From: a virus
IMG/VR virus record: IMGVR_UViG_3300028047_000001
Reading direction: 5' to 3' (one strand)
Length of the DNA: 42,844 nucleotides
Shown here: positions 1 to 42,844 of the stretch, piece by piece
Layout of the letters: the number at the start of each line of letters is the position of its first letter
Numbering within the stretch: position 1 is the first letter of the stretch
Program-made: the position numbers and the translations under genes
The notes under the pieces: generated by a model
What the model saw: only the letters and a program-made list of their open reading frames with translations
What the model was told of the DNA's origin: nothing
The model's database searches: none

Positions 1-99
1 TATGGCCAAGTTTAAACTGGCCTGTCGCAGAACGCTGTGGCGAGCTCGCTGGCTGGGGGGTTTTAGTTTCCGCTACGTCCATACCAAAAACTCGCTCAA
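1..99. repeat. Terminal direct repeat, copy 1 (identical to 42746..42844); circular-closure overlap
   Basis: Bases 1-99 match 42746-42844 base for base. The TerS-like ORF starting at 42827 lies partly in the repeat, and sequence context continues at base 100. Confidence 0.95.
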
Positions 100-134
100 T
101 GGCACTCAGCGGCCTTCCTACGCGATCCTAGGGC

Positions 135-629
135 CTATTTAATCGTCCAGTTGACCACGCCGCCGACTGCGCCATTGGTTGCGTCGGCCAAAGGCTCACC
201 GCCGGTAATGCAAAATCCGATGCCATTCACGACCGATGCGCTGAGCGAGCCGAGATTTGGTGCAAAGCTTCCGGCCACGTTGGAGCCAACGCCGGGCAGA
301 ATATACACACCGATTTGGCCAGGCAGAGCCCCGGCAACTGGCGTTGCGGCGAGGTCGTAGAGGTGCAGGAACATGTTTGTCGCAGCGATATTTTGCAGGG
401 ACACTTCAATGATTTGGTGTGCACTTGGGATAGCGATTGTGCCGCAATTAGTCGAGACGGTAGTGAGTGTTACGAATTTCTGGCCGCCCTGAAAAACGCC
501 GCCGGATTGAGCATGGGCGCCAGGGTTGCTGAACCATGTCCCGTAGGCCGCTATGGCCACCCATACGGCCATCATGACTGGCATGAATGATTTTGTCAGA
601 TATTTCAAGCTCTTGCTCCTGCGGCCCAC
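135..629 (-). CDS. Exported protein of unknown function (Sec-type signal peptide)
   Basis: 164-aa ORF with hydrophobic segment MPVMMAVWVAIAAYG and an AHA|QS cleavage-like site, followed by Gly/Val/Ser-rich beta-type sequence. The real start may be the internal Met at about 584. It is the last gene before the TerS-like gene across the circle junction. Confidence 0.55.
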   Translation of the reverse strand: MGRRSKSLKYLTKSFMPVMMAVWVAIAAYGTWFSNPGAHAQSGGVFQGGQKFVTLTTVSTNCGTIAIPSAHQIIEVSLQNIAATNMFLHLYDLAATPVAGALPGQIGVYILPGVGSNVAGSFAPNLGSLSASVVNGIGFCITGGEPLADATNGAVGGVVNWTIK

Positions 630-684
630 AGCGCCGCCCCGACCAGGATTGCGGCCAGAATTGCACCGAATAGTGCGATGCGGA

Positions 685-1158
685 TCATTTTTCAGGTTCT
701 ACTCGCTTCGGTTCGGTTTGTAAACCCAGTTTTTTTGGCCATCCTTTGGCCTGCGAATCCAGCGGTCCTGATGACCTTGTCCAGTCCCTGATTTTTGGCG
801 GCGAAGAGCCCCGTGGAATAGCCCTTAGCCCAGCCACCAAGTCCTTGAATTCATTCGTGATTTTCTCGCGCTCATCGCCTGAAATATCAGGCTCCGGCAA
901 CTGCGGAAGCAGTGGATATCCTCGGACAGCAGACTTGAACGCTGCTTGGTAGATTTCGCCAACCGAGGGAAGAAAACCTTTCGAGCCAATCTCACCCTTC
1001 GCCGCTCTAGAGCAGGCATCGATTACTCGATGCGGCGGTAGCAAGCCAAGCACCTCCCAATAAACCTCAAACTTGAGCTTTCTCTCAGTCTCGGTCCCGG
1101 TCAAATTGTAGCATTGAAACAATTTTAGGATCGCTTTCTTCGCGTCTTCGTTTGTCAT
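685..1158 (-). CDS. Replication-module protein, helicase loader/inhibitor (G39P-like) candidate
   Basis: 157-aa ORF directly downstream of the initiator-like gene. The N-terminal pattern KKAILKLFQCYNL...KFEVYWEVLGLL...FLPSVGEIYQAA resembles phage helicase-loader proteins. It overlaps the upstream ORF by 74 nt. Confidence 0.4.
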   Translation of the reverse strand: MTNEDAKKAILKLFQCYNLTGTETERKLKFEVYWEVLGLLPPHRVIDACSRAAKGEIGSKGFLPSVGEIYQAAFKSAVRGYPLLPQLPEPDISGDEREKITNEFKDLVAGLRAIPRGSSPPKIRDWTRSSGPLDSQAKGWPKKLGLQTEPKRVEPEK

Positions 1159-1858
1159 CCTCTATGTCCTTAAGCACTGATTTCACAAAGCCTTCGTTCC
1201 CGTTTGAGCGCCCATTGCCGCCATTCGGTTCGAACTTTCCGACGTTTCGGACCCATGTCCGCCAGGCGGCATGCCAGTCCGCGAACAGTGAACGGTTTTT
1301 GAGGTGGTGGTCTCGAAACTGAGCCCACTCGTGTTTAGTCTGGCTTACGCTTAACCCTGAATCATGAGCAAAACCCAAGTCAAACGGGTGAGGGCCATCG
1401 TCGGAAGCGATTTCGGTTTTTGGTTTTGGTTTTTTGACAATAGCGATAGCTATTGGTTTTATCTTTCTTTCTTTCTTATCTTCTCTCTTCTCTTCTGGGG
1501 CGTTCGGTTGCGTTCGTTTGCGTTCGTTTCTCCACGCTTTCGCTCTAGCTGCGCTTCCATCCTCCCGTAATGGTTGACGTTTCTCCCACGACTTCAAGCG
1601 ATTGTTTAAGATTATCTTGCCTTCCATGGCCTGCCTAATTGCCCTCACTTCGGCCTCTTTCATGTCCATCGCAGCGCCAACATCCTCATCGTCCCAACCT
1701 ATGAGTTCGCCTGCGTTCGGTTGCGTTCGCGATGCGCAAATGAGCATGAAATTGAAGACGGCGATAACCTCCGGAATGGGCCGCCCAGCCTTTTTAGCCA
1801 CAGTCCGCCATTTCGGGTCTGACGGCATATCCTCCCATAGGCGCACCCAGTTGGTCAT
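1085..1858 (-). CDS. Replication initiator / replisome-organiser-like protein
   Basis: 257-aa ORF whose N-terminus (NWVRLWEDMPSDPKWRTVAKKAG...) resembles phage replisome-organiser wHTH domains, followed by a Lys/Glu-rich linker. The gene contains iterons and a T-rich tract (see ori feature). Its start overlaps the upstream stop as ATGA. Confidence 0.5.
   Translation of the reverse strand: MTNWVRLWEDMPSDPKWRTVAKKAGRPIPEVIAVFNFMLICASRTQPNAGELIGWDDEDVGAAMDMKEAEVRAIRQAMEGKIILNNRLKSWEKRQPLREDGSAARAKAWRNERKRTQPNAPEEKREDKKERKIKPIAIAIVKKPKPKTEIASDDGPHPFDLGFAHDSGLSVSQTKHEWAQFRDHHLKNRSLFADWHAAWRTWVRNVGKFEPNGGNGRSNGNEGFVKSVLKDIEDDKRRREESDPKIVSMLQFDRDRD
1411..1732. other. Putative origin of replication embedded in the initiator gene
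   Basis: Tandem 10-mers GCGTTCGGTT GCGTTCGTTT GCGTTCGTTT at 1500-1529, and GCGTTCGGTT GCGTTCGCGA at 1713-1732. Palindrome CAATAGC-GATA-GCTATTG at 1438-1455. T-rich / polypyrimidine tract at 1411-1499. Confidence 0.5.
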
Positions 1859-2442
1859 GCCACCATCCCCCTCGTCTCCAGCAGCTCCATGAAATACCCG
1901 GTAGGCGCCCCGTTACGCCTCCATTCGGCCCTAATCTGGCCCAATCCAGGCGCGAACCACATCTTGGCGCCATCGATCCTACCGCCTCCCCATTGCTGCC
2001 CGTAAGTCAGGACCAGAACCTCCATGAATGTCCCCGCCTTTGTTTCGTAAAACGGAATAATCTCATGGAATATTATAACCTGCGACCCATATTGGCCGAA
2101 CAATCCGGACGTCTCACACTGGCGGACTATAGTCGTACCAGTCTGCTCATTCCCGCCCCATTCAATCTCTTTCCCTGGTACACACGACACTTCACGAGCG
2201 TACTGCCATGGCCAGTTATACCACTTAGGAGGATAGTCATCGCGGTACTCGAGTACACCACGAATTGGATCTATCCGGTAGTACCAATCGCAATCCCATT
2301 TTAATTTGATTCTCTGGCGGAGGCGGAATCCGTCATAATAATCGCGAGTGTATGTCTGGATTATTCTACTGGAGAAGTAATTTGTAATAGTGTGTCCCTG
2401 CTTTGGTTGCGGCCAGTATATCCTTGCGTCAAAATGACTCAT
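1855..2442 (-). CDS. Hypothetical Trp/Tyr-rich protein (orphan)
   Basis: 195-aa ORF coupled on both sides by ATGA overlaps (2439-2442 and 1855-1858). It looks visibly more AT-rich than its neighbours and has aromatic clusters (WDCDWYYRIDP, PPKWYNWPWQYA). No family recognised. Confidence 0.6.
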   Translation of the reverse strand: MSHFDARIYWPQPKQGHTITNYFSSRIIQTYTRDYYDGFRLRQRIKLKWDCDWYYRIDPIRGVLEYRDDYPPKWYNWPWQYAREVSCVPGKEIEWGGNEQTGTTIVRQCETSGLFGQYGSQVIIFHEIIPFYETKAGTFMEVLVLTYGQQWGGGRIDGAKMWFAPGLGQIRAEWRRNGAPTGYFMELLETRGMVA

Positions 2443-2669
2443 TTCTGGCTCTCCCTGAATCGCATCAGCCCGGCTACAATCTTAGCTCGAGTTTTAAGTG
2501 TGTTCGGCTTGCGATTTGACCCCCTGAATTTCAATCCAAGCATTTGCGCCTTGCCGCCGATCGAATTCCTCGTCCGGCCCATCATCTCACCAGCTTCACG
2601 GTAGGAATAGCCCTCCTGGCATAGACGCTTGATGCGGGCTATCTGATAATCTGTCCATGCTTCTCTCAT
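2439..2669 (-). CDS. GcrA-like DNA-binding domain protein (N-terminal domain only)
   Basis: 76 aa. AWTDYQIARIKRLCQEGYSYREAGEMMGRTRNSIGGKAQMLGLKFRG parallels the GcrA N-terminus (SWTDERV..LKKLW.EGLSASQIA..LGGVTRNAVIGKVHRLGL). There is no C-terminal domain. Confidence 0.75.
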   Translation of the reverse strand: MREAWTDYQIARIKRLCQEGYSYREAGEMMGRTRNSIGGKAQMLGLKFRGSNRKPNTLKTRAKIVAGLMRFRESQK

Positions 2670-2678
2670 ACCGAAACC

Positions 2679-2969
2679 TCATTCAATGATATCCTGCAGG
2701 CGCTCTTCATACTTAAGCGTTTCCAGGCTGCTTGCGAACCGTTCGAACCTGCGCCTTAGCAAATATCCGGTGGTTGTCTGGGCGGCAAACATCGTGGACG
2801 TTATCAGGAAAGCTTGAATGAACGGATCAAACCCCATGAACCCTACGAACAACGGAACGGTAAAGCCGGTGGGGATTCCGATGGTCGAGCGGGTGGCCGC
2901 TTCTAGCAGCGAAGCGCGCCTGGTCTGGCTCATTTTTTTCCTTCTGGCGCAGTTCAGCGAGCCGGGCAT
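2679..2969 (-). CDS. Small membrane protein
   Basis: 96-aa ORF. The likely start is Met13 (ATG at 2933), preceded by AAGGA. Two hydrophobic segments (GIPTGFTVPLFVGFMGF, IQAFLITSTMFAA). Confidence 0.55.
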   Translation of the reverse strand: MPGSLNCARRKKMSQTRRASLLEAATRSTIGIPTGFTVPLFVGFMGFDPFIQAFLITSTMFAAQTTTGYLLRRRFERFASSLETLKYEERLQDIIE

Positions 2970-3039
2970 TGGCCCGCGTTAAATCGCCCTTTTTATAGCG
3001 GGGAATTGGTGTCAGATCACGCGGCCGGTTCCATGGCAT
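2827..3039 (-). CDS. Hypothetical small protein; only the 5' part looks coding, and it overlaps the next gene out of frame
   Basis: 70-aa ORF whose ATG (3039) overlaps the VRR-NUC stop. The first ~40 aa look protein-like (ANARLAELRQKEK); the remainder is Arg/His-rich out-of-frame-looking sequence overlapping 2679..2969. An A7 run sits at the junction. Confidence 0.3.
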   Translation of the reverse strand: MPWNRPRDLTPIPRYKKGDLTRANARLAELRQKEKNEPDQARFAARSGHPLDHRNPHRLYRSVVRRVHGV

Positions 3040-3443
3040 CAGTCCGGCCTGAATTTAATGCGCAGACAGCCCCATTCGTCAAAGATCATGCAGACGTCGT
3101 CGAGCGACCATGCGACGCAGTGCGGGATATCGCCAACCAGGCACCACTCCTGAAACTCTCGCTGCCCGGGCGTTAATATTTCGCCAACTCGCTTAAGCTG
3201 CAGGTAATGCATCAGCCGCGTTGATTGCTGGTGAAGCTGAAAATCCGGCCAATGCGGCGTTTTCCCCATTTGCTTTAGCTTGGCAGCTACACGAGGGTGT
3301 AATAACTCTCCGCCTGGGAAATGAGTGTGTTTCCATCCAGGGAGGCAATACTCGCGCAACATCTTCGCGACTGTGAAAGTAAGAGCGAGCTCCTTCGGCG
3401 GCGGGATACCTCCAGTCACAATGCCTTCCCTATGGCAAAACAC
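3039..3443 (-). CDS. VRR-NUC domain nuclease
   Basis: 134-aa ORF (GTG start; Met28 at 3362 is an alternative). HWPDFQL...HYLQLKRVGEILTPGQREFQEW...IPHCVAWSLDD fits the VRR-NUC pattern (PD...E/Q-x-K, ls..Q..f). Confidence 0.6.
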   Translation of the reverse strand: MFCHREGIVTGGIPPPKELALTFTVAKMLREYCLPGWKHTHFPGGELLHPRVAAKLKQMGKTPHWPDFQLHQQSTRLMHYLQLKRVGEILTPGQREFQEWCLVGDIPHCVAWSLDDVCMIFDEWGCLRIKFRPD

Positions 3444-3535
3444 GCGATCAGGATAAGCGCCGCATCAAAGAACGATTCCGTGTATCTGACGATTTCATCC
3501 AGCGTCCAGGCCGGGAATATGTTGAAAGGGTCCAT
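3416..3535 (-). CDS. Possible 39-aa small protein (below the ORF-track cutoff)
   Basis: ATG at 3535 with GAGG about 10 nt upstream. Encodes MDPFNIFPAWTLDEIVRYTESFFDAALILIACFAIGKAL with a hydrophobic C-terminus. Its end overlaps the 5' end of the VRR-NUC ORF. Confidence 0.25.
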   Translation of the reverse strand: MDPFNIFPAWTLDEIVRYTESFFDAALILIACFAIGKAL

Positions 3536-3552
3536 GGGCACTTAGCCTCTGC

Positions 3553-3623
3553 CAGAGAAAAGGGCCGCATCCGTTTTTCGATCACGCGCCATAGTCTAAA
3601 GACGCTGGTTCCGGATGCGGCCT
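3553..3623 (-). terminator. Long-loop hairpin followed by a U-rich tract (intrinsic-terminator-like)
   Basis: On the - strand, GGCCGCATCCG (rc of 3612-3622) pairs with CGGATGCGGCC (rc of 3563-3573). This is an 11-bp perfect stem with a 38-nt loop, followed by CTTTTCTCT. It lies in the 337-nt gap between the cro-like gene and the next early-left genes. Confidence 0.4.
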
Positions 3624-3779
3624 AGTTTCACGCGGGGATGCGAACCATGAACGGTCACCCGCGAGGTAGAGCGCCAGGGAACAAACCAGCGCCCGACGTG
3701 TTTCGGGACGCATCTTCGGGCCATTCACACCGGCCCTCTTCGACCTCGTGCGCTTCTGGAACCAGATCACGTCCCGAAC

Positions 3780-3986
3780 TTATTCTGCGGCCGGAGCCGC
3801 AGGAGGCAAAAAGTCATTAGGCGTCACGGAGCCGCCAGTCACCGCCACAATCTGCACCATATGCGAGCCTCTGGGTACCCTAGTCCCTCTGACCCAATAG
3901 TGCACCGCCACGCGCGTCACGCCAATCAGTTTGGCGAAAGAAGACAGCGTAACCTGGTTAGCTGTGAGATATTCTCTTAGAGTCAT
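3780..3986 (-). CDS. Cro/YdaS-like helix-turn-helix regulator
   Basis: 68 aa. LSSFAKLIGVTRVAVHYWVRGTRVP is a typical Cro/YdaS HTH. It is the first gene of the leftward unit, divergent from the rightward promoter. Confidence 0.7.
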   Translation of the reverse strand: MTLREYLTANQVTLSSFAKLIGVTRVAVHYWVRGTRVPRGSHMVQIVAVTGGSVTPNDFLPPAAPAAE

Positions 3987-3999
3987 TCCGTCACTTCAT

Positions 4000-4090
4000 A
4001 ACAAATCGTTTCGTGTGTCTAATCACGAATTATATAAGTCCGTAACATAATTGTGATGTAACGTCTTGTTGACAAGCGCAACGTTTTGTT
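4000..4090. promoter_or_regulatory. Candidate operator set in the divergent control region
   Basis: The 11-mer AACG-NN-TTGTT occurs at 4060-4070 (AACGTCTTGTT) and at 4080-4090 (AACGTTTTGTT), exactly 20 bp apart. An inverted copy sits at 4000-4010 (rc AACGATTTGTT). An imperfect inverted repeat, ATCACGAATTA (4022-4032) / TAATTGTGAT (4048-4057), is also present. Confidence 0.45.
4029..4057 (-). promoter_or_regulatory. Leftward sigma70-type promoter candidate
   Basis: On the - strand: perfect -10 TATAAT (rc of 4029-4034), a 17-nt spacer, and a weak -35 ATCACA (rc of 4052-4057). It lies upstream of the cro-like gene. Confidence 0.45.
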
Positions 4091-4097
4091 TCATATT
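4069..4097 (+). promoter_or_regulatory. Rightward sigma70-type promoter candidate
   Basis: Perfect -35 TTGACA (4069-4074), a 17-nt spacer, and -10 CATATT (4092-4097). The predicted start near 4104 coincides with the first base of the repeated leader unit. Confidence 0.6.
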
Positions 4098-4103
4098 CTC
4101 ATG

Positions 4104-4266
4104 GAAGCGCCAGAAATGGAGCCAGCTGTTTACCTTTCACAGCAAAATGCGCGGACGAATGTCCCTTCAGGCCCGCGACGCTTCACACAGGAGGAACTGA
4201 GAAGCGCCAGAAATGGAGCCCGATCTGAGAATGCGCGGGATGGTCTGATGTGGCCCGCGACGCTTC
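4104..4266 (+). ncRNA. Tandem structured 5' leader (two related units, 81 and 66 nt)
   Basis: Units are 4104-4184 and 4201-4266. They share GAAGCGCCAGAAATGGAGCC (20/20), AATGCGCGG (9/9) and GGCCCGCGACGCTTC (15/15). Each unit is closed by GAAGCG/CGCTTC, contains a CCA-GAAA-TGG hairpin and a CGCGG/CCGCG helix, and has different inserts between the conserved blocks. Each is followed by AGGAGGA. The overlapping 64-aa ORF reads the two units in different frames. Confidence 0.45.
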
Positions 4267-4281
4267 CCATAGGAGGATGAA

Positions 4282-4689
4282 ATGACATGTCTAATCGTAG
4301 GAGACAGCATCGCTGTCGGGCTGTCTCAGGTTCTCAAAGGTTGTTACGTCGCGGCACAGATCGGCGCATCCAGCGCTCAGATCTTGGCCGGCACCCCAGC
4401 GGCAACCGTCAACTTCGCTTATATCAGCTCGGGTACGAACGACGCGTGGAATCCTTCGTCCACCTTGGCGAACCTGATAGCGACCCGCGCGAAGATCACG
4501 GCCCGCAAGGTCGTTTGGATCGTGCCTATCGACCCAACAGTCGCCGGCATTGTCAGGCAAGTCGGCGCTCAACAGCCCGGCTTGCCGCGAACTGATCGCC
4601 ACGTTGCATTCGTTCCTGGCCCAGACAACATCCATCCTAGGGACTACCTGGAACTGCGCAGCGATGCTCTAGAAGACAACAAGAACTAG
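4282..4689 (+). CDS. Minimal SGNH/GDSL-type hydrolase
   Basis: 135 aa with no signal peptide. Block I LIVGDSIAVG, block III SSGTNDAW, block V PDNIHP (DxxH). Strong SD AGGAGGA lies 4 nt upstream. First gene of the rightward unit. Confidence 0.6.
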   Translation: MTCLIVGDSIAVGLSQVLKGCYVAAQIGASSAQILAGTPAATVNFAYISSGTNDAWNPSSTLANLIATRAKITARKVVWIVPIDPTVAGIVRQVGAQQPGLPRTDRHVAFVPGPDNIHPRDYLELRSDALEDNKN

Positions 4690-4701
4690 GAGGAACTGGA
4701 A

Positions 4702-5064
4702 ATGAAACTAGCAGATTGCGAACCGGAACAATCGCCATACTCGACAAACTCATGGGCCGCTCGCCGCCCGCCATCTATCGCCATGGCCCGGGCCAAACTC
4801 AGGATCGAGGCACAAGCTAAGCGCTGCCTGCGTGGGGCGATAAAAGACAGGGCGTGGGCATACGCGCGGCACCCCAGGGATATGGATGCGATCTCAGAGG
4901 ATCTGTCCAGCCTGCCCCCAAAGATTCTGGTATGTGCCTTGGAGATCATTATCGAGCATAAAACTCGCTGGTTCGGCTTTGGCGGCGAGGTTTCGGCCAT
5001 TAACCTGCGTGGCGCCATGCTTTATGCGCGCTGGGCCAGGCGTGTGGCCAATAGGAGGAAGTGA
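4702..5064 (+). CDS. Hypothetical protein
   Basis: 120-aa ORF preceded by GGAGGAACTGGAA. No recognisable motif. The antisense ORF 4686..5018 is judged a shadow. Confidence 0.5.
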   Translation: MKLADCEPEQSPYSTNSWAARRPPSIAMARAKLRIEAQAKRCLRGAIKDRAWAYARHPRDMDAISEDLSSLPPKILVCALEIIIEHKTRWFGFGGEVSAINLRGAMLYARWARRVANRRK

Positions 5065-5153
5065 TGTTCCTGCTTCTCTTTATAGGCTTCTGCATCACCA
5101 TCGCCGCCGGCTGCAGCCTTCTCTCATGCTTGGATGGGCGCCATGACCATTGA
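5064..5153 (+). CDS. Possible 29-aa hydrophobic / lipoprotein-like peptide
   Basis: The ATG overlaps the upstream TGA (GTGATG), with GGAGG 5 nt upstream. Encodes MFLLLFIGFCITIAAGCSLLSCLDGRHDH with a lipobox-like AAG|C. Confidence 0.35.
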   Translation: MFLLLFIGFCITIAAGCSLLSCLDGRHDH

Positions 5154-5346
5154 ACCGCTTACCTTCGATGACGCCCTAAAAATCTCAGAGCACATGCAAA
5201 AGAAAAGCCGAGACCGCATCCTGAGGGTCTTTATGAAGCAAAGCGCTGGGATGCTGGACGTCCGGGGCGCGTTTGTGGAAGCAGTGCAGCAAGAGCGCAA
5301 CTGGCTTACTATTGAATCTGTTGCACAAGGAACGCGCGATGATTGA
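5134..5346 (+). CDS. Hypothetical protein
   Basis: 70-aa ORF (alternative ATG at 5143). Its stop overlaps the exonuclease ATG as ATGATTGA. Confidence 0.5.
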   Translation: MGAMTIEPLTFDDALKISEHMQKKSRDRILRVFMKQSAGMLDVRGAFVEAVQQERNWLTIESVAQGTRDD

Positions 5347-6295
5347 AGTCCTTACTCCCAAGTCTCGCGAGGAATGGCTCCATCTCCGCAAGGACACTAT
5401 CGGCGCCAGCGAAGTCGCAGCAGTCCTAGGCGTCCACCCCTACATGACGCCATTCAAGCTATGGGCACTGAAGAGCGGCAAATGGGGGAACGACGAAACC
5501 AAGGCTATGCGGCGCGGCCGCATGCTGGAGGACGACTGTATCGAGATATTGCGGGAGGAACGGCCGGAGTGGACCGTAACGCCGAACGTCATTGGTCATG
5601 GTAGCAAATTCTATCGCGATGTTGATGCTGGCCTCTCCGCCACTCCTGACGCTTTGATCCAAAAGCGCTGTTTCGCCCCGCAGGACGCGTCCCAATTCGG
5701 CATCTGCCAAATCAAAACCGTGAACGAGCATACATTCCGCAAGGACTGGGCCGATAACAACGGCTCCATCCAGGTCCCAACTTACGTCGCTATCCAAGCG
5801 ATCCAGGAGGCGGACTTGACCGGCGCGTCTTGGGCCTGCGTAGCGGCATTTGTTGGCATGGACCTTGAGCCGCACATTATGGATGTTGAGCTACATGTCG
5901 GCATGATGGGCAAAATCCGCCGCAGAGTGCCGGAATTCCTTCGCCGTGTCCGTGACAATGATCCCCCACCGGTGGACTATGCGCGCGACGCCGAGACAAT
6001 CCGCGCCCAATATGCCGAGGATGATGGCGGCGAGGTCGATCTGTCCGGGAACGAGCGCGTCCAATCCCTACTCACTCAGCGCGGCGGATTCGCGCATCTC
6101 GAGAAGCAAGGTGACGCCGCCAGAGAATGGCGCGCTGGGGTAGACGCCGAGCTAATCCACATCCTCGGCAATGCCACGCGCGGCAACCTAGGCGACGGCC
6201 GCTATATCGAGGCCGCGACGGTCCGCAAGAAAGAATGCGTGCACAAGGCCACAACATTCCGGACTGTCAAGATTAAGCAAAGGAGAGAGAAATGA
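5339..6295 (+). CDS. YqaJ-type (lambda Exo-like) recombination exonuclease
   Basis: The track ORF starts at 5273, but Met23 (ATG 5339) is coupled to the upstream stop. REEWLHLRKDTIGASEVAAVLGVHPYMTPFKLW is the YqaJ N-terminal signature. Downstream acidic/Lys motifs fit the PD-(D/E)xK fold. Confidence 0.75.
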   Translation: MIEVLTPKSREEWLHLRKDTIGASEVAAVLGVHPYMTPFKLWALKSGKWGNDETKAMRRGRMLEDDCIEILREERPEWTVTPNVIGHGSKFYRDVDAGLSATPDALIQKRCFAPQDASQFGICQIKTVNEHTFRKDWADNNGSIQVPTYVAIQAIQEADLTGASWACVAAFVGMDLEPHIMDVELHVGMMGKIRRRVPEFLRRVRDNDPPPVDYARDAETIRAQYAEDDGGEVDLSGNERVQSLLTQRGGFAHLEKQGDAAREWRAGVDAELIHILGNATRGNLGDGRYIEAATVRKKECVHKATTFRTVKIKQRREK

Positions 6296-6540
6296 CCAAG
6301 GACATCACTTCGACATCAGGCGAGGAGCTGACGCAATTCGTCGAGAGAATCGAACGGCTAGAAGAAGAAAAGCAGGCTACGTCAAACGACATTGGCGAAG
6401 TCTACGCTGTCGTGAAAGCGCGCGGATACGATGTACGGGCCATCCGTCAAATCGTCAAAATGCGCAAGCTGGACCGCGATGAACGTAAGGAAATGGAGGC
6501 CATTATCGAGCTGTACATGGCCGCCCTGAACATGACGTGA
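6292..6540 (+). CDS. gapR: GapR / DUF2312 (UPF0335) family DNA-binding protein
   Basis: 82 aa. LTQFVERIERLEEEKQATSNDIGEVYAVVKARGYDVRAIRQIVKMRKLDRDERKEMEAIIELYMAAL aligns closely with Caulobacter GapR ([64 protein letters not shown]). Confidence 0.85.
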   Translation: MTKDITSTSGEELTQFVERIERLEEEKQATSNDIGEVYAVVKARGYDVRAIRQIVKMRKLDRDERKEMEAIIELYMAALNMT

Positions 6541-6585
6541 GCCACGCGATATGGCAATACGACATACTGTAACTGAGAGGAACCC

Positions 6586-7647
6586 ATGAACGACATCGTA
6601 ACAGTCGAAGACCGCATCGCATCCAAGATTGACACCAAGATAGCGGGGACCCTCCAGGTCTCTGATAAGGTTGGAGGCATAAGCTTCACTAATGCCGGAG
6701 AGGTGATGGAATTCGCCAAAATGCTTAGCATTTCCCAAGGCGCCGTTCCCAAACATTTGCGCGGCAATCCAGGCGCGTGCCTGGGCATCGTAATGCAGGC
6801 CATCGAATGGCGTATGTCGCCTTTTGCCGTCGCCAACAAATCGTACGTGGTGAATGACCGGCTTGCCTTCGAGGCCCAGCTTATCCATGCCGTTGCCATC
6901 CAGCGGGCGCCAATAGAAGGGCGCATTAGATTCGAATTCTCCGGTGAAGGTGCCACACGCAAGTGCACGGCCTCAGCTAAGCTTGCCGGCCAGCTGAAGA
7001 ATGGGAAAGGTGAACTAGAGGACCATTGGCTCTCATATACTTCTCCGGCAATCGGCGAAATCAAGGTCAAGAACTCGCCCCTTTGGGTCAGCGACCCAGA
7101 CCAGCAGCTAACCTATTATTCGGTGCGCGCTCTTTGCCGCAGGCATTTCCCGGACGTACTCATGGGCATCTTTGCCCCGGACGAATTTGACGGCCCGGCG
7201 CGGGCACGCGATGTAACACCAAAGCCGACGCTTGGCGAACGGCTTGACGCATTAGTCATCCGTGAACCCACTCCGGAAATCAACGTCCCAGAGGTTCCAG
7301 AGCCACCCTCACGCGAAGAAACCGACGAGGCATATCAAGCCACAGGCCTCGGCGTGTGGAAGGAACCGGTCAATTCTCGGGACGAAATCAACGTCCCTAA
7401 GGTTACACCGCTGTCGCCAGACGATAAAGAGCCGCTGCTCATAGCCTCAGCCATGGCGCAGGCTGCTTATGGTTCCAAGCCGTTCACCAAATGGCTGGCC
7501 AAGCTGTCCATGCCGGACTATGAGAGGATCGCGAAAAGCCTGCCGGAACTTAACAAGGTCGCCGCATCGGCCGACAGGCGAATGCAGAAGGAGATGGCGC
7601 CGGTTGTGCCATTCCACCCGCAGCCCGGCGAGGGGAGCGAAGGATGA
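6586..7647 (+). CDS. RecT/Redbeta-superfamily single-strand annealing protein
   Basis: 353 aa. NPGACLGIVMQAIEWRMSPFAVANKSYVV and SPLWVSDPDQQLTYYSVRALCRRHFPDVLMGIFAPDE parallel the lambda Beta blocks (LLIVANQYGLNPWTKEIYAF; PWQSHPKRMLRHKAMIQCARLAFGFAGIYDKDE). It sits next to the YqaJ exonuclease. The C-terminal ~130 aa extension carries a repeated EINVP(E/K)V motif. Confidence 0.7.
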   Translation: MNDIVTVEDRIASKIDTKIAGTLQVSDKVGGISFTNAGEVMEFAKMLSISQGAVPKHLRGNPGACLGIVMQAIEWRMSPFAVANKSYVVNDRLAFEAQLIHAVAIQRAPIEGRIRFEFSGEGATRKCTASAKLAGQLKNGKGELEDHWLSYTSPAIGEIKVKNSPLWVSDPDQQLTYYSVRALCRRHFPDVLMGIFAPDEFDGPARARDVTPKPTLGERLDALVIREPTPEINVPEVPEPPSREETDEAYQATGLGVWKEPVNSRDEINVPKVTPLSPDDKEPLLIASAMAQAAYGSKPFTKWLAKLSMPDYERIAKSLPELNKVAASADRRMQKEMAPVVPFHPQPGEGSEG

Positions 7648-7835
7648 CAAACTTTGATGTAATCGCGGACCGGATCATTTCAGCGGAAGGCGTTAGCTAT
7701 GCCATTGCCGCCTCGAGCGGCATAGCCGACGATCATTTCCGGGAGGCGCGGGAAGCCCTCAAGCGGGCAATCGTTGAGGCCTTGGAGGACGTCCTCATCG
7801 CCGCAACCGGCGCCATGAAAGACCACAATGCCTAA
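7644..7835 (+). CDS. Hypothetical acidic helical protein
   Basis: 63-aa ORF with an ATGA overlap to the annealase stop. Confidence 0.5.
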   Translation: MTNFDVIADRIISAEGVSYAIAASSGIADDHFREAREALKRAIVEALEDVLIAATGAMKDHNA

Positions 7836-7974
7836 ATCCCGCGTCAAGGAGCGCCGCAGGTGGCAGGCCGACATAAAGAAGCAGATGCAGCAGCACGGAG
7901 GCCGCCAAAAGCCGCCAGCGGTCTCCGCTGAGCATCCTAAGCCTATCCAAAAACCAAAGGAGGAAACGAAATGA
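7828..7974 (+). CDS. 48-aa basic protein with N-terminal arginine-rich motif
   Basis: Below the ORF-track cutoff. Coupled on both ends (ATGCCTAA at 7828-7835; ATGA at 7971-7974). Encodes MPKSRVKERRRWQADIKKQMQQHGGRQKPPAVSAEHPKPIQKPKEETK. Confidence 0.5.
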   Translation: MPKSRVKERRRWQADIKKQMQQHGGRQKPPAVSAEHPKPIQKPKEETK

Positions 7975-8216
7975 GGCTGCGCCCTAGATTGTTGATCCAG
8001 TTTCTATCCTATCTAGGCGGATACTTCTGGCTTCCATGCCCTATCTGCAAACGGCCGTTTTCAGGGTTCGAGGCGCGCAGCGATGCGGTATTGTTAGAAC
8101 GGCAAAGCGCTGGAATAGTTTTACCGTGCACGACGTTAACGTCAGGCCAATGTGTTTGCCCTGACAAACGCTGCATTGAAACGGCAAAGCGCTGGAATAG
8201 TTTTACCGTGCACTAA
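7971..8216 (+). CDS. Small Cys-rich protein (CPIC...CVCPDKRC), possibly a recently rearranged cassette gene
   Basis: 81-aa ORF with a strong SD. Hydrophobic N-terminus and two Cys pairs. It contains a 34-bp internal DNA duplication that is read in two different frames. Confidence 0.45.
   Translation: MRLRPRLLIQFLSYLGGYFWLPCPICKRPFSGFEARSDAVLLERQSAGIVLPCTTLTSGQCVCPDKRCIETAKRWNSFTVH
8098..8213 (+). repeat. Two identical 34-bp direct repeats separated by 48 bp
   Basis: AACGGCAAAGCGCTGGAATAGTTTTACCGTGCAC occurs at 8098-8131 and 8180-8213 (34/34). Each repeat is internally self-complementary (ACGGCAAA / TTTACCGT). The spacer contains the palindrome GACGTTAACGTC and the hairpins GTCAGG/CCTGAC and GTTTG/CAAAC. 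Confidence 0.9.
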
Positions 8217-8228
8217 GGAGGAAACGAA

Positions 8229-8825
8229 ATGAATGACAAATGGATCGGGCTACTCTTAGGCGCGGCGATAGGCTATTTCGCCTGTTATTCCATCGCCCAC
8301 GCGTCCGAGCACATGCGCTTTGAACCATGCGGTGGCGCCCGCGATTATCATGAGTGTGCCGTGATTACGATCTCAGGCCAAATCTTCCCTGCTGACCTGG
8401 CCGAGTTCATTGCCCGCATCAAGGACATCCGCCACGCACGCGTCGACTTGGCCGGGCCCGGCGGCGCCTTGCGCCCGGCGATCAATATCGGCGAGCATAT
8501 CCACGCCCGTCATTGGGATACCGCCGTGCTGCCAGACTCACAGTGTCTATCCGCCTGCGCCTACATTTGGCTCGCCGGATCGGCCAGGACTATGGGGCCC
8601 AAGTCCGTTCTAATGTGGCACTCGGCGTTCCTCGGAGAGGATGACCAGCACGCCGACGGCAATGGCAATGCCCTTATAGGCATGTACCTGGCCCATATGG
8701 GGCTCGGCTATGACGCCGTCGATTGGATGGTTGGCAACGACCCAAACGATGAGAAGGCGGCATTTATGGACGCCAATGGCGTGCCGACCGAGAAGCAATT
8801 CCGCTTTATCAGGGGAACACAATGA
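8229..8825 (+). CDS. Exported ClpP/SppA-fold protein (COG3904-like periplasmic protein)
   Basis: 198 aa with a signal peptide ending AHA|SE. ITISGQIFPADLAEF...VDLAGPGGALRPAINIGEHI...TAVLPDSQCLSACAYIWLAGSART...WHSAF fits the periplasmic ClpP-class pattern (SPGG...C.SAC...aG..R). Confidence 0.55.
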   Translation: MNDKWIGLLLGAAIGYFACYSIAHASEHMRFEPCGGARDYHECAVITISGQIFPADLAEFIARIKDIRHARVDLAGPGGALRPAINIGEHIHARHWDTAVLPDSQCLSACAYIWLAGSARTMGPKSVLMWHSAFLGEDDQHADGNGNALIGMYLAHMGLGYDAVDWMVGNDPNDEKAAFMDANGVPTEKQFRFIRGTQ

Positions 8826-9103
8826 ACGAGATGCTGGCTCGGGTGGTCCGGGTTATCGTGGCCACTGATCATACCTACGAAGGGATGCTGACGAAAGACG
8901 ACGCCGCCAACATAGCCACCGCAGTTGTCGCCTCCATGCGAGTCCCAACACCAGCGATGATGGCAGCCGGAGCTAAGAAAGTAAAAGGCGGCACGCCGGG
9001 CGATTGCGCGGCGGCCGCCTGGAGAGCGATGATCGACGAGATACTTAGACCACCGGCGGAACAACCGTCGGCGGGGGAGTCGGGGGAACGCCCATCTTCA
9101 TAG
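8822..9103 (+). CDS. Hypothetical protein (last gene of the rightward unit)
   Basis: 93-aa ORF with an ATGA overlap to the upstream stop. Its 3' 59 nt overlap the convergent ORF 9045..9392. Confidence 0.5.
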   Translation: MNEMLARVVRVIVATDHTYEGMLTKDDAANIATAVVASMRVPTPAMMAAGAKKVKGGTPGDCAAAAWRAMIDEILRPPAEQPSAGESGERPSS

Positions 9104-9392
9104 CCGCAACGATCGCCGCATCATTGTCGCCAATATTAGCGAACAACGTATCGATTTCCTTCTGCATATCCGGAGTCATACCGGGGATTGCCGCGATCTT
9201 GGTCTCTAGGCCGTCGATAAACGCCATGAGCGCGCCGATGTCGGTCTTTTCCTGCGCCACCTTGGCGAGGATGTCTGATAGCATAGCCATGATATTGTTT
9301 GCCTTAGTTAGAAGTTGTTCAAGGAGGTCTGTGTTAAACTCAATCGCGTCCAGTGACCCCTGATCCAGACTGATTGTAAACGGCCAAGTCAT
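9045..9392 (-). CDS. Hypothetical protein (last gene of the leftward unit)
   Basis: 115-aa ORF with a helical middle and a Pro-rich tail (PPTPPPTVVPPVV). Confidence 0.5.
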   Translation of the reverse strand: MTWPFTISLDQGSLDAIEFNTDLLEQLLTKANNIMAMLSDILAKVAQEKTDIGALMAFIDGLETKIAAIPGMTPDMQKEIDTLFANIGDNDAAIVAAMKMGVPPTPPPTVVPPVV

Positions 9393-9404
9393 TTGTTGCC
9401 CCTG

Positions 9405-9953
9405 TTAAGACGATGACCTGAGGGATGTAGGCTGACGGTATGGCTGCGCTTGGTCCTTCTGCATCGCAAGGGCGAACATGCCGAGCGCCGCCGCAGCCGC
9501 GATGCCCGCGAATATCCAGGCTAGCATTTTTCCAGACCCTTCCTCGCGGCCGCCGGATTCGAATATCCTCTTCTTAAGCTCGTCAATATTGTCCTTGAGA
9601 GAGTCAAGCTGCTTCGAGAAGCTGGCCTTCATTTCATTCATTATGGCTCCGACACCGGTCTCGATCTTGGCCACCACCTTGTCTGACGCCGCCATGGCGG
9701 CATTCAGCGCGGTCTCAGAGCCAGCTAGGCGTGTCTGGACGACCCTGTCCAGCGACTCCGTCCGCTCCACGGAGCTTCGGATCTTCTCTTCGTGTAGCAC
9801 TTGAAGAGCGTCCACCCAGCCCTTTACCTCGGCGCGTTGCGACGCAATTTCCGAGCGTACCTGCTTGATCTCCTCGGCAAGCCTCTCTTTGGCGACAACC
9901 GACGGGTCAGGGTTAGGGATGTTTGACGGAGAAGAACCGGGAATTTCAGCCAT
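9405..9953 (-). CDS. Tail-anchored coiled-coil membrane protein (lysis-accessory / spanin-like candidate)
   Basis: 182 aa of long heptad-like helical sequence with a single C-terminal TM (MLAWIFAGIAAAAALGMFALAM). The start is coupled to the upstream micro-gene. It sits in the lysis region. Confidence 0.4.
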   Translation of the reverse strand: MAEIPGSSPSNIPNPDPSVVAKERLAEEIKQVRSEIASQRAEVKGWVDALQVLHEEKIRSSVERTESLDRVVQTRLAGSETALNAAMAASDKVVAKIETGVGAIMNEMKASFSKQLDSLKDNIDELKKRIFESGGREEGSGKMLAWIFAGIAAAAALGMFALAMQKDQAQPYRQPTSLRSSS

Positions 9954-10116
9954 GGATGGGGAACACGTGCCAACCGAGGAGGGCGAACAGGATGAATAGA
10001 ATTATCCAGTTGCCCCATATGCCGGACGGCCCGAACGTGCCGGGATTGCTGTTCCAGACGAAACCGAAAATAAGCCAAATCAGCATCAACACCCAGAACA
10101 CTATTGAGAACGTCAT
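9946..10116 (-). CDS. 56-aa two-TM membrane protein (holin/antiholin-class candidate)
   Basis: Below the ORF-track cutoff. Encodes MTFSIVFWVLMLIWLIFGFVWNSNPGTFGPSGIWGNWIILFILFALLGWHVFPIHG. Its stop overlaps the ATG of 9405..9953 (ATGGCTGA). Confidence 0.5.
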   Translation of the reverse strand: MTFSIVFWVLMLIWLIFGFVWNSNPGTFGPSGIWGNWIILFILFALLGWHVFPIHG

Positions 10117-10120
10117 TTTC

Positions 10121-10327
10121 CTATCCTTTGTTCAGCGCCGCGACATGCGCGCGCGGTACCACCATATAGCCGGCCGTCCATAGATCCTCTTGCACCTTGC
10201 CGGATATCTGCTCAGTGTACGGCGCGGCGTATGATTCCGCCAGGGCGGAAATACCCGCGATTCCAGTGTCTATGGACTTCTTTATAACCGCCCGGACCTT
10301 TGCGTGATCAGCGCCTTCGTTTGCCAT
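10121..10327 (-). CDS. Hypothetical protein
   Basis: 68-aa soluble-looking ORF that overlaps the endolysin 3' end by 20 nt. Confidence 0.45.
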   Translation of the reverse strand: MANEGADHAKVRAVIKKSIDTGIAGISALAESYAAPYTEQISGKVQEDLWTAGYMVVPRAHVAALNKG

Positions 10328-10724
10328 GGGCGATCGCCTTTACTGGAGAATGTTGAACATGCCCTTGTCTCGGGCTGCCAGCGCGAGCCACGGCCGCGCG
10401 ATAGGTAGACCATTGCGGCCCGTCGCCTTTCTCGAAACACCAGAGCGAGAAATCAACCTGAGCCTGCCAGGACGAGCTGTCCCAAGCATGTAATTTGGTA
10501 CTATGTGTGAAACTGTCGCCAAGGCCGCCATGTGGGAAGCGGTGCGAATGACCCCCATAGTGAAGCTGGAACGGCCCAAAGCTGGACCGGTCATCGCCGA
10601 CCATGTTCTGCCCGGAAGCGCTCTCAAGGCGGCAAACCTCAACCGCGAAGTTAGGGTTGACGCCGTAGTGCGACGCCCGCGCGCGTATATAGCCTTCCAA
10701 TGTGCCCCAAGTAGGCCAGCTCAT
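10308..10724 (-). CDS. SLT-type lytic transglycosylase (endolysin candidate)
   Basis: 138 aa. VEVCRLESASGQNMVGDDRSSFGPFQLHYGG carries the E-S...G-x-x-Q SLT signature. It is surrounded by small membrane proteins. Confidence 0.6.
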   Translation of the reverse strand: MSWPTWGTLEGYIRARASHYGVNPNFAVEVCRLESASGQNMVGDDRSSFGPFQLHYGGHSHRFPHGGLGDSFTHSTKLHAWDSSSWQAQVDFSLWCFEKGDGPQWSTYRAAVARAGSPRQGHVQHSPVKAIAHGKRRR

Positions 10725-10727
10725 GCT

Positions 10728-10985
10728 TCACCTCGGTTTCTGGACAAACTGCCCAGTCTTAGCATCGTATCTTGAATTGCTACCAGGTACAAAGCCGCCA
10801 TGTCCGTCAGGAATAATCGTCCCGCCGGCCAGGCCATCCTTCAGCTTCTCAGCCTCTCCAGACACAACCTTCATTATAAATGGGTACGCGAAGCCGAGAG
10901 GACCATAGAATAGGGCGCCGAGCTTTAGCAGCTCATTTATGACGGCAACCGCGCCGTCGATCTTTGCGTCGTGACTATCGGCCAT
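10728..10985 (-). CDS. Small membrane-associated protein
   Basis: 85-aa ORF with one hydrophobic segment (LGALFYGPLGFAYPFIMKVV). Confidence 0.45.
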   Translation of the reverse strand: MADSHDAKIDGAVAVINELLKLGALFYGPLGFAYPFIMKVVSGEAEKLKDGLAGGTIIPDGHGGFVPGSNSRYDAKTGQFVQKPR

Positions 10986-10990
10986 TCATA

Positions 10991-11254
10991 TCACGGGATA
11001 GGCGCCGAGACCGCGCGCGCTTGGGCTTCCACAGTAGCGGGCACAGAGCCGCCAGTAACATTACCGTCCTTCGCCGCCATCAGACCAGCGCTGGTAAGAG
11101 TCGCAACAAGCGAAAGAATTGTCTCACGCCATGGCTGAAGAGCCGGAATGAATGACGCGAGCGTAACCAGCAGGCTGAGAGCCCCAGATAGCGAGGTCTT
11201 CCAATTCACGATACCTAACAGTTTTGAAAACCAACTCATTTCATGATTCTCCAC
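10991..11254 (-). CDS. Holin-like protein (two TM segments)
   Basis: 87 aa. The probable start is MSWFSKLL (11239). TM segments are LSGALSLLVTLASFIPAL and ILSLVATLTSAGLMAA, followed by a polar C-terminus. Confidence 0.5.
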   Translation of the reverse strand: MENHEMSWFSKLLGIVNWKTSLSGALSLLVTLASFIPALQPWRETILSLVATLTSAGLMAAKDGNVTGGSVPATVEAQARAVSAPIP

Positions 11255-11296
11255 ATGGGCAAGAGACAGATGATCGCGGGCAGGTCGCTGTATTGG

Positions 11297-11446
11297 TTAA
11301 AATGCCAGAACACCATGAAAAACATAGGCCATCATCCACAGCATGGCAACCGCAAACCACTGCACATTATGCTCCCATTGGGTCATTTTGCGGGCGGCTA
11401 CGGGCGGACGAAGGCCAATTCCTATGAGGTAGGCCTCGGGGTTCAT
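11297..11446 (-). CDS. 49-aa single-TM peptide
   Basis: Below the ORF-track cutoff. The ATG lies 2 nt after the stop of 11449..12675. Encodes MNPEAYLIGIGLRPPVAARKMTQWEHNVQWFAVAMLWMMAYVFHGVLAF. Confidence 0.4.
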   Translation of the reverse strand: MNPEAYLIGIGLRPPVAARKMTQWEHNVQWFAVAMLWMMAYVFHGVLAF

Positions 11447-11448
11447 GG

Positions 11449-12675
11449 TCAGTGCTGCAACGTTAGAGATAAAACGTTTATTCCCCCATTACTGAAGGTG
11501 TTCGCCACCGCGCCCACGCTGCTCTCATTAGATGAAATTACGTGCACGCCAACCCCAGGCTGCCAATAACTTGAAACGGTCTGGCCGGTGGTGAAGACTG
11601 CGGCCGTCGGCGCAACGCTACGATACCTGGCGGTACCGTTAAAGCTTGCTGTGGTGTCGAAGCCAAAGCCTACATCGCAGCCTGTATTAGCCGCTGCAGT
11701 CGTAGCACATTCAGTCTGAATGCCGACGAACACCGAATCAGCTGCGCTGCAGGACATGAATGAGGCTTGATTGCCTGCCGAGGCCCGCGCTTGGCGGATG
11801 GTGGCCGAGCTATAGGTGTAAGCTGTGCCGCTATCAACGACCTGAGTGAAAATCTGCTGGCGGTTGAATGCGTTGCAGACCTCCAGCCGGGCCGCCGTGC
11901 CTCCAGACGAAGCCGCGCCAAAAATGTAATCGATCGTCGAGCCGGCATTGGATGCGATTGCCCCGACCCATACACCCATTTTAGCCGGAGGGCCGTTGGT
12001 GATCGTATTGGTGTTGACGAACGTCCCATTTATGCGGCCGATAGCCGCCATGCCAGCGCCGCGAGAAGTGCAGTTTGTCCAAGCCGCCCCGCGTGTGGCC
12101 CGCAGCGTCCCGGCATCATTCCAAACAAAGATATCATAGCAGGAGCTCGCGGCAACAGCGGCCGGGGATTTGGTCGCGTCCGTGGTTAGCTGAGAGAGCT
12201 CGGTGAATATCTGCGAGACCATTCCCCCGGCAACGCCATCCGGGAGCGCGATTTGGTAGCCGTTGTAGGGAGTGTAGTAAACCGTCGTGGCGCCCGCCGT
12301 ATTGGTCGTCATGACCGGGACGCCGGACTGAAGGGTAAGCCGCCCTAGCGGCTGCGAGAAGGGCAGCGCAAGAGCAGTTGGGGAAGCGCTGGCGTTTGTG
12401 CCATTCCCGAGAACGGTTTCGGCTGGCATTGCCGCCAGGTTCGCCGGTGGCATGGCGAACGCGCCGCCAGCTGACATTGTGCCGATATTAAAGCACGCGG
12501 CCGAGGTGTAATATAGACAGACGTTCGCCGGACTGACGCCGGTATCAAGCCCCCAAGTTAGAAGACGGGGGGCAGCTTGGGCCTCGCGGTGCTTCAGGGT
12601 GTCGAAAAGGCCGAGAAAGCCGACGATCGTCGCCCAAGCGAATAAGCACCCTATGAAAAACTTCCGAAAGTTCAT
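11449..12675 (-). CDS. Membrane-anchored/exported Cys-rich beta protein of a conserved phage family (fibre-like)
   Basis: 408 aa with an N-terminal TM/signal (FFIGCLFAWATIVGFLGLF, AQA|AP) and about 10 Cys. The block GRLTLQSGVPVMTTNTAGATTVYYTPYNGYQIAL...YDIFVWNDAGTL resembles a recurrent phage/prophage protein family of unknown role. Confidence 0.45.
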   Translation of the reverse strand: MNFRKFFIGCLFAWATIVGFLGLFDTLKHREAQAAPRLLTWGLDTGVSPANVCLYYTSAACFNIGTMSAGGAFAMPPANLAAMPAETVLGNGTNASASPTALALPFSQPLGRLTLQSGVPVMTTNTAGATTVYYTPYNGYQIALPDGVAGGMVSQIFTELSQLTTDATKSPAAVAASSCYDIFVWNDAGTLRATRGAAWTNCTSRGAGMAAIGRINGTFVNTNTITNGPPAKMGVWVGAIASNAGSTIDYIFGAASSGGTAARLEVCNAFNRQQIFTQVVDSGTAYTYSSATIRQARASAGNQASFMSCSAADSVFVGIQTECATTAAANTGCDVGFGFDTTASFNGTARYRSVAPTAAVFTTGQTVSSYWQPGVGVHVISSNESSVGAVANTFSNGGINVLSLTLQH

Positions 12676-13034
12676 TTGCAGATCCAGAACAGTTTGACCT
12701 GGCCGTCTCTAGGATCGACCATATGCTGCCAGCAATTTTCATTGCTCCAGGCTTGCCCGGCGGCGATGAATGGCGTTTCCACCACGTTGCCAACGCCAGC
12801 GGCGACGGTACCGACGACCGCCCCAGCGGCATTAAACGGCGCGGCGAGCCACGACCCAAGGCCCCATTCAGGGGCTGGCACTGGCTGCTGAGCCGGCATG
12901 ACATGCCACCGCGGGGCCGGAGCATGGTGGTGGACAATAACCGGCGCTGGGGTGTGAATGACGACCGGCGCTTGCGCATATGCTGGCGAGATAGACGAGA
13001 GCGTCGCAGCTAAAGCCAAATATCTGAGTTTCAT
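12672..13034 (-). CDS. Exported small protein
   Basis: 120 aa with a signal peptide ending AYA|QA, a His/Pro-rich stretch (VIVHHHAPAP), and two C-terminal Cys. Confidence 0.55.
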   Translation of the reverse strand: MKLRYLALAATLSSISPAYAQAPVVIHTPAPVIVHHHAPAPRWHVMPAQQPVPAPEWGLGSWLAAPFNAAGAVVGTVAAGVGNVVETPFIAAGQAWSNENCWQHMVDPRDGQVKLFWICK

Positions 13035-13171
13035 TTCTTGCCCTTTTTCTTCCCGCCGCGCTTTTCGGAATAGGCGATCGCGACAGCTTGCTTTTGCGGT
13101 TTACCAGCGGCCATCTCCGTCTTGATATTGTCGGAGAAAGCCTTCTTGGATTTGCCCTTAGATAGAGGCAT
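13031..13171 (-). CDS. 46-aa polybasic protein (DUF6496-like)
   Basis: Below the ORF-track cutoff. Encodes MPLSKGKSKKAFSDNIKTEMAAGKPQKQAVAIAYSEKRGGKKKGKK. Coupled as TAATG upstream and ATGA downstream. Confidence 0.55.
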   Translation of the reverse strand: MPLSKGKSKKAFSDNIKTEMAAGKPQKQAVAIAYSEKRGGKKKGKK

Positions 13172-13374
13172 TATTTCTTGCCCTTCTTGTGAAAGCCTTT
13201 CAGCGTCTCGGCTAAATTAGCCCGTTTACGCTCCGTAGGATTTTTGGAATGGGTTGCCGCTTCTAGCTTCTTGGCGGGGATCTTCTCGCCCTGCTTGACG
13301 CCAAGTTCCTTATGGAGCGCGCCGGGATGCTTAATCGCCCCGGCGATCCATTTGCCGTCTTTTTTCTTAGCCAT
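13171..13374 (-). CDS. 67-aa polybasic protein (DUF3008-like)
   Basis: MAKKKDGKWIAGAIKHPGALHKELGVKQGEKIPAKKLEAATHSKNPTERKRANLAETLKGFHKKGKK. The pattern AIKKPGAL...KIP...RRA.LA is recalled from DUF3008-type proteins. Confidence 0.55.
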   Translation of the reverse strand: MAKKKDGKWIAGAIKHPGALHKELGVKQGEKIPAKKLEAATHSKNPTERKRANLAETLKGFHKKGKK

Positions 13375-13556
13375 TAGTAGCAGCCAGTGCTTTTAGCCGC
13401 TGGCATTTTCCATGTTGACCGCTTCTGATCGATCTTCGGCTGCCTTGCGACAGCGCTCTCGGATGCACCCGCGCGCCCGCTGCTTATCTTCGGGCTGATT
13501 GCCTTCCCCGTTCCCTTGTTGTGAAACGAGCCTTTAGTGCTTGCACCTTTAGCCAT
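13374..13556 (-). CDS. 60-aa basic low-complexity protein
   Basis: MAKGASTKGSFHNKGTGKAISPK... Starts with MAK like its neighbours, and its stop is coupled to the next ATG (TAATG). Confidence 0.45.
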   Translation of the reverse strand: MAKGASTKGSFHNKGTGKAISPKISSGRAGASESAVARQPKIDQKRSTWKMPAAKSTGCY

Positions 13557-13567
13557 TGCCTTATTCC

Positions 13568-13693
13568 CTATTTCTTGCCGCCCTTTTTCTTCGGCATGCG
13601 GCCTTTCTTGCCGTCCTTCGGCCCGTTATGGGCCGCCTTGATATAACTGTCCTTGTCCTTGTGCAGGCCAGCCGTGCCACCGTCCTTAGCCAT
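13568..13693 (-). CDS. 41-aa polybasic protein
   Basis: Below the ORF-track cutoff. Encodes MAKDGGTAGLHKDKDSYIKAAHNGPKDGKKGRMPKKKGGKK. It shares the MAK start and KKG(G)KK tail with its neighbours. Confidence 0.45.
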   Translation of the reverse strand: MAKDGGTAGLHKDKDSYIKAAHNGPKDGKKGRMPKKKGGKK

Positions 13694-13704
13694 TTCCGTA
13701 TCCT

Positions 13705-14052
13705 TTAGTATGGGAAGAGAGCCGCTGCGGCGATGAATGTCGCTTGCTGCGACGCGTTATAGCCGAGGGTCGCAAAGATTGACGTTAGCAGCGGACCCGC
13801 AATCTGCGTGAAGCCGCCGCCTGTCCATATCTCCATTACAGCGCTTTTCGGATCAGCCGGGATCGTCGCCAATATTGTGTCGAATTGGGAGATTGCCACA
13901 AGTTGCTGTTTGATTTGGCTTACAGCAAGCTGCGAAACGAGCGCATTGTAACTTATCGTGTAGGTTAGGCCGCTCTTGGTAACGACGATCGGGGCAACGC
14001 CTGTCACCTGGGCGGGGAATTGCGGGAGGACCTTTAGCTGAATGTTGCTCAT
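13705..14052 (-). CDS. Hypothetical protein
   Basis: 115-aa ORF with an ATGA-type overlap to the upstream gene. Confidence 0.5.
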   Translation of the reverse strand: MSNIQLKVLPQFPAQVTGVAPIVVTKSGLTYTISYNALVSQLAVSQIKQQLVAISQFDTILATIPADPKSAVMEIWTGGGFTQIAGPLLTSIFATLGYNASQQATFIAAAALFPY

Positions 14053-14471
14053 TGCGGGAACACGTTTCCGTCGTACAGCGGCAGCACGCCGACAAACAGC
14101 TGCTTTACGGTGTCGCCATTCTTCATGGTACAGCCTACGCCATAATAGCCAGCTAGAAGCTGCGCCATCACGCCCTGCGCTATGTTAATCGAAAGCACGC
14201 CATTTACAAGCGAAAGCTGGCCGGAGCCGTCTCCGGTCGTCGCGTTGATCGTCGGATTGAAGTTTATCACATTCCCAATCTGAATCGGCCAATAACCCAA
14301 GCGCTGGCTCTGATCGCCATAGCCGCGCGATGACCTCGCCCATACTTGGAGCGTCAGGCTGATCCCGTCGAGGGCGGTGTCGATAGGCGTCAGATCATCC
14401 GCGGCAATGATCGCGATATCCTCGCGCCACGCTTCCGAAACTGACACCTGATCGAAGTTTATTACGTACAC
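14049..14471 (-). CDS. Hypothetical beta-rich protein
   Basis: 140-aa ORF. No recognisable motif. Confidence 0.5.
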   Translation of the reverse strand: MYVINFDQVSVSEAWREDIAIIAADDLTPIDTALDGISLTLQVWARSSRGYGDQSQRLGYWPIQIGNVINFNPTINATTGDGSGQLSLVNGVLSINIAQGVMAQLLAGYYGVGCTMKNGDTVKQLFVGVLPLYDGNVFPQ

Positions 14472-14480
14472 CTAGCTATC

Positions 14481-15545
14481 CTAATTGCAGATGTTCTGCG
14501 CATGAAACTGCGGCGCGTAGGGCACTGTGCCCTGCGCCGGCATAAACTTTGGCATATTATAAACCGGCCTGGGATCTCCCGCGCATGGGGTAAAGTTGGC
14601 ATAGACGCTGCCGCTTGCATTGGTGAATACGACGCCTTTCGGGCCGCCCTGGCAGTCTGCCGCTCCCTTCGTGCATGGCCCTACGAACAGATAACCGTCG
14701 CCCGACGCCGGCGCGCGGCCTGTCACCGGGTCAGTGCAAATGTTGTCACTTGCATGGACATTCTTGAATGTGTTTCCTTTTCCGCCAGTGCCGTACGCAC
14801 AGAATGCGCCGTCGATCGCATGAAACACATTGACATTGCTGACGTTCATGTTGCTCGTATACTGATCGTTCTGAATGCCGCACGAGACGACCGTTGGGTT
14901 AATATCGTCGCTCGGATACCCTCCGTACACGCCGTCTATCAGACCGTTTTTTACGGTAATGCCGGTGCTGCGATAGCCATTGACTACATCGCCGCCTGTC
15001 TTTGCAGGGCCGTTAGGGGCACGGTAATTATAGAAATCATCCAATAAACCGTTGTTTGAATTTATCCATTGCACAAATGCGCCTGCACCATTCGGATCAA
15101 GGATTCCTGTCTGATTCGACCCTTCAATGCCCTGCAAGACTGACGGGCTGCATGAGCTAATTTCGATGCCTAGCGAGCCGCCGTCGACCTTGGTGTTCGT
15201 AACCCAAAACCCGGAGGCATTACGACACGCGATGTTCGAGCCAGGACTGGAGTACCCGACAACATGGGCGTTATGAACCTCTGCGCCGCCGCTTCCTTGC
15301 TGGAGAATGCCGACCGCGCCGTTTGAATGGTACACGAGCACGGTGTCAATCTTCACTCCAGAATGACCGTTCGTATTTATCCCAGCCACGCCGTTGCCGC
15401 TTACGGAAATCGTCATGTGAGTAAAATACTGCCCGTCAAAGGTCGCCGTTTGCGGCCCGACATAATTGCCGTTCGAAGTGCAATCTATCGCGAGGGCAAG
15501 CCCTGGCCACAGGCCGAAAAGAGCAAATGCAATCAGGTATCTCAT
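14481..15545 (-). CDS. Exported right-handed beta-helix protein (polysaccharide depolymerase candidate)
   Basis: 354 aa with a signal peptide (MRYLIAFALFGLWPGLALA|ID). Repeated short G/N/V-rich rungs (ISVSGNGVAGINTNGHSGVKI, VHNAHVVGYSS, VTNTKVDGGSLGIEISS) are typical of parallel beta-helix enzymes. Confidence 0.5.
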   Translation of the reverse strand: MRYLIAFALFGLWPGLALAIDCTSNGNYVGPQTATFDGQYFTHMTISVSGNGVAGINTNGHSGVKIDTVLVYHSNGAVGILQQGSGGAEVHNAHVVGYSSPGSNIACRNASGFWVTNTKVDGGSLGIEISSCSPSVLQGIEGSNQTGILDPNGAGAFVQWINSNNGLLDDFYNYRAPNGPAKTGGDVVNGYRSTGITVKNGLIDGVYGGYPSDDINPTVVSCGIQNDQYTSNMNVSNVNVFHAIDGAFCAYGTGGKGNTFKNVHASDNICTDPVTGRAPASGDGYLFVGPCTKGAADCQGGPKGVVFTNASGSVYANFTPCAGDPRPVYNMPKFMPAQGTVPYAPQFHAQNICN

Positions 15546-15551
15546 TTCACC

Positions 15552-16667
15552 TCACAGTTTCATATACCAAGTCCCAACCATTGTCGGCTGCAGAATAGTC
15601 AGAGGATTGCCCGTGCCACCACTCGCTACTGAGATTCCAGTTGTCGCGGCCTGGGTCTGTTGTCCGAATAGGGTGCCCGCAGTTTGGAGGCCGCCGCCAG
15701 CCGCCTGTACGCCATTTACTGATTGATCATATCCATGGGTATGCGACGGGTCTGTTACCGCGTGCGTGTGAGCGGCAAGATTATCAGCGGTTTGTACGAT
15801 ATTCTGAACGCCGCCGGTATTGCCGGCCACCGTCGCGTCTGGGAACCTGGAGGACCGGAACGATATTCCGGACGCCGAGCCAGCCGCTACGCTTGTTAAT
15901 ACCACAGTCAGGCCGGAAATGGAAACGATTGGCCCGACGGAGACTCCGTTGACAATCGCGCTATCGCCAACAGCAATCCCGGCCGCGCTAACCACTACGA
16001 CAGTAGTTGTCCCGTTCGTGGTGCATGTCGTGACCGCCTGGAGAACCCCGGCAGCTGTCGCCCCCATATCGTCGAGCCCGGCAGGCACAATGCCGCGCAT
16101 GGAAAGAATGCCGATTGCCTTATTGGCCGAGAAATCGGCGGTTGCGCTGGCGCCGCGCCCGCCCCCAACTGGACAAAGCGCATTAGAGTAATTGTTCCAC
16201 AGGAAGGAAAACAGCCCGGTCGTCGCGGTTCCGGCCAATTCGCTCGCGCCGGATAGCGACGAGCCAATCGTGTTGCCATTCATACGGACAAAGCCTTGCA
16301 TGATGCCAACCCGCGGCCGCCAAATAGGATCGCCAGTCTGGAGCACCATGTCCTGAGTGACGACTAGGCCAGTGCCCCCGCTTTGCGGGGGTGCGAAATT
16401 ATCGATATTATCGGCATCGCTCAGGAGCGCACCATTCTGATCCACGATCCGGCGCCGGTAGGCCCCATAGGGAATATAAATTGGCTGAAACACGCCATTT
16501 TGATCGGCAACAACTGGATTAGGAAGAGCCTGCGTAAAGGCATCATCCGCGAACACCACGAGAGGCGTTGACGTCCCGGCCACATAAAAGAACGCTTGCG
16601 CGCCGGAGGCAAACTGCCCATTGGCGGAGAATGTCGGGGTGGGCACTGGATTCCAAAGGAACGACAT
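15552..16667 (-). CDS. Tail fibre with C-terminal phage tail-collar domain
   Basis: 371 aa. The N-terminus (ANGQFASGAQAFFYVAGTSTPLVVFADDAFTQALPNPVVADQNGVFQPIYIPYGAYRRRI) is a common fibre/spike N-domain. The C-terminus (LAAHTHAVTDPSHTHGY...GNPLTILQPTMVGTWYMKL) is tail-collar-like. Confidence 0.7.
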   Translation of the reverse strand: MSFLWNPVPTPTFSANGQFASGAQAFFYVAGTSTPLVVFADDAFTQALPNPVVADQNGVFQPIYIPYGAYRRRIVDQNGALLSDADNIDNFAPPQSGGTGLVVTQDMVLQTGDPIWRPRVGIMQGFVRMNGNTIGSSLSGASELAGTATTGLFSFLWNNYSNALCPVGGGRGASATADFSANKAIGILSMRGIVPAGLDDMGATAAGVLQAVTTCTTNGTTTVVVVSAAGIAVGDSAIVNGVSVGPIVSISGLTVVLTSVAAGSASGISFRSSRFPDATVAGNTGGVQNIVQTADNLAAHTHAVTDPSHTHGYDQSVNGVQAAGGGLQTAGTLFGQQTQAATTGISVASGGTGNPLTILQPTMVGTWYMKL

Positions 16668-16801
16668 GTTAGCTGACTCTCATGCAGGCGTTTTATAAAA
16701 GTCTCCAAGTCATGGTTTTCTGCGGCGTCTCTGGCTGGTTTGATGGAAATATTTTCTATGGTCTTGCGGCGGCGTCTATCGCAACCGCACTCATATCATG
16801 G

Positions 16802-18523
16802 TTATTGATTCCCCTGGATGGCCTTCGCCGTCATGGCGGCAGCCAGCGCTCTCGCGCCCTCCCTGGTTCTGGCAAATGATCCGAGCTTGGTCATGACTTG
16901 ATTGCTAAGGTATCCCTGAACCGGCTTCGACATCAATGCCCGGCCTAGAATAGCGGGCGCAGCCACGGCCCCAATCGCGCCCTCTGGGCCGCCAACATAT
17001 TCACCGGCCGCCGCTTCACCCCCGATCCTGGCCAAACTCATTATGTTGGCGCGTGGCGCCGTCCCGGAATTTGGCATCGGAGTCATGACGGCAACGCCGG
17101 CGTGGGCTAGCTCAGCTAAATCCCCCTGTCCCTTCGCATAAGCCTTCCGGTTGTTCCCACTTGCCAGCGCCGTGCGCAAATTTGCTGGTGTGACGATTCC
17201 ACTGTTGGCCGCCGGGCCCGCGGCGCCAACTGCTTGGGCGATATCCTGGTAGTTCGCATACTGCCGTCGGACTTGCTTCCATGCTCCGGCATCCTTCGGG
17301 TTATTAGCGGCGATTGACCGTTCCATGGCGTCATCAAGCGCGTTGCGTATATCCCGGTAAGCCTGCGCTTGCGGCGGATCAGTCGCCCGAATCGCTTGCG
17401 CTTGGTTAGTCAGCCTCGACCGAGTTGCCTGATAGAAGTCGCCAGGAATTGCCTCGCCGGTAATTGCGCTGGAGAGCAGATCGTCAACGACTGCCTTTGG
17501 CCCTGGCGCGATATTCGCGGGTCCAAGCTTGGAGTTGTATTCGGTCAGTGCCTTGCTCAGGTCCTGCCCGAACTGTTTGTCAGGCTTTAACTCGTTTCGC
17601 GCGGATAGCGCGTCAAATTTCTTGCCAAGCGCCTCTCCGCCCGCGGCCATGACGTCAGGCGTAGCTAGCGGTGCCTCTATTCCTGCCCGCTTAAGGGCGG
17701 CCGCGGTAAATGCTTGTTGCTGCGCCGCCTCGATCTTTTGCGCGCCGCCGCCAGCGAATGGCAAATCAGAGATCGCCGATTCCGCCCATTGAAGCGGCTT
17801 GCTTCCGCTGACTTGCCCGGCCGTAAGAGGCACACCTTCCTTTTGCAGTGTGCCGACCATAGCCGCGCGCCCAGCGGATGATCCCATCGGAGTAATCGCG
17901 CTTAAGCCAGCCTGCCCAAGCGCTCCCGCAGCACCACCTATAGCGGCCCCCGTGGCGGCATTCTGGGCTACCTGCGGTACATTGGTATAGTCCGGGCTCG
18001 ACCCTGCCCCGTAGGCGCCTCCCTGGGCCACCCCAAGGCCTATCGCGCGAGGCACAGTGGTGGCTGCTCCCGGCAATGCCAGTGCGCCTATTGTCTGGCC
18101 CGCCAGCCGCGCATTTGGATCGGCCATATCTGCTTGGCGTTGCGCCGCTAGGTTGCCAGCATAATCGCCACGCTGGCCGCCAACCCCTGTTAACGCACCC
18201 ATTCCGGCCGCGATCCGATCTGCGGTCCCCATGGATAGAATATCAGCACCTCCGCGAACCATAGAATTGAGTCGATTGCCAACCGCTGCCGCAGCTTGCG
18301 GGATAGTTGCCTGATTGGTGCTTCCGGCTGCCTTGGCCGCAGCCAGGAACTGAGTTTCTTCATCCGGTGTCATTGGCCTGAGAGGCGGACGGGTGGAAGG
18401 CTGTGCGGTTGCGCCAGCTGCTTGGCGCAAATAGTCATATTGGTCGCCGCCTGATGGCGCGGGAGTTGGGGGCGCTTGCATTGCCCCGGCGGCTTCCCTG
18501 AGATAATCGAACTGATCGCTCAT
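16802..18523 (-). CDS. Ala/Gly-rich internal virion (ejection) protein candidate
   Basis: 573 aa. The N-terminus has the duplicated motif DQFDYLREAAGA / DQYDYLRQAAGA. It follows the large lytic-domain protein, as ejection proteins do in P22-like gene order. Confidence 0.4.
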   Translation of the reverse strand: MSDQFDYLREAAGAMQAPPTPAPSGGDQYDYLRQAAGATAQPSTRPPLRPMTPDEETQFLAAAKAAGSTNQATIPQAAAAVGNRLNSMVRGGADILSMGTADRIAAGMGALTGVGGQRGDYAGNLAAQRQADMADPNARLAGQTIGALALPGAATTVPRAIGLGVAQGGAYGAGSSPDYTNVPQVAQNAATGAAIGGAAGALGQAGLSAITPMGSSAGRAAMVGTLQKEGVPLTAGQVSGSKPLQWAESAISDLPFAGGGAQKIEAAQQQAFTAAALKRAGIEAPLATPDVMAAGGEALGKKFDALSARNELKPDKQFGQDLSKALTEYNSKLGPANIAPGPKAVVDDLLSSAITGEAIPGDFYQATRSRLTNQAQAIRATDPPQAQAYRDIRNALDDAMERSIAANNPKDAGAWKQVRRQYANYQDIAQAVGAAGPAANSGIVTPANLRTALASGNNRKAYAKGQGDLAELAHAGVAVMTPMPNSGTAPRANIMSLARIGGEAAAGEYVGGPEGAIGAVAAPAILGRALMSKPVQGYLSNQVMTKLGSFARTREGARALAAAMTAKAIQGNQ

Positions 18524-21500
18524 TGCGCTGGCGCCACTCTGGACGGATCAAGACCAAATCTCTGGAGCGCGCGAGCCGCGATGTCCGGCGTAATCGCCCC
18601 CGCTTTAAGGGCGTTGCGCACGTCTTGAACGACTCCGGCAAGCGTCTTGCCTGGAGGAAGAGACGCTCCGTTTGGCAGTTGATTGCCTTGCTGCTGCTGC
18701 GGTTGCGACTGATTCTGAGTTTGCGGCGTCTGCGGCCGTTGCGTTACACCTGGCGTTCCCTGGTTTGGTCCTGGCACAGCTGCAATGCTGGGGAATAATG
18801 TTCCTCTATTTTGCCCGCGCAGCGTATCTATATTGTTAGATATCTTTTCGAGCGCCGCCTTCGATTCTGGCTGAAATACCTGATATTGCTTCGATAGAGG
18901 CCCAAGGCCCACGTCTATCTCCCTTTGAAGACCAAGTCCTCTTGCGGGAATAAGTTCTGCCTCATTCTCGATAACCGAGGCCAGCTCTTTGGGAGACTTT
19001 GCTCCCTGGACATTGGCAAGAAACGCCTGCCGCTCCTGCTCGCCGCCAGGCGAGCCGGCATAGAATTTGGTTAGCTCCTGACCGTACCGAACCGCTGAAT
19101 CCTGAATCTTTCCAACGGCCGCAGCTTGATCGGTGGTAAGACCACGGATGTTGTTAATAGCACGCGCAAGGGTCGTCGATCCCCATCCATCCGAATTATT
19201 TAGCGCGATGGCATTGTCGCTCATCGTTGCGAGGTGCCCGATGCCGGTATTAAGAAATTGCATCTGACCGCCGAGTGAATTAGGCGTCGTGACGCTGAGT
19301 GAGTTTCGCATTGCCTTGCGCGCATTGAACATCGTGTCGTCGGCTGGCATGCCAATGTCGTTGCCATATTTCTGGGCAAGCAACTTGATTTCCTGAACGA
19401 ACCCGCCACGGCCAGTTGGCATTGTCTGGCCGCCAACATAATTCTTAACCGCTTGCTGGTAGGTCAACGGAAGCTGGCTAAGAAAATCATCGCCAGTTTT
19501 CGTCATGTCGACTGGCTGTCCGCCGACCATCGCGATATTCTGTCCTGTACTGCCTTGCAGCGCTGCTTGGCCTGGTGCACCGGCTTGGGCTGCCTGCGCC
19601 TGGTTTGGCGGCGAAACCCATCCACCAACCGGCTGACCTAAGGCGTCAGTGCTCGCATTCGGTACCCACTTAGGCGCGCGAGCATAATCAGGATGGTCTT
19701 TGGCGAACTGCCATTCCTGAACAGATGTCGGAAGCTTGGATGCCGTCGCTTTAATGACATTTGTATCGACCCCGCCAAACGGCACAATCTGCGGTTGTCC
19801 ATTCGTTCCAAGCCCGACAAACGCATGTTGCTTTCCGACCATATTGCCATTGGCATCGTTGACCGGGAATTCCTGAATTTTCGCCGTTCCCTCCTCCAGC
19901 TGCTTCTGGTAGTAGGCCATGGCCATTTGATTTTGAAGCTGCGCCGCCGCTTTCTGCTTCTCCATAATGTCCTGCAACTTCCAATGCTGGTACGGATTTG
20001 CCGCCATTGATTGGAGTTGCTGATCTGAATAATGGGGCACTACCGGCCCGGCCGGAGGCGGCGGCAGCGCGTTGACGCCCGGTGATGCCTGACCACCGGC
20101 GTTTTGGACGTATGGAGCAGCGGCACCAGGAACTGCATTCTGCGGCGCGGGCCCGGTTTGGATTGGCGCTTGAGCAGGGACAGCGCCAGCGGGCGCCTGG
20201 GCTACTTGCTGCGCAGGAGCCGCTGCCCCCATATTTACCGGCGGCGCGCCCTTGGCATAGGCGGCCAGCCATTCCTGCTTGCTAGGGAATCCCTCGGCGT
20301 CTGTCGCCTTGTCGATCGTAAGAGGCCCAGCCTCCTCGTACCCAGGAACTGTGATTGCTCCGCCCGGCGCGGCAGGGGCAGTTGGCGCGGCGCTCTGGCC
20401 TACTTGTCCTGGCGGCTTAAGCGGCGTCCCGGCCCATGCCGATGGCTGTAGGGTTCCAGGCGCATTAGGAACTCTCCCGGCGTTCGAGCTTCCTGGGCCA
20501 CCAGACATAGCTAGTTGCTGTTGCGCGCCTCCGGCGACATTAGGGTTGTATTCAAAATGCATGGTATCTTTTTTAGACCCATGCATATCGCCTCCCCACA
20601 CGAGGCTGTTCTTCGCGGCGAGATCCCGAATATTAGCCGGAAGGTCCGTCTGGAGTTGCCCATGTGTGACCGGGTTCTGACCTGGATTGATGTCGATCGC
20701 ATTCCCATAGGCATGTTCGGAAAGAGTATTCGTTCCAGCGATATCCCTTGGCGCATAGCTGTAAAGAGTTTTGACGTCGTATCCGGACTTCTGTAGATCT
20801 GAGAGGAAGTTCTGGAAATGTGGCGCCGCCTGCGCGTTAGCGGTAATGTTGTGACCCACGGCAGTCGGCACGGTCACCAAGTTCTCACCTGGCCCAAAGT
20901 CCGCATTATTCTTGGCCCAATTAAAAAAGGATGGCTGTGCCTGCTTTTGGCCTGTCGCTGCCTGGGGCACCCCAAACGGAGACGGCACGTCGGCGAACTG
21001 CGAATTTATCTTAGAGACGAATTGCGATGACGGCGCGCTCGGATCGCCTCGCACGATTTGCGCCTGACCTGCGACGGCTGGGCCGAGGCCAAGTTGAGCC
21101 GGGGTCTTGTCCGGATTGGTCAGGAGCGATATTGCTCCACCTGCCCCCTGCTGATGAGCGAGATATAACTCGCCTGCCGTTGGGGGCCTTCCAAGCGCGG
21201 ATGCGAGTTGAGCATTATTCGACTGCGTCAGCCGTTGCATCGCCGAAAAATTGTCAACCGGATTGTTAATATCACCTTGGCCGTACTGCTTCCATGTACT
21301 CGGCTGGAACTGGAATGTATTGGACTCGCCGTTTGGCGTCTCAATGCTTTGAGCGCGCGCGTAATAACTCGCCGGCCCGACTGTCGACTGATCCGGCGGC
21401 GGTAATCCGTGTGGAACAGCAGCCTGCGCCACTTGCGGCGCGACTGCCGGGTTAGGTTGCGGCTGTTGCTGATTCTGGCCGAACAGCCGCCCTAGCATTC

Positions 21501-21705
21501 CCTGCGCTTGTTGCTGGTTGGGATTTGCTGGGTCTTTCGCAAAACTCAGGATATTCGACAGAAACCCGTTCTGTTGCGAGGTATCGACCTGCGGAGTGCT
21601 AAGTTGCGCGGCATTATCCGGCATCGGCAAGGGCGAGTTTTGCAGGCGCAGATCCTTGAGATTCTGCGCGAACTGATTCCAGCCGGATAGATCGATACCC
21701 ATCAC
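18520..21705 (-). CDS. Large internal virion protein with lytic-transglycosylase-like and M15-peptidase-like domains
   Basis: 1061 aa. IETPNGESNTFQFQPSTW...ELYLAHQQGAGGAISLL is SLT-like. LSEHAYGNAIDINP...WGGDMHGSKKDTMHFEY matches the M15 pattern (SxHxxGxAxD ... D.MHFE). Long Gln/Pro/Ala-rich linkers. Confidence 0.6.
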   Translation of the reverse strand: MMGIDLSGWNQFAQNLKDLRLQNSPLPMPDNAAQLSTPQVDTSQQNGFLSNILSFAKDPANPNQQQAQGMLGRLFGQNQQQPQPNPAVAPQVAQAAVPHGLPPPDQSTVGPASYYARAQSIETPNGESNTFQFQPSTWKQYGQGDINNPVDNFSAMQRLTQSNNAQLASALGRPPTAGELYLAHQQGAGGAISLLTNPDKTPAQLGLGPAVAGQAQIVRGDPSAPSSQFVSKINSQFADVPSPFGVPQAATGQKQAQPSFFNWAKNNADFGPGENLVTVPTAVGHNITANAQAAPHFQNFLSDLQKSGYDVKTLYSYAPRDIAGTNTLSEHAYGNAIDINPGQNPVTHGQLQTDLPANIRDLAAKNSLVWGGDMHGSKKDTMHFEYNPNVAGGAQQQLAMSGGPGSSNAGRVPNAPGTLQPSAWAGTPLKPPGQVGQSAAPTAPAAPGGAITVPGYEEAGPLTIDKATDAEGFPSKQEWLAAYAKGAPPVNMGAAAPAQQVAQAPAGAVPAQAPIQTGPAPQNAVPGAAAPYVQNAGGQASPGVNALPPPPAGPVVPHYSDQQLQSMAANPYQHWKLQDIMEKQKAAAQLQNQMAMAYYQKQLEEGTAKIQEFPVNDANGNMVGKQHAFVGLGTNGQPQIVPFGGVDTNVIKATASKLPTSVQEWQFAKDHPDYARAPKWVPNASTDALGQPVGGWVSPPNQAQAAQAGAPGQAALQGSTGQNIAMVGGQPVDMTKTGDDFLSQLPLTYQQAVKNYVGGQTMPTGRGGFVQEIKLLAQKYGNDIGMPADDTMFNARKAMRNSLSVTTPNSLGGQMQFLNTGIGHLATMSDNAIALNNSDGWGSTTLARAINNIRGLTTDQAAAVGKIQDSAVRYGQELTKFYAGSPGGEQERQAFLANVQGAKSPKELASVIENEAELIPARGLGLQREIDVGLGPLSKQYQVFQPESKAALEKISNNIDTLRGQNRGTLFPSIAAVPGPNQGTPGVTQRPQTPQTQNQSQPQQQQGNQLPNGASLPPGKTLAGVVQDVRNALKAGAITPDIAARALQRFGLDPSRVAPAQ

Positions 21706-22604
21706 GCCGCCTTGCGCATTTCAGCCAGCCAATTTCCGCTAATAACCTTCTTGCCGCCGATCGTCCCGACCAGATCAGGACGCCGCTTTTCAATGTCCTG
21801 CGCCATCGGGCCGACTGTCTTCGGGTAGGACTTCGGGTCGCCCTTGTACCGGTAGGCGTAGATATCGAGCCCAGTCTCAGGCTCCTTGCCAAGCTTCCTG
21901 ATGTCCGTCTTCATGCGGCGGTCCGAGAACAGGCCTGATATTCCACTCAGAAGGCTGCCACCCAATCCGAGCAAGTTCGAACCGCCCTGCATATTTGCAT
22001 TCGCGGAGGCGATGCCGCCTTGCAGGATTTGATTGCCGGCGGCTAGCCCGGCCGCAAGATTGGCATTGCCAGCCTCGCCCGCCGTAAGCGTTTCGATGTT
22101 GGATAGCGCGCCCTGCCGTGCCGTCTGGCCGGTAGCTGCGGCGAGACCCTGATTGTTGAGCCCGCTTAAGCCCTGCAGCCAGTTGCCATATTGCTGATTA
22201 GCCATGCCCTGGCCGTAGTCATTCAGAGCCATCGCGGCATTGCCAGAGCCAAACATGCCGGAGCCAGCAGCAGAGCGATCAAGCGCCTGGATGCCCTGCT
22301 GAGTCGCAAACTGGTAGCCTGGGCTCGCCTGAAATGCCGCCGTGGCTTGCTGGTTACCCTGAGGCCCATTGAGCCCCAGGGCATTTCCATACATCGCATT
22401 GGCGTTTGCGCCCGTCGTAGAATACGTGTTGTAATAGTCATTTCCGTAGGCTGGCTCGATATAATGCTGCAATGCATTATGCTGGCCGGTCCAGTAGTCA
22501 TTGCTGGCAATCCCGGCGCCGGTCCAGTCGGCATTGACCGCATTATTTACAGACTGATCAATCTGACCGCCACCACCGCCCAGCGCACCGCCAAGGAATG
22601 CCAT
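21702..22604 (-). CDS. Gly/Asn/Gln-rich virion protein with C-terminal S74-type intramolecular chaperone domain
   Basis: The track ORF extends to 22685, but the ATG at 22604 has GAGGGAG upstream and abuts the preceding stop. The C-terminus (SDRRMKTDIRKLGKEPETGLDIYAYRYKGD...VGPMAQDIEKRRPDLV) matches the self-cleaving S74 chaperone pattern. Confidence 0.6.
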   Translation of the reverse strand: MAFLGGALGGGGGQIDQSVNNAVNADWTGAGIASNDYWTGQHNALQHYIEPAYGNDYYNTYSTTGANANAMYGNALGLNGPQGNQQATAAFQASPGYQFATQQGIQALDRSAAGSGMFGSGNAAMALNDYGQGMANQQYGNWLQGLSGLNNQGLAAATGQTARQGALSNIETLTAGEAGNANLAAGLAAGNQILQGGIASANANMQGGSNLLGLGGSLLSGISGLFSDRRMKTDIRKLGKEPETGLDIYAYRYKGDPKSYPKTVGPMAQDIEKRRPDLVGTIGGKKVISGNWLAEMRKAA

Positions 22605-22606
22605 GA

Positions 22607-22912
22607 CTAATCTCCCTCTTCCTCGTCGTGATGATGCCAATGGCGGCCGCGATATCCGCCTCGCATCCACCGGTCGTGATCCCATCCGCGCCTATCGATG
22701 CGATCATGGTCCCAATGACGGTCCCTATGCTCGCCGCGCGGCATGACACCACGCATTACACCGCCGATGATTTCTTCCGCCGGATTGCGCTCCCACCAGC
22801 ATTGACCCCATTCATTGCATCTTTGCTCCGCAGCAGCCGGAGCGCTGGCCGCAATTATAAGAGCCGCCGGACTAACCGACGCTAGAGTTACCGCTAATAG
22901 CAACTGTTTCAT
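22607..22912 (-). CDS. Exported His/Arg/Asp/Trp-rich mini-protein
   Basis: 101 aa with a signal peptide ending AAA|EQ, then CNEWGQCWWE and HRDRHWDHDRIDRRGWDHDRWMRGGYRGRHWHHHDEEEGD. Confidence 0.55.
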   Translation of the reverse strand: MKQLLLAVTLASVSPAALIIAASAPAAAEQRCNEWGQCWWERNPAEEIIGGVMRGVMPRGEHRDRHWDHDRIDRRGWDHDRWMRGGYRGRHWHHHDEEEGD

Positions 22913-22928
22913 ATTCTCGTTTCCCTTG

Positions 22929-23315
22929 TTATCCTATTCGCCATACCAGGCTATCGCTAAAGACAGGGACGAAATTACCGCCACCGCCTACTACTACCTG
23001 ACCTATTCCTGTAGTGGTATCCACTGTCGAGTCTGTCGCCATACCCCGCGTATTTGTATTTGCCGTAGCGGCAGGTAACTGCGCCACCGTGCACGGTGCC
23101 AAGATGGCCTTCGAGAACGCCGCCGATAACGCCGTCACGGTAGCCGTGAGCGCCGTAACCGCCGTGTTCAGCGTCACCGCCGCGGTAATGACAGAATTTA
23201 CGCTTATCAGAAGTTTCGTCCAGAATTCCCGCCATACCGGCACCATCGTGTTACCAACAAATTCATTCGACTGCGGCTCCGGCAGAGGCGGGACTAGGGG
23301 ATTAATCACTGTCAT
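22929..23315 (-). CDS. Tail needle/plug-like coiled-coil protein (gp26-position)
   Basis: 128 aa. Heptad-like LLISVNSVITAAVTLNTAVTALTATVTALSAAF, followed by a small C-terminal domain. Lies immediately after the gp10-like gene. Confidence 0.4.
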   Translation of the reverse strand: MTVINPLVPPLPEPQSNEFVGNTMVPVWREFWTKLLISVNSVITAAVTLNTAVTALTATVTALSAAFSKAILAPCTVAQLPAATANTNTRGMATDSTVDTTTGIGQVVVGGGGNFVPVFSDSLVWRIG

Positions 23316-24775
23316 GCGGTCATCGCCGCGATTGGTGTTTGAGACTGCATCCTGGCGCCCACGCCCATTGTGGCGCTTAGCAATCCGACGTAGACCGGAT
23401 CAGACACCTTCAGTTTCCATACCCTGCCATAGCGGCTTGTTTGGCCGGTCTGCAACACAGCCACTACCTGTCCGTTCTTACCGCCGCGGCCAAGAGCGCG
23501 CTGGATTGGCATTTTAAACGTTGCCCCGCCATCTTCCGACCAGGAAATATCCACAATGGGGTCCGTCGATGTCTGGCTCAGACCATCCGATCTGCCGGTG
23601 CCGGTGATAAAATTAAAATCGGCTCGCGGCACAACCATTCTGGAAGGGAACTGAATAACAGGAAGAGACGTCAGCTCCCATTGAAGTGCACTGCCATATT
23701 CGGAAAATGCCTCCCCGTCGATTACGCCGATATTGCCGGTTGCAAAATCTCCCACAATCCACATACCGAAGGCGTAAATTGACTGTTCGATCCTGGAGAA
23801 TGATTGTTGATATGACGTCCGCTCCTGCCATGTCGCAGTAATGAGATCGAAGGTGAACGTGAAATCTGCACTCGATAGTTGCCAGAACGCATGTCCGTCA
23901 TTCATATAGACATTCGCTCGCAGTGTCGTTTTGTCATCCACTTCCTGAATGCGCCGTTCAATATCATTCGTCGATATCCTGTATGGCTGATATCCTTGCA
24001 TCATGTACACAACTGAATCGGAACCGACCCAAATCAGACTTGAGGTAAAATTGCTTTCATAGCCGGCGATCGCCTGGGCATTGATCAGGCCTCGTGGGAT
24101 CACCGCTGAGCGAGAGAACGGAAAGCCTAGCGGGTTCGCTGTATCTGTCCACGCTTCGCACCGTGACGGGGTGAAAAGGAATAAAGTTTGTGCGAACCAT
24201 ACGCCCCGAACAAGCCCATCTGATGCCGAATTGACCGTGATTTGATTCAACAGATTGATAGACGTTCCATTCAAGGCACTTGCTATGCATTGCCCATTTC
24301 CATATGTGAAGAAGAAGTAGCCGTCCCCGAATGTGACGGAGTTTGGAAACCCGATATTCCCATCCGGGTATGGCGTCGGAGTTCCTGACGTGTGAAGCGT
24401 AAAGGCGCCATTCTCCGTCACCGCGACGATGTCAGGCGTAGGCGATTTGTTATTCACCGCGACACTGACGATTTTACTGCCATCTAAATGGCCAAGGGCG
24501 GTCATTGTTACAACTCCGCCAGCGGCAGTAAGGGCTTCCACGAAGCCATTGAATATCACAAGTACGGTCCCAGGATTGGCGAGCACAAATCCCCGGCAAT
24601 GAATAGATCCAGACGCACTCGCCGCATATGAGGATACTCCTGGAGCGCGTTTATATACTGTGGTTTCACCTGCCCCTGTCGGCTCCATAATTACATTCTT
24701 AAGTGTGCCAATACCAGCCCGCTGCGGCTGGTCCTTAGTTGGCACCTTTGGCCACGGAATAGTAACTTGTGGCAT
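23312..24775 (-). CDS. gp10-like tail hub / packaged-DNA stabilisation protein
   Basis: 487-aa beta-rich protein immediately after the gp4-like domain. The size and position match P22 gp10. The N-terminus (PWPKVPTKDQPQRAGIGTLKNVIMEP) resembles that family. Confidence 0.45.
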   Translation of the reverse strand: MPQVTIPWPKVPTKDQPQRAGIGTLKNVIMEPTGAGETTVYKRAPGVSSYAASASGSIHCRGFVLANPGTVLVIFNGFVEALTAAGGVVTMTALGHLDGSKIVSVAVNNKSPTPDIVAVTENGAFTLHTSGTPTPYPDGNIGFPNSVTFGDGYFFFTYGNGQCIASALNGTSINLLNQITVNSASDGLVRGVWFAQTLFLFTPSRCEAWTDTANPLGFPFSRSAVIPRGLINAQAIAGYESNFTSSLIWVGSDSVVYMMQGYQPYRISTNDIERRIQEVDDKTTLRANVYMNDGHAFWQLSSADFTFTFDLITATWQERTSYQQSFSRIEQSIYAFGMWIVGDFATGNIGVIDGEAFSEYGSALQWELTSLPVIQFPSRMVVPRADFNFITGTGRSDGLSQTSTDPIVDISWSEDGGATFKMPIQRALGRGGKNGQVVAVLQTGQTSRYGRVWKLKVSDPVYVGLLSATMGVGARMQSQTPIAAMTA

Positions 24776-27700
24776 TTACCAGTATCTCCGGCCGTATGGA
24801 TTTCTGGAAAACAACTCTACCCGCATGGTCTGCCGCGGCGTGCGCAATCTCACGATATCCTTGAGTGTTCCCTCGGCCTCGCCTCCCATGCCGCCCTTTG
24901 CCTGCAAGGTTTGCAGCTTGGCCGGGTCAACGATGGTGAATGCGCTCGCGCACTCGTAAGCCATGATCTTGACCAGCGGCAGGAATTGCGCGTTTGAGAT
25001 ATTATCCGCGTCGATATGGGCTACATCCCGTTCATTCAGCTCCTCCAGCTTCGGGAACAGGCGGCCAATGATCGTCATCGCGTCTTCCGAGGCGACCGGC
25101 TGGCCGCTCTCTAGCACGCCTAGATCCTGGAGCACCGCTACTGCCAAATCGCCAAGCTGCGGGGTATTCGGCCCGAAGACAAAACTCGCGTTCAAGTTGA
25201 TCAGCCTGGTAGATCCCGATGGCGGGACCGGCGGCACGGGCACTGGTAGGCCTGGCGGAAGCCGTAATGGTATCACAGTTTCGTCAAGAGATACAAATTT
25301 GTAGCGCCTCGGCCTGATGTTGTCGGTGTCGGCCCAGCCATAGTTGAGCGATGGCTGGGAAGGCAACCCGAGCGCGCTAAACAGATCATCGTTAGCGAAC
25401 CGGCTAAACCACCGGCTATAGCGCTTAGGCGCGGGCGCTGTGTCTTCCTGCGTCAGCCAACCCATGCTTGGGGCAACGGCCGCGACCGGCTGATTGAACG
25501 ACAACTCGTCGAACGGCCGATATCTCCGGCGCAGCGGCCTCGTTTCATCCCATGTCTGCCAGCCAAACGGCAGGGGCGGAAGATTGAACGGGCTAGGCGC
25601 CTGTACCGTCTCGTCCAGACGTACAAAGCGCCGTTTTCTTGGCGCCGTCTCGTCATCGGTTAGCCAGAACGTAGACGGCGTTGGCACTAGCGGCGGCAGG
25701 AAGGCCGAGCTAAGAACAAGTGCGGTCTCATCGAGGCTGATAAACCGCTTCCGGCGCGGGGCGGTCTCGTCGTCCGTAAGCCACATCGTAGACGGCGTGG
25801 CCGCTGGTGCGGTTGGCACGACCGTTAGAATCGCCTCGTCAAGCCGCTGATAGCGCCGCTTTCTGGGCGCGGTATCGTCCCATGTCTGCCAGCCCAGGGC
25901 TGGCAATGGCACAAGCGGCACGAGCGGCTGTAATGCGTCGAGGTCCAGTTGCTGGTACCGGCGCTTACGCGGGGCAGTGTCGTCGGCCGTCATCCATCCG
26001 GAATTCGGCACCGCGCCGATCGGGGAATAAGTGAGAACGATTATGCCGTTGGCGCCCAGACCCGTGCCGGAGGTAAACCTGCCGCCCGCCGCGCCGCCAT
26101 AGAGACCGCCGGCACCCCCAGCCTGGGCTACAGACTGCGCCTTACCGCCGCCGCCACCAGACCCCGCAGTTGCCCCACCTGGGTTGGATGTCCACTCGGC
26201 ACCATTGCCGCCGGCTCCTGGAGGATTGCCGCCTGCTCCGCCCGCACCGCCAAAACCGGCATCGCCGCTCGCGCCTGCTATTCCCGACGAGGAATTACCC
26301 GCTCCATTGGGCCCGGCGGCACCGCCGCCGCCATGCCCTACGCCGCCTGTACCGCCTGCAAAGACCGTAGAGCCGACGCAATTCGTCGTGACGCTGGCGA
26401 TGCCAGCCGCGACGATCGTGGAGGCATTTGTGCCCCACGTATTGGCCGTCGGGCCCGTACCAGCGCCAACAGAGCCGCCATGAAGGCCAATTTGATAGGT
26501 GAATGTCGCCGGCAGGACGTAATTGACGATCTTGGCGTAACAGCCTGCGGTTGCCCCGGTAGTGCCAGAGCTATCTCCGCCGGCGCCTATTGCCTCGATC
26601 GTGTTGTTCGCATCGTTCCAATCGCCAGGACGGTTAAATGACGTCCCGGAGGTGAGAAAGATAACAATCTGGGTGATTGGCGGCAGGCCGAGCGTGCTAA
26701 TGACGTGGGCCGTCTCGTCCAACTGGCGATATTTGCGCTTTGGTTGGGTATGGTTGTCCGAGGCATTCCAGTACAAGCTCGGCGTGCCAACGATCGCCGG
26801 CAAACCTATGGCGTTAGGCGCCTGTGTTGTCTCGTCGAGAGACCTCGATTTCTTCTTTGGCTGAGTTGGGTTATCGGACGCGTTCCAGCCAAAATTTGGA
26901 GCCGGAGTGGAACTGAATACGTCCGTTAAATGAACGCCAGCCGTGTCGGTTAGCGGAAAACCTAGCGTATCGGTTAAATCATGGGCCCCGATGGGGCCGC
27001 CTGCGACCGTCCTTAGCGGCTGTGCGGTTTCATCAAGCGGGCGATATTTCCTTATAATTCTCGGTGTTTCGTCACGGGTTAGCCATCCTGAAGGAGGCGC
27101 CGGAAGGCCTATCCGGCTCGGCACCAGAATAGTCTCGTCCAGGCTTTGATATTTCTTGCGCCTTGGCGGCGTTTCGTCCTGTGTTATCCACCCCGAGGCC
27201 GGGACTGGAACCGACGGGGGCAGCGCGGCATAGACAGTTTCATCAAGCGGGCGATATTTGCGTCTAATTGGTCCCGTATCCTCCCAGACATACCAACCGA
27301 AGTTTGGATCGATTCTCGGCGGAATAGCGCCATTGTCCGAAGGCGTCAGAATTACATACCGGCGCTTTCTTGGCGCCGTCTCGTCCTGGGTAATCCATCC
27401 AATATTCGGCAGCGGGATGATTTTCGGGGGCGTAAATGCCGCTTCGTCCCGCCGCGCGATACGGCGGCGGGCCCATGATGGACTATCGTTAGCATTCCAT
27501 CCGAAATTGTTCGTTGAGAGCGGCGTATAGGTAATGACGATAATGCCGCCGCCGCCGGCAGTTGCGCCGCCGCCGCCGCCACCGTATTGGCCGCCGGCCG
27601 CGCCATTACCACCACCGCCGCCGGAACCGGCATGGGTACCGCCTGGATTCGATGTCCATTCGGTGCCATTTCCGCCCGCAACGCCATTAGCGCCGCCTGC

Positions 27701-28123
27701 GCCGCCGAAGCCAGCGTCTCCATTGCCGCCGGAGAATCCGCTTGCCGAGGCACCGGCTCCGTTCGGACCGCCCGCGCCGCCGCCGCTGCCTGAACCCTGC
27801 CCGCCGCCGGCAAATTTGGTTGTGCCAACGCAATTGGTTGTTACGGTGTCAGCGCCAGCCGCGACGAGTGTCGAGGCGTCTTTAAGCCACGTATTCGACG
27901 TTGGCGCAGTACCTGAGCCCGTCGTGCCGCCATGCACACCGATCTGATAAGATACGGTCGCGGCCATGGTAAAGTTGGAAATGCTGGCGAAGCAGCCGCC
28001 TTTACCGGTACCGCCGCCATCAGCGGCAGCGCCGATCGCCTCAATTTTATTGGCTGCGTTGTTCCAGTCGGCCGGACGCGTGTAACTCGTGCCACTGGTA
28101 AGAAAAACAACTGTGTCGGCCAT
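24776..28123 (-). CDS. 1115-aa repeat protein: two [Gly-rich domain + 7 W-x-DET-PRKRRY units] modules fused to a gp4-like head-to-tail adaptor domain
   Basis: aa 1-200 and 485-700 are paralogous glycine-rich domains (VFLTSGTS..RP.DWN.AN.IEAIGA...GGGG...IIV.TY.P). Fourteen short units begin at W209, 243, 277, 312, 347, 413, 452, 710, 745, 781, 820, 855, 889 and 930. aa ~975-1115 (LGDLAVAVLQDLGV...SEDAMTIIGRLFPKLEEL) parallel P22 gp4 (GDLVRAALRKLGV...MQDAVDDLEAMMAEW). Confidence 0.55.
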   Translation of the reverse strand: MADTVVFLTSGTSYTRPADWNNAANKIEAIGAAADGGGTGKGGCFASISNFTMAATVSYQIGVHGGTTGSGTAPTSNTWLKDASTLVAAGADTVTTNCVGTTKFAGGGQGSGSGGGAGGPNGAGASASGFSGGNGDAGFGGAGGANGVAGGNGTEWTSNPGGTHAGSGGGGGNGAAGGQYGGGGGGATAGGGGIIVITYTPLSTNNFGWNANDSPSWARRRIARRDEAAFTPPKIIPLPNIGWITQDETAPRKRRYVILTPSDNGAIPPRIDPNFGWYVWEDTGPIRRKYRPLDETVYAALPPSVPVPASGWITQDETPPRRKKYQSLDETILVPSRIGLPAPPSGWLTRDETPRIIRKYRPLDETAQPLRTVAGGPIGAHDLTDTLGFPLTDTAGVHLTDVFSSTPAPNFGWNASDNPTQPKKKSRSLDETTQAPNAIGLPAIVGTPSLYWNASDNHTQPKRKYRQLDETAHVISTLGLPPITQIVIFLTSGTSFNRPGDWNDANNTIEAIGAGGDSSGTTGATAGCYAKIVNYVLPATFTYQIGLHGGSVGAGTGPTANTWGTNASTIVAAGIASVTTNCVGSTVFAGGTGGVGHGGGGAAGPNGAGNSSSGIAGASGDAGFGGAGGAGGNPPGAGGNGAEWTSNPGGATAGSGGGGGKAQSVAQAGGAGGLYGGAAGGRFTSGTGLGANGIIVLTYSPIGAVPNSGWMTADDTAPRKRRYQQLDLDALQPLVPLVPLPALGWQTWDDTAPRKRRYQRLDEAILTVVPTAPAATPSTMWLTDDETAPRRKRFISLDETALVLSSAFLPPLVPTPSTFWLTDDETAPRKRRFVRLDETVQAPSPFNLPPLPFGWQTWDETRPLRRRYRPFDELSFNQPVAAVAPSMGWLTQEDTAPAPKRYSRWFSRFANDDLFSALGLPSQPSLNYGWADTDNIRPRRYKFVSLDETVIPLRLPPGLPVPVPPVPPSGSTRLINLNASFVFGPNTPQLGDLAVAVLQDLGVLESGQPVASEDAMTIIGRLFPKLEELNERDVAHIDADNISNAQFLPLVKIMAYECASAFTIVDPAKLQTLQAKGGMGGEAEGTLKDIVRLRTPRQTMRVELFSRNPYGRRYW

Positions 28124-28145
28124 TCAGGCAACTCCAATGGCCGAC

Positions 28146-28904
28146 TTATAGCTCTCCGGCGGTAACTTGGGCGTCAAACGGCGTGCATGTGTTCGTTCCA
28201 TCTGAGCCAAATGAGGCGTCAAGCCAGCGGGCGGCGCTCAGAGTGAGGCCGCTAATCACGCCAGTAATGGCAAACGGATGGGGCGCGAACGAGCTATCCA
28301 TCGTAATTGTCATAGTCGAGCCGATCGCGGTTCCCGTCAGAGCCGCGCCATTAACCGGCGCGGTGCCTGTTCCATGTCTGATTCTAAATACACATTGTCC
28401 GCCAACCGCGGTGTTTTGCACTGAGCCATAAATGGTCACCATTACAGTGCCGGTATTCGTTGGCGTGATGGATCCGGCAAGCCCCATCATAACTGGCGTG
28501 GCTGAGGTTGTTGCTCCTGGCGCGCTAACCGACGTCATCGAGGATGCGGGCGTTTTATAGGTCACGCTTTGAGTGGGCCACGATCCGCCGATCGTTATTC
28601 CGTTACCGGCGGTAATCCCCACGCCGGTCCATGTGACATTTGCGCCTTGGATAGTGAAACCAGAGCCCGCTGCCCCCGATGTCAGCGTGCCAACGCCAAC
28701 TAGGTTCGGTAAGGACGTAATGGAGGTCGTGATGCCCGCGAAGGAGCACTGCCGATTCAGCGTGCCAGGCGTCGGCTCGCAATACCATGTCTCAGTGCCA
28801 ACATAAGGCGTCGTGGCCGGTGAATAATTCGTCGGTGGATTTTGGGCGCACGCATGCGAAATAGCGCCAAAGAGCACCGCCACTGATAATATGAGCTTTC
28901 TCAT
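28146..28904 (-). CDS. Exported beta-rich protein of unknown function
   Basis: 252 aa with a signal peptide (MRKLILSVAVLFGAISHACA|QN) and Thr/Gly/Ser-rich beta-type sequence. Coupled to the upstream tailspike gene (overlap 28901-28904). Confidence 0.55.
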   Translation of the reverse strand: MRKLILSVAVLFGAISHACAQNPPTNYSPATTPYVGTETWYCEPTPGTLNRQCSFAGITTSITSLPNLVGVGTLTSGAAGSGFTIQGANVTWTGVGITAGNGITIGGSWPTQSVTYKTPASSMTSVSAPGATTSATPVMMGLAGSITPTNTGTVMVTIYGSVQNTAVGGQCVFRIRHGTGTAPVNGAALTGTAIGSTMTITMDSSFAPHPFAITGVISGLTLSAARWLDASFGSDGTNTCTPFDAQVTAGEL

Positions 28905-30604
28905 GTGCCTCCCACGGATTGTAGCGCCGCCTTATCAAGCAGGCCATATGTCACATTTTCCCATGCGAGGGTGATATAAAAATCGCGATATTTCCCAGGC
29001 GCAATTGTCGTTAAACCGTTGAGCGTCCATCCGGCATTGGTGGTGAGTGTCCATATCCCGGAACCGCTCCCAGCGCCATTTATTACCCTGAGTTTATACG
29101 ACTGCCCCCTCGCTGGATATGTGTTCGCTCCCATCGCGGTAATAAGTTGAGCGGCGGTCGGCAATTGTGCATTTGAGGCCGCGGTGATCGCCCCTGTCAA
29201 CTCCAGGGTATGCTCATGCAATGCAGTGCCAAATATGTCCGCGGCGGCCAATACCGTCGAGGCGGACGTCGATGCGTTTGCCGAATAGTCCTGATACGGC
29301 AGCATCGGGCCAACCAGACAGATGCCGTTGCCGAGCGCGTCTGTCTTTACACCGAGAGCGGTTGGAACATTCCCGTTGTAAGGAATAACTGAAACGGATG
29401 CTCCAGAGACACCAAGCGAAACAAACAATCCGATGATATTCACTACATGCGTGTTGGAGTCGAACGTGCGTTGATTGACGAATATTGCAGCCGCATTGTT
29501 TTGATTGATAGAGAGAGCAATCAACTCACATCCAATCAGCGTCGCCTCAGTGTTGACGAACTCCCATAGTCCCTGCAATGGCGTGGTTCCAGTCACCGTA
29601 GGGAATTCCGACTTGGATGCGATAATCGTCACATTGGTTCCAGCAATCGATAATTGCGGGAAGTTAGAATATGTCCCTCCGTTGAATTCATGTCCGATTA
29701 TCAGCATGTTATCGGCCGCGCCGACTAGTATGTCCGGCTCGGTGGCTAAATCGCATCTTGCATAATTGTCTCGCAGAATGATATTAGGCTGGCCAGGCAT
29801 TGATATACAATTCAAGTATAAGAATGCGCCACTAACACTCTGGCTTTTCGTGCACTTGTTGATTGTGATACCCCACACTGGGATAGATGTCGCCAGTGGA
29901 TTACACGCGATACAGCGGAAGCCTCTATCGAAATGACAATGGTCTATCGTAATGTTCCAACATGAGGCGTTGAAATATAGAGCTACTGCGTTAGTATTTG
30001 TGGCTGGCTGGTTCGTACTCCAGCGGAAAAAGATTCTATAGAAATTAAATCCCCATATGCCCTGTGTGAAAATGAAAATCTGAGTGTTGTTTGTCACCTG
30101 CTCCAATATTACACCGCCAAGACCGATCTCAGCGCTCTCACCAGCCCCTTCTATCGTCCAACCGTATCCTGTCCCGACCGTCAGCGCGGAAGTTAGTAAA
30201 TACGTTCCTGCCGGAATGAACCCATGGGCACCATTTGCCACGACATAATTGACGAATTTCTGGAGCGCAGGCGTATCGTCAGTCACGCCATTGCCGGTGG
30301 CGTTGAACCATCCGGCGTTCACTATGTCGTTTAGAACAAGCTGAAACCACCTCCCGCTGGCATCCTGGATTGCCATAGGACCAGCCGACGTGGCGCCTTG
30401 GCTGGTGTATAGCGCCCCGGCGCCATTATCTCCTGGCACCACGGAGCCAGACATAAACAGCGTAATTGCGCCGAGGGTCAGCGTGGGGATTTGCGCTCTT
30501 GTGACTGTCCCCACGGTCGCCGCCGATTTCCCGTACAAATCCGCGAGGTTCGTTTGGATCGCATCAAACGAATAAGAGTGCTCGGTGATTGGCAGCTCCG
30601 CCAT
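28901..30604 (-). CDS. Tailspike, pectate-lyase-fold (right-handed beta-helix) depolymerase
   Basis: 567 aa. NAGWFNATGNGVTDDTPALQKFVNYVVANGAHGFIPAGTYLLTSAL is the Pectate_lyase_3-type N-cap motif. Its N-terminal ~25 aa are shared with the neighbouring spike. Confidence 0.7.
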   Translation of the reverse strand: MAELPITEHSYSFDAIQTNLADLYGKSAATVGTVTRAQIPTLTLGAITLFMSGSVVPGDNGAGALYTSQGATSAGPMAIQDASGRWFQLVLNDIVNAGWFNATGNGVTDDTPALQKFVNYVVANGAHGFIPAGTYLLTSALTVGTGYGWTIEGAGESAEIGLGGVILEQVTNNTQIFIFTQGIWGFNFYRIFFRWSTNQPATNTNAVALYFNASCWNITIDHCHFDRGFRCIACNPLATSIPVWGITINKCTKSQSVSGAFLYLNCISMPGQPNIILRDNYARCDLATEPDILVGAADNMLIIGHEFNGGTYSNFPQLSIAGTNVTIIASKSEFPTVTGTTPLQGLWEFVNTEATLIGCELIALSINQNNAAAIFVNQRTFDSNTHVVNIIGLFVSLGVSGASVSVIPYNGNVPTALGVKTDALGNGICLVGPMLPYQDYSANASTSASTVLAAADIFGTALHEHTLELTGAITAASNAQLPTAAQLITAMGANTYPARGQSYKLRVINGAGSGSGIWTLTTNAGWTLNGLTTIAPGKYRDFYITLAWENVTYGLLDKAALQSVGGT

Positions 30605-30610
30605 AGCCGC

Positions 30611-32158
30611 TCAATTCGGTGCAATAGCGGCAACGAATAGATCGGCCAGCAGCTGCCCAAGCGCTACGCTACCTGGCCTTGTCGGATGCACCCCATCTGC
30701 CGACACGAACAGGTCACAGTTGCCGAAGCCCTGGAGGGCACCTATCTTGCCGCGGCCAGTCAAATAACTGCTCCCCACCTGCCTGTACGGTGTCCACTTG
30801 GCATGAGCGTACTGCATCGCACCATCAAATGTCACGGAGTAGTACTCCGATCCGCTGTCCACGGCGCTCGCCGCCCATGATTTGATTTGTATCCTCTCGC
30901 GCACCGCGCCGGTATCGACTTCGATGGTGCCGCCAACTTGCGGCATGTCGGAGCCGCCAATGCCTGGCGTCATTGGGAACACGAACACGGTCGTGTCGCT
31001 AGGATTACTCGCGCCAGCCCAGTTGGATCCAGGGACTTGAAGCATGGTGGCTGCTGGCTGAATTTGGCCAGCGGGGATCGAATATGGCAGCTCCATCAGA
31101 TCCAGCCAGAGACCGCCTGCATTCAGGCAGGCCTTTTTCAATGCATCGTGGATATCGAGATTATTGGCCGTCCAAGTATTGCAACCTTGTTTCGTCGTAT
31201 ATGCGACTGCGAGCATGGCCCCGCTGGCGATGATCTGATTGTAGAGAAGAGTCGCCTCAACGCCCATTGCGCCAGGGTTCTGCCCAACATCATTGACGCT
31301 ACCCAGGACAATCACTAGCTCAGGATTGTATGCAAGCACGTCATGCTTGATGACATTGCGAAACGTCGGCACGGTCAGGCCGTTGTTAGAGAGGTATCCA
31401 CGCCCGCCCTGACCGCCGGTGGTCCAGACATCATCCCAGCGCATTGCCTCGCTAAACGCGACGGTGCAGTCGACGCCGGTTACGTCTACCGTTGAATTGA
31501 GAAAACTGTCACCAACGAACATCACCCGGGGACCGCGAATCGGAGCGGCATACACCGTGTCCGTCTGCCCGTGATTAAGCCCCATCAGTGTGAGATTCAG
31601 CCCGATGACGTCTATCCGTCTGCGTTTAGTACCGCCGACCGCTGTAAAATCATACTTGAAGAAGGTTGGGACGCCGTTAGAGCCCTGATTAGTTGGCGTC
31701 ATGCTGACATACTGATCGTCGACCTTGACCACGAAATAATTCAACGCCTGGCCCTGAATGATCAGTTCGAAGATCGGGCCCTCATGAATGAATGAATAGC
31801 CCATGCTCCACATGCCGAAGGTCTGGACCGGATAGGTATTGGTTACATTATTCGTCGCCATGCCTGGACAGCGAGAAATCGAGTACCAGTCAAGAGGATA
31901 TGACCCCATTGCGATACCGCCAATGGTCGTATTGGTGTATCGAGAAAACGGGGTTGTCATAGATGTGGCGGTACCGGTGGTGACCGTCGGCGGGGAAGCC
32001 ATGACTTGCTGCACCGTCTGCGGGCGCAGCGGAAATTGCACTCTGGAATTTCTAAGCGATAATTTGTTGTTAGTACCGAAGCGGCCGTATAGATCGGCAA
32101 TGTCGGCCCTGATCGCGTTGAACGCGTTTGAATTCTCTGGAATTGGGATCAGGGCCAT
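30611..32158 (-). CDS. Tailspike with SGNH esterase domain
   Basis: 515 aa. SGNH blocks are VMFVGDSF (I), GGRGY (II), LGSVNDVG (III) and ADGVHPT (V), with about 190 aa inserted between III and V. The N-terminus (MALIPIPENSNAFNAIRADIADLYGR) matches the other spike (MAELPITEHSYSFDAIQTNLADLYGK). Confidence 0.65.
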   Translation of the reverse strand: MALIPIPENSNAFNAIRADIADLYGRFGTNNKLSLRNSRVQFPLRPQTVQQVMASPPTVTTGTATSMTTPFSRYTNTTIGGIAMGSYPLDWYSISRCPGMATNNVTNTYPVQTFGMWSMGYSFIHEGPIFELIIQGQALNYFVVKVDDQYVSMTPTNQGSNGVPTFFKYDFTAVGGTKRRRIDVIGLNLTLMGLNHGQTDTVYAAPIRGPRVMFVGDSFLNSTVDVTGVDCTVAFSEAMRWDDVWTTGGQGGRGYLSNNGLTVPTFRNVIKHDVLAYNPELVIVLGSVNDVGQNPGAMGVEATLLYNQIIASGAMLAVAYTTKQGCNTWTANNLDIHDALKKACLNAGGLWLDLMELPYSIPAGQIQPAATMLQVPGSNWAGASNPSDTTVFVFPMTPGIGGSDMPQVGGTIEVDTGAVRERIQIKSWAASAVDSGSEYYSVTFDGAMQYAHAKWTPYRQVGSSYLTGRGKIGALQGFGNCDLFVSADGVHPTRPGSVALGQLLADLFVAAIAPN

Positions 32159-32418
32159 TACTCACTCCTCATTGCCTCACGCAATCGCCCGGCCGCCTCC
32201 CAGCGCAAGAGTTTTTTCTCTAGCGGATCACAGCCTTTGCCGACGCAATATTTGCAAATCAGTTTATCGCAGCATGTGCATCGGCCGCCCATCTCTGCCG
32301 GATCACAGAGAGGCTTGACGAACACCACCTTGCAGCAGTGCCCGCAAGTAAACGTATCCTCTTCGAGGTCCGCTTTGTCCGGCTCGACGATAATGGAATA
32401 GCCGCCCGGCTTCCGCAT
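32158..32418 (-). CDS. Cys-rich (zinc-ribbon-like) small protein
   Basis: 86 aa with CGHCC...C...CTCC...C..C...C (10 Cys). Confidence 0.5.
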   Translation of the reverse strand: MRKPGGYSIIVEPDKADLEEDTFTCGHCCKVVFVKPLCDPAEMGGRCTCCDKLICKYCVGKGCDPLEKKLLRWEAAGRLREAMRSE

Positions 32419-32421
32419 CGC

Positions 32422-32910
32422 TTAAAAGTCGTCGTATTTCACATCGACGAGCACGTTCGACGTGTAGGTTGGCGAGAGCGCCCGGATCACAATGCCGTTA
32501 ACGTTGGTAGCTGGCCACACCAATTCCGAACCTGGATTGGCAAACCACTGCTGCGCCGCACGCTGGTTCAACGTCCGGGACCAGATCGAGCCTACGAACG
32601 CCGTGCCCCCGGTAACTGTTGGCTCCACGGTATAATTGACGGTGCCAAGCGATCGGGATGCGACGTCTGCGGGATTCTCCAAGTTTGGAGTTGCCGAGGT
32701 GCCGGTGCCGACTGTTGTTTGCCTCGCGGCGTCATAGACGATTTGGCAGTCAGTCGCGTTTGGCGCGCCATCGGCGCCATAGGCTAATTCGACGATCTGT
32801 CCGCGGCAAAGTGTCGCAGTCACGGCGGTTAAAGACACCTGCGACTTAAGGGTTGCCGCAAGGGCTTGCTGCGAGCCCGCCATACGGTTGTTGATTGAAT
32901 ACCTGGCCAT
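32422..32910 (-). CDS. Hypothetical head/neck-module protein
   Basis: 162-aa beta-rich ORF in the structural operon. Confidence 0.5.
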   Translation of the reverse strand: MARYSINNRMAGSQQALAATLKSQVSLTAVTATLCRGQIVELAYGADGAPNATDCQIVYDAARQTTVGTGTSATPNLENPADVASRSLGTVNYTVEPTVTGGTAFVGSIWSRTLNQRAAQQWFANPGSELVWPATNVNGIVIRALSPTYTSNVLVDVKYDDF

Positions 32911-33191
32911 TAGATTTTATCCTTCGATAGTGGCGGCCTTCCTGGCCCGCGGGAGAACGTGTCCGGAAAGGTTCTTGGCTCGGCAGCCTGCGGCTTGCTC
33001 TCGGCATGCTCGACCTTGACCGGATGAACTGCTGAAACGCCCGCAGACTCCGTGATCGCCTCCGCAGTGCGCATATGGTCTAGTTCGATTATCTTGTAGT
33101 CAAGGCTCCAGCCGGGGGGCAATACGGCCCCCTCGGCCAGATCGAACAGGCACGCCTCGCCGTTCTTTTTATAGCCCCATACATTCGTCAT
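32910..33191 (-). CDS. Hypothetical protein
   Basis: 93-aa ORF coupled on both sides. Confidence 0.45.
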   Translation of the reverse strand: MTNVWGYKKNGEACLFDLAEGAVLPPGWSLDYKIIELDHMRTAEAITESAGVSAVHPVKVEHAESKPQAAEPRTFPDTFSRGPGRPPLSKDKI

Positions 33192-33757
33192 TGGTTGTAT
33201 CCGGAGATCGCGAAGTAAAGCAGGACGATGTCGGTCGCGGTAGTGGCAGCGTTGCCGGTGATCGCGATCGGAATGTCCTTGGTTTCATCCGCGGTAAGGA
33301 ACTGCGGCACTGTCACCGCTAGATCGGTTAGCGTCCCAGCGATACCAAACCAACTGTTCAGCATGAACCCAACCTGGTTGTTAGCGCCGGTAACGTCGAC
33401 CACGACAGCTTCGAGGAACCATGGCTGATTGCTCGCCGTGGCGCCTGGCGTGGCTACTAGCGTTGTGCCGCCGGTGATCGTTGTGCCAACGACCGAGGTT
33501 GTAGGATTGTAGATAATCTTGACGGTTTTAACGTTCGCATTGGTCGCGAATGTCCCGAACGCGGTGATTTTCACCCCGCGATTGGAAATGCCATCAAAGA
33601 TGCCGCCGGGGACGATACTGGACGCCAACACATTGTCGGCACCGGTCGCACCAGGGCTGACACCGCCGGAGCCCAGCGAGATACGACCAGCCCCGCCGGT
33701 AAGATAATTGAATTGCTGGAAGGCCAAGCCTCCAGAGGAAGCAGCTGCTACGGGCAT
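33188..33757 (-). CDS. Hypothetical virion protein directly after the coat gene (decoration candidate)
   Basis: 189-aa Gly/Thr/Ala-rich beta-type ORF. The call rests on position only. Confidence 0.4.
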   Translation of the reverse strand: MPVAAASSGGLAFQQFNYLTGGAGRISLGSGGVSPGATGADNVLASSIVPGGIFDGISNRGVKITAFGTFATNANVKTVKIIYNPTTSVVGTTITGGTTLVATPGATASNQPWFLEAVVVDVTGANNQVGFMLNSWFGIAGTLTDLAVTVPQFLTADETKDIPIAITGNAATTATDIVLLYFAISGYNQ

Positions 33758-33769
33758 TTCTAACTCCTA

Positions 33770-35002
33770 TCAGGTTCCGGAAAGCCGCACGGCCAGCCGC
33801 TCATCGATCACCTTGACGCCATAGAGAACATCCAGACGCCAGGCATTGTTATCGTTTGTGCCGTCATAAACGGGGATCACCCGCACGCTAATGCCCTTAT
33901 GGGACATCCGCGAGCATTTAACCGCGCCCTCCGGCCGCACCATCGGCACCATAACCAGGGCGAAGGCATTGCGGTGGAAGATCATGTTCTGACGGAAGTT
34001 AGTGGAGGCCGCACCGAGCCAGGTTAGAACTGCAGCAGCGGCAGGAGCCGCCGAGATGTTCTGATACGGACCAGTAAGGATCATAGCAGGCCGGATTGTC
34101 ACGGTGGCATTGCCGCCGCCATCCGCGGTAGCCGCAGTTACAACCGTGAATTGCTTCAGGTATGTCTGGGCGACCTTGTTGACCTGGTTAACGTCGAACA
34201 CGCCGGCTAGGGTAAAGACTTCACCGGCAGAGATCGTGCCGCCAGCGCCAAGGCCGGTAATGGCCAGCGTCTGGGTGCCAGTATCCTTAGAGGCCGCGTA
34301 AGTTGTCGGCACGCCGGAGTTATTAGTGCCGTTGGTCCGGGTGCCGGTTGTTAAAGTCGCGACGTTCTGAACGCCATAGGCCTCCACGCCGTCGATGGTG
34401 CCTAGAATGCCCCGCCGATAAGCTTCGCCGACTGCTTTTTCATTGAAGATGGAGGCCGGCCCCGCGATTGCTGCCAGCATGCCGCGTTTATCTCGTGGCG
34501 AGAGTACCGCCGTTCTATCTTCGAGGGGCACAGAGCCATTGTTGAGTCTCTCGGTCCCAGCCGCGAAGGAGTCGAAATTGGACAGCGTATTGCCCGGGGT
34601 CCCGACCCAATTGTTGACATTCGGAAACAGACCGAACAAATCCACATCGACTTTATCCGCCAATCTGACCATTGCAGGCTCGATAACCCGCTCCGCCAAA
34701 TCGCCGATCTTAAGAGTGAGATCGGTCGAGGTAAAGCTGAAGTCGATACCAATCTGCTGATTGATCGTAACCGAGGTCGAGCCTTCGGTGGTGTCCTGGG
34801 CGGCCATAACCGGGCCCGAGCGGAGCACGTACTGCGCCGGCTTGCGGATAGTCACGGTATCGCCGATTTTGTAGCCGTTGATGTTTTTGTCGAATTCCTG
34901 CTCGTAGCCGCGATAGACCTTATCGGCAATGACGAGATTGTTTTCGAGGATCATCAACGCTTCGCGGGCAATGATGGCCGCGGTAAGCATTGTATTGGCC
35001 AT
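33770..35002 (-). CDS. Major capsid protein, P22 coat-like family
   Basis: 410 aa. The N-terminus (IAREALMILENNLVIADKVYRGYEQEF...GDTVTIRKP) is typical of the P22-coat-type family. Positioned after the scaffold gene. Confidence 0.75.
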   Translation of the reverse strand: MANTMLTAAIIAREALMILENNLVIADKVYRGYEQEFDKNINGYKIGDTVTIRKPAQYVLRSGPVMAAQDTTEGSTSVTINQQIGIDFSFTSTDLTLKIGDLAERVIEPAMVRLADKVDVDLFGLFPNVNNWVGTPGNTLSNFDSFAAGTERLNNGSVPLEDRTAVLSPRDKRGMLAAIAGPASIFNEKAVGEAYRRGILGTIDGVEAYGVQNVATLTTGTRTNGTNNSGVPTTYAASKDTGTQTLAITGLGAGGTISAGEVFTLAGVFDVNQVNKVAQTYLKQFTVVTAATADGGGNATVTIRPAMILTGPYQNISAAPAAAAVLTWLGAASTNFRQNMIFHRNAFALVMVPMVRPEGAVKCSRMSHKGISVRVIPVYDGTNDNNAWRLDVLYGVKVIDERLAVRLSGT

Positions 35003-35020
35003 AGCCTTAATCCCTCAGGA

Positions 35021-35908
35021 TTAAAGGCTCTTTCCTCCGCCGGCCTTGCGCCAGGATTTATACTCCTCCATCGACATCTTTTCAGGGTCTTTGGAGGATG
35101 GCGCGGTGCCGCCTCTAATGGCTTCGACGGGAGCAGGAGCCTTGGTCACAGTTTTGGGTGTGGCCGAGGACACCGAGGCCTCAAGTTTACCGATTTCCCG
35201 TGCTGCCCCAAAAGGGGACATTTCATTAAGCCGCTGAACTGCCTTAGGATTCTTACTCAGATAATAAGCGAGCTCTGGGCCTTTTTCGCTTGATAGAATC
35301 AGGTGGATAATCGCCGGATGCGTTGGCGACATCGTCGCCGCTTTCGTGACTTCGTCGAAATCCTTGAGAGTTTGCCGCGCTACATCCGCACGCTCCTTGA
35401 AGACCTCGATTATTTCGTCCTGTTCCGCGGTCTGAGATTCCTGGGCCTGCGCGGCCTTTTGTTTCAGCTCGCGGGTGACGATCCGTCTCTCGGTTTCATA
35501 TGCAATTGTGGCATTTTGATACGCGAGATAGTCGTTGAAATCCGCTTCCTTTGGTGCCGGTCCTATTTCCGTCTCGACAAGACCTGCCAGCGCCGCGTTA
35601 TCGTCCTGTTTCGGGGCGATGCGCTTGAGTGCCTCCAGTTCGGCTTGTGCGGCCGCTAACCGGGCCTTCAACCGTGCTGTGCCACTCCGCTTTTTGGGTG
35701 CTGGCTCGCTATCTTCGTCAGAATCCCCGGCCGGTTCCTCGACTTTCTCGGGATCTTCGGCTTTGGGCTCTGTATCTTCGGGGGCGACCTCTTCCGTGTC
35801 CCCGGCGGCCGGCGTAACTTCGCCAGCATCTCCGTCTAGATCGGTAATCAGGTCTTTTGGTCCGGGAGCTGGCTTTTCAACCTGCTCACCCTTGTCCGTT
35901 TCAGCCAT
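35021..35908 (-). CDS. Scaffolding protein
   Basis: 295 aa with an acidic N-terminus and long helical Ala/Glu/Lys-rich sequence. Lies between the portal and coat genes. Confidence 0.6.
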   Translation of the reverse strand: MAETDKGEQVEKPAPGPKDLITDLDGDAGEVTPAAGDTEEVAPEDTEPKAEDPEKVEEPAGDSDEDSEPAPKKRSGTARLKARLAAAQAELEALKRIAPKQDDNAALAGLVETEIGPAPKEADFNDYLAYQNATIAYETERRIVTRELKQKAAQAQESQTAEQDEIIEVFKERADVARQTLKDFDEVTKAATMSPTHPAIIHLILSSEKGPELAYYLSKNPKAVQRLNEMSPFGAAREIGKLEASVSSATPKTVTKAPAPVEAIRGGTAPSSKDPEKMSMEEYKSWRKAGGGKSL

Positions 35909-35938
35909 AATATGCCTTATTTTCTCATGTGCAAGTGC

Positions 35939-36145
35939 TTATTTAGGGGCCCTGTCCAAAGGCACTATCCTGATCATTAAGTCTCCGGCTATTTCATCCC
36001 CCGCCACATACAGGCCGTTATCGACTTCGTCAGTAAGTGGACTTGCCGCATCGTGCTGCCCAATCCACCAGCCGTCCGGACGCTCCCAGTAGCCGGCATG
36101 AATCAAATATGCCCGCTGGCGCTCGCGCGCCTCGACTAGCGTCAT
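35939..36145 (-). CDS. Hypothetical small protein
   Basis: 68-aa ORF whose ATG is coupled to the preceding micro-ORF (ATGA). Confidence 0.45.
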   Translation of the reverse strand: MTLVEARERQRAYLIHAGYWERPDGWWIGQHDAASPLTDEVDNGLYVAGDEIAGDLMIRIVPLDRAPK

Positions 36146-36368
36146 TCAGGCCACCATATCCAAATCGCAAACAAGGCAAACATCAGCATTGGCAGGACAT
36201 AATCCATTACATGGACCGCCGGCTAGCGAAACCGGTCCTCCGCATTGCGGCGTGCACGCTCACACTACGGTCCATTCACTTTACCCCCATAATCAGAATC
36301 GCCATGACTAGAATTAGCCCTTCAATGATAGCAACTGGGATCGCGATGAAATAGCAAAAGTGTTTCAT
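36142..36368 (-). other. Chain of three translationally coupled micro-ORFs (30, 22 and 21 aa)
   Basis: 36276-36368 encodes MKHFCYFIAIPVAIIEGLILVMAILIMGVK, with its ATG overlapping the portal stop. 36207-36275 encodes MDRSVSVHAAMRRTGFASRRSM. 36142-36207 encodes MDYVLPMLMFALFAIWIWWPE, with TAATG and ATGA junctions. Confidence 0.35.
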
Positions 36369-38677
36369 TCTCCCTGCCCTGGCAATGGCGCGTAATGGCC
36401 CTCAGGAAGCGCGGGGGGCGGCTCGGACTGCGGCTGGTTAGATTCACCAGGATTGCCCGTCGCAGCTGGTCCTTGTCCTCCTGAGGGGGTTGACGGCGGG
36501 GAAGAAGCTGAACTTGAAAGATCGCCTTCCCCGCCGTCATTGCCAGAACCTGCGGGGGTCGAGGCCGCAAGTCCGGCAGTTCCGCCATGCAAATGCTTGT
36601 CGATGTCGGTCAATGCCATATCCACATTACCGATCCAAGCGTGAAGCTTGGCGCTATCGATCGGGGGCCCGGCGGCCGTCATAGCCGCCTGCACTTCAAC
36701 CGTAGCCTTGACGTTCTGTAATCTTTGATATTCCAGCTTGAGCTTTTCCAACTCGACCTCGTATACGGCTTTTGCGGCATGCCCTTGCGCTTGTGCCTGG
36801 TGGCCTTGCGCAGTAGCCATTTCGCCCTGTGCCTTGGCCATTTCCGTCTTCATTTGCATCTCATGCAGAGGATTTGGCGGCGGAGGCTGCGGCGGAGGAT
36901 GATTGTGCCGCTTCGCTAGGATCTGCTGGACCTGCGGCGGCGCCAGAGTGGTAAGTAACTCCGTAATGAGATCCGAATTGGGCCAATCCTGCAAATCGGC
37001 CATGACAGGAGCAAGTACGGGCGCAGAAGGAGGAAATGCCGTAACAAACGACGTAATGCCCTCTCTGGCCTCTTCCCGCTTTGTCGCATAGCTCGGCCCA
37101 ATCTCCATCTGCACATCATAGGCGCCAGTGGTCATGTCGTTCAGCATGTCGATTGCAACGCCTTCGATCGCCACCCCCTGGGGCTGATTGATCGGCACAC
37201 GCTTCTCAGTGCCATCTACTCCGATGACGCGAACCGTGCGCGATGTATCGTAATAGTGCGGTAGGAGATCATTAAGTATCCGCGCCGTATGCATGATCGA
37301 TAGGGCGAAATTGTCCATGTAAACGAACGTGCCCGTATCGCCCTGCTTCTCCCGCTTTTGGATTGCAGTGCCGCTAATCTCATTGCTCTTCGCGCCAAGG
37401 CTCGCGTTGTAGATCCCGATAACCGCCTGCATGTCCTGCTCGGCCATAACAACACATTCCGTAAGTCCCGAACCAGAGGCTGGCGGATTTTGTCTTTGCG
37501 GCGGTGCATTCCCATTTCTTGGATCCGGCTTGTATCTCAAAAACGGCCAGTTCTTGACATTGGCCGTGTTCCATTCATTCTCGTAATCCTTAAAGTTGTC
37601 CTCCGTACCGATAAAGGGTGCCTTTGGCTGCAAGCCAACAAACTCCGTTTGTGTGGAGCGGGCATAATTGTAAGCACGCTGTGGGTCCGCCGCGAACCTG
37701 ACAATGCCATGCCTGACGACCTTTGCTCCAACACGGACCTCTTCGCCAATTACCGGCACAACGGGAATAAACCGTCCCGGCCAATCCTCCGGTTCGCTTA
37801 TGAATTCCACCGCATTCATCATTCGCCATTTTATCTTATGCCCTGCTTTCTCAACTACCTTGCCGCCCTCGGCCTTCATGCGGGCAATGTCATCACGATC
37901 AGCGTCGGTCAGATCCTCGTAGCCGCCGTTCGGCATTTTCATTAGCTTGCGCTTGGTTTTCACCTTGTACCAATAGCGCGCGACCCGAATTAACTCATCG
38001 CGAAACCATTCCATGTTGAGGGAGTTGGTGCCGAGATCGCCAGTGGGATAGCCGGGAAATGTCTCGAGATACGCCTCCCGCGTCATATCTACGGGCGTAA
38101 AGCACCACATTGCGTCTCTACGCGTCGGATGTTTTGCATCTGGGTCCCACATAACCGAAATTTGATCGTCAATGAGCCGTACCCCGAGTTCCTGCTCAAA
38201 TGTGCTGTCATCGGCATATTCGCTAAACACTTCCCAGTGCCCGATACCAGCTGCAACCTGCGAGTCCGCCGCGGCGGTATATATTCGCGATGCATCTGAC
38301 CGATTCTCAATGTATCTGATGAGCCCACTCTTTATCTCCGCGATTTTCTCGTCGGCGCCGTCGTCGCAGGGAACCACTTTAATAGAGGGCCGCATTTGTC
38401 GCATGTCGCCCGTAACTTGTCGTTGGAACTGTCCCATCCGATTGAACATGAGGACAGGTCTTGAATCAGCCTCGCGCTGCAATCTGAGATCCTCTGGCCA
38501 TTGCTCTCCAGCCAGGAATGCAAGGTCTTCGTAGCCTCGATCGATGTTATCACGCTCTTTCACCCATGCCCTGTTCCATTGCTTCATGGCCACCGCATGC
38601 TCGACCTCCTCGGCCGCTGCATGCGGATTCTCGTCCGTCTCTTTCTCTGGCGCCTCAGCGGCGTCTACATCAGCCAT
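36365..38677 (-). CDS. Portal protein, P22-like with long C-terminal helical barrel region
   Basis: 770 aa. GEQWPEDLRLQREADSRPVLMFNRMGQFQRQVTGDMRQMRPSIKVVP...GIGHWEVFSEYADDSTFEQEL is portal-like. The C-terminal ~170 aa are helical and low-complexity, as in P22 gp1. Confidence 0.8.
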   Translation of the reverse strand: MADVDAAEAPEKETDENPHAAAEEVEHAVAMKQWNRAWVKERDNIDRGYEDLAFLAGEQWPEDLRLQREADSRPVLMFNRMGQFQRQVTGDMRQMRPSIKVVPCDDGADEKIAEIKSGLIRYIENRSDASRIYTAAADSQVAAGIGHWEVFSEYADDSTFEQELGVRLIDDQISVMWDPDAKHPTRRDAMWCFTPVDMTREAYLETFPGYPTGDLGTNSLNMEWFRDELIRVARYWYKVKTKRKLMKMPNGGYEDLTDADRDDIARMKAEGGKVVEKAGHKIKWRMMNAVEFISEPEDWPGRFIPVVPVIGEEVRVGAKVVRHGIVRFAADPQRAYNYARSTQTEFVGLQPKAPFIGTEDNFKDYENEWNTANVKNWPFLRYKPDPRNGNAPPQRQNPPASGSGLTECVVMAEQDMQAVIGIYNASLGAKSNEISGTAIQKREKQGDTGTFVYMDNFALSIMHTARILNDLLPHYYDTSRTVRVIGVDGTEKRVPINQPQGVAIEGVAIDMLNDMTTGAYDVQMEIGPSYATKREEAREGITSFVTAFPPSAPVLAPVMADLQDWPNSDLITELLTTLAPPQVQQILAKRHNHPPPQPPPPNPLHEMQMKTEMAKAQGEMATAQGHQAQAQGHAAKAVYEVELEKLKLEYQRLQNVKATVEVQAAMTAAGPPIDSAKLHAWIGNVDMALTDIDKHLHGGTAGLAASTPAGSGNDGGEGDLSSSASSPPSTPSGGQGPAATGNPGESNQPQSEPPPALPEGHYAPLPGQGE

Positions 38678-39511
38678 TTATGGGCCATTCAGGTTTGCGT
38701 CGGCGACCCCGATAGATTTTCCGGAAACTGCAAACGGAGATTGTTGGATCGTAAATAGCGCCTCATCGCGTTCTTTATACCATTGACCCTGCACATAGGA
38801 ATTTAAATCGATCGGAGAATTAAACGGCGGCTGCGGGCCGACAACAGTTTGCTGCTCGAAGCCATTATAGAAAAAGACATGCGAGGATCCGCCCTGGACT
38901 GCATCGAAGTATGCGACTGGCGTCCCCCCCAGCAAACCGCCGCTACGCGCGGCGCCCACATAATAGGTCATGGTCCTCCCGCTAAATGGCAGATAGTTTG
39001 GATAATCGAGGGTTAGCGCGGAAAGATCTATCTCCTGCCGCAAATTCTCGCCCTCAATAAGGAAACTCACGTAATGCCTCGTGCCGAAGTTTGCGCGAGT
39101 GCGGAGCAAATACCATGTGTCTGGCTGAAGCCGCTGGCCAAGAGAAAAAATTGCAAAAGTGCGGAAAGTGCTTGGTGTCCCTGCCATAGTGCCGGCGGTG
39201 CCCTGCGCTACAAGTACCGCACCGTTACGCAACACGCCTACATAGGCCATCCAATCCCCGCCAGGATAAAAGAGAGGATTACTCACTCCATCCATAAATT
39301 CTTCGTCGATAAACATCAATACGTCGTCCGGCATGTCCTTGCCAAATCTCAGAAAGGCATGAACATACCCGGATACAGGAGCCGCAAGAAACTGCTCTAT
39401 ATCCGGACCTTTATTCACCAGCGCAACAGCGGCAGTAAATCTTGAATCGCGCGCCTCTACAATGCCGGCCCCGGCAATAATCGCGATGATAAATGCCAGG
39501 ATCGCCTTCAT
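38678..39511 (-). CDS. Exported beta-sandwich-like protein (accessory)
   Basis: 277 aa with a signal peptide (MKAILAFIIAIIAGAGIVEA|RD). Inserted between the terminase and portal genes, abutting both neighbours. Confidence 0.55.
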   Translation of the reverse strand: MKAILAFIIAIIAGAGIVEARDSRFTAAVALVNKGPDIEQFLAAPVSGYVHAFLRFGKDMPDDVLMFIDEEFMDGVSNPLFYPGGDWMAYVGVLRNGAVLVAQGTAGTMAGTPSTFRTFAIFSLGQRLQPDTWYLLRTRANFGTRHYVSFLIEGENLRQEIDLSALTLDYPNYLPFSGRTMTYYVGAARSGGLLGGTPVAYFDAVQGGSSHVFFYNGFEQQTVVGPQPPFNSPIDLNSYVQGQWYKERDEALFTIQQSPFAVSGKSIGVADANLNGP

Positions 39512-39883
39512 TTAGCCATCTTCCCTCAACTTCATACCATGCCGCGCGAGCCATTCCTCGATGTCGCGTATTGTCTTCTTTCCGCAATGAGGAACTCGTG
39601 AGAGTTCCCGCCGGGACATGTCCGCTATTTTCCGCATGTCATTCATTGTGAGAATGAGTGACGCGGCCCATGAATCATTCCGCGTAATATTAGAGACCAC
39701 ATTGCACGCCCTAACGGGCGTCAATGCCTCAATCTCAGGCGATGTATCTACCTCGACATAATTCACCGGATCGCGCTCAATCTCTGCCTCAACATTGAAG
39801 TCAGCGGACATGGCCTGCGCGTTGTAAAACGTTAGCAGGCCATCTTGAAGGTCGCGGCTTCCCATTATTCGCCTACTGCGCAC
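39512..39883 (-). CDS. Protein with RNA polymerase alpha-subunit C-terminal-domain-like (HhH) module
   Basis: 123 aa (GTG at 39883 or ATG at 39865). VRACNVV...MRKIADMSRRELSRVPHCGKKTIRDIEEWLARHGMKL parallels E. coli RpoA CTD (VRSANCL...[37 protein letters not shown]). Confidence 0.6.
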   Translation of the reverse strand: MRSRRIMGSRDLQDGLLTFYNAQAMSADFNVEAEIERDPVNYVEVDTSPEIEALTPVRACNVVSNITRNDSWAASLILTMNDMRKIADMSRRELSRVPHCGKKTIRDIEEWLARHGMKLREDG

Positions 39884-40646
39884 CTTGGTTGAGCTGAATC
39901 ACCCCAGCATATTCCGGAGACTGAACTAAGTCTTCACCGGTCGATGCCTTGTCACCGGTCCAGTAGGAATTATACCAGGAATTACCGTTCTGCGTGCAAT
40001 CGCTCGTTCGCGGGCTCGGCAGTGAGAATGTCATGCTCGGATCAACGCCGATGATCGCATAGAAATCATCCGGTCCGCTTCCGCCATGCTGTGCATGGAA
40101 GATTCTCACCGAGACGACCTTCATTCCTAGGCCTGTCGCCCGGTTAACTACCATGGTCAGAACTGCAGGGGTGTCTTGCACCGCGATCGGGCATGCATTG
40201 CCATGCGGCGCATTGCCGGCACTCTGGTTCATAATCACGGTGCCGCTCGGGGTCTTAACATCGAGGCCTTCCGAATGGGTGATGACCACGGTGTTAACAT
40301 TCGACTCCTTCGTGAGCGCCCAGGCGAAGAACGAATTAGCCGTCTGGGTAGCGGTGCAGTCCTGCGACGGAGGACCAGCATTCGTGCCGCACCCCTGCGA
40401 GGGACACTGCAGATCGGCATTGATCACGAAATACAAGTCTGTGCCGTTCTTAAAGATGCGCCCAGAGTGAATCGCCATGGCCTTGTTCGTGGTGGCATTC
40501 CACACTTCGGTGTGGACATTTGCACGCCCTCCGCCGATTGACACCTTAGGGCAAGTGCCTTGTGCTTGCGCGCCAACTGTGCCAAGCCCGTACCAGGCAA
40601 TAAGCCCAGCCGCCATAATCAATCCGCCGTCTACATATTTTCTCAT
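39873..40646 (-). CDS. Exported protein of unknown function (accessory)
   Basis: The track ORF starts at 40658. The ATG at 40646 overlaps the TerL-C stop (TGATG) and gives MRKYVDGGLIMAAGLIAWYGLGTVGAQA|QG. The mature part is Cys-containing. Confidence 0.55.
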   Translation of the reverse strand: MRKYVDGGLIMAAGLIAWYGLGTVGAQAQGTCPKVSIGGGRANVHTEVWNATTNKAMAIHSGRIFKNGTDLYFVINADLQCPSQGCGTNAGPPSQDCTATQTANSFFAWALTKESNVNTVVITHSEGLDVKTPSGTVIMNQSAGNAPHGNACPIAVQDTPAVLTMVVNRATGLGMKVVSVRIFHAQHGGSGPDDFYAIIGVDPSMTFSLPSPRTSDCTQNGNSWYNSYWTGDKASTGEDLVQSPEYAGVIQLNQGAQ

Positions 40647-41575
40647 CACCCCATCCATCCATGTGTTCCGCCGGCCAACCGCACACTGCGATCGCTTGGC
40701 GGCCGCTTTACATCTGCGAAACGTTTCATCATTCTAGCATATCTGCTGGCCGATAGCACGTCATCACGCTCCTTAACGATTTGGCCGTTCTTGCGATGGA
40801 ACAGCCGGAACTCGCTAAACCATACCTCATTACCGGGGAATACCCTCCAGCGGCCCGTCAGCATGCACTCGTACATATCCTGAATGCCAGCTTCCAAGCC
40901 ATAACCACCTTCCTCGTGCGTGGCATGCTCCCCAAGCATATTCAATCCGTGCCCGCGATACTGCGCTGCAAGCTGATCACCTGAGCCTTTGTCGTGTTGC
41001 AAACCATCGTGGGGCCAAGCGATGGGTACCCAGAGCCCCCAGGGCCTAAGTGCCGCCGCATGGATCGGAGCACTCGCGCCCGACTCGCGGTAGGTAGCCA
41101 CGACATAAAATATGTCGTCATCTCTGTCCCACGCGCACCTGGCGGCTGCAAACGGATGATCGTAGCCAAAATCTACTCCTATGATTTGCGGGAAATGCCT
41201 CGGAATTTCAAACGCCTCACAGCGCAGCTTATCCTCCTCCACGGGGAATACCCGGCCTGAGCCCAGAGCAGGAATGCCCTTAACCCGCGCCTCCTGTTCC
41301 CAGGCCGGATAGCTAGCGATGATAGCCGCGCGCTGTGCATCCGTGTAATGTAAGGCGTCATCGATCGTGGCTTGTATGACTACGCGGCCCGGGGAGACTG
41401 TCACTGTGCCCACTTCCATGCCATTGCATATATCAGCGGCGAGAGGATAACGAGCCAGCCGATAATAGCACCTATGACAAACATGACTAAGTCCCAGAAC
41501 GACGTCACTGGTTAAGCCGCGCTTCGGCAGTCTTGGGAAGGATGATCGGGCTAAGTTGCTGTTTATAGGCGCCAA
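40646..41575 (-). CDS. terL: Terminase large subunit, C-terminal nuclease half (split gene)
   Basis: GRVVIQATIDDALHYTD...ARVKGIPALGSGRVFP...IIGVDFGYDHPFAAARCAWDRDDDIFYVVATYRE...WPHDG matches the TerL RNaseH-like nuclease region. The first ~55 codons (TTG start in the track) look non-homologous. The first ATG is at 41419 and has no SD. Confidence 0.7.
   Translation of the reverse strand: MAPINSNLARSSFPRLPKRGLTSDVVLGLSHVCHRCYYRLARYPLAADICNGMEVGTVTVSPGRVVIQATIDDALHYTDAQRAAIIASYPAWEQEARVKGIPALGSGRVFPVEEDKLRCEAFEIPRHFPQIIGVDFGYDHPFAAARCAWDRDDDIFYVVATYRESGASAPIHAAALRPWGLWVPIAWPHDGLQHDKGSGDQLAAQYRGHGLNMLGEHATHEEGGYGLEAGIQDMYECMLTGRWRVFPGNEVWFSEFRLFHRKNGQIVKERDDVLSASRYARMMKRFADVKRPPSDRSVRLAGGTHGWMG
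41401..41484 (-). CDS. Possible 27-aa hydrophobic peptide inside the terL insert
   Basis: Below the ORF-track cutoff. Encodes MFVIGAIIGWLVILSPLIYAMAWKWAQ. Weak SD. Confidence 0.25.
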   Translation of the reverse strand: MFVIGAIIGWLVILSPLIYAMAWKWAQ

Positions 41576-41840
41576 GTAGCATTGGCGATGGTTCCGAGAT
41601 CCACATAACTGCAGCCATATTCAGCTGCACGCTTTCGCCGGCAAGAATGTTTGTTGATTTAAGAACCGGGTTCATTGTCATTTGCCCCTGCGGATCAATA
41701 CGCAGCACAGTGGGGTGCCTTAGTTCCGCCGACAGACTCTCTGGCTCCGGGCCAATAAGCTCACCGATAACATCGATCCCGCCAATCATAGTCAGTACGC
41801 AAATGCGTGATTCCGTCATGCTAATTTTATTGATCTTCAT
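41505..41840 (-). CDS. 111-aa protein encoded by the insert that splits terL (unknown; small beta-barrel/Sm-like guess)
   Basis: The ATG overlaps the TerL-N stop (ATGA at 41837-41840). The sequence ICVLTMIGGIDVIGELIG...LRHPTVLRIDPQGQMTMNPVL...VQLNMAAVMWISEP has no nuclease (HNH/GIY-YIG/LAGLIDADG) motif. Confidence 0.5.
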   Translation of the reverse strand: MKINKISMTESRICVLTMIGGIDVIGELIGPEPESLSAELRHPTVLRIDPQGQMTMNPVLKSTNILAGESVQLNMAAVMWISEPSPMLLGAYKQQLSPIILPKTAEARLNQ

Positions 41841-42541
41841 GCTCCTGCTCCCATGAATAACTCAACCACTTCGCTCCAGCCCAACAATGGCGTAAACGTC
41901 ATGTAAACGATACCGCCTGTTTCGTTCGTCCGTGTCAAACATTCGAAATACAAGTCTATATCACATTCCTCGTCGAGCCAGACAACCTCTCTCCCCGCAC
42001 CTTGGAACTTCTCGCGGCCAGACTCATACGATTTGAATTGGAGAACGGACACACCGCCAGTTGAATGCTTGACGCCAACCGTATCGATTGCATTGGCGGC
42101 GCCTCGAGCCAAGGATGGTTTGAGAATCAAATCGCCTGGGATTAGCCCAGTGCCCCAAGCCTCTTGGCGGTCCGGAGGGCCTATCAGCTTTTCCTGGACG
42201 ATGTCGCGGGTGGCGGTGTTAGTAACTCCTGCAGCCCACGCTCGTACCGGTTTATCGAAGCGCTTGCCCACCCACCATGCGGGATACAAGCCCGTAAGGT
42301 GCATGGCCATCTCTGCAGCTCCACATTCGGTCTTTCCAAAGCGGTTAGCTGCCATAATGAGCCGCTCGCGATGAGTTGCTCCTGCGGCATGAAAATCAGC
42401 TTGTTTCGGATATGGGCAGTATCGGAATAGCTTCGTGCGATCTATGCGTCTCTGACGTTCTATCAACATCTCCGCATACAATCGCTTCCTCTGCTCGTAA
42501 GTCTGCGGATAGTCGTCTAATTGTAGCGCTAAGTTCGTCAT
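41837..42541 (-). CDS. terL: Terminase large subunit, N-terminal ATPase half (split gene)
   Basis: 234 aa. YPKQADFH, Walker A (AANRFGKTECG), Walker B (VVWLDEE) and the coupling motif (YMTFTPLLGWSEVVELF). It ends in a stop where intact homologues continue into the nuclease domain. Confidence 0.75.
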   Translation of the reverse strand: MTNLALQLDDYPQTYEQRKRLYAEMLIERQRRIDRTKLFRYCPYPKQADFHAAGATHRERLIMAANRFGKTECGAAEMAMHLTGLYPAWWVGKRFDKPVRAWAAGVTNTATRDIVQEKLIGPPDRQEAWGTGLIPGDLILKPSLARGAANAIDTVGVKHSTGGVSVLQFKSYESGREKFQGAGREVVWLDEECDIDLYFECLTRTNETGGIVYMTFTPLLGWSEVVELFMGAGA

Positions 42542-42827
42542 CGTTCATACTCTCGACAACGGACACATTCACATTCACGTCTTTTGGCAGTATGGCTACT
42601 GCGGCGCGTAGATAGTCGACAGGAGACTTCTTACGTACTGCAGCGATAGCTGCTCTACCGTACTGTACCCAGTCCTCATAGAAGTCCACTGTGAAATGTT
42701 GCGCATATTGCGCCCTACTGCCACGAGGACGCCCGCCCATTCCAGTATGGCCAAGTTTAAACTGGCCTGTCGCAGAACGCTGTGGCGAGCTCGCTGGCTG
42801 GGGGGTTTTAGTTTCCGCTACGTCCAT
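42396..42827 (-). CDS. Small-terminase-like protein
   Basis: 143-aa ORF immediately upstream of terL. TGQFKLGHTGMGGRPRGSR resembles the F-x-KG-x-SGNP-GGRPKG motif of small-terminase-like (DUF5681-type) phage proteins. Its 3' 146 nt overlap the TerL-N ORF. Confidence 0.5.
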   Translation of the reverse strand: MDVAETKTPQPASSPQRSATGQFKLGHTGMGGRPRGSRAQYAQHFTVDFYEDWVQYGRAAIAAVRKKSPVDYLRAAVAILPKDVNVNVSVVESMNDDELSATIRRLSADLRAEEAIVCGDVDRTSETHRSHEAIPILPISETS

Positions 42828-42844
42828 ACCAAAAACTCGCTCAA
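42746..42844. repeat. Terminal direct repeat, copy 2 (identical to 1..99)
   Basis: See copy 1; 99/99 identical. Confidence 0.95.

Follow-up and report, generated by a model that had tools for sequence, protein, structure and literature searches.

A tandem leader RNA at the predicted early-operon start of an uncultured phage belongs to an uncatalogued module family associated with upstream stop codons and ribosome-binding sites

When RNase III processes the early mRNA of phage T7, the upstream RNA keeps a hairpin and the downstream RNA gains a defined 5′ end. In trp-type attenuators and in translational coupling by unfolding, the position of a ribosome selects between two mutually exclusive helices. 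The put sites of phage HK022, one per early operon, comprise two specific stem-loops following PL or PR, which act on RNA polymerase without a protein. A 5′ hairpin of the ompA type in E. coli blocks 5′-end-dependent decay, and the SAS/ESAS elements of Cluster K mycobacteriophages are conserved repeats of 13–17 bp located before gene starts, with imperfect inverted repeats nearby. PeSLs of T4-type phages consist of a stem-loop and an early promoter, flank variable small early ORFs in many copies per genome, and were proposed to carry regulation together with the gene and to mediate shuffling (PMC2839356, PMC4122927).

In this study, we analysed a stretch of 42,844 nt of viral DNA (IMG/VR record IMGVR_UViG_3300028047_000001; the whole stretch is called the window) of a soil phage, which carries a leader module at the predicted start of an early operon. 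The original prediction, made from the letters of the window, had placed here a near-consensus promoter followed by two related structured RNA units as the 5′ leader of a rightward operon. The following features were used throughout (coordinates in the window, strand, description):

3780..3986, minus strand: gene of an HTH (Cro/CI-type) regulator (Pfam HTH_3; PHROG transcriptional repressor)
4069..4097, plus strand: sigma70-like early-right promoter TTGACA-17-CATATT, predicted +1 at about G4104
4104..4184, plus strand: unit 1, class-A leader domain (model R1 match 4102–4188, 64.9 bits, E = 3e-16)
4104–4109 and 4179–4184, plus strand: 5′ and 3′ strands of P1 of unit 1, the latter after A4178
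4110–4119, plus strand: P2 of unit 1, CCA-GAAA-TGG, then conserved AGC(C) at 4120–4123
4125–4129/4139–4143, plus strand: local hairpin in the variable V1 of unit 1
4146–4149, plus strand: AAUG of unit 1, then P4 at 4150–4154/4173–4177
4179..4206, plus strand: inter-unit alternative hairpin, in which CGCUUC of unit 1 pairs with GAAGCG of unit 2 and the loop contains the orphan SD
4185..4200, plus strand: inter-unit linker with an SD-like AGGAGGA (4189–4195) lacking a start codon, then ACTGA (4196–4200)
4201..4266, plus strand: unit 2, class-A leader domain (model R1 match 4199–4270, 60.3 bits, E = 7e-15)
4201–4206 and 4261–4266, plus strand: 5′ and 3′ strands of P1 of unit 2, the latter after A4260
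4207–4216, plus strand: P2 of unit 2, then AGCC at 4217–4220 and a short V1 at 4221–4229
4230–4233, plus strand: AAUG of unit 2, then P4 at 4234–4239/4254–4259
4267..4284, plus strand: ribosome-binding region of the first gene, with CCAU, SD AGGAGGA (4271–4277) and ATG (4282–4284)
4282..4689, plus strand: first gene of the rightward early operon, 135 aa, SGNH-hydrolase-like pattern

The promoter-like site (TTGACA 4069–4074, spacer of 17 nt, CATATT 4092–4097) has 10 of 12 promoter matches and was the joint best in a scan of positions 1–14000 of the window, where it ties with a divergent site on the minus strand; the intergenic region 3987–4103 thus holds divergent promoter-like sites. The start predicted about 7 nt past CATATT is G4104, the first base of P1 of unit 1, in agreement with the position of about 4104 proposed before. 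Also as proposed, AGGAGGA follows both units and a start codon only the second; the end of unit 2 is 15 nt from ATG 4282. The 135-aa protein encoded there has a GDS...GTND...DNIH pattern, which by eye looks SGNH-hydrolase-like, and gave no match in Pfam or PHROG; genes for a YqaJ exonuclease, GapR and RecT lie downstream. At a related locus (L024) the same arrangement was found, including a homologous HTH gene that adjoins the unit and the same geometry of TTGACA, 29 nt and GAAGCG.

The two units, 81 nt (4104–4184) and 66 nt (4201–4266) long, share the three conserved blocks and the 97-nt recurrence that had been described: the 20-nt block GAAGCGCCAGAAATGGAGCC is exact at 4104–4123 and 4201–4220, the 9-nt block AATGCGCGG at 4146–4154 and 4230–4238, and the 15-nt block GGCCCGCGACGCTTC at 4170–4184 and 4252–4266. 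With up to 3 mismatches, the 20-mer has only these two sites in the 42.8-kb window, and none was found in 100 dinucleotide shuffles. The described self-complementarities (GCTGT/ACAGC, GGAC/GTCC, CGCGGG/CCCGCG, GAAGCG/CGCTTC and the GNRA-capped CCA-GAAA-TGG) are all present, and those forming P1, P2 and P4 are retained in homologues. When folded in isolation, unit 1 adopts P1, P2, V1 and P4. Folding energies of the single units are no better than those of shuffled sequence (z = −0.8 for unit 1, −0.3 for unit 2), and the same is true for the whole leader, so that the case for structure rests on the homologues and not on thermodynamics.

An ORF of 64 aa (4086–4280) spans the region, and its translation would offer another account of the sequence, the probability of which we consider negligible. 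Due to the offset of 97 nt the shared blocks are read in different frames of this ORF, no frame stays open throughout the 49 homologous units (27, 24 and 24 of them are open in the three frames), the linkers are of varying length and not in multiples of three, and gene callers call nothing at the ORF on the source contigs. Conservation therefore acts at the nucleic-acid level, as initially stated.

Homologues were collected with the covariance model R1, itself built from homologous units, which gave 59 matches (E < 1e-5) in 40 sources, every one of them on the gene strand and exactly two of them in the window. The seed alignment of R1 included both window units, so that their scores of 64.9 and 60.3 bits arise partly by construction; both are true copies of one family, in accordance with the relatedness originally noted. 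The family comprises about 60 distinct copies, which come from one alphaproteobacterial MAG and about 35–40 contigs of uncultured viruses or metagenomes; marker genes and the MAG match point to Alphaproteobacteria as hosts. Three independent pattern scans, one with the 5′ block, one with the 3′ half and one with the two combined, each recovered the whole unit, and the three blocks co-occur in loci retrieved by single-block patterns.

The leader module matches no catalogued RNA family (Rfam 15). At the gathering threshold no match was obtained in the window or in 15 homologous loci, in line with the earlier failure to recognise a known class, and permissive searches (E up to 10 or up to 1) gave nothing relevant, including no ribozyme, tRNA or tmRNA. 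A tRNA-like element was rejected as a candidate, with 0 ARAGORN genes in the window and no tRNA or tmRNA in cmscan at E up to 10. Searching GenBank phages (INPHARED) by blastn with the window region and the consensus module gave no match. In GTDB genomes the three-block pattern had 0 matches and the frame pattern 8, of which only one (L061) is real. The literature searched with strings of the conserved blocks yielded no paper. Orthologous leaders were also sought through neighbouring proteins: the 135-aa protein led only to unrelated structural-protein contexts, a 120-aa neighbour protein retrieved nothing, and an exact-protein look-up returned the source contigs only (99.98–100% identical). 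In a search for a trans-acting factor no protein common to most motif-bearing loci was found; the shared proteins are paralogous small ORFs and replication or recombination genes, none of them universal.

The class-A domain consists of P1 (GAAGCG/CGCUUC), P2 of 3 bp with a GNRA cap, a variable linker between conserved AGC and AAUG, and P4 (CGCGG/CCGCG), which lies one A from the 3′ strand of P1. Across 69 aligned model matches, 98.7% of the pairs are formed. Compensatory changes, on the occurrence of which the original prediction had made its case depend, are present in homologues both in P1 (GGGGUG/CACCCC in L018, a shortened GAGCG/CGCUC in L019 and several G.U pairs) and in P4 (UGCGG/CCGCA, GUGCGU/GCGCAC and CGAGG/CCUCG). 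Variants of the P2 loop stay GNRA (GAAA, GUAA, GCAA), or a long hairpin replaces the loop and P2 is kept. Junction and loop are near-invariant in sequence, whereas an entire P1 may be exchanged for another, as in L018; the near-invariance of P2, AGC, AAUG and P4 stems in part from ascertainment by the search patterns. Across homologues V1 does not form a hairpin consistently, and a pseudoknot between V1 and the P4 loop was not supported (mean z = +0.2; 2 of 48 below −2). A stack of about 12 layers can be envisaged from P1 (6 bp), a G.A layer and P4 (5 bp), with a conserved unpaired A after it, in the manner of an acceptor/T minihelix.

Outside the window the class-A unit is usually intercistronic and present several times per genome; in other phages it recurs every 300–700 nt, between nearly every small early gene. 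Its end usually lies 14–31 nt from the next SD and ATG, and the downstream genes are heterogeneous, being unrelated small early ORFs. In this respect the module resembles SAS/ESAS, which are likewise conserved repeats closely upstream of many phage gene starts, but it differs from these actinobacteriophage elements in its multi-helix RNA domain and its link to a stop codon. Tandem units occur in the window and at two further loci (L008, L013).

This distribution bears on processive antitermination, either nut-like (protein-dependent) or put-like (by RNA alone), the first of three roles initially considered, in which the units would act on RNA polymerase. In the window, some features resemble lambda nut and HK022 put: two tandem structured units follow directly on an early promoter beside a repressor gene, a position shared by L024, and P2 is a small GNRA-type hairpin, whose loop in two homologues is a GAAAA pentaloop as in lambda boxB. 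Compared with boxB, which has a 5-bp stem and a GNRA-like pentaloop, P2 has 3 bp plus GAAA, or 6 layers if a G.A mismatch is allowed. Unlike nut and put, the units elsewhere are found in many copies between cistrons and are linked to stop codons and ribosome-binding sites, and several components were not found. A boxA (CGCUCUUA-like; YGCTCTTWA, 1 mismatch) is absent from 4000–4400, and over the whole window it is as frequent as expected by chance; no N-like or Q-like protein was recognised by Pfam or PHROG in the early region, a weak negative given that N proteins are hard to detect; the leftward operon carries no copy of the unit; and the plus strand from 4100 to about 13300 has no convincing intrinsic terminator, with one weak 5-bp candidate at 7448–7465. 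Without boxA, an N-like gene or a convincing terminator before about 13.3 kb, the nut/put-like role found no support and is very unlikely.

Most intercistronic units are preceded by a further hairpin, P0, which begins at the UGA of the upstream gene. It is composed of a lower stem of 5–7 bp, a 2 × 2 internal loop directly adjoining GAAGCG, and a covarying upper stem of 7–13 bp, together equivalent to 16–22 bp. With a second model, R2, 72 P0 modules were detected in the loci. The window gave none: before unit 1 lies the promoter, and before unit 2 the 3′ strand of unit 1. The unit of L024 also lacks P0. In the P0 alignment 95.4% of cells are paired, compared with 35–48% in slid registers, and double-change cells number 93 versus 27 in shuffles (0 of 500 shuffles reach 93). 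The presence of U.G and G.U pairs makes P0 strand-specific. The lower stem covaries with GAAG, as in UUCA/UGAA (L052), UUCGA/UCGAA (L025) and UUUCUU/GAGAAG (L010). In 26 of 36 modules an upstream open frame with 35 or more codons ends, in frame, at the TGA of the initial TGAC (binomial p = 2e-6 against 1/3); the other 10 have their stop slightly upstream of the UGA (3–16 nt in most), never inside P0.

Two further candidate functions of the TGAC/UGA were rejected. As the −35 element of an intercistronic promoter, TGAC would stand at a distance from GAAGCG that varies with P0 length from 30 to more than 50 nt, and a −10 element is absent; due to this spacing no sigma70-like promoter exists inside intercistronic modules. 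A SECIS or read-through signal was dismissed by reasoning, the loops being unconserved and no downstream frame being conserved.

Minimal modules without the interior were also found, in which P0 is followed by GAAGC, a loop of 4–6 nt and GCUUCA. Since these keep the three-segment frame and drop the interior, the frame is the constant core. Interior classes other than class A occur in modules as well. The original prediction, drawn from a single locus, could not foresee this: the upstream P0 and the interior-free modules change what appears to be the functional core.

The 3′ strand of the P0 lower stem is the CGAAGCG of P1. The two helices are therefore mutually exclusive, and P1 closes only after the lower stem has opened. 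In the computed fold of a free module the lower stem has a pairing probability of 0.69 and P1 of 0.20; masking the first 12 nt raises P1 up to 0.58. In the equilibrium fold of 4104–4300 of the window, the inter-unit hairpin 4179–4206 forms with a probability of 0.97 and excludes both P1 helices. By these folds, it is predicted to play the role that the P0 lower stem has in other phages. The linker sequence ACTGA at 4196–4200 is similar to the ACTGA(C) with which many intercistronic modules start, as seen by comparison with module flanks. Judged from the sequence, a small ORF with its P0 hairpin was probably deleted between the two window modules, leaving the second copy and the orphan SD as remnants.

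How such a switch could act on translation was considered next to a reading as tandem riboswitch or translational operator of an RNA-binding protein, with the ligand at the invariant P2, junction and P4. For it speak the near-invariant junction and loop beside a replaceable P1, the tandem copies, and a pairing available in the window, where CUUCC (4262–4266 plus C4267) can pair with the SD sequence GGAGG when P1 of unit 2 is open. The latter pairing is not general across the family. Complementarity between the freed 3′ strand (CGCUUC) and the ribosome-binding site is at the level of shuffled sequences (mean z = 0.03, n = 39), so that no output step of the switch is visible in the sequence, and the predicted SD accessibility changes little between the two states (0.39 vs 0.50). 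Moreover, neither a conserved terminator nor an SD-sequestering platform was found, no terminators follow the units, the genes downstream are unrelated, there is neither an Rfam match nor a protein common to most loci, and interior-free modules take the same position. The tandem-riboswitch role proposed at first is thus not borne out by heterogeneous genes, a missing conserved platform and a blank Rfam search, and we regard this reading as decidedly unlikely.

Among the three roles originally listed, a processing or stability element fits best. Our preferred explanation, which we put forward tentatively as possible rather than probable, is a portable "cistron-start" leader RNA that closes once a gate has been opened, either by a terminating ribosome or through endonucleolytic cleavage. 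A ribosome that ends translation at the UGA would open the P0 lower stem, thereby freeing GAAGCG for pairing with CGCUUC; the 9 nt from the UGA to the upper stem correspond to the mRNA stretch covered by a ribosome downstream of its A site. Alternatively, an endonucleolytic cut of RNase III type in the P0 internal loop may open the stem. Either way, the active or mature cistron would start with a closed structured domain followed by an unstructured, A-rich ribosome-binding site. In the window, which has no upstream gene, a sigma70-type promoter would replace P0 and, with its predicted +1 on the first base of P1, make the same 5′ boundary directly, in two copies. The closed domain might guard the 5′ end against 5′-end-dependent decay and insulate the ribosome-binding sites of early genes from upstream sequence, and in intercistronic copies it would make expression downstream depend on translation or processing upstream. 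Some factor may recognise the invariant nucleotides of P2, junction and P4.

With trp-type relays the leader module shares one segment with two exclusive partners, but it has no leader peptide, terminator or visible SD sequestration, and the ribosome concerned would have translated a full-length upstream gene to its end. Like the ompA hairpin, the window leader places a helix at or within 1–2 nt of the predicted 5′ end, but its sequence conservation far exceeds the need of a simple stabiliser. Several points weigh against the cistron-start leader, among them the folding energies at shuffle level, the small change in predicted SD accessibility and the chance-level complementarity of the freed 3′ strand to the ribosome-binding site. 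In the 10 of 36 modules whose stop lies upstream of the UGA, the ribosome would terminate too early to get to the lower stem. A structural role alone leaves the near-invariant P2, AGC, AAUG and P4 unexplained, and the full window leader favours, in the model, the inter-unit hairpin over both P1 helices.

If endonucleolytic punctuation were the whole function, the early mRNA would be cut at the first base of P1, where the window promoter is also predicted to start transcription, with P0 as an RNase III-type site or the class-A domain as catalyst or substrate (self-cleaving or RNase P-like). T7/T3 RNase III sites, like P0 modules, are repeated similar hairpins with an internal loop between early genes, and about two helical turns with an internal loop, in 72 copies, fit P0, which the window lacks. 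Many module copies per genome, the P0 of 16–22 bp equivalent with a conserved 2 × 2 loop adjoining GAAGCG, P0-less units starting at the predicted +1 in the window and L024, and a possible P1/G.A/P4 stack of about 12 layers resembling an acceptor/T minihelix are all consistent with this. P0 differs from the T7/T3 sites in starting at a stop codon, sharing a strand with P1 and being followed by a conserved multi-helix domain, and the apparent hosts are Alphaproteobacteria. The shortest P0 hairpins are short for RNase III, and neither a ribozyme or tRNA-like Rfam match, even at E = 10, nor an ARAGORN gene in the window was found. The class-A core cannot be a universal catalyst because minimal modules and other interior classes lack it. 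On balance, we consider punctuation as such fairly unlikely. A related reading takes the class-A domain as a new phage RNA class, being either a self-processing or RNase-directing punctuation element, with its cut in the early mRNA at the P1 base that comes first, or else an aptamer of a new kind, whose ligand would be a host-state signal or a phage protein; the stop-anchored P0 would then make the terminating ribosome the trigger that licenses folding, a regulatory logic that is not known to have been reported for intercistronic regions. This reading appears unlikely.

Finally, the modules might act mainly at the DNA level, as boundaries of mobile gene cassettes, the conserved segments providing recombination homology and the RNA fold being secondary. 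Near-identical modules flank non-homologous small ORFs, many contigs contain arrays of paralogous ORFs, stop codons occur in more than one frame within modules, and the orphan SD with ACTGA in the window looks like an inter-module deletion; PeSLs provide a precedent (PMC2839356, PMC4122927). Like a PeSL, the module is a conserved composite intergenic motif flanking variable small ORFs in many copies, but instead of an intergenic promoter it brings together a stop codon, a hairpin, a leader domain and a ribosome-binding site, and its RNA can pair in alternative ways. The pairings include G.U pairs and are specific to one strand, every copy runs in the direction of the genes, and the fixed geometry relative to stop codon, SD and +1 speaks for an RNA-level function. 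A mainly DNA-level role is therefore very improbable, while cassette exchange as such is compatible with a gated cistron-start leader.

If the explanation of a gated cistron-start leader is true, a group of uncultured phages would use an uncatalogued, easily recognised RNA module to organise early-gene expression. The module would be a natural portable unit of stop codon, gate hairpin, leader and ribosome-binding site, in which one strand has two exclusive partners and the gate is placed for opening by a terminating ribosome. Thereby, questions are opened on the insulation and coupling of neighbouring cistrons, on mRNA 5′ boundaries made without promoters, and on cassettes that carry their own regulation. 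The near-invariant core may indicate a new RNA-binding factor or ligand, and the module could serve as a compact insulator part in synthetic operons.

Re-reading of the sequence bore out the original prediction of two related structured RNA units at 4104-4184 (unit 1) and 4201-4266 (unit 2). They share three exact blocks, GAAGCGCCAGAAATGGAGCC (20 nt), AATGCGCGG (9 nt) and GGCCCGCGACGCTTC (15 nt), and at up to three mismatches the 20-mer occurs in the whole window only in the two unit copies, with no occurrence in 100 shuffles. Also, the near-consensus promoter was detected in a scan of the first 14 kb, where it tied with a divergent minus-strand site as best sigma70-like sequence, and AGGAGGA follows both units as described, with a start codon (ATG 4282) after the second alone. 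The window, a 42.8-kb scaffold from a soil metagenome, contains no tRNA genes and has the following features around the leader:

2439-2669, minus strand: GcrA-like protein, 76 aa, left of the leader
Left of the leader, minus strand: DUF7220 protein
3780-3986, minus strand: HTH/Cro-CI-type regulator, left of the leader
4057-4029, minus strand: divergent promoter-like site ATCACA-17-TATAAT (promoter scan)
4075-4047, minus strand: second divergent promoter-like site (promoter scan)
4069-4097, plus strand: sigma70-like promoter TTGACA-17-CATATT, 10/12 matches, predicted start at about G4104
4282-4689, plus strand: 135-aa protein, first gene after the leader
Right of the leader, after the 135-aa gene: 120-aa protein
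Right of the leader: YqaJ exonuclease
6292-6540, plus strand: GapR (E = 4e-29)
Right of the leader: RecT

From the gene context on both sides, the leader is therefore the head of the rightward early operon of a temperate-type phage. The intergenic region 3987-4103 is switch-like, and its divergent promoter-like sites and AT-rich palindrome (4027-4040) are candidate operators for the HTH protein. GcrA and GapR are typical of Alphaproteobacteria; because homologues of both these chromosome/cell-cycle proteins are encoded, the gene content suggests that the phage manipulates the host cell cycle or nucleoid. The 135-aa protein has no match in Pfam or PHROG; by its sequence pattern (GDS...GTND...DNIH) it resembles a minimal SGNH/GDSL hydrolase, and its sole IMG/VR relatives are C-terminal domains of larger, structural-looking proteins.

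The whole three-block unit was recovered in other contigs by three separate exact-pattern scans, using the 5′ block alone, the 3′ half alone, or the 5′ and middle blocks. The three-block pattern matched 37 metagenome loci and none of 185,579 reference genomes. A covariance model of the unit (R1), seeded with 49 distinct units, gave 59 matches at E < 1e-5 in 40 non-redundant sources and about ten further copies that are weaker and more divergent. Exactly two matches lie in the window, and nearly all matches within any locus share one strand. One true copy was located by a frame-based pattern in L061, a 219-kb contig from a MAG with the label uncultured Alphaproteobacteria, GenBank phages gave no match, and the conserved strings of the unit were absent from the literature searched. 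The leader units represent a conserved, strand-specific, non-coding RNA family. Translation of the overlapping ORF 4086-4280 is effectively excluded, since the three frames are open in 27, 24 and 24 of the 49 units and none is open in all.

The shared blocks proposed originally stood, but the folding of the isolated units was not better than that of shuffled sequence (z = -0.8 for unit 1 and -0.3 for unit 2), so that the structure argument must rest on homologues. These define the domain of both window units, termed class A, with the following elements in 5′ to 3′ order:

P1, GAAGCG/CGCUUC: closing helix
P2, CCA-GNRA-UGG: directly 3′ of the P1 5′ strand
AGC(C): conserved, after P2
V1: variable linker, 7-50 nt
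AAUG: conserved, between V1 and P4
P4, CGCGG/CCGCG: loop begins with AU and ends with GC
One A or C: between P4 and the P1 3′ strand, which is followed by AC

Over 69 aligned R1 matches, 98.7% of the cells are paired, in an alignment that was itself fitted to R1, compared with 20-58% in slid registers. Double-change cells number 12 versus 1.4 in shuffles; covariation is sparse because the stems are mostly invariant, and the invariance of the blocks is partly ascertainment, as the search patterns demanded them. P1 reads GGGGUG/CACCCC in L018 and is shortened on both strands (GAGCG/CGCUC) in one L019 copy, G.U pairs occur in several copies, and P4 varies to UGCGG/CCGCA, GUGCGU/GCGCAC and CGAGG/CCUCG. 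The P2 loop is found as GAAA, GUAA, GCAA or GAAAA, and L011 and L050 retain P2 with a long hairpin inserted into its loop. P1, P2 and P4 are real helices. V1 has no consistent hairpin among class-A units, and its pairing with the P4 loop was not supported on testing. Ten units (e.g., in L017, L019, L022, L024, L025, L028 and L053) carry the palindrome CCUAGG, often UCCUAGG, in V1; no pairing partner was found for it, and it could be a kissing/dimerisation site or a recognition site.

In most other copies, TGAC-NN(N)-TTCG and a GC-rich hairpin (P0) precede the unit, forming a module with it. Folding and alignment consistently gave UGA, a lower stem pairing C(G/C)(U/C)UUCG with CGAAG(C)G, a 2x2 internal loop and an upper stem of 7-13 bp with freely variable sequence. 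Among 41 sequences, 95.4% of the cells are paired (slid registers 35-48%), and there are 93 double-change cells versus 27 in shuffles, with 0/500 shuffles as high. The lower stem covaries with GAAG, as in UUCA/UGAA (L052), UUCGA/UCGAA (L025) and UUUCUU/GAGAAG (L010), and the structure is specific to the gene strand because of its U.G and G.U pairs. A model of the module (R2) detected 72 P0 modules across the loci and none in the window. The modules are anchored to stop codons: in 26/36, the TGA terminates, in frame, an upstream open frame of 35 codons or more (p = 2e-6 vs 1/3); in the others, the stop codon comes slightly 5′ of the TGA, by 3-16 nt in most, and is never within the hairpin. In modules closely following another unit (L019, L021, L031, ...GGAACGATCATGACGTTTCGG...), the TGA (AUGAC) shares bases with an SD-like GGAA and an ATG. 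In these loci, a CGAAACG/GGAACG lying upstream can base-pair with the CGUUUCG segment and would add a third candidate partner to the pairing chain.

The lower stem and P1 share a strand, 3′ in the former and 5′ in the latter, so that both helices are mutually exclusive. A strand that must match two partners cannot change easily, and this would account for the near-invariance of GAAGCG and both its partners; L018, where P1 is changed wholesale, has no upstream partner. In the energy model, free modules form the lower stem with a probability of 0.69 and P1 with 0.20, and P1 rises to 0.58 with the first 12 nt masked. The UGA is 9 nt from the upper stem, and the ribosome holds about 9 nt of mRNA downstream of its A site; because of this agreement, a terminating ribosome would open the lower stem and halt at the upper stem. 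Our preferred but tentative reading is that P1 would be licensed once the lower stem is opened, either by such a ribosome or through cleavage within the internal loop, and that the functional state would be an mRNA segment starting with the closed domain, which would protect and insulate the start of each cistron. The window would make this 5′ start directly from its promoter. Family-wide, complementarity between the freed 3′ strand and the ribosome-binding site is at the level of shuffled sequence (mean z = 0.03, n = 39), and the accessibility of the SD differs little between the states (0.39 vs 0.50).

The window and L024 contain the promoter-proximal version of the module. In L024, a homologous HTH gene lies on the opposite strand, and TTGACA, 29 nt and GAAGCG succeed each other with spacing identical to the window; thus, in both phages the unit begins at the predicted +1, and P0 is absent. 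The -10 element of L024 is weak (AATGTT, by eye), without a call in the strict promoter scan, and its single unit is followed by an unrelated 201-aa gene. Another P0-less unit (L050 930-1001) has a terminator-like hairpin and T-run, AGGGCGTTTGCCCTATTTTCT, just upstream (1011-1026, motif strand), followed by CATGC-GAAGCG; this flank resembles TTCTCATG-GAAGCG of the window, with no evident -35 element. In the window, the inter-unit linker AGGAGGAACUGA consists of an SD-like stretch and ACTGA, which opens many modules elsewhere; a small ORF together with its P0 was probably lost between two modules here, and the orphan SD would be a remnant of this deletion. For the full leader, the energy model favours a hairpin of unit-1 CGCUUC and unit-2 GAAGCG (probability 0.97), with CUUCC pairing with the real SD; unit 1 folded by itself closes P1. 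In principle, the leader could therefore switch between two states, one with both units closed and the SD free, the other with the inter-unit hairpin and the SD paired; this SD pairing is specific to the window.

Units sit at a fixed position in front of ribosome-binding sites: the following SD and ATG are usually 14-31 nt 3′, across an A-rich stretch. In L008, L010 and L019, three or four modules per 1-2 kb separate small, often paralogous ORFs. In some P0 modules, all that separates P0 from the ribosome-binding site is GAAGC, a loop of 4-6 nt and GCUUCA; others have different interiors, which an extended P1, GAAGCGCCAG(A)/(U)CUGGCGCUUC, encloses. From these forms, the constant core is therefore a three-segment frame:

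Segment A: after the stop codon
Segment B: GAAGCG
Segment C: CGCUUC

Among several P1-loop inserts, the class-A interior is by far the commonest in the sample, which was gathered with class-A search patterns. The following sequences include other interiors and neighboring elements:

L020 550-621 and 839-909; L029 5641-5751; L034 4516-4624; L051 894-976; L052 933-1005: other interiors in the P0/P1 frame
L010 2212-2290; L018 5637-5720; also L023, L036, L037/L030, L052 and L012: second motif, directly 3′ of some class-A units
L045 8237-9032; L048 104-1093; L010 460-2083; L019 and others: paralogous ORF arrays

One non-class-A interior of about 110 nt recurs in two contigs, and such interiors may be further structured RNA families. 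The second, RNA-like motif is a long hairpin of about 65-90 nt, CCGGACCGCUGCAA...UAUGCGGACAcCGCA...CACUGCUAGCCGCG-UUGCAGCGGUCCGG, with compensatory changes in 6 of 22 predicted pairs (7 sequences); no Rfam family matches it, and the window has no copy. The arrays comprise two to four ORFs of 70-125 aa, each with a module 5′ of it. These begin with M-x-x-F-H/Y-E-G-Q, gave one weak Agenet/Tudor-like match and, being present in 15 loci, make up the largest protein cluster of the set, with no member in the window.

By analogy, the module behaves most like three known systems and belongs to none. It would work similarly to T7-type intercistronic processing hairpins, its own cleavage being only putative, and a pure processing signal is unlikely. 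Ribosome-position relays (attenuators) would also work similarly, but the module has neither leader peptide nor terminator. In genomic behaviour it is like the PeSL cassettes of T4-type phages (PMC2839356, PMC4122927), from which it differs in having no internal promoter; that it is mainly a DNA-level cassette boundary, which would be compatible with the other readings, has a low probability. The Rfam search advised with the original prediction gave no assignment, as neither the window nor 15 homologous loci match any Rfam 15 family, and an operator binding a factor or ligand is improbable. The module also has no boxA, and up to about 13.3 kb the terminator scan of the plus strand found no convincing intrinsic terminator, only one weak 5-bp candidate (7448-7465); antitermination is considered improbable. 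We regard the family as new and well supported, with a mechanism that is only proposed, and rate it as an uncatalogued family of cis-acting phage leader and intercistronic RNA.

Follow-up and report, generated by a model that had tools for sequence, protein, structure and literature searches.

An open reading frame (ORF) of 1115 aa in the window (the whole 42,844-nt viral sequence analysed here) probably encodes adhesin whiskers that are anchored by the head-to-tail adaptor, giving a neck ring that serves host binding. The ORF (24776..28123, minus strand; 115.5 kDa) begins with an ATG, and its coordinates, length and start are exactly those given in a first-pass annotation of the same sequence. 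Its parts and the gene that follows it are:

24776..28123, minus strand: whole ORF, putative adaptor-whisker fusion protein; its orthologue in phage L009, P0056 (1154 aa), is built in the same way
28132..28135, minus strand: GGAG Shine-Dalgarno sequence 8 nt upstream of the long-form ATG (upstream sequence ...attGGAGttgcctgaATG; SD pairing -5.9 kcal/mol)
27509..28123, minus strand: glycine-rich domain 1, aa 1-205, 30% Gly, predicted TNF-like and PPII-bundle adhesin fold, related to PF21722 (from its homologues and its alignment with domain 2)
26672..27508, minus strand: W-unit array 1, aa 206-484, seven ~35-aa units, 13% Pro, acid-base-acid charge pattern
26915..26983, minus strand: triple LTD[TV] element, aa 381-403, HDLTDTLGFPLTDTAGVHLTDVF, between units 5 and 6; conserved in P0056
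26006..26671, minus strand: glycine-rich domain 2, aa 485-706 (from AF2 and Foldseek)
25238..26005, minus strand: W-unit array 2, aa 707-962, seven units, the best-conserved copies
25196..25237, minus strand: junction or linker, aa 963-976, Pro-rich; its sequence is not conserved but the frame is kept (DNA alignment)
25193..25195, minus strand: in-frame TTG (Leu977), candidate internal start of a 139-aa stand-alone adaptor, with AGG at 9-nt spacing before the TTG
24776..25195, minus strand: putative gp4-type head-to-tail adaptor domain, aa 977-1115 plus stop; core of five predicted helices, then a conserved C-terminal arm (RLRTPRQTMRVELF...)
23312..24775, minus strand: tail hub, gp10 homologue, 487 aa, putative adaptor partner; matches phrog_578 'head closure Hc3' (P22 gp10) at E 3e-73, with orthologues that carry PF11134

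The internal organization reported previously was reproduced throughout. Two diverged modules of ~485 aa lie in tandem and align at 52% amino acid identity over 444 columns (score 1025, versus 63 +/- 9 for shuffles), and their glycine-rich parts are ~72% identical in DNA. Each consists of a glycine-rich domain followed by seven Trp-anchored units of ~35 aa. The TAA stop codon of the ORF directly adjoins the ATG of the gene that follows, which had been noted as gp10-sized and whose phrog_578 match bears out that assignment.

Identification of the C-terminal ~139 aa as a gp4-type head-to-tail adaptor, suggested at first from the sequence of the last ~140 aa, is supported by profile comparison, by the ranking of PDB sequences and by exact synteny. 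A profile of 109 adaptor-family sequences aligned with a profile of the 10-member gp4 family at 94.8% probability in hhalign (E 4.9e-8, 102 columns) and with P22 gp4 alone at 59% (E 9e-5); for the annotated Pam5 adaptor the hhalign value was 91%. In a sequence search of the PDB, P22 gp4 and related gp4 chains accounted for four of the top five hits, each with an E value of about 0.3. The Pfam model proposed earlier as a check, PF11650, matches neither the whole ORF nor its last 152 aa taken alone when E values up to 10 are allowed, whereas the profile-profile comparison with the gp4 family succeeds; PF11650 also matches 0/109 of the adaptor family members, and the domain, too diverged for this model, falls in an unannotated PHROG (29314). 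The AF2 model of the domain (pLDDT only 66) contains five helices and an unstructured conserved tail, in agreement with the description of gp7 (PMC9728967). Its fold matches are individually non-significant (E about 1): Sf6 gp7 was the top PDB match (prob 0.51, TM 0.43, E 0.86) with P22 gp4 in eighth place, and the second match in BFVD was a 'Tail accessory factor GP4' (prob 0.77). The ORF sits at the gp4 position, directly upstream of gp10 and with P22-type portal and coat genes upstream, and the order of adaptor followed by gp10 also occurs in L001, L003, L009, L011, L012, L013 and Pam5. With P22 gp4 and Sf6 gp7 (PF11650; PHROG 'head-tail adaptor Ad3') the domain shares this position upstream of gp10 in a P22-type portal-scaffold-coat module, an N-terminal 'DLVxAxLxxLGV' helix and, as far as its low-confidence model shows, a helical core with an extended arm at the C-terminus (anatomy as in PMC9728967). 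Unlike gp4 and gp7, which are free monomers of 160-166 aa, the adaptor here forms the C-terminal 12% of a 1115-aa chain.

As judged from sequence comparison, the ORF encodes a genuine single polypeptide composed of an adaptor C-terminus and a 976-residue appendage, as the first-pass annotation had proposed. The window derives from a short-read metagenomic circular assembly (its 99-nt prefix equals its suffix) and all of the close adaptor homologues are stand-alone proteins (10/10, 127-142 aa), circumstances that favor an artefact in which repeats were misassembled or a sequencing error erased a stop or frameshift between a fibre gene and an adaptor gene. Such an error is nonetheless extremely improbable, because the same uninterrupted fusion, with its domains in identical order and a PF11134 gp10 gene behind it, is found in L009, an independent metagenomic phage (JGI contig), in spite of saturated synonymous divergence. 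Between the two ORFs pS is 0.67-0.81 while pN is 0.08-0.43 across the domains: 0.079 in the adaptor domain (92% aa identity), 0.21 and 0.15 in glycine-rich domains 1 and 2, and 0.25-0.43 in the W-units, with a dN/dS of about 0.12-0.13 in array 2, a pattern indicating that this diverged relative has kept the fusion open under purifying selection. Misassembly of repeats is further opposed by the divergence of the modules noted above and by the DNA itself, in which repeats are 60-91% identical and at most 51 nt long, and no long exact repeats occur; stops interrupt the other reading frames at the junction. Within the protein, conservation is lowest in the junction segment (18 codons, aa 963-980), with a pN of 0.62, a pS of 0.72 and 33% identity. 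In P0056 the triple LTD[TV] element lies directly ahead of the second glycine-rich domain. The fusion probably originated as an in-frame union of a fibre gene with an adaptor gene that had formerly stood alone.

In its predicted structure, the glycine-rich domain is a PPII-bundle/TNF-like phage adhesin fold of the kind found in Pam3 gp24 and S16 gp38. Residues 1-220 of the module containing domain 2 were modelled by AF2 with pLDDT values of 90-97 as a TNF-like sandwich with a glycine-rich PPII lattice, a fold class reviewed in PMC13243192. The comparison with known folds that had been called for returned the Pam3 fibre gp24 (7ypx_A, prob 1.00, E 8.9e-5), 7yfw_a (prob 0.96) and the Bxb1 tail tip (9d93_Qb, prob 0.93) in Foldseek, with a weak match to the ALK GRD. 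The known domains closest to those of the window are the PPII-bundle/TNF-like glycine-rich domains of Pam3 gp24 (7YPX/7YFW), S16 gp38 (6F45), Bxb1 gp33/gp29 (9D93), the ALK GRD and PF21722 (Gly_rich_2), and GGGxGG motifs are common to both. Homologues of domain 1 were found at E values down to 2.5e-32, several of them with PF21722. Neither window copy has a Pfam match to PF21722 (both are below threshold), and membership is transitive only, through P0013 (E 4.7e-26); P0013, P0015, P0026 and P0035 each match PF21722 from end to end and reach or exceed its cut-off. In Pam3 gp24 and S16 gp38 this domain has been proposed to take part in host recognition (PMC9608196). P0011 and P0025, from SU10-type podophage contigs, and P0012 resemble the window protein in having an N-terminal glycine-rich domain, several short Pro-rich repeats and a C-terminal domain, and the P0011 gene is followed by a GDSL-like gene resembling the one present in the window. 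These three proteins, however, end in a domain other than an adaptor, and their genes stand alone, far from the adaptor genes. The repeats behind their glycine-rich domains are short and lineage-specific, and are unrelated to the W-unit by HMM.

The W-unit is, by its sequence, a strongly constrained repeat, and no similar motif was found in PDB, Pfam, PHROGs or NCBIfam; the earlier remark that no function had been described applies to this unit but not to the glycine-rich domain, which has a described function class. The fourteen units (7 + 7) are anchored at W209/243/277/312/347/413/452 and W710/745/781/820/855/889/930 with a spacing of 34-36 aa, and array 2 has the consensus W-x-T-x-D-[DE]-T-A-P-R-[KR]-[KR]-R-[YF]-x-x-L-D-E-T. 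The window holds five matches to a degenerate DNA pattern of the unit core, versus 0 expected (100 shuffles), and outside the window the unit was found in only one other phage, L009. The arrays contain 13-14% Pro, with a regular charge pattern and an invariant Trp, and monomer AF2, with almost no alignment depth in this region, gave them pLDDT values of 30-50 and no secondary structure. They are predicted to be disordered and would probably act as extensible tethers; speculatively, the conserved Trp and charge motif could make repeated weak contacts with other units or with a periodic partner. An unlikely alternative is that the arrays constitute a structural docking motif, either folding into a shaft on oligomerization or partner binding or lining a periodic surface such as the capsid lattice or the spikes with one unit per site. 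The strict period, the invariant Trp and the conserved charges would suit such a structure, as would a dN/dS tighter than is usual for simple spacers, and a monomer prediction from a shallow alignment is blind to folding that depends on oligomerization; lineage-specific repeats behind the domain in P0011, P0012 and P0025 may be counted on the same side. A fixed one-to-one match with a lattice is opposed by a copy number that is free to vary (7+7 in the window versus about 4+11 in L009), the Pro content and low pLDDT point to disorder, and the motif is without a counterpart in the four databases searched.

By homology with gp4 and gp7, the adaptor domain would bind the portal after DNA packaging, its helical core forming a 12-fold ring to which the tail hub is recruited, and its C-terminal arm inserting between portal subunits. 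Such a ring would lie outside the capsid around a ~3-nm channel, so that on steric grounds the extension could only project outward from the neck. Each extension would present two glycine-rich domains of the kind that forms the receptor-recognizing tips of Pam3 gp24 and S16 gp38, each followed by a ~270-residue Pro-rich stalk of seven 35-aa units that is predicted to be disordered. The likeliest role is that of a neck crown with up to 12 whiskers and up to 24 weak adhesin domains, which would be the first to touch the host surface, in a multivalent and reversible way, and would act as a complement to the two enzyme-type spikes (a pectate-lyase fold and a GDSL esterase) whose genes lie just upstream. 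These neighboring spike-like enzymes have an N-terminal anchor peptide in common. Of the two functions first suggested for the extension, a collar or whisker apparatus and a processed pro-region, the former is favored, and it gains a concrete basis because the glycine-rich domain has a phage adhesin fold.

Several observations weigh against adaptor-anchored whiskers. Known PPII-bundle adhesin domains occupy C-terminal, distal positions on trimeric fibres, and those of Pam3 and S16 form the far C-terminal end of a baseplate fibre and depend on a chaperone, whereas in the window protein the domain is N-terminal or internal, occurs twice per chain with predicted disordered stalks between, and would be anchored at the neck through a 12-fold adaptor ring; no fibre chaperone gene was identified. 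Twelve extensions of 100 kDa beside six spikes may crowd the neck, the failure of PF11650 and the non-significant fold matches bear on the adaptor itself, and the disorder of the W-units comes from the monomer prediction described above.

The nearest functional analogy is the neck passage structure (NPS, or collar-whisker) of lactococcal 936/P335 siphophages, a structure that is dispensable for infection (PMC6669499). Like the NPS, the proposed whiskers would be an ancillary host-binding module at the head-tail junction, present in many copies and acting by avidity. In the NPS, a distinct protein, a BppU-like ring domain of its own is combined with a shaft of trimeric coiled coil and with carbohydrate-binding modules (CBMs) at the C-terminus, while the anchor in this podovirus would be the essential adaptor itself, with the polarity reversed and a predicted disordered repeat shaft. 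No BppU-like domain, trimeric coiled-coil shaft or CBM was found in the window protein by Pfam, PHROGs or fold search, and no sequence relationship to the NPS was detected.

How many whiskers a neck would carry may depend on an internal start at the junction. The first-pass annotation correctly observed that no ATG lies near the adaptor boundary, the start-capable in-frame codons from aa 930 to 1000 being GTG and TTG only; it did not take up the TTG at 25195-25193 (Leu977), a possible internal start which is one codon from the start of the stand-alone homologues. A short isoform made from this codon is possible on sequence grounds, and for this reason the 12 extended subunits are an upper bound; the arithmetic of the earlier count (24 domains and 168 units in a dodecamer) holds only if every subunit is long. 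A stronger version, in which the 139-aa adaptor, made mainly from the TTG, builds most of the ring and the 1115-aa ATG form is a minority that yields few whiskers per neck, can be entertained but is somewhat unlikely. All ten of the close homologues start here (with GTG in L001), a TTG at this ancestral position with AGG or AGGA upstream is kept in both fusions although the junction is near-neutral, and crowding would be less in a mixed ring. In L009 the corresponding TTG is preceded by AGGA with an SD energy of -6.0 kcal/mol (rank 3/40), equal to the median of real starts (-5.8); the window TTG has a weak SD of -2.5 kcal/mol, ranking 12/32 among in-frame start-capable codons. TTG is moreover a poor initiator where nearly all genes in the window start with ATG, the site would be occluded by ribosomes translating the long form, and the support comes from two genomes. 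Long and short isoforms of structural proteins occur in T7 (gp10A/10B) and in lactococcal phages (the MTP/TpeX pair); a two-product adaptor would be analogous to these, but would arise by internal initiation. Under adaptor-anchored whiskers, the ancestral TTG may still yield some unextended subunits.

Processing of the extension as a pro-region, the other possibility raised initially, appears very unlikely. The extension would be cleaved at the junction or close to it, while the particle assembles or afterwards, so that an adaptor of normal size is left, with the released or transient N-terminal part acting as an assembly chaperone, a free adhesin or a decoy, and the abundance of dibasic sites (PRKRR) in the unit cores, together with stalks whose predicted disorder should make them protease-sensitive, is compatible with this. 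It is disfavored because conservation reaches its minimum at the junction, and no cleavage motif is common to both orthologues; the structural module, scaffold-based as in P22, yielded no head-maturation protease, and strong purifying selection on the two adhesin-fold domains fits display on the virion better than a discarded propeptide.

Head-to-tail adaptors are usually regarded as small, invariant plumbing parts. An adaptor with about 100 kDa of receptor-binding-type domains would mean that the 12-fold neck ring can be a display platform, which bears on how podophages first contact cells. For phage engineering, the adaptor N-terminus may be a permissive display site for binders at up to 12 copies with the tail spikes untouched, and the W-unit would offer a tractable model of disordered repeat arrays on virions.

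Sequence comparison within the adaptor family indicates that N-terminal additions to the adaptor are tolerated. Among the best 150 family representatives, 44 have 2-8 tandem cores, with the C-terminal arm on the last copy only. P0055 (7 copies) and P0062 (8) belong to the same adaptor family and resemble the window protein in lying upstream of a PF11134 gp10 gene and in having a large N-terminal extension with the portal-binding arm at the extreme C-terminus, but their extensions are repeats of the adaptor's own helical core rather than adhesin domains and W-units. No published description of tandem-core adaptors such as P0055 and P0062 was found. Tandem-core and fused adaptors occur commonly in metagenomes, which suggests that current annotation overlooks a class of neck decoration, because all such proteins are labelled 'hypothetical'. 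A broader and rather doubtful proposal is that adaptor-borne appendages are a widespread, unrecognized neck decoration in P22-like podophages: the 12-fold ring would anchor whiskers or chains of extra cores in numbers tuned by internal initiation at the ancestral start, and the W-unit would be a Trp-anchored, charge-patterned array of short linear motifs contacting a periodic partner (a host polymer, the capsid lattice or neighboring whiskers) rather than a passive spacer. Two of the tandem-core adaptors were checked for genomic context, and both lie at the adaptor gene position.

The window is a P22-like podophage genome of ~42.7 kb. Nucleotides 1-99 are identical to nucleotides 42746-42844; such 99-nt ends are typical of a k=99 de Bruijn assembler, and the window is a circular short-read assembly that probably represents a complete phage genome of ~42,745 bp. 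Beyond the P22-type portal, scaffold and coat genes, the minus strand carries, in order, host-interaction genes, the fusion ORF, a gp10/tail-hub homologue, an S74-chaperone fibre protein and the ejection proteins. The features that bear on the fusion ORF, together with the split large terminase, are the following.

Selected features of the window (coordinates, strand, description)
36365-38677, portal gene, P22-type (PF16510, E 1e-173)
Scaffold and coat genes, a P22-type module (coat PF11651)
28901-30604 (-), enzyme-type gene just upstream of the fusion ORF, 567 aa; predicted pectate-lyase fold (PF12708) and matches to tailspike PHROGs
30611-32158 (-), enzyme-type gene, GDSL-esterase-like, 515 aa, just upstream of the fusion ORF
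28146-28904 (-), 252-aa ORF between the spike genes and the fusion ORF, with a signal-peptide-like N-terminus, MRKLILSVAVLFGAISHACAQ
24776-28123 (-), fusion ORF, 1115 aa; starts at an ATG preceded by a GGAG Shine-Dalgarno sequence and ends in a TAA that directly adjoins the ATG of the next gene
23312-24775 (-), gp10 homologue
40646-42541 (-), large terminase, split
41837-42541 (-), terminase ATPase half, 234 aa
41505-41840 (-), ORF between the terminase halves, 111 aa
40646-41575 (-), terminase nuclease half, 309 aa, TTG start

Among 50,697 phage records, no annotated phage matched the fusion ORF (tblastn) or 18 kb of the window (megablast), and the closest annotated relative, the cyanophage Pam5, was reached solely via gp10 (36% identity). 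A search for a prophage origin found no relative of the adaptor among 185,579 species-representative GTDB genomes. Rfam has no match anywhere in the window, including no intron match at the split terminase.

The fusion ORF is organized as the first-pass annotation described, with two modules (aa 1-484 and 485 to ~965), each a glycine-rich domain followed by seven W-units, the ~35-aa Trp-anchored repeat, and then a C-terminal domain of 139 aa. The glycine-rich domain of each module spans ~205-220 aa and is ~30% glycine, and the units follow at a spacing of 34-36 aa. The modules are 52% identical in amino acid sequence (score 1025 vs 63 +/- 9 for shuffled sequences), and their glycine-rich parts share ~72% DNA identity. 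The window contains five matches to a degenerate DNA pattern of the unit core, where none is expected. Inside the first W-unit array lies an element with three LTD[TV] repeats, HDLTDTLGFPLTDTAGVHLTDVF (aa 381-403; 26915-26983, minus strand), which is kept in P0056, a 1154-aa orthologue of the fusion ORF, at aa ~345-370, there directly before the second glycine-rich domain.

Sequence searches of Pfam, NCBIfam and the PDB with the whole ORF and with each domain returned nothing significant. The C-terminal domain had no Pfam match even at E <= 10 and, as a single sequence, no significant PDB sequence match; its sole match in PHROGs was the unannotated phrog_29314. The assignment of this domain at first pass to the P22 gp4 type of head-to-tail adaptor is nonetheless upheld by evidence that is remote but convergent. 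All adaptor homologues examined (loci L001, L003, L009, L011, L012 and L013) lie directly upstream of a gp10/PF11134 gene, as does a 117-aa Pam5 gene annotated "adaptor", to which the family aligns with an hhalign probability of 91%. When a 109-sequence family profile was compared with 177,635 PDB sequences, P22 gp4 and related gp4 chains made up four of the top five matches, aligned N-terminus to N-terminus with the profile. Against a gp4 family alignment built from P22, Sf6, APSE-1, Vibrio, Klebsiella, Ralstonia, Proteus, Pseudomonas and metagenomic phages, the hhalign probability was 94.8% (E 4.9e-8, 102 columns). The AF2 model of the domain (pLDDT 66) predicts five helices that lead into a conserved, extended tail at the C-terminus, an anatomy matching that described for gp7, the Sf6 counterpart of gp4, in which a helical globular domain is followed by a C-terminal arm that runs between portal protomers and places its tip on the coat (PMC9728967). 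Sf6 gp7 was the best match to this model in a PDB fold search and P22 gp4 the eighth, each individually non-significant, and "Tail accessory factor GP4" ranked second in BFVD. On the combined strength of synteny, PDB profile ranking, profile-profile comparison and fold, the C-terminal domain is accepted into the gp4 adaptor superfamily as a diverged member, one that the present Pfam model does not reach. Another size variant is found in Pseudomonas phage AH02 (MZ501271.1, 7418-8161), where an annotated gp4-type "head-tail adaptor" of 247 aa is ~80 aa longer than P22 gp4, apparently by a C-terminal extension.

A search with module 1 identified 44 proteins, with E values down to 2.5e-32, most of which carry the domain at their N-terminus with the pattern FLTSGTSWTVP...DWN...IEAIGAGG...GIIVITYTP, and several of these homologues match Pfam PF21722 (Gly_rich_2) across its full length. 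With the module 1 homologues as alignment, AF2 modelled the glycine-rich domain at a pLDDT of 90-97. Foldseek related the model to fibre protein gp24 of cyanophage Pam3 (7ypx_A, probability 1.00, E 8.9e-5; 7yfw_a, 0.96) and to a tail-tip chain of mycobacteriophage Bxb1 (9d93_Qb, 0.93), with a weaker match to the ALK glycine-rich domain. In Pam3 gp24, the distal part of the fibre is a TNF-like domain plus a lattice of glycine-rich motifs, which resembles the S16 gp38 adhesin and has been proposed to recognize the host receptor (PMC9608196); this class of PPII bundle has also been noted in Bxb1 gp33 and gp29 (PMC13243192). As modelled, the glycine-rich domain is of a known, adhesin-type fold class, and these matches imply two adhesin-type domains per fusion chain.

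In an alignment of 24 W-units from the fusion ORF and P0056, a single Trp is invariant within the consensus P-x-x-G-W-x-T-x-D-x-T-x-P-x-R-R-R-Y-R-x-L-D-E-T. The acid-base-acid order of charges recurs in every unit core, and a hydrophobic, Pro-rich linker comes after each. Together with a dN/dS of ~0.12, the invariant Trp and fixed charge pattern indicate that the motif itself is under selection, while the differing numbers of units (7+7 in the fusion ORF, about 4+11 in P0056) indicate that the arrays expand and contract. AF2 returned a pLDDT of 30-50 and no secondary structure over the entire array; the alignment is very shallow there, so that these values mean only that monomer prediction detects no autonomous fold. 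The composition of the array (13-14% Pro) fits a flexible polyampholyte. No likeness to the W-unit was detected in Pfam, PHROGs, NCBIfam, PDB sequences or proteins with the glycine-rich domain. Pattern scans and tblastn-confirmed scans of IMG/VR, of JGI metagenomes and of GTDB genomes likewise found none, and the W-unit profile and repeat region gave nothing meaningful against the PDB. The degenerate DNA pattern had no match in viral, metagenome or genome collections, and a related-locus search of viral and metagenome collections with the repeat alignment also found none. A word-indexed search of 5.8 billion proteins yielded no W-unit protein among 8000 candidates, a weak negative, as it missed P0056. 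Outside the window, the unit, which had been put forward at first pass as a query for viral metagenomes, was thus seen only in P0056. Three other proteins (P0011, P0012 and P0025) follow the glycine-rich domain with short Pro-rich repeats of other sequence, to which the W-unit HMM shows no kinship. A layout of adhesin domain plus repeat stalk therefore recurs, with the W-unit as a lineage-specific version.

That the adaptor is encoded as the C-terminus of a giant duplicated protein is confirmed by P0056, found by a profile search of 1.84 billion representatives and carried on an independent 41.6-kb JGI phage contig, L009. The order of its parts is the same, uninterrupted, and a PF11134 gp10 gene follows directly. 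Synonymous sites between the two genes are saturated (pS 0.67-0.81), yet both frames are open for >1100 codons. The C-terminal domain has a pN of 0.079, the glycine-rich domains 0.15-0.21 and the W-unit arrays 0.25-0.43, with a near-neutral 0.62 only in an 18-codon junction; purifying selection thus maintains the whole fusion, including the repeat arrays. The longest DNA repeat within the gene is <=51 nt and the units are 60-91% identical to one another, leaving nothing to confuse a k-mer assembler. An assembly artefact was rejected given the diverged modules, the lack of long DNA repeats and the purifying selection in the orthologue pair. A gp4-type adaptor is fused, under selection, to two adhesin-fold domains and two repeat arrays.

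The ten close homologues of the adaptor domain, at 54-75% identity, all stand alone as proteins of 127-142 aa and begin MPSFVFGP. At L001, an unrelated fibre-like gene of 330 aa ends 6 nt before the GTG start of the adaptor and in frame with it, an arrangement that shows how easily a fusion could be created by loss of a stop codon. A direct precursor, with fibre gene, stop codon and adaptor gene, was not found in the closest stand-alone relatives, and at L023 and L024 only small genes lie upstream of the adaptor.

It is possible that the 139-aa adaptor is also initiated internally, giving a ring of mixed short and long subunits. The window reads I-N-L-N-A-S-F-V-F-G-P at the homologous start, where the Leu codon is TTG (25195-25193) with AGG 9 nt before it. 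Though its junction peptide is in other respects unrelated to that of the window, L009 matches this position with AGGA-8 nt-TTG. Shine-Dalgarno pairing scores -6.0 kcal/mol at the L009 TTG, a good value (rank 3 of 40) next to the median of -5.8 for annotated starts; the window TTG, at -2.5 kcal/mol and rank 12 of 32 in-frame codons able to start translation, is ordinary. If a short adaptor is made, the 24 glycine-rich domains and 168 charged units per neck envisaged at first pass become an upper bound. The other option raised there, a pro-region removed by site-specific processing, is disfavoured, as the junction is not conserved and no maturation protease was found in the scaffold-type module of the window.

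Judging from sequence, N-terminal extensions are tolerated within this adaptor family. Among the best 150 family representatives, 44 carry the ~100-aa helical core in 2-8 tandem copies (e.g., P0055, P0059 and P0061-P0065), and in those inspected the C-terminal arm is present on the last copy only. P0055 (7 copies) and P0062 (8 copies) occupy precisely the place of the adaptor, upstream of PF11134 gp10; the tandem-core loci checked were L012:3237-5603 and L013:4468-7017, with 7 and 8 copies. Since 12 is not a multiple of copy numbers like 5, 7 and 8, the additional cores presumably sit outside as appendages rather than as members of the ring. Concatenated adaptors appear not to have been described previously.

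By homology, the C-terminal domain would form a dodecameric ring on the portal and recruit gp10. The adaptor ring encloses a narrow DNA channel and is assembled outside the capsid, so that a 100-kDa extension on each subunit could only point outward, and both sterics and the family pattern suggest that they project from the neck. The glycine-rich domains, from their fold class, may bind host-surface structures weakly and gain avidity through multivalency, by analogy with lactococcal neck passage structures, for which this has been proposed (PMC6669499), and would complement the two enzyme-type spikes. The W-units might serve as extensible tethers in which the Trp/charge motif makes repeated weak contacts, which is speculative. 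Every globular part of the fusion ORF is of a known kind; what appears to be new is the covalent joining, with reversed polarity, of an essential adaptor to receptor-binding-type domains, the W-unit repeat itself, and the commonness of extended adaptors. The literature searched gave no precedent for adaptor-fibre fusions or tandem adaptors and no description of the W-unit, its coverage being incomplete, so that absence is not proof of novelty. These findings should come as a surprise to phage structural biologists and be of use to them, but they stand on two metagenomic genomes, and the whisker function is a proposed one.

Over their N-terminal 26 aa the pectate-lyase-fold and GDSL-like proteins are alike (54% identity, E 4e-6); this stretch is probably a shared virion-anchoring peptide, and the L001 fibre-like gene has a similar beginning. 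The 252-aa ORF at 28146-28904 matches nothing in Pfam, PHROGs or NCBIfam. It may encode a secreted protein or represent a moron located in the structural operon; a 101-aa ORF at 22607-22912 has a similar signal-like N-terminus. On an SU10-type podophage contig (L006:2459-5481), a GDSL-like gene (495 aa) comes immediately after the gene for P0011, a pairing that, with the GDSL-like gene and glycine-rich protein of the window, suggests a mobile "adhesin plus esterase" cassette.

Follow-up and report, generated by a model that had tools for sequence, protein, structure and literature searches.

The large terminase (TerL) is a hallmark gene of tailed phages, and structural work, phylogenies and automated phage detection all handle it as a single-chain motor. 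In phages P22 and Sf6, whose gp2 proteins (4DKW for P22 and 4IDH for Sf6) belong to the Terminase_6N and Terminase_6C families, TerL is one chain of 470–499 aa, encoded in the order small terminase, TerL, P22-type portal. The soil phage described here has the same families and gene order, but its TerL would be made as two chains of 234 and 252 aa. The DNA analysed, hereafter the window, is the whole 42,844-nt stretch of IMG/VR virus record IMGVR_UViG_3300028047_000001.

Essential phage genes in pieces have a precedent. The nrdA (ribonucleotide reductase) gene of Aeromonas phage Aeh1 is reportedly split by mobE, a free-standing HNH endonuclease gene, in work from 2007 attributed to Friedrich et al. 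in PNAS. The locus described here is alike in that the gene of an essential, conserved phage enzyme is broken into two ORFs where a conserved motif is encoded, with intact fused homologs in related phages, in that a free-standing endonuclease gene lies between the pieces at the same site (here in the relatives L071, L035 and L070, and not in the window), and in that the pieces are presumed to reassemble non-covalently without splicing. It differs in its target, a large terminase cut inside the sheet of its ASCE ATPase, and in that a large clade carries the split as a fixed trait, often without an intervening gene. In addition, the gap of the window holds non-endonuclease cargo, and a working reassembled enzyme is a prediction here.

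TerL genes are also targets of elements that splice. Group I introns with HNH genes occur in the TerL genes of Pectobacterium phage CB7 (PMC7344957) and of the Jug jumbo phages (PMC12880540), and inteins in those of cyanophage Mic1 (PMC7156551) and N4-like Vibrio phages (PMC3670811). These cases resemble ours in that terL is a target of selfish elements and is annotated as two or more fragments, but there the interruption is spliced out to give one polypeptide, whereas no ribozyme or intein features are present here. Our search of the literature on split or two-subunit TerL returned only such intron and intein cases, and an unspliced two-polypeptide TerL was not found described. We consider it likely that the TerL of this P22-like soil phage consists of two polypeptides from two genes, with an inherited split that originated from a homing endonuclease and with passenger genes in the gap.

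RESULTS

The large terminase gene is cut inside its ATPase domain

The part of the window around the interruption holds the following features.

42396..42827, minus strand: 143-aa ORF, probable small terminase (phrog_8771, E 2e-8), overlapping the terL-N start by 146 nt
41840..42541, minus strand: terL-N, encoding the N-terminal part of TerL (234 aa; stop codon 41837..41839)
41505..41840, minus strand: ORF111, putative cargo gene 1, 111 aa, predicted Sm/LSm fold, phrog_527 family (PHROG, AF2, Foldseek)
41401..41484, minus strand: putative cargo gene 2, hydrophobic peptide of 27 aa, MFVIGAIIGWLVILSPLIYAMAWKWAQ (ATG 41484, stop 41401..41403)
40649..41404, minus strand: terL-C, encoding the C-terminal part of TerL (252 aa, start GTG 41404; stop codon 40646..40648)
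38678..40658: three further cargo ORFs between terL-C and the portal gene
36365..38677, minus strand: P22-type portal gene (PF16510 P22_portal on an identical contig)

A preliminary description of the window reported a terL gene interrupted by ~440 nt and placed the cut between the ATPase and nuclease halves. The interruption itself is borne out by the ORFs, by Pfam matches to both pieces and by alignment to the intact homologs (470–482 aa) of Rhizobium phage RHph_N2, Microcystis phage MJing1 and Xylella phage Xfas53, which have ~4 residues where the window has 435–447 nt; recognisable TerL sequence picks up again ~440 nt downstream of the terL-N stop. The cut however falls within the ATPase fold, after motif III and before the core strand that follows it, as Terminase_6N spans both pieces: terL-N matches positions 1–145 of 215 (E 5e-17), and the mechanically called ORF 40646..41575 on the minus strand matches positions 159–212 at its residues 61–114 together with Terminase_6C (E 2e-22).

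The content of the two pieces agrees with this position. The Walker A (GKT, aa 69–71), Walker B (VVWLDEE, aa 186–192) and motif III (TFTP, aa 215–218) sequences of an N-terminal ASCE ATPase can be read from terL-N and are conserved in homolog alignments, and strands β1–β4 of that fold are located there. terL-N shares 48–54% identity with the corresponding halves of intact phage TerLs (a PDB sequence search with it gave no match) and ends in ...TFTPLLGWSEVVELFMGAGA*, with the stop 13 residues past motif III (TFTPLLG). terL-C holds the last ATPase core strand (RVVIQA), the lid helices and an RNase H-like nuclease domain, its residues 47–234 matching the P22 TerL nuclease domain 4DKW with an E-value of 7e-57. 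When the two halves were joined for AF2, an artificial fusion in which the C-half alignment is shallow and the nuclease part unreliable, pLDDT was 85–98 across the terL-N part and >80 on either side of the junction, and the predicted order was β4 (211–216), helix (224–230), junction, strand (241–246) and two helices. The best structural match of the joined model is the P74-26 TerL ATPase domain (250–258 residues) over 272–278 aligned columns, which exceeds the N-half alone and supports a cut inside the ATPase domain.

No single ORF of the window carries both domains, given the stop after aa 234 and the many further stops in the N frame across the 435-nt gap. The two halves do lie in the same frame, as had been pointed out, which is a coincidence: L012, the closest relative, has them in different frames.

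The C-terminal piece has its own start codon

The preliminary description had seen neither a Shine–Dalgarno sequence nor a convincing start codon for the C-half. A credible start is GTG 41404..41402, which overlaps the TGA stop of the small hydrophobic ORF (GTGA) and is preceded by GGAAG 8 nt upstream. L012 has ATG at the homologous codon, again in an overlap (ATGA; MTVSSGR), the terL-C of L072 begins MTISPDR, and the source gene caller had chosen the same start (252 aa). Further upstream, the ATG of ORF111 overlaps the terL-N stop (ATGA), as first noted in the preliminary description, and the hydrophobic ORF would be 35 aa long if it began at GTG 41508, which overlaps the ORF111 stop. terL-N, ORF111, the small hydrophobic ORF and terL-C would form one translationally coupled minus-strand chain through ATGA, GTGA and GTGA overlaps. 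No promoter-like sites beyond chance and no minus-strand terminator were found in the insert, nor was there a terminator between the four cistrons. The unusual reinitiation mechanism once offered for the C-half would come down to ordinary coupling through overlapping stop and start codons, the GTG start having been missed.

The interruption is authentic and its neighbourhood is conserved

Assembly error, which had been named as a way for the interpretation to fail, is ruled out because at least five soil metagenomes, assembled independently, contain the identical sequence. In ERZ28653699, ERZ923645, ERZ28654884 and ERZ923608 the identical ORF111 has TerL parts on both sides, and the contig in ERZ27255994 ends just past ORF111, leaving the TerL-N flank only; an identical 42.8-kb genome was recovered from several samples. 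The portal gene is 82% identical to that of L012. The 143-aa ORF, the probable small terminase as judged from position alone, is kept upstream of terL-N in L012, L072, L071, L013 and L018, and ORFs of this type also overlap the TerL start in Xfas53 (gp30) and RHph_N2. Flanking direct or inverted repeats resembling transposon ends were sought, and only 10–12-nt chance matches were obtained.

A split terL is the norm in a large clade

The preliminary description treated the insert as a one-off in an otherwise intact gene, a misleading framing, and named a stop-free linker of this length in related phages as an observation that would speak against its reading. The opposite was found: in the closest relatives the split falls at the very residue where the window has it. 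Of the 120 best TerL-N cluster representatives (57–100% identity), many of them on contigs of 20–70 kb, about 113 end 11–29 aa past motif III, mostly 12–13 aa, and >100 diverged lineages share the split on contigs of phage size whose portal genes are intact. The split is inherited rather than recent and is the rule throughout a large group of uncultivated phages, whose hosts are probably Alphaproteobacteria; only the gap cargo is specific to this phage.

The gap between the halves ranges from –7 to >1000 nt among relatives, many of which have no gap gene. In L013 and L017 the halves overlap by ATGA and in L036 by GTGA, in different frames, with stops in the C frame 1–5 codons upstream of the start, and in L030 they are separated by a 15-nt spacer. 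Such abutting, out-of-frame and overlapping halves indicate that neither splicing nor frameshifting is needed. Since the divergence of the window and L012, both of which were already split at that time, both halves have been under strong purifying selection (dN/dS = 0.114 for terL-N and 0.042 for terL-C, with dS >1.5). This selection, together with the wide conservation, gives indirect support to the presumed reassembly of the pieces into an active enzyme.

Fused forms also occur. A neighbour-joining (NJ) tree places a fused TerL (L015) within the split clade, and fused read-through forms are found at 59–68% identity (P0050 and P0115), which points to re-fusions or to several independent splits in the history of the gene. 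Further fused relatives, in bacterial genomes, have scrambled C-termini (P0109, P0111 and P0113).

The contents of the gap are variable

The gaps of relatives hold an HNH_3 endonuclease in L071 (E 1e-13), an HNH domain above the Pfam cut-off in L035, and NUMOD4 in L070 (E 9e-7); L051 has an HNH-like ORF in opposite orientation and L069 a resolvase fragment, and other loci carry ORFs of 34, 59, 67, 74 and 115 aa as well as hydrophobic peptides. In the window itself Pfam, PHROG and Foldseek reveal no nuclease domain in the gap genes, in agreement with the earlier remark that no homing-endonuclease motif is visible. DNA homology between the window and L012 extends to the end of terL-N, is lost across ORF111 and returns at terL-C, the pattern expected of a cassette replacement.

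ORF111 is predicted to adopt the Sm fold, a bent five-stranded β-barrel (AF2 pLDDT 85.8). Its top PDB match by Foldseek is 3BY7, a 'Sm/LSm-like RNA-binding protein' (E 1e-5, target-normalised TM-score 0.81–0.84), followed by spliceosomal Sm/Lsm chains, and its top BFVD matches are cyanophage Sm-like proteins. PHROG assigns it to phrog_527 (E 2.4e-6), and Pfam returned nothing significant for either ORF111 or the hydrophobic peptide. ORF111 resembles 3BY7, the cyanophage/GOS Sm-like proteins and phrog_527 in predicted fold, profile-level sequence match and size (~90–120 aa), but identity to 3BY7 and phrog_527 proteins is only ~15–30%, with a putative function in both families, and placement within a split terL is unique to this phage. 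A word-indexed homolog search yielded a single relative, and the family of ~27 cluster representatives (100–124 aa) emerged only with a full HMMER profile search. Reduced-alignment searches of metagenome contigs found no ORF111-family loci, and the one candidate from viral contigs, L060, was a false positive (a Gp49-like protein).

One or both gap genes might work with the split terminase, for example as an RNA chaperone that adjusts how much of each half is translated, or in the timing of packaging or lysis. The four cistrons are tightly coupled, in L004 the closest ORF111 homolog (P0002, 39% identity) precedes an unrelated TerL by 13 nt, and small hydrophobic peptides recur at the site, with 29 aa and a similar hydrophobic sequence in L012 and as an unrelated 36-aa peptide in the distant relative L058. 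However, ORF111 is missing from every other split relative examined (L012 has an unrelated 74-aa ORF in its place), its more distant family members in L061, L062 and cyanophage S-H34 are located in regions of early or replication genes, the peptide is only ~33% identical between the window and L012, and many relatives manage without any gap gene. We regard a joint function as improbable. Marginally less so, though still unlikely, is the broader proposal that the split is adaptive: a whole clade would package DNA with a heterodimeric TerL in which one chain completes the ATPase sheet of the other, and the gap genes, here a Sm-like protein with putative RNA binding and a membrane peptide, would be tied to terminase expression or packaging timing; if true, it would allow the motor core to be dosed or regulated separately from the lid–nuclease module. 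The two gap genes of the window are better read as passenger cargo outside the terminase, and the 27-aa peptide, as a putative gene, is the weakest part of this model.

Splicing, recoding and decay account poorly for the split

Three explanations had been put forward for the interruption, of which the two-polypeptide terminase is the one favoured by the clade-wide split, the junctions and the signature of selection. A self-splicing group I-like intron that carries ORFs and restores a single terL frame would fit the shared frame of the window halves and the spliced introns of other phage TerL genes (PMC7344957; PMC12880540), but we consider it very unlikely. At gathering thresholds Rfam has no match in the whole window, and Rfam 15 covariance models run over 40400..42844 at E ≤ 10 gave no group I or II intron, only one unrelated lncRNA match (E 1.1). 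The insert is nearly all coding and less structured than its shuffled versions (MFE –131 versus a mean of –144 kcal/mol, z = +2.29), and terL-C opens with a conserved start codon behind a purine-rich, Shine–Dalgarno-like stretch. Moreover the halves are out of frame with each other in L012, and L013, L017 and L036 are split by overlapping stop and start codons with no intervening sequence at all, which implies that the split state works without splicing. For the window alone there is a remote chance of a non-canonical ribozyme missing from Rfam.

Long-range ribosomal bypassing is exemplified by T4 gene 60, and programmed frameshifting, read-through or bypassing could in principle join the halves so that some full-length TerL is made. 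The in-frame halves of the window and the overlapping or adjacent out-of-frame ORFs of relatives superficially resemble such sites, yet the gaps run up to >1000 nt and hold conserved genes, one of them on the opposite strand (L051), L013, L017 and L036 leave room of only 1–5 codons and contain no slippery heptamer, and read-through would have to pass the many stops of the window. This explanation is slightly less credible than an intron. Equally implausible is a broken gene, inactivated by an insertion in a defective or decaying phage: decaying TerL-family copies do exist (those with scrambled C-termini), but in the window neither half is damaged, every catalytic motif is present and dN/dS is 0.04–0.11, the same split recurs across the diverged lineages, and the same genome was recovered repeatedly. 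Inteins are rejected, as terL-N ends in a stop, the insert consists of three separate ORFs and ORF111 is a predicted Sm-like barrel rather than a Hint domain; a split intein is rejected as well, the pieces having only 5 and 3 extra residues at the end and start.

DISCUSSION

Our data are best accommodated by a terminase encoded as two genes. terL-N and terL-C would be translated separately, terL-N providing most of the ATPase core (β1–β4, Walker A, Walker B and motif III) and terL-C the last core strand, the lid helices and the nuclease domain, and the enzyme would be rebuilt by non-covalent fragment complementation without RNA or protein splicing. The most likely origin is an intron-less invasion by a homing endonuclease beside the conserved motif III coding sequence, after which the split may have become fixed and the endonuclease been lost or replaced. 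The HNH_3, HNH and NUMOD4 endonucleases in the gaps of relatives point to such endonuclease-driven 'genes in pieces'; this origin rests on the relatives because the window itself has no homing endonuclease. The intergenic gap is a landing site at which free-standing homing endonucleases and other small genes are repeatedly gained and lost.

The split clade offers a ready-made natural case of fragment complementation for studying how the ATPase core, lid and nuclease of TerL communicate, and suggests that homing endonucleases can permanently remodel even the essential terL gene without introns. These phages will be treated wrongly by annotation and in phylogenies built on TerL, because of half-length matches and 'truncated' calls. 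Finally, as a cargo hot spot within the late operon, the gap is useful for finding new accessory genes.

Organization of the split terL locus

The large terminase gene of the window is carried as two genes, terL-N and terL-C (the N- and C-halves of TerL, the latter contained in a longer mechanical ORF), with two further ORFs between them:

41837..42541, minus strand: terL-N, 234 aa, Pfam Terminase_6N model positions 1-145 of 215 (E 5e-17), ending ...TFTPLLGWSEVVELFMGAGA-stop
41505..41840, minus strand: ORF111, 111 aa, its ATG overlapping the terL-N stop (ATGA)
TGA stop at 41403..41401, minus strand: hydrophobic ORF, 27 aa, or 35 aa from a GTG overlapping the ORF111 stop
40646..41575, minus strand: mechanical ORF with the C-half; its aa 61-114 match Terminase_6N positions 159-212, and it also contains Terminase_6C (E 2e-22)

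The preliminary description had reported a terL split by an ORF-bearing insert of ~440 nt and proposed an alignment to intact TerLs. When both pieces are aligned with those of Rhizobium phage RHph_N2, Microcystis phage MJing1 and Xylella phage Xfas53 (470-482 aa, 48-54% identity), ~440 nt of the window stand where the intact proteins have ~4 residues between 'VVxRF' and 'SPDR'. Independent assemblies of several soil samples, 42.8-kb contigs included, show the same arrangement with identical sequence, which is therefore not an assembly artefact; the split is confirmed.

The C-half, previously thought to lack an SD or convincing start, has an in-frame GTG (41404..41402) overlapping the TGA of the hydrophobic ORF (GTGA), with GGAAG 8 nt upstream, from which it reads (M)TVSPGRVVIQATIDDA...; the gene caller of the public contigs picked the same start, giving a terL-C of 252 aa. 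The homologous codon of L012, the closest relative (78% identity in the N-half, 86% in the C-half), is an ATG within an ATGA overlap (MTVSSGR), and terL-C of the relative L072 begins MTISPDR. Stop/start overlaps thus link all four ORFs into a chain, across which a promoter/terminator scan found no terminator-like site on the terL strand and no excess of promoter-like sites over chance.

Judged from sequence comparison, terL-N and terL-C are each a functional gene. In the comparison of the window with L012, in which terL is likewise split, dN/dS comes to 0.114 (N-half) and 0.042 (C-half), at dS >1.5. DNA homology between the two extends up to the last terL-N codons, is lost over ORF111, is weak in the peptide and is strong again at the terL-C start, the pattern that would be expected of cassette replacement in an intergenic gap.

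The same site is split across relatives

Rather than having a natural stop-free linker here, a possibility considered earlier, ~113 of the 120 best cluster representatives retrieved with terL-N from 5.8 billion proteins (57-100% identity) stop 11-29 residues past motif III, most commonly 12-13; only 6 of the 120 read through. Three of these six (P0109, P0111 and P0113) have scrambled C-termini, as would be expected of decaying prophage copies, and P0050 looks alike. These three fused TerLs are 58-59% identical to the window N-half, with a bacterial contig of 439 kb and 176 member sequences among them, and suggest that decaying prophage copies are widespread in bacterial genomes.

Junctions were analysed by tblastn and junction translation in 48 viral contigs and 5 further metagenome contigs, and the relatives are split at the same terL site with very different gaps.

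Junctions and gap contents at the terL split site in relatives' contigs
L013, L017: ATGA overlap
L036: GTGA overlap
L014: out-of-frame overlap
L030: 15-nt spacer
L018: 34-aa ORF
L058: 36-aa hydrophobic ORF
L068: 67-aa ORF
L072: 115-aa ORF
L012: 74-aa ORF and hydrophobic peptide
L033: 59-aa Cys-rich ORF
L071: 150-aa HNH_3 endonuclease (E 1e-13)
L070: NUMOD4 ORF at contig end (E 9e-7)
L035: 323-aa HNH endonuclease, above Pfam cut-off
L051: 341-aa HNH-like ORF on the opposite strand, 4736..5761 (-)
L069: serine-resolvase fragment, about 1450..1950

In L069, a 77% identical relative, the serine resolvase/invertase piece (PF00239, E 2e-9) lies past terL-N and is apparently a pseudogene remnant. The HNH-like ORF of L051 is antisense to terL, so that transcription of terL-C must cross it or start anew.

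In an approximate NJ tree of the joined halves the window groups with L012, L013, L014, L018 and L017 as a split clade within which the fused L015 also falls; in a second clade, with C-halves no more than ~30% identical to that of the window, more split lineages are interleaved with fused ones. Splitting, or re-fusion, at this site must therefore have occurred several times. For this clade a split terL is nothing unusual, and it is the Sm-like and peptide cargo that sets this phage apart.

The cut falls within the ATPase fold

The cut had been placed between the ATPase and nuclease halves; this does not hold, as the Terminase_6N match extends over both pieces and the alignment with the P22 TerL nuclease domain (4DKW) does not begin until C-half residue 47. 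The pieces were joined end to end and modelled with AF2 on an alignment of N-halves and six read-through homologs, which is too shallow over the nuclease part for that part to be reliable; pLDDT is 85-98 across the N-half.

Elements of the joined AF2 model
59-64: strand, then P-loop GKT
186-190: strand, Walker B
211-216: strand, then TFTP (motif III)
224-230: helix
233-235: junction, low confidence
241-246: strand RVVIQA of the C-half, pLDDT about 83, followed by two helices

The closest structural match, the ATPase domain of Thermus phage P74-26 TerL (250-258 residues), gives 272-278 aligned columns and so needs more than the 234-aa N-half supplies. In the ASCE topology the strand after motif III adjoins the P-loop strand, and the cut therefore lies inside the ATPase core. 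If the model is right, the C-half would have to donate this strand and the lid in trans.

Probably two polypeptides rather than a spliced product

The interpretation in the preliminary description is supported in part: among the three explanations it offered, we favour a terminase made of two polypeptides, which we regard as quite probable, whereas its intron reading fares poorly. Removal of the insert at the RNA level has precedents, since spliced group I introns that carry HNH genes are documented in the TerL genes of phage CB7 (PMC7344957) and the Jug phages (PMC12880540). The window has no Rfam 15 intron match at E<=10 over 40400..42844, nor at gathering thresholds over its whole length, and in a fold test the insert RNA is less stable than dinucleotide shuffles (z = +2.29). 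Where the halves of relatives overlap, moreover, their frames differ and the C-frame is closed by a stop 1-5 codons before the C-half start, so splicing and frameshifting can both be dismissed as the general expression route. A search for transposon-like ends found no repeats flanking the insert. Inteins are documented in the TerL of Mic1 and N4-like Vibrio phages, and a split intein is rejected here because the extra residues at the cut, 5 and 3, are too few for intein halves.

Cargo in the gap

ORF111 has no Pfam match and matches phrog_527, of unknown function (E 2.4e-6); its family numbers about 27 cluster representatives, each 100-124 aa long. The structure prediction proposed earlier yields an Sm/LSm-like barrel (AF2, pLDDT 85.8), with 3BY7, an ocean-metagenome Sm/LSm-like protein, as best PDB match (E 1e-5, target-normalised TM-score 0.81-0.84), then spliceosomal Sm/Lsm chains; the best viral structural matches are cyanophage 'Sm-like domain' proteins. 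Family members lie in the early regions of the contigs L061 and L062, immediately 5' of a DUF3799 gene, and near replication genes in cyanophage S-H34. The closest homolog (P0002, 39% identity) lies at 59..358 of contig L004; 13 nt downstream of it begins a complete TerL (372..1694) of a different, unrelated family. Given these varied contexts, ORF111 seems to be an accessory gene of no fixed location; it may be linked to packaging, though support for this is weak. P0002 occupies the usual small-terminase position in L004, which ends 58 nt further upstream.

L012 carries a counterpart of the hydrophobic ORF at the corresponding position (~33% identity) and L058 an analogue; the ORF is a putative gene.

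Neighbouring genes and host

Three ORFs separate terL-C from a P22-type portal gene, and another overlaps the terL-N start:

within 38678..40658, minus strand: 261-aa ORF, hydrophobic N-terminus
within 38678..40658, minus strand: 123-aa ORF, weak HhH/RNAP-alpha-CTD match
within 38678..40658, minus strand: 277-aa ORF, signal-peptide-like N-terminus
42396..42827, minus strand: 143-aa ORF, overlapping the terL-N start by 146 nt, phrog_8771

The interval from terL-C to the portal is only about 50-100 nt in L068 and L072 and ~460 nt in L012, where 37 aa of the 123-aa ORF persist as a remnant; from these sequences it appears to be another cargo hot spot of the late operon. The 143-aa ORF is probably the small terminase: the overlapping layout recurs in Xfas53 (gp30/TerL) and RHph_N2, and split relatives keep the ORF. 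The phage also has DUF7220 and GcrA-like genes (163..657 of the identical contig L005; in the window, on the far side of the terS region). The host is probably alphaproteobacterial, as TerL relatives are found in MAGs of Alphaproteobacteria (Rhodospirillaceae, Stellaceae).

Relation to known systems

An unspliced two-polypeptide TerL was not found described in the full-text literature searched, which leaves most subscription journals outside its reach and is no proof of novelty. The class of mechanism is known: Friedrich and colleagues are said to have described in 2007 the Aeh1 nrdA, unspliced 'genes in pieces' made by a free-standing endonuclease. What appears new is TerL as the target, the cut inside the ATPase sheet, the whole-clade scale and the gap as a cargo hot spot. 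The locus is thus no unique oddity; it represents an unreported, experimentally tractable natural split of a phage packaging motor.
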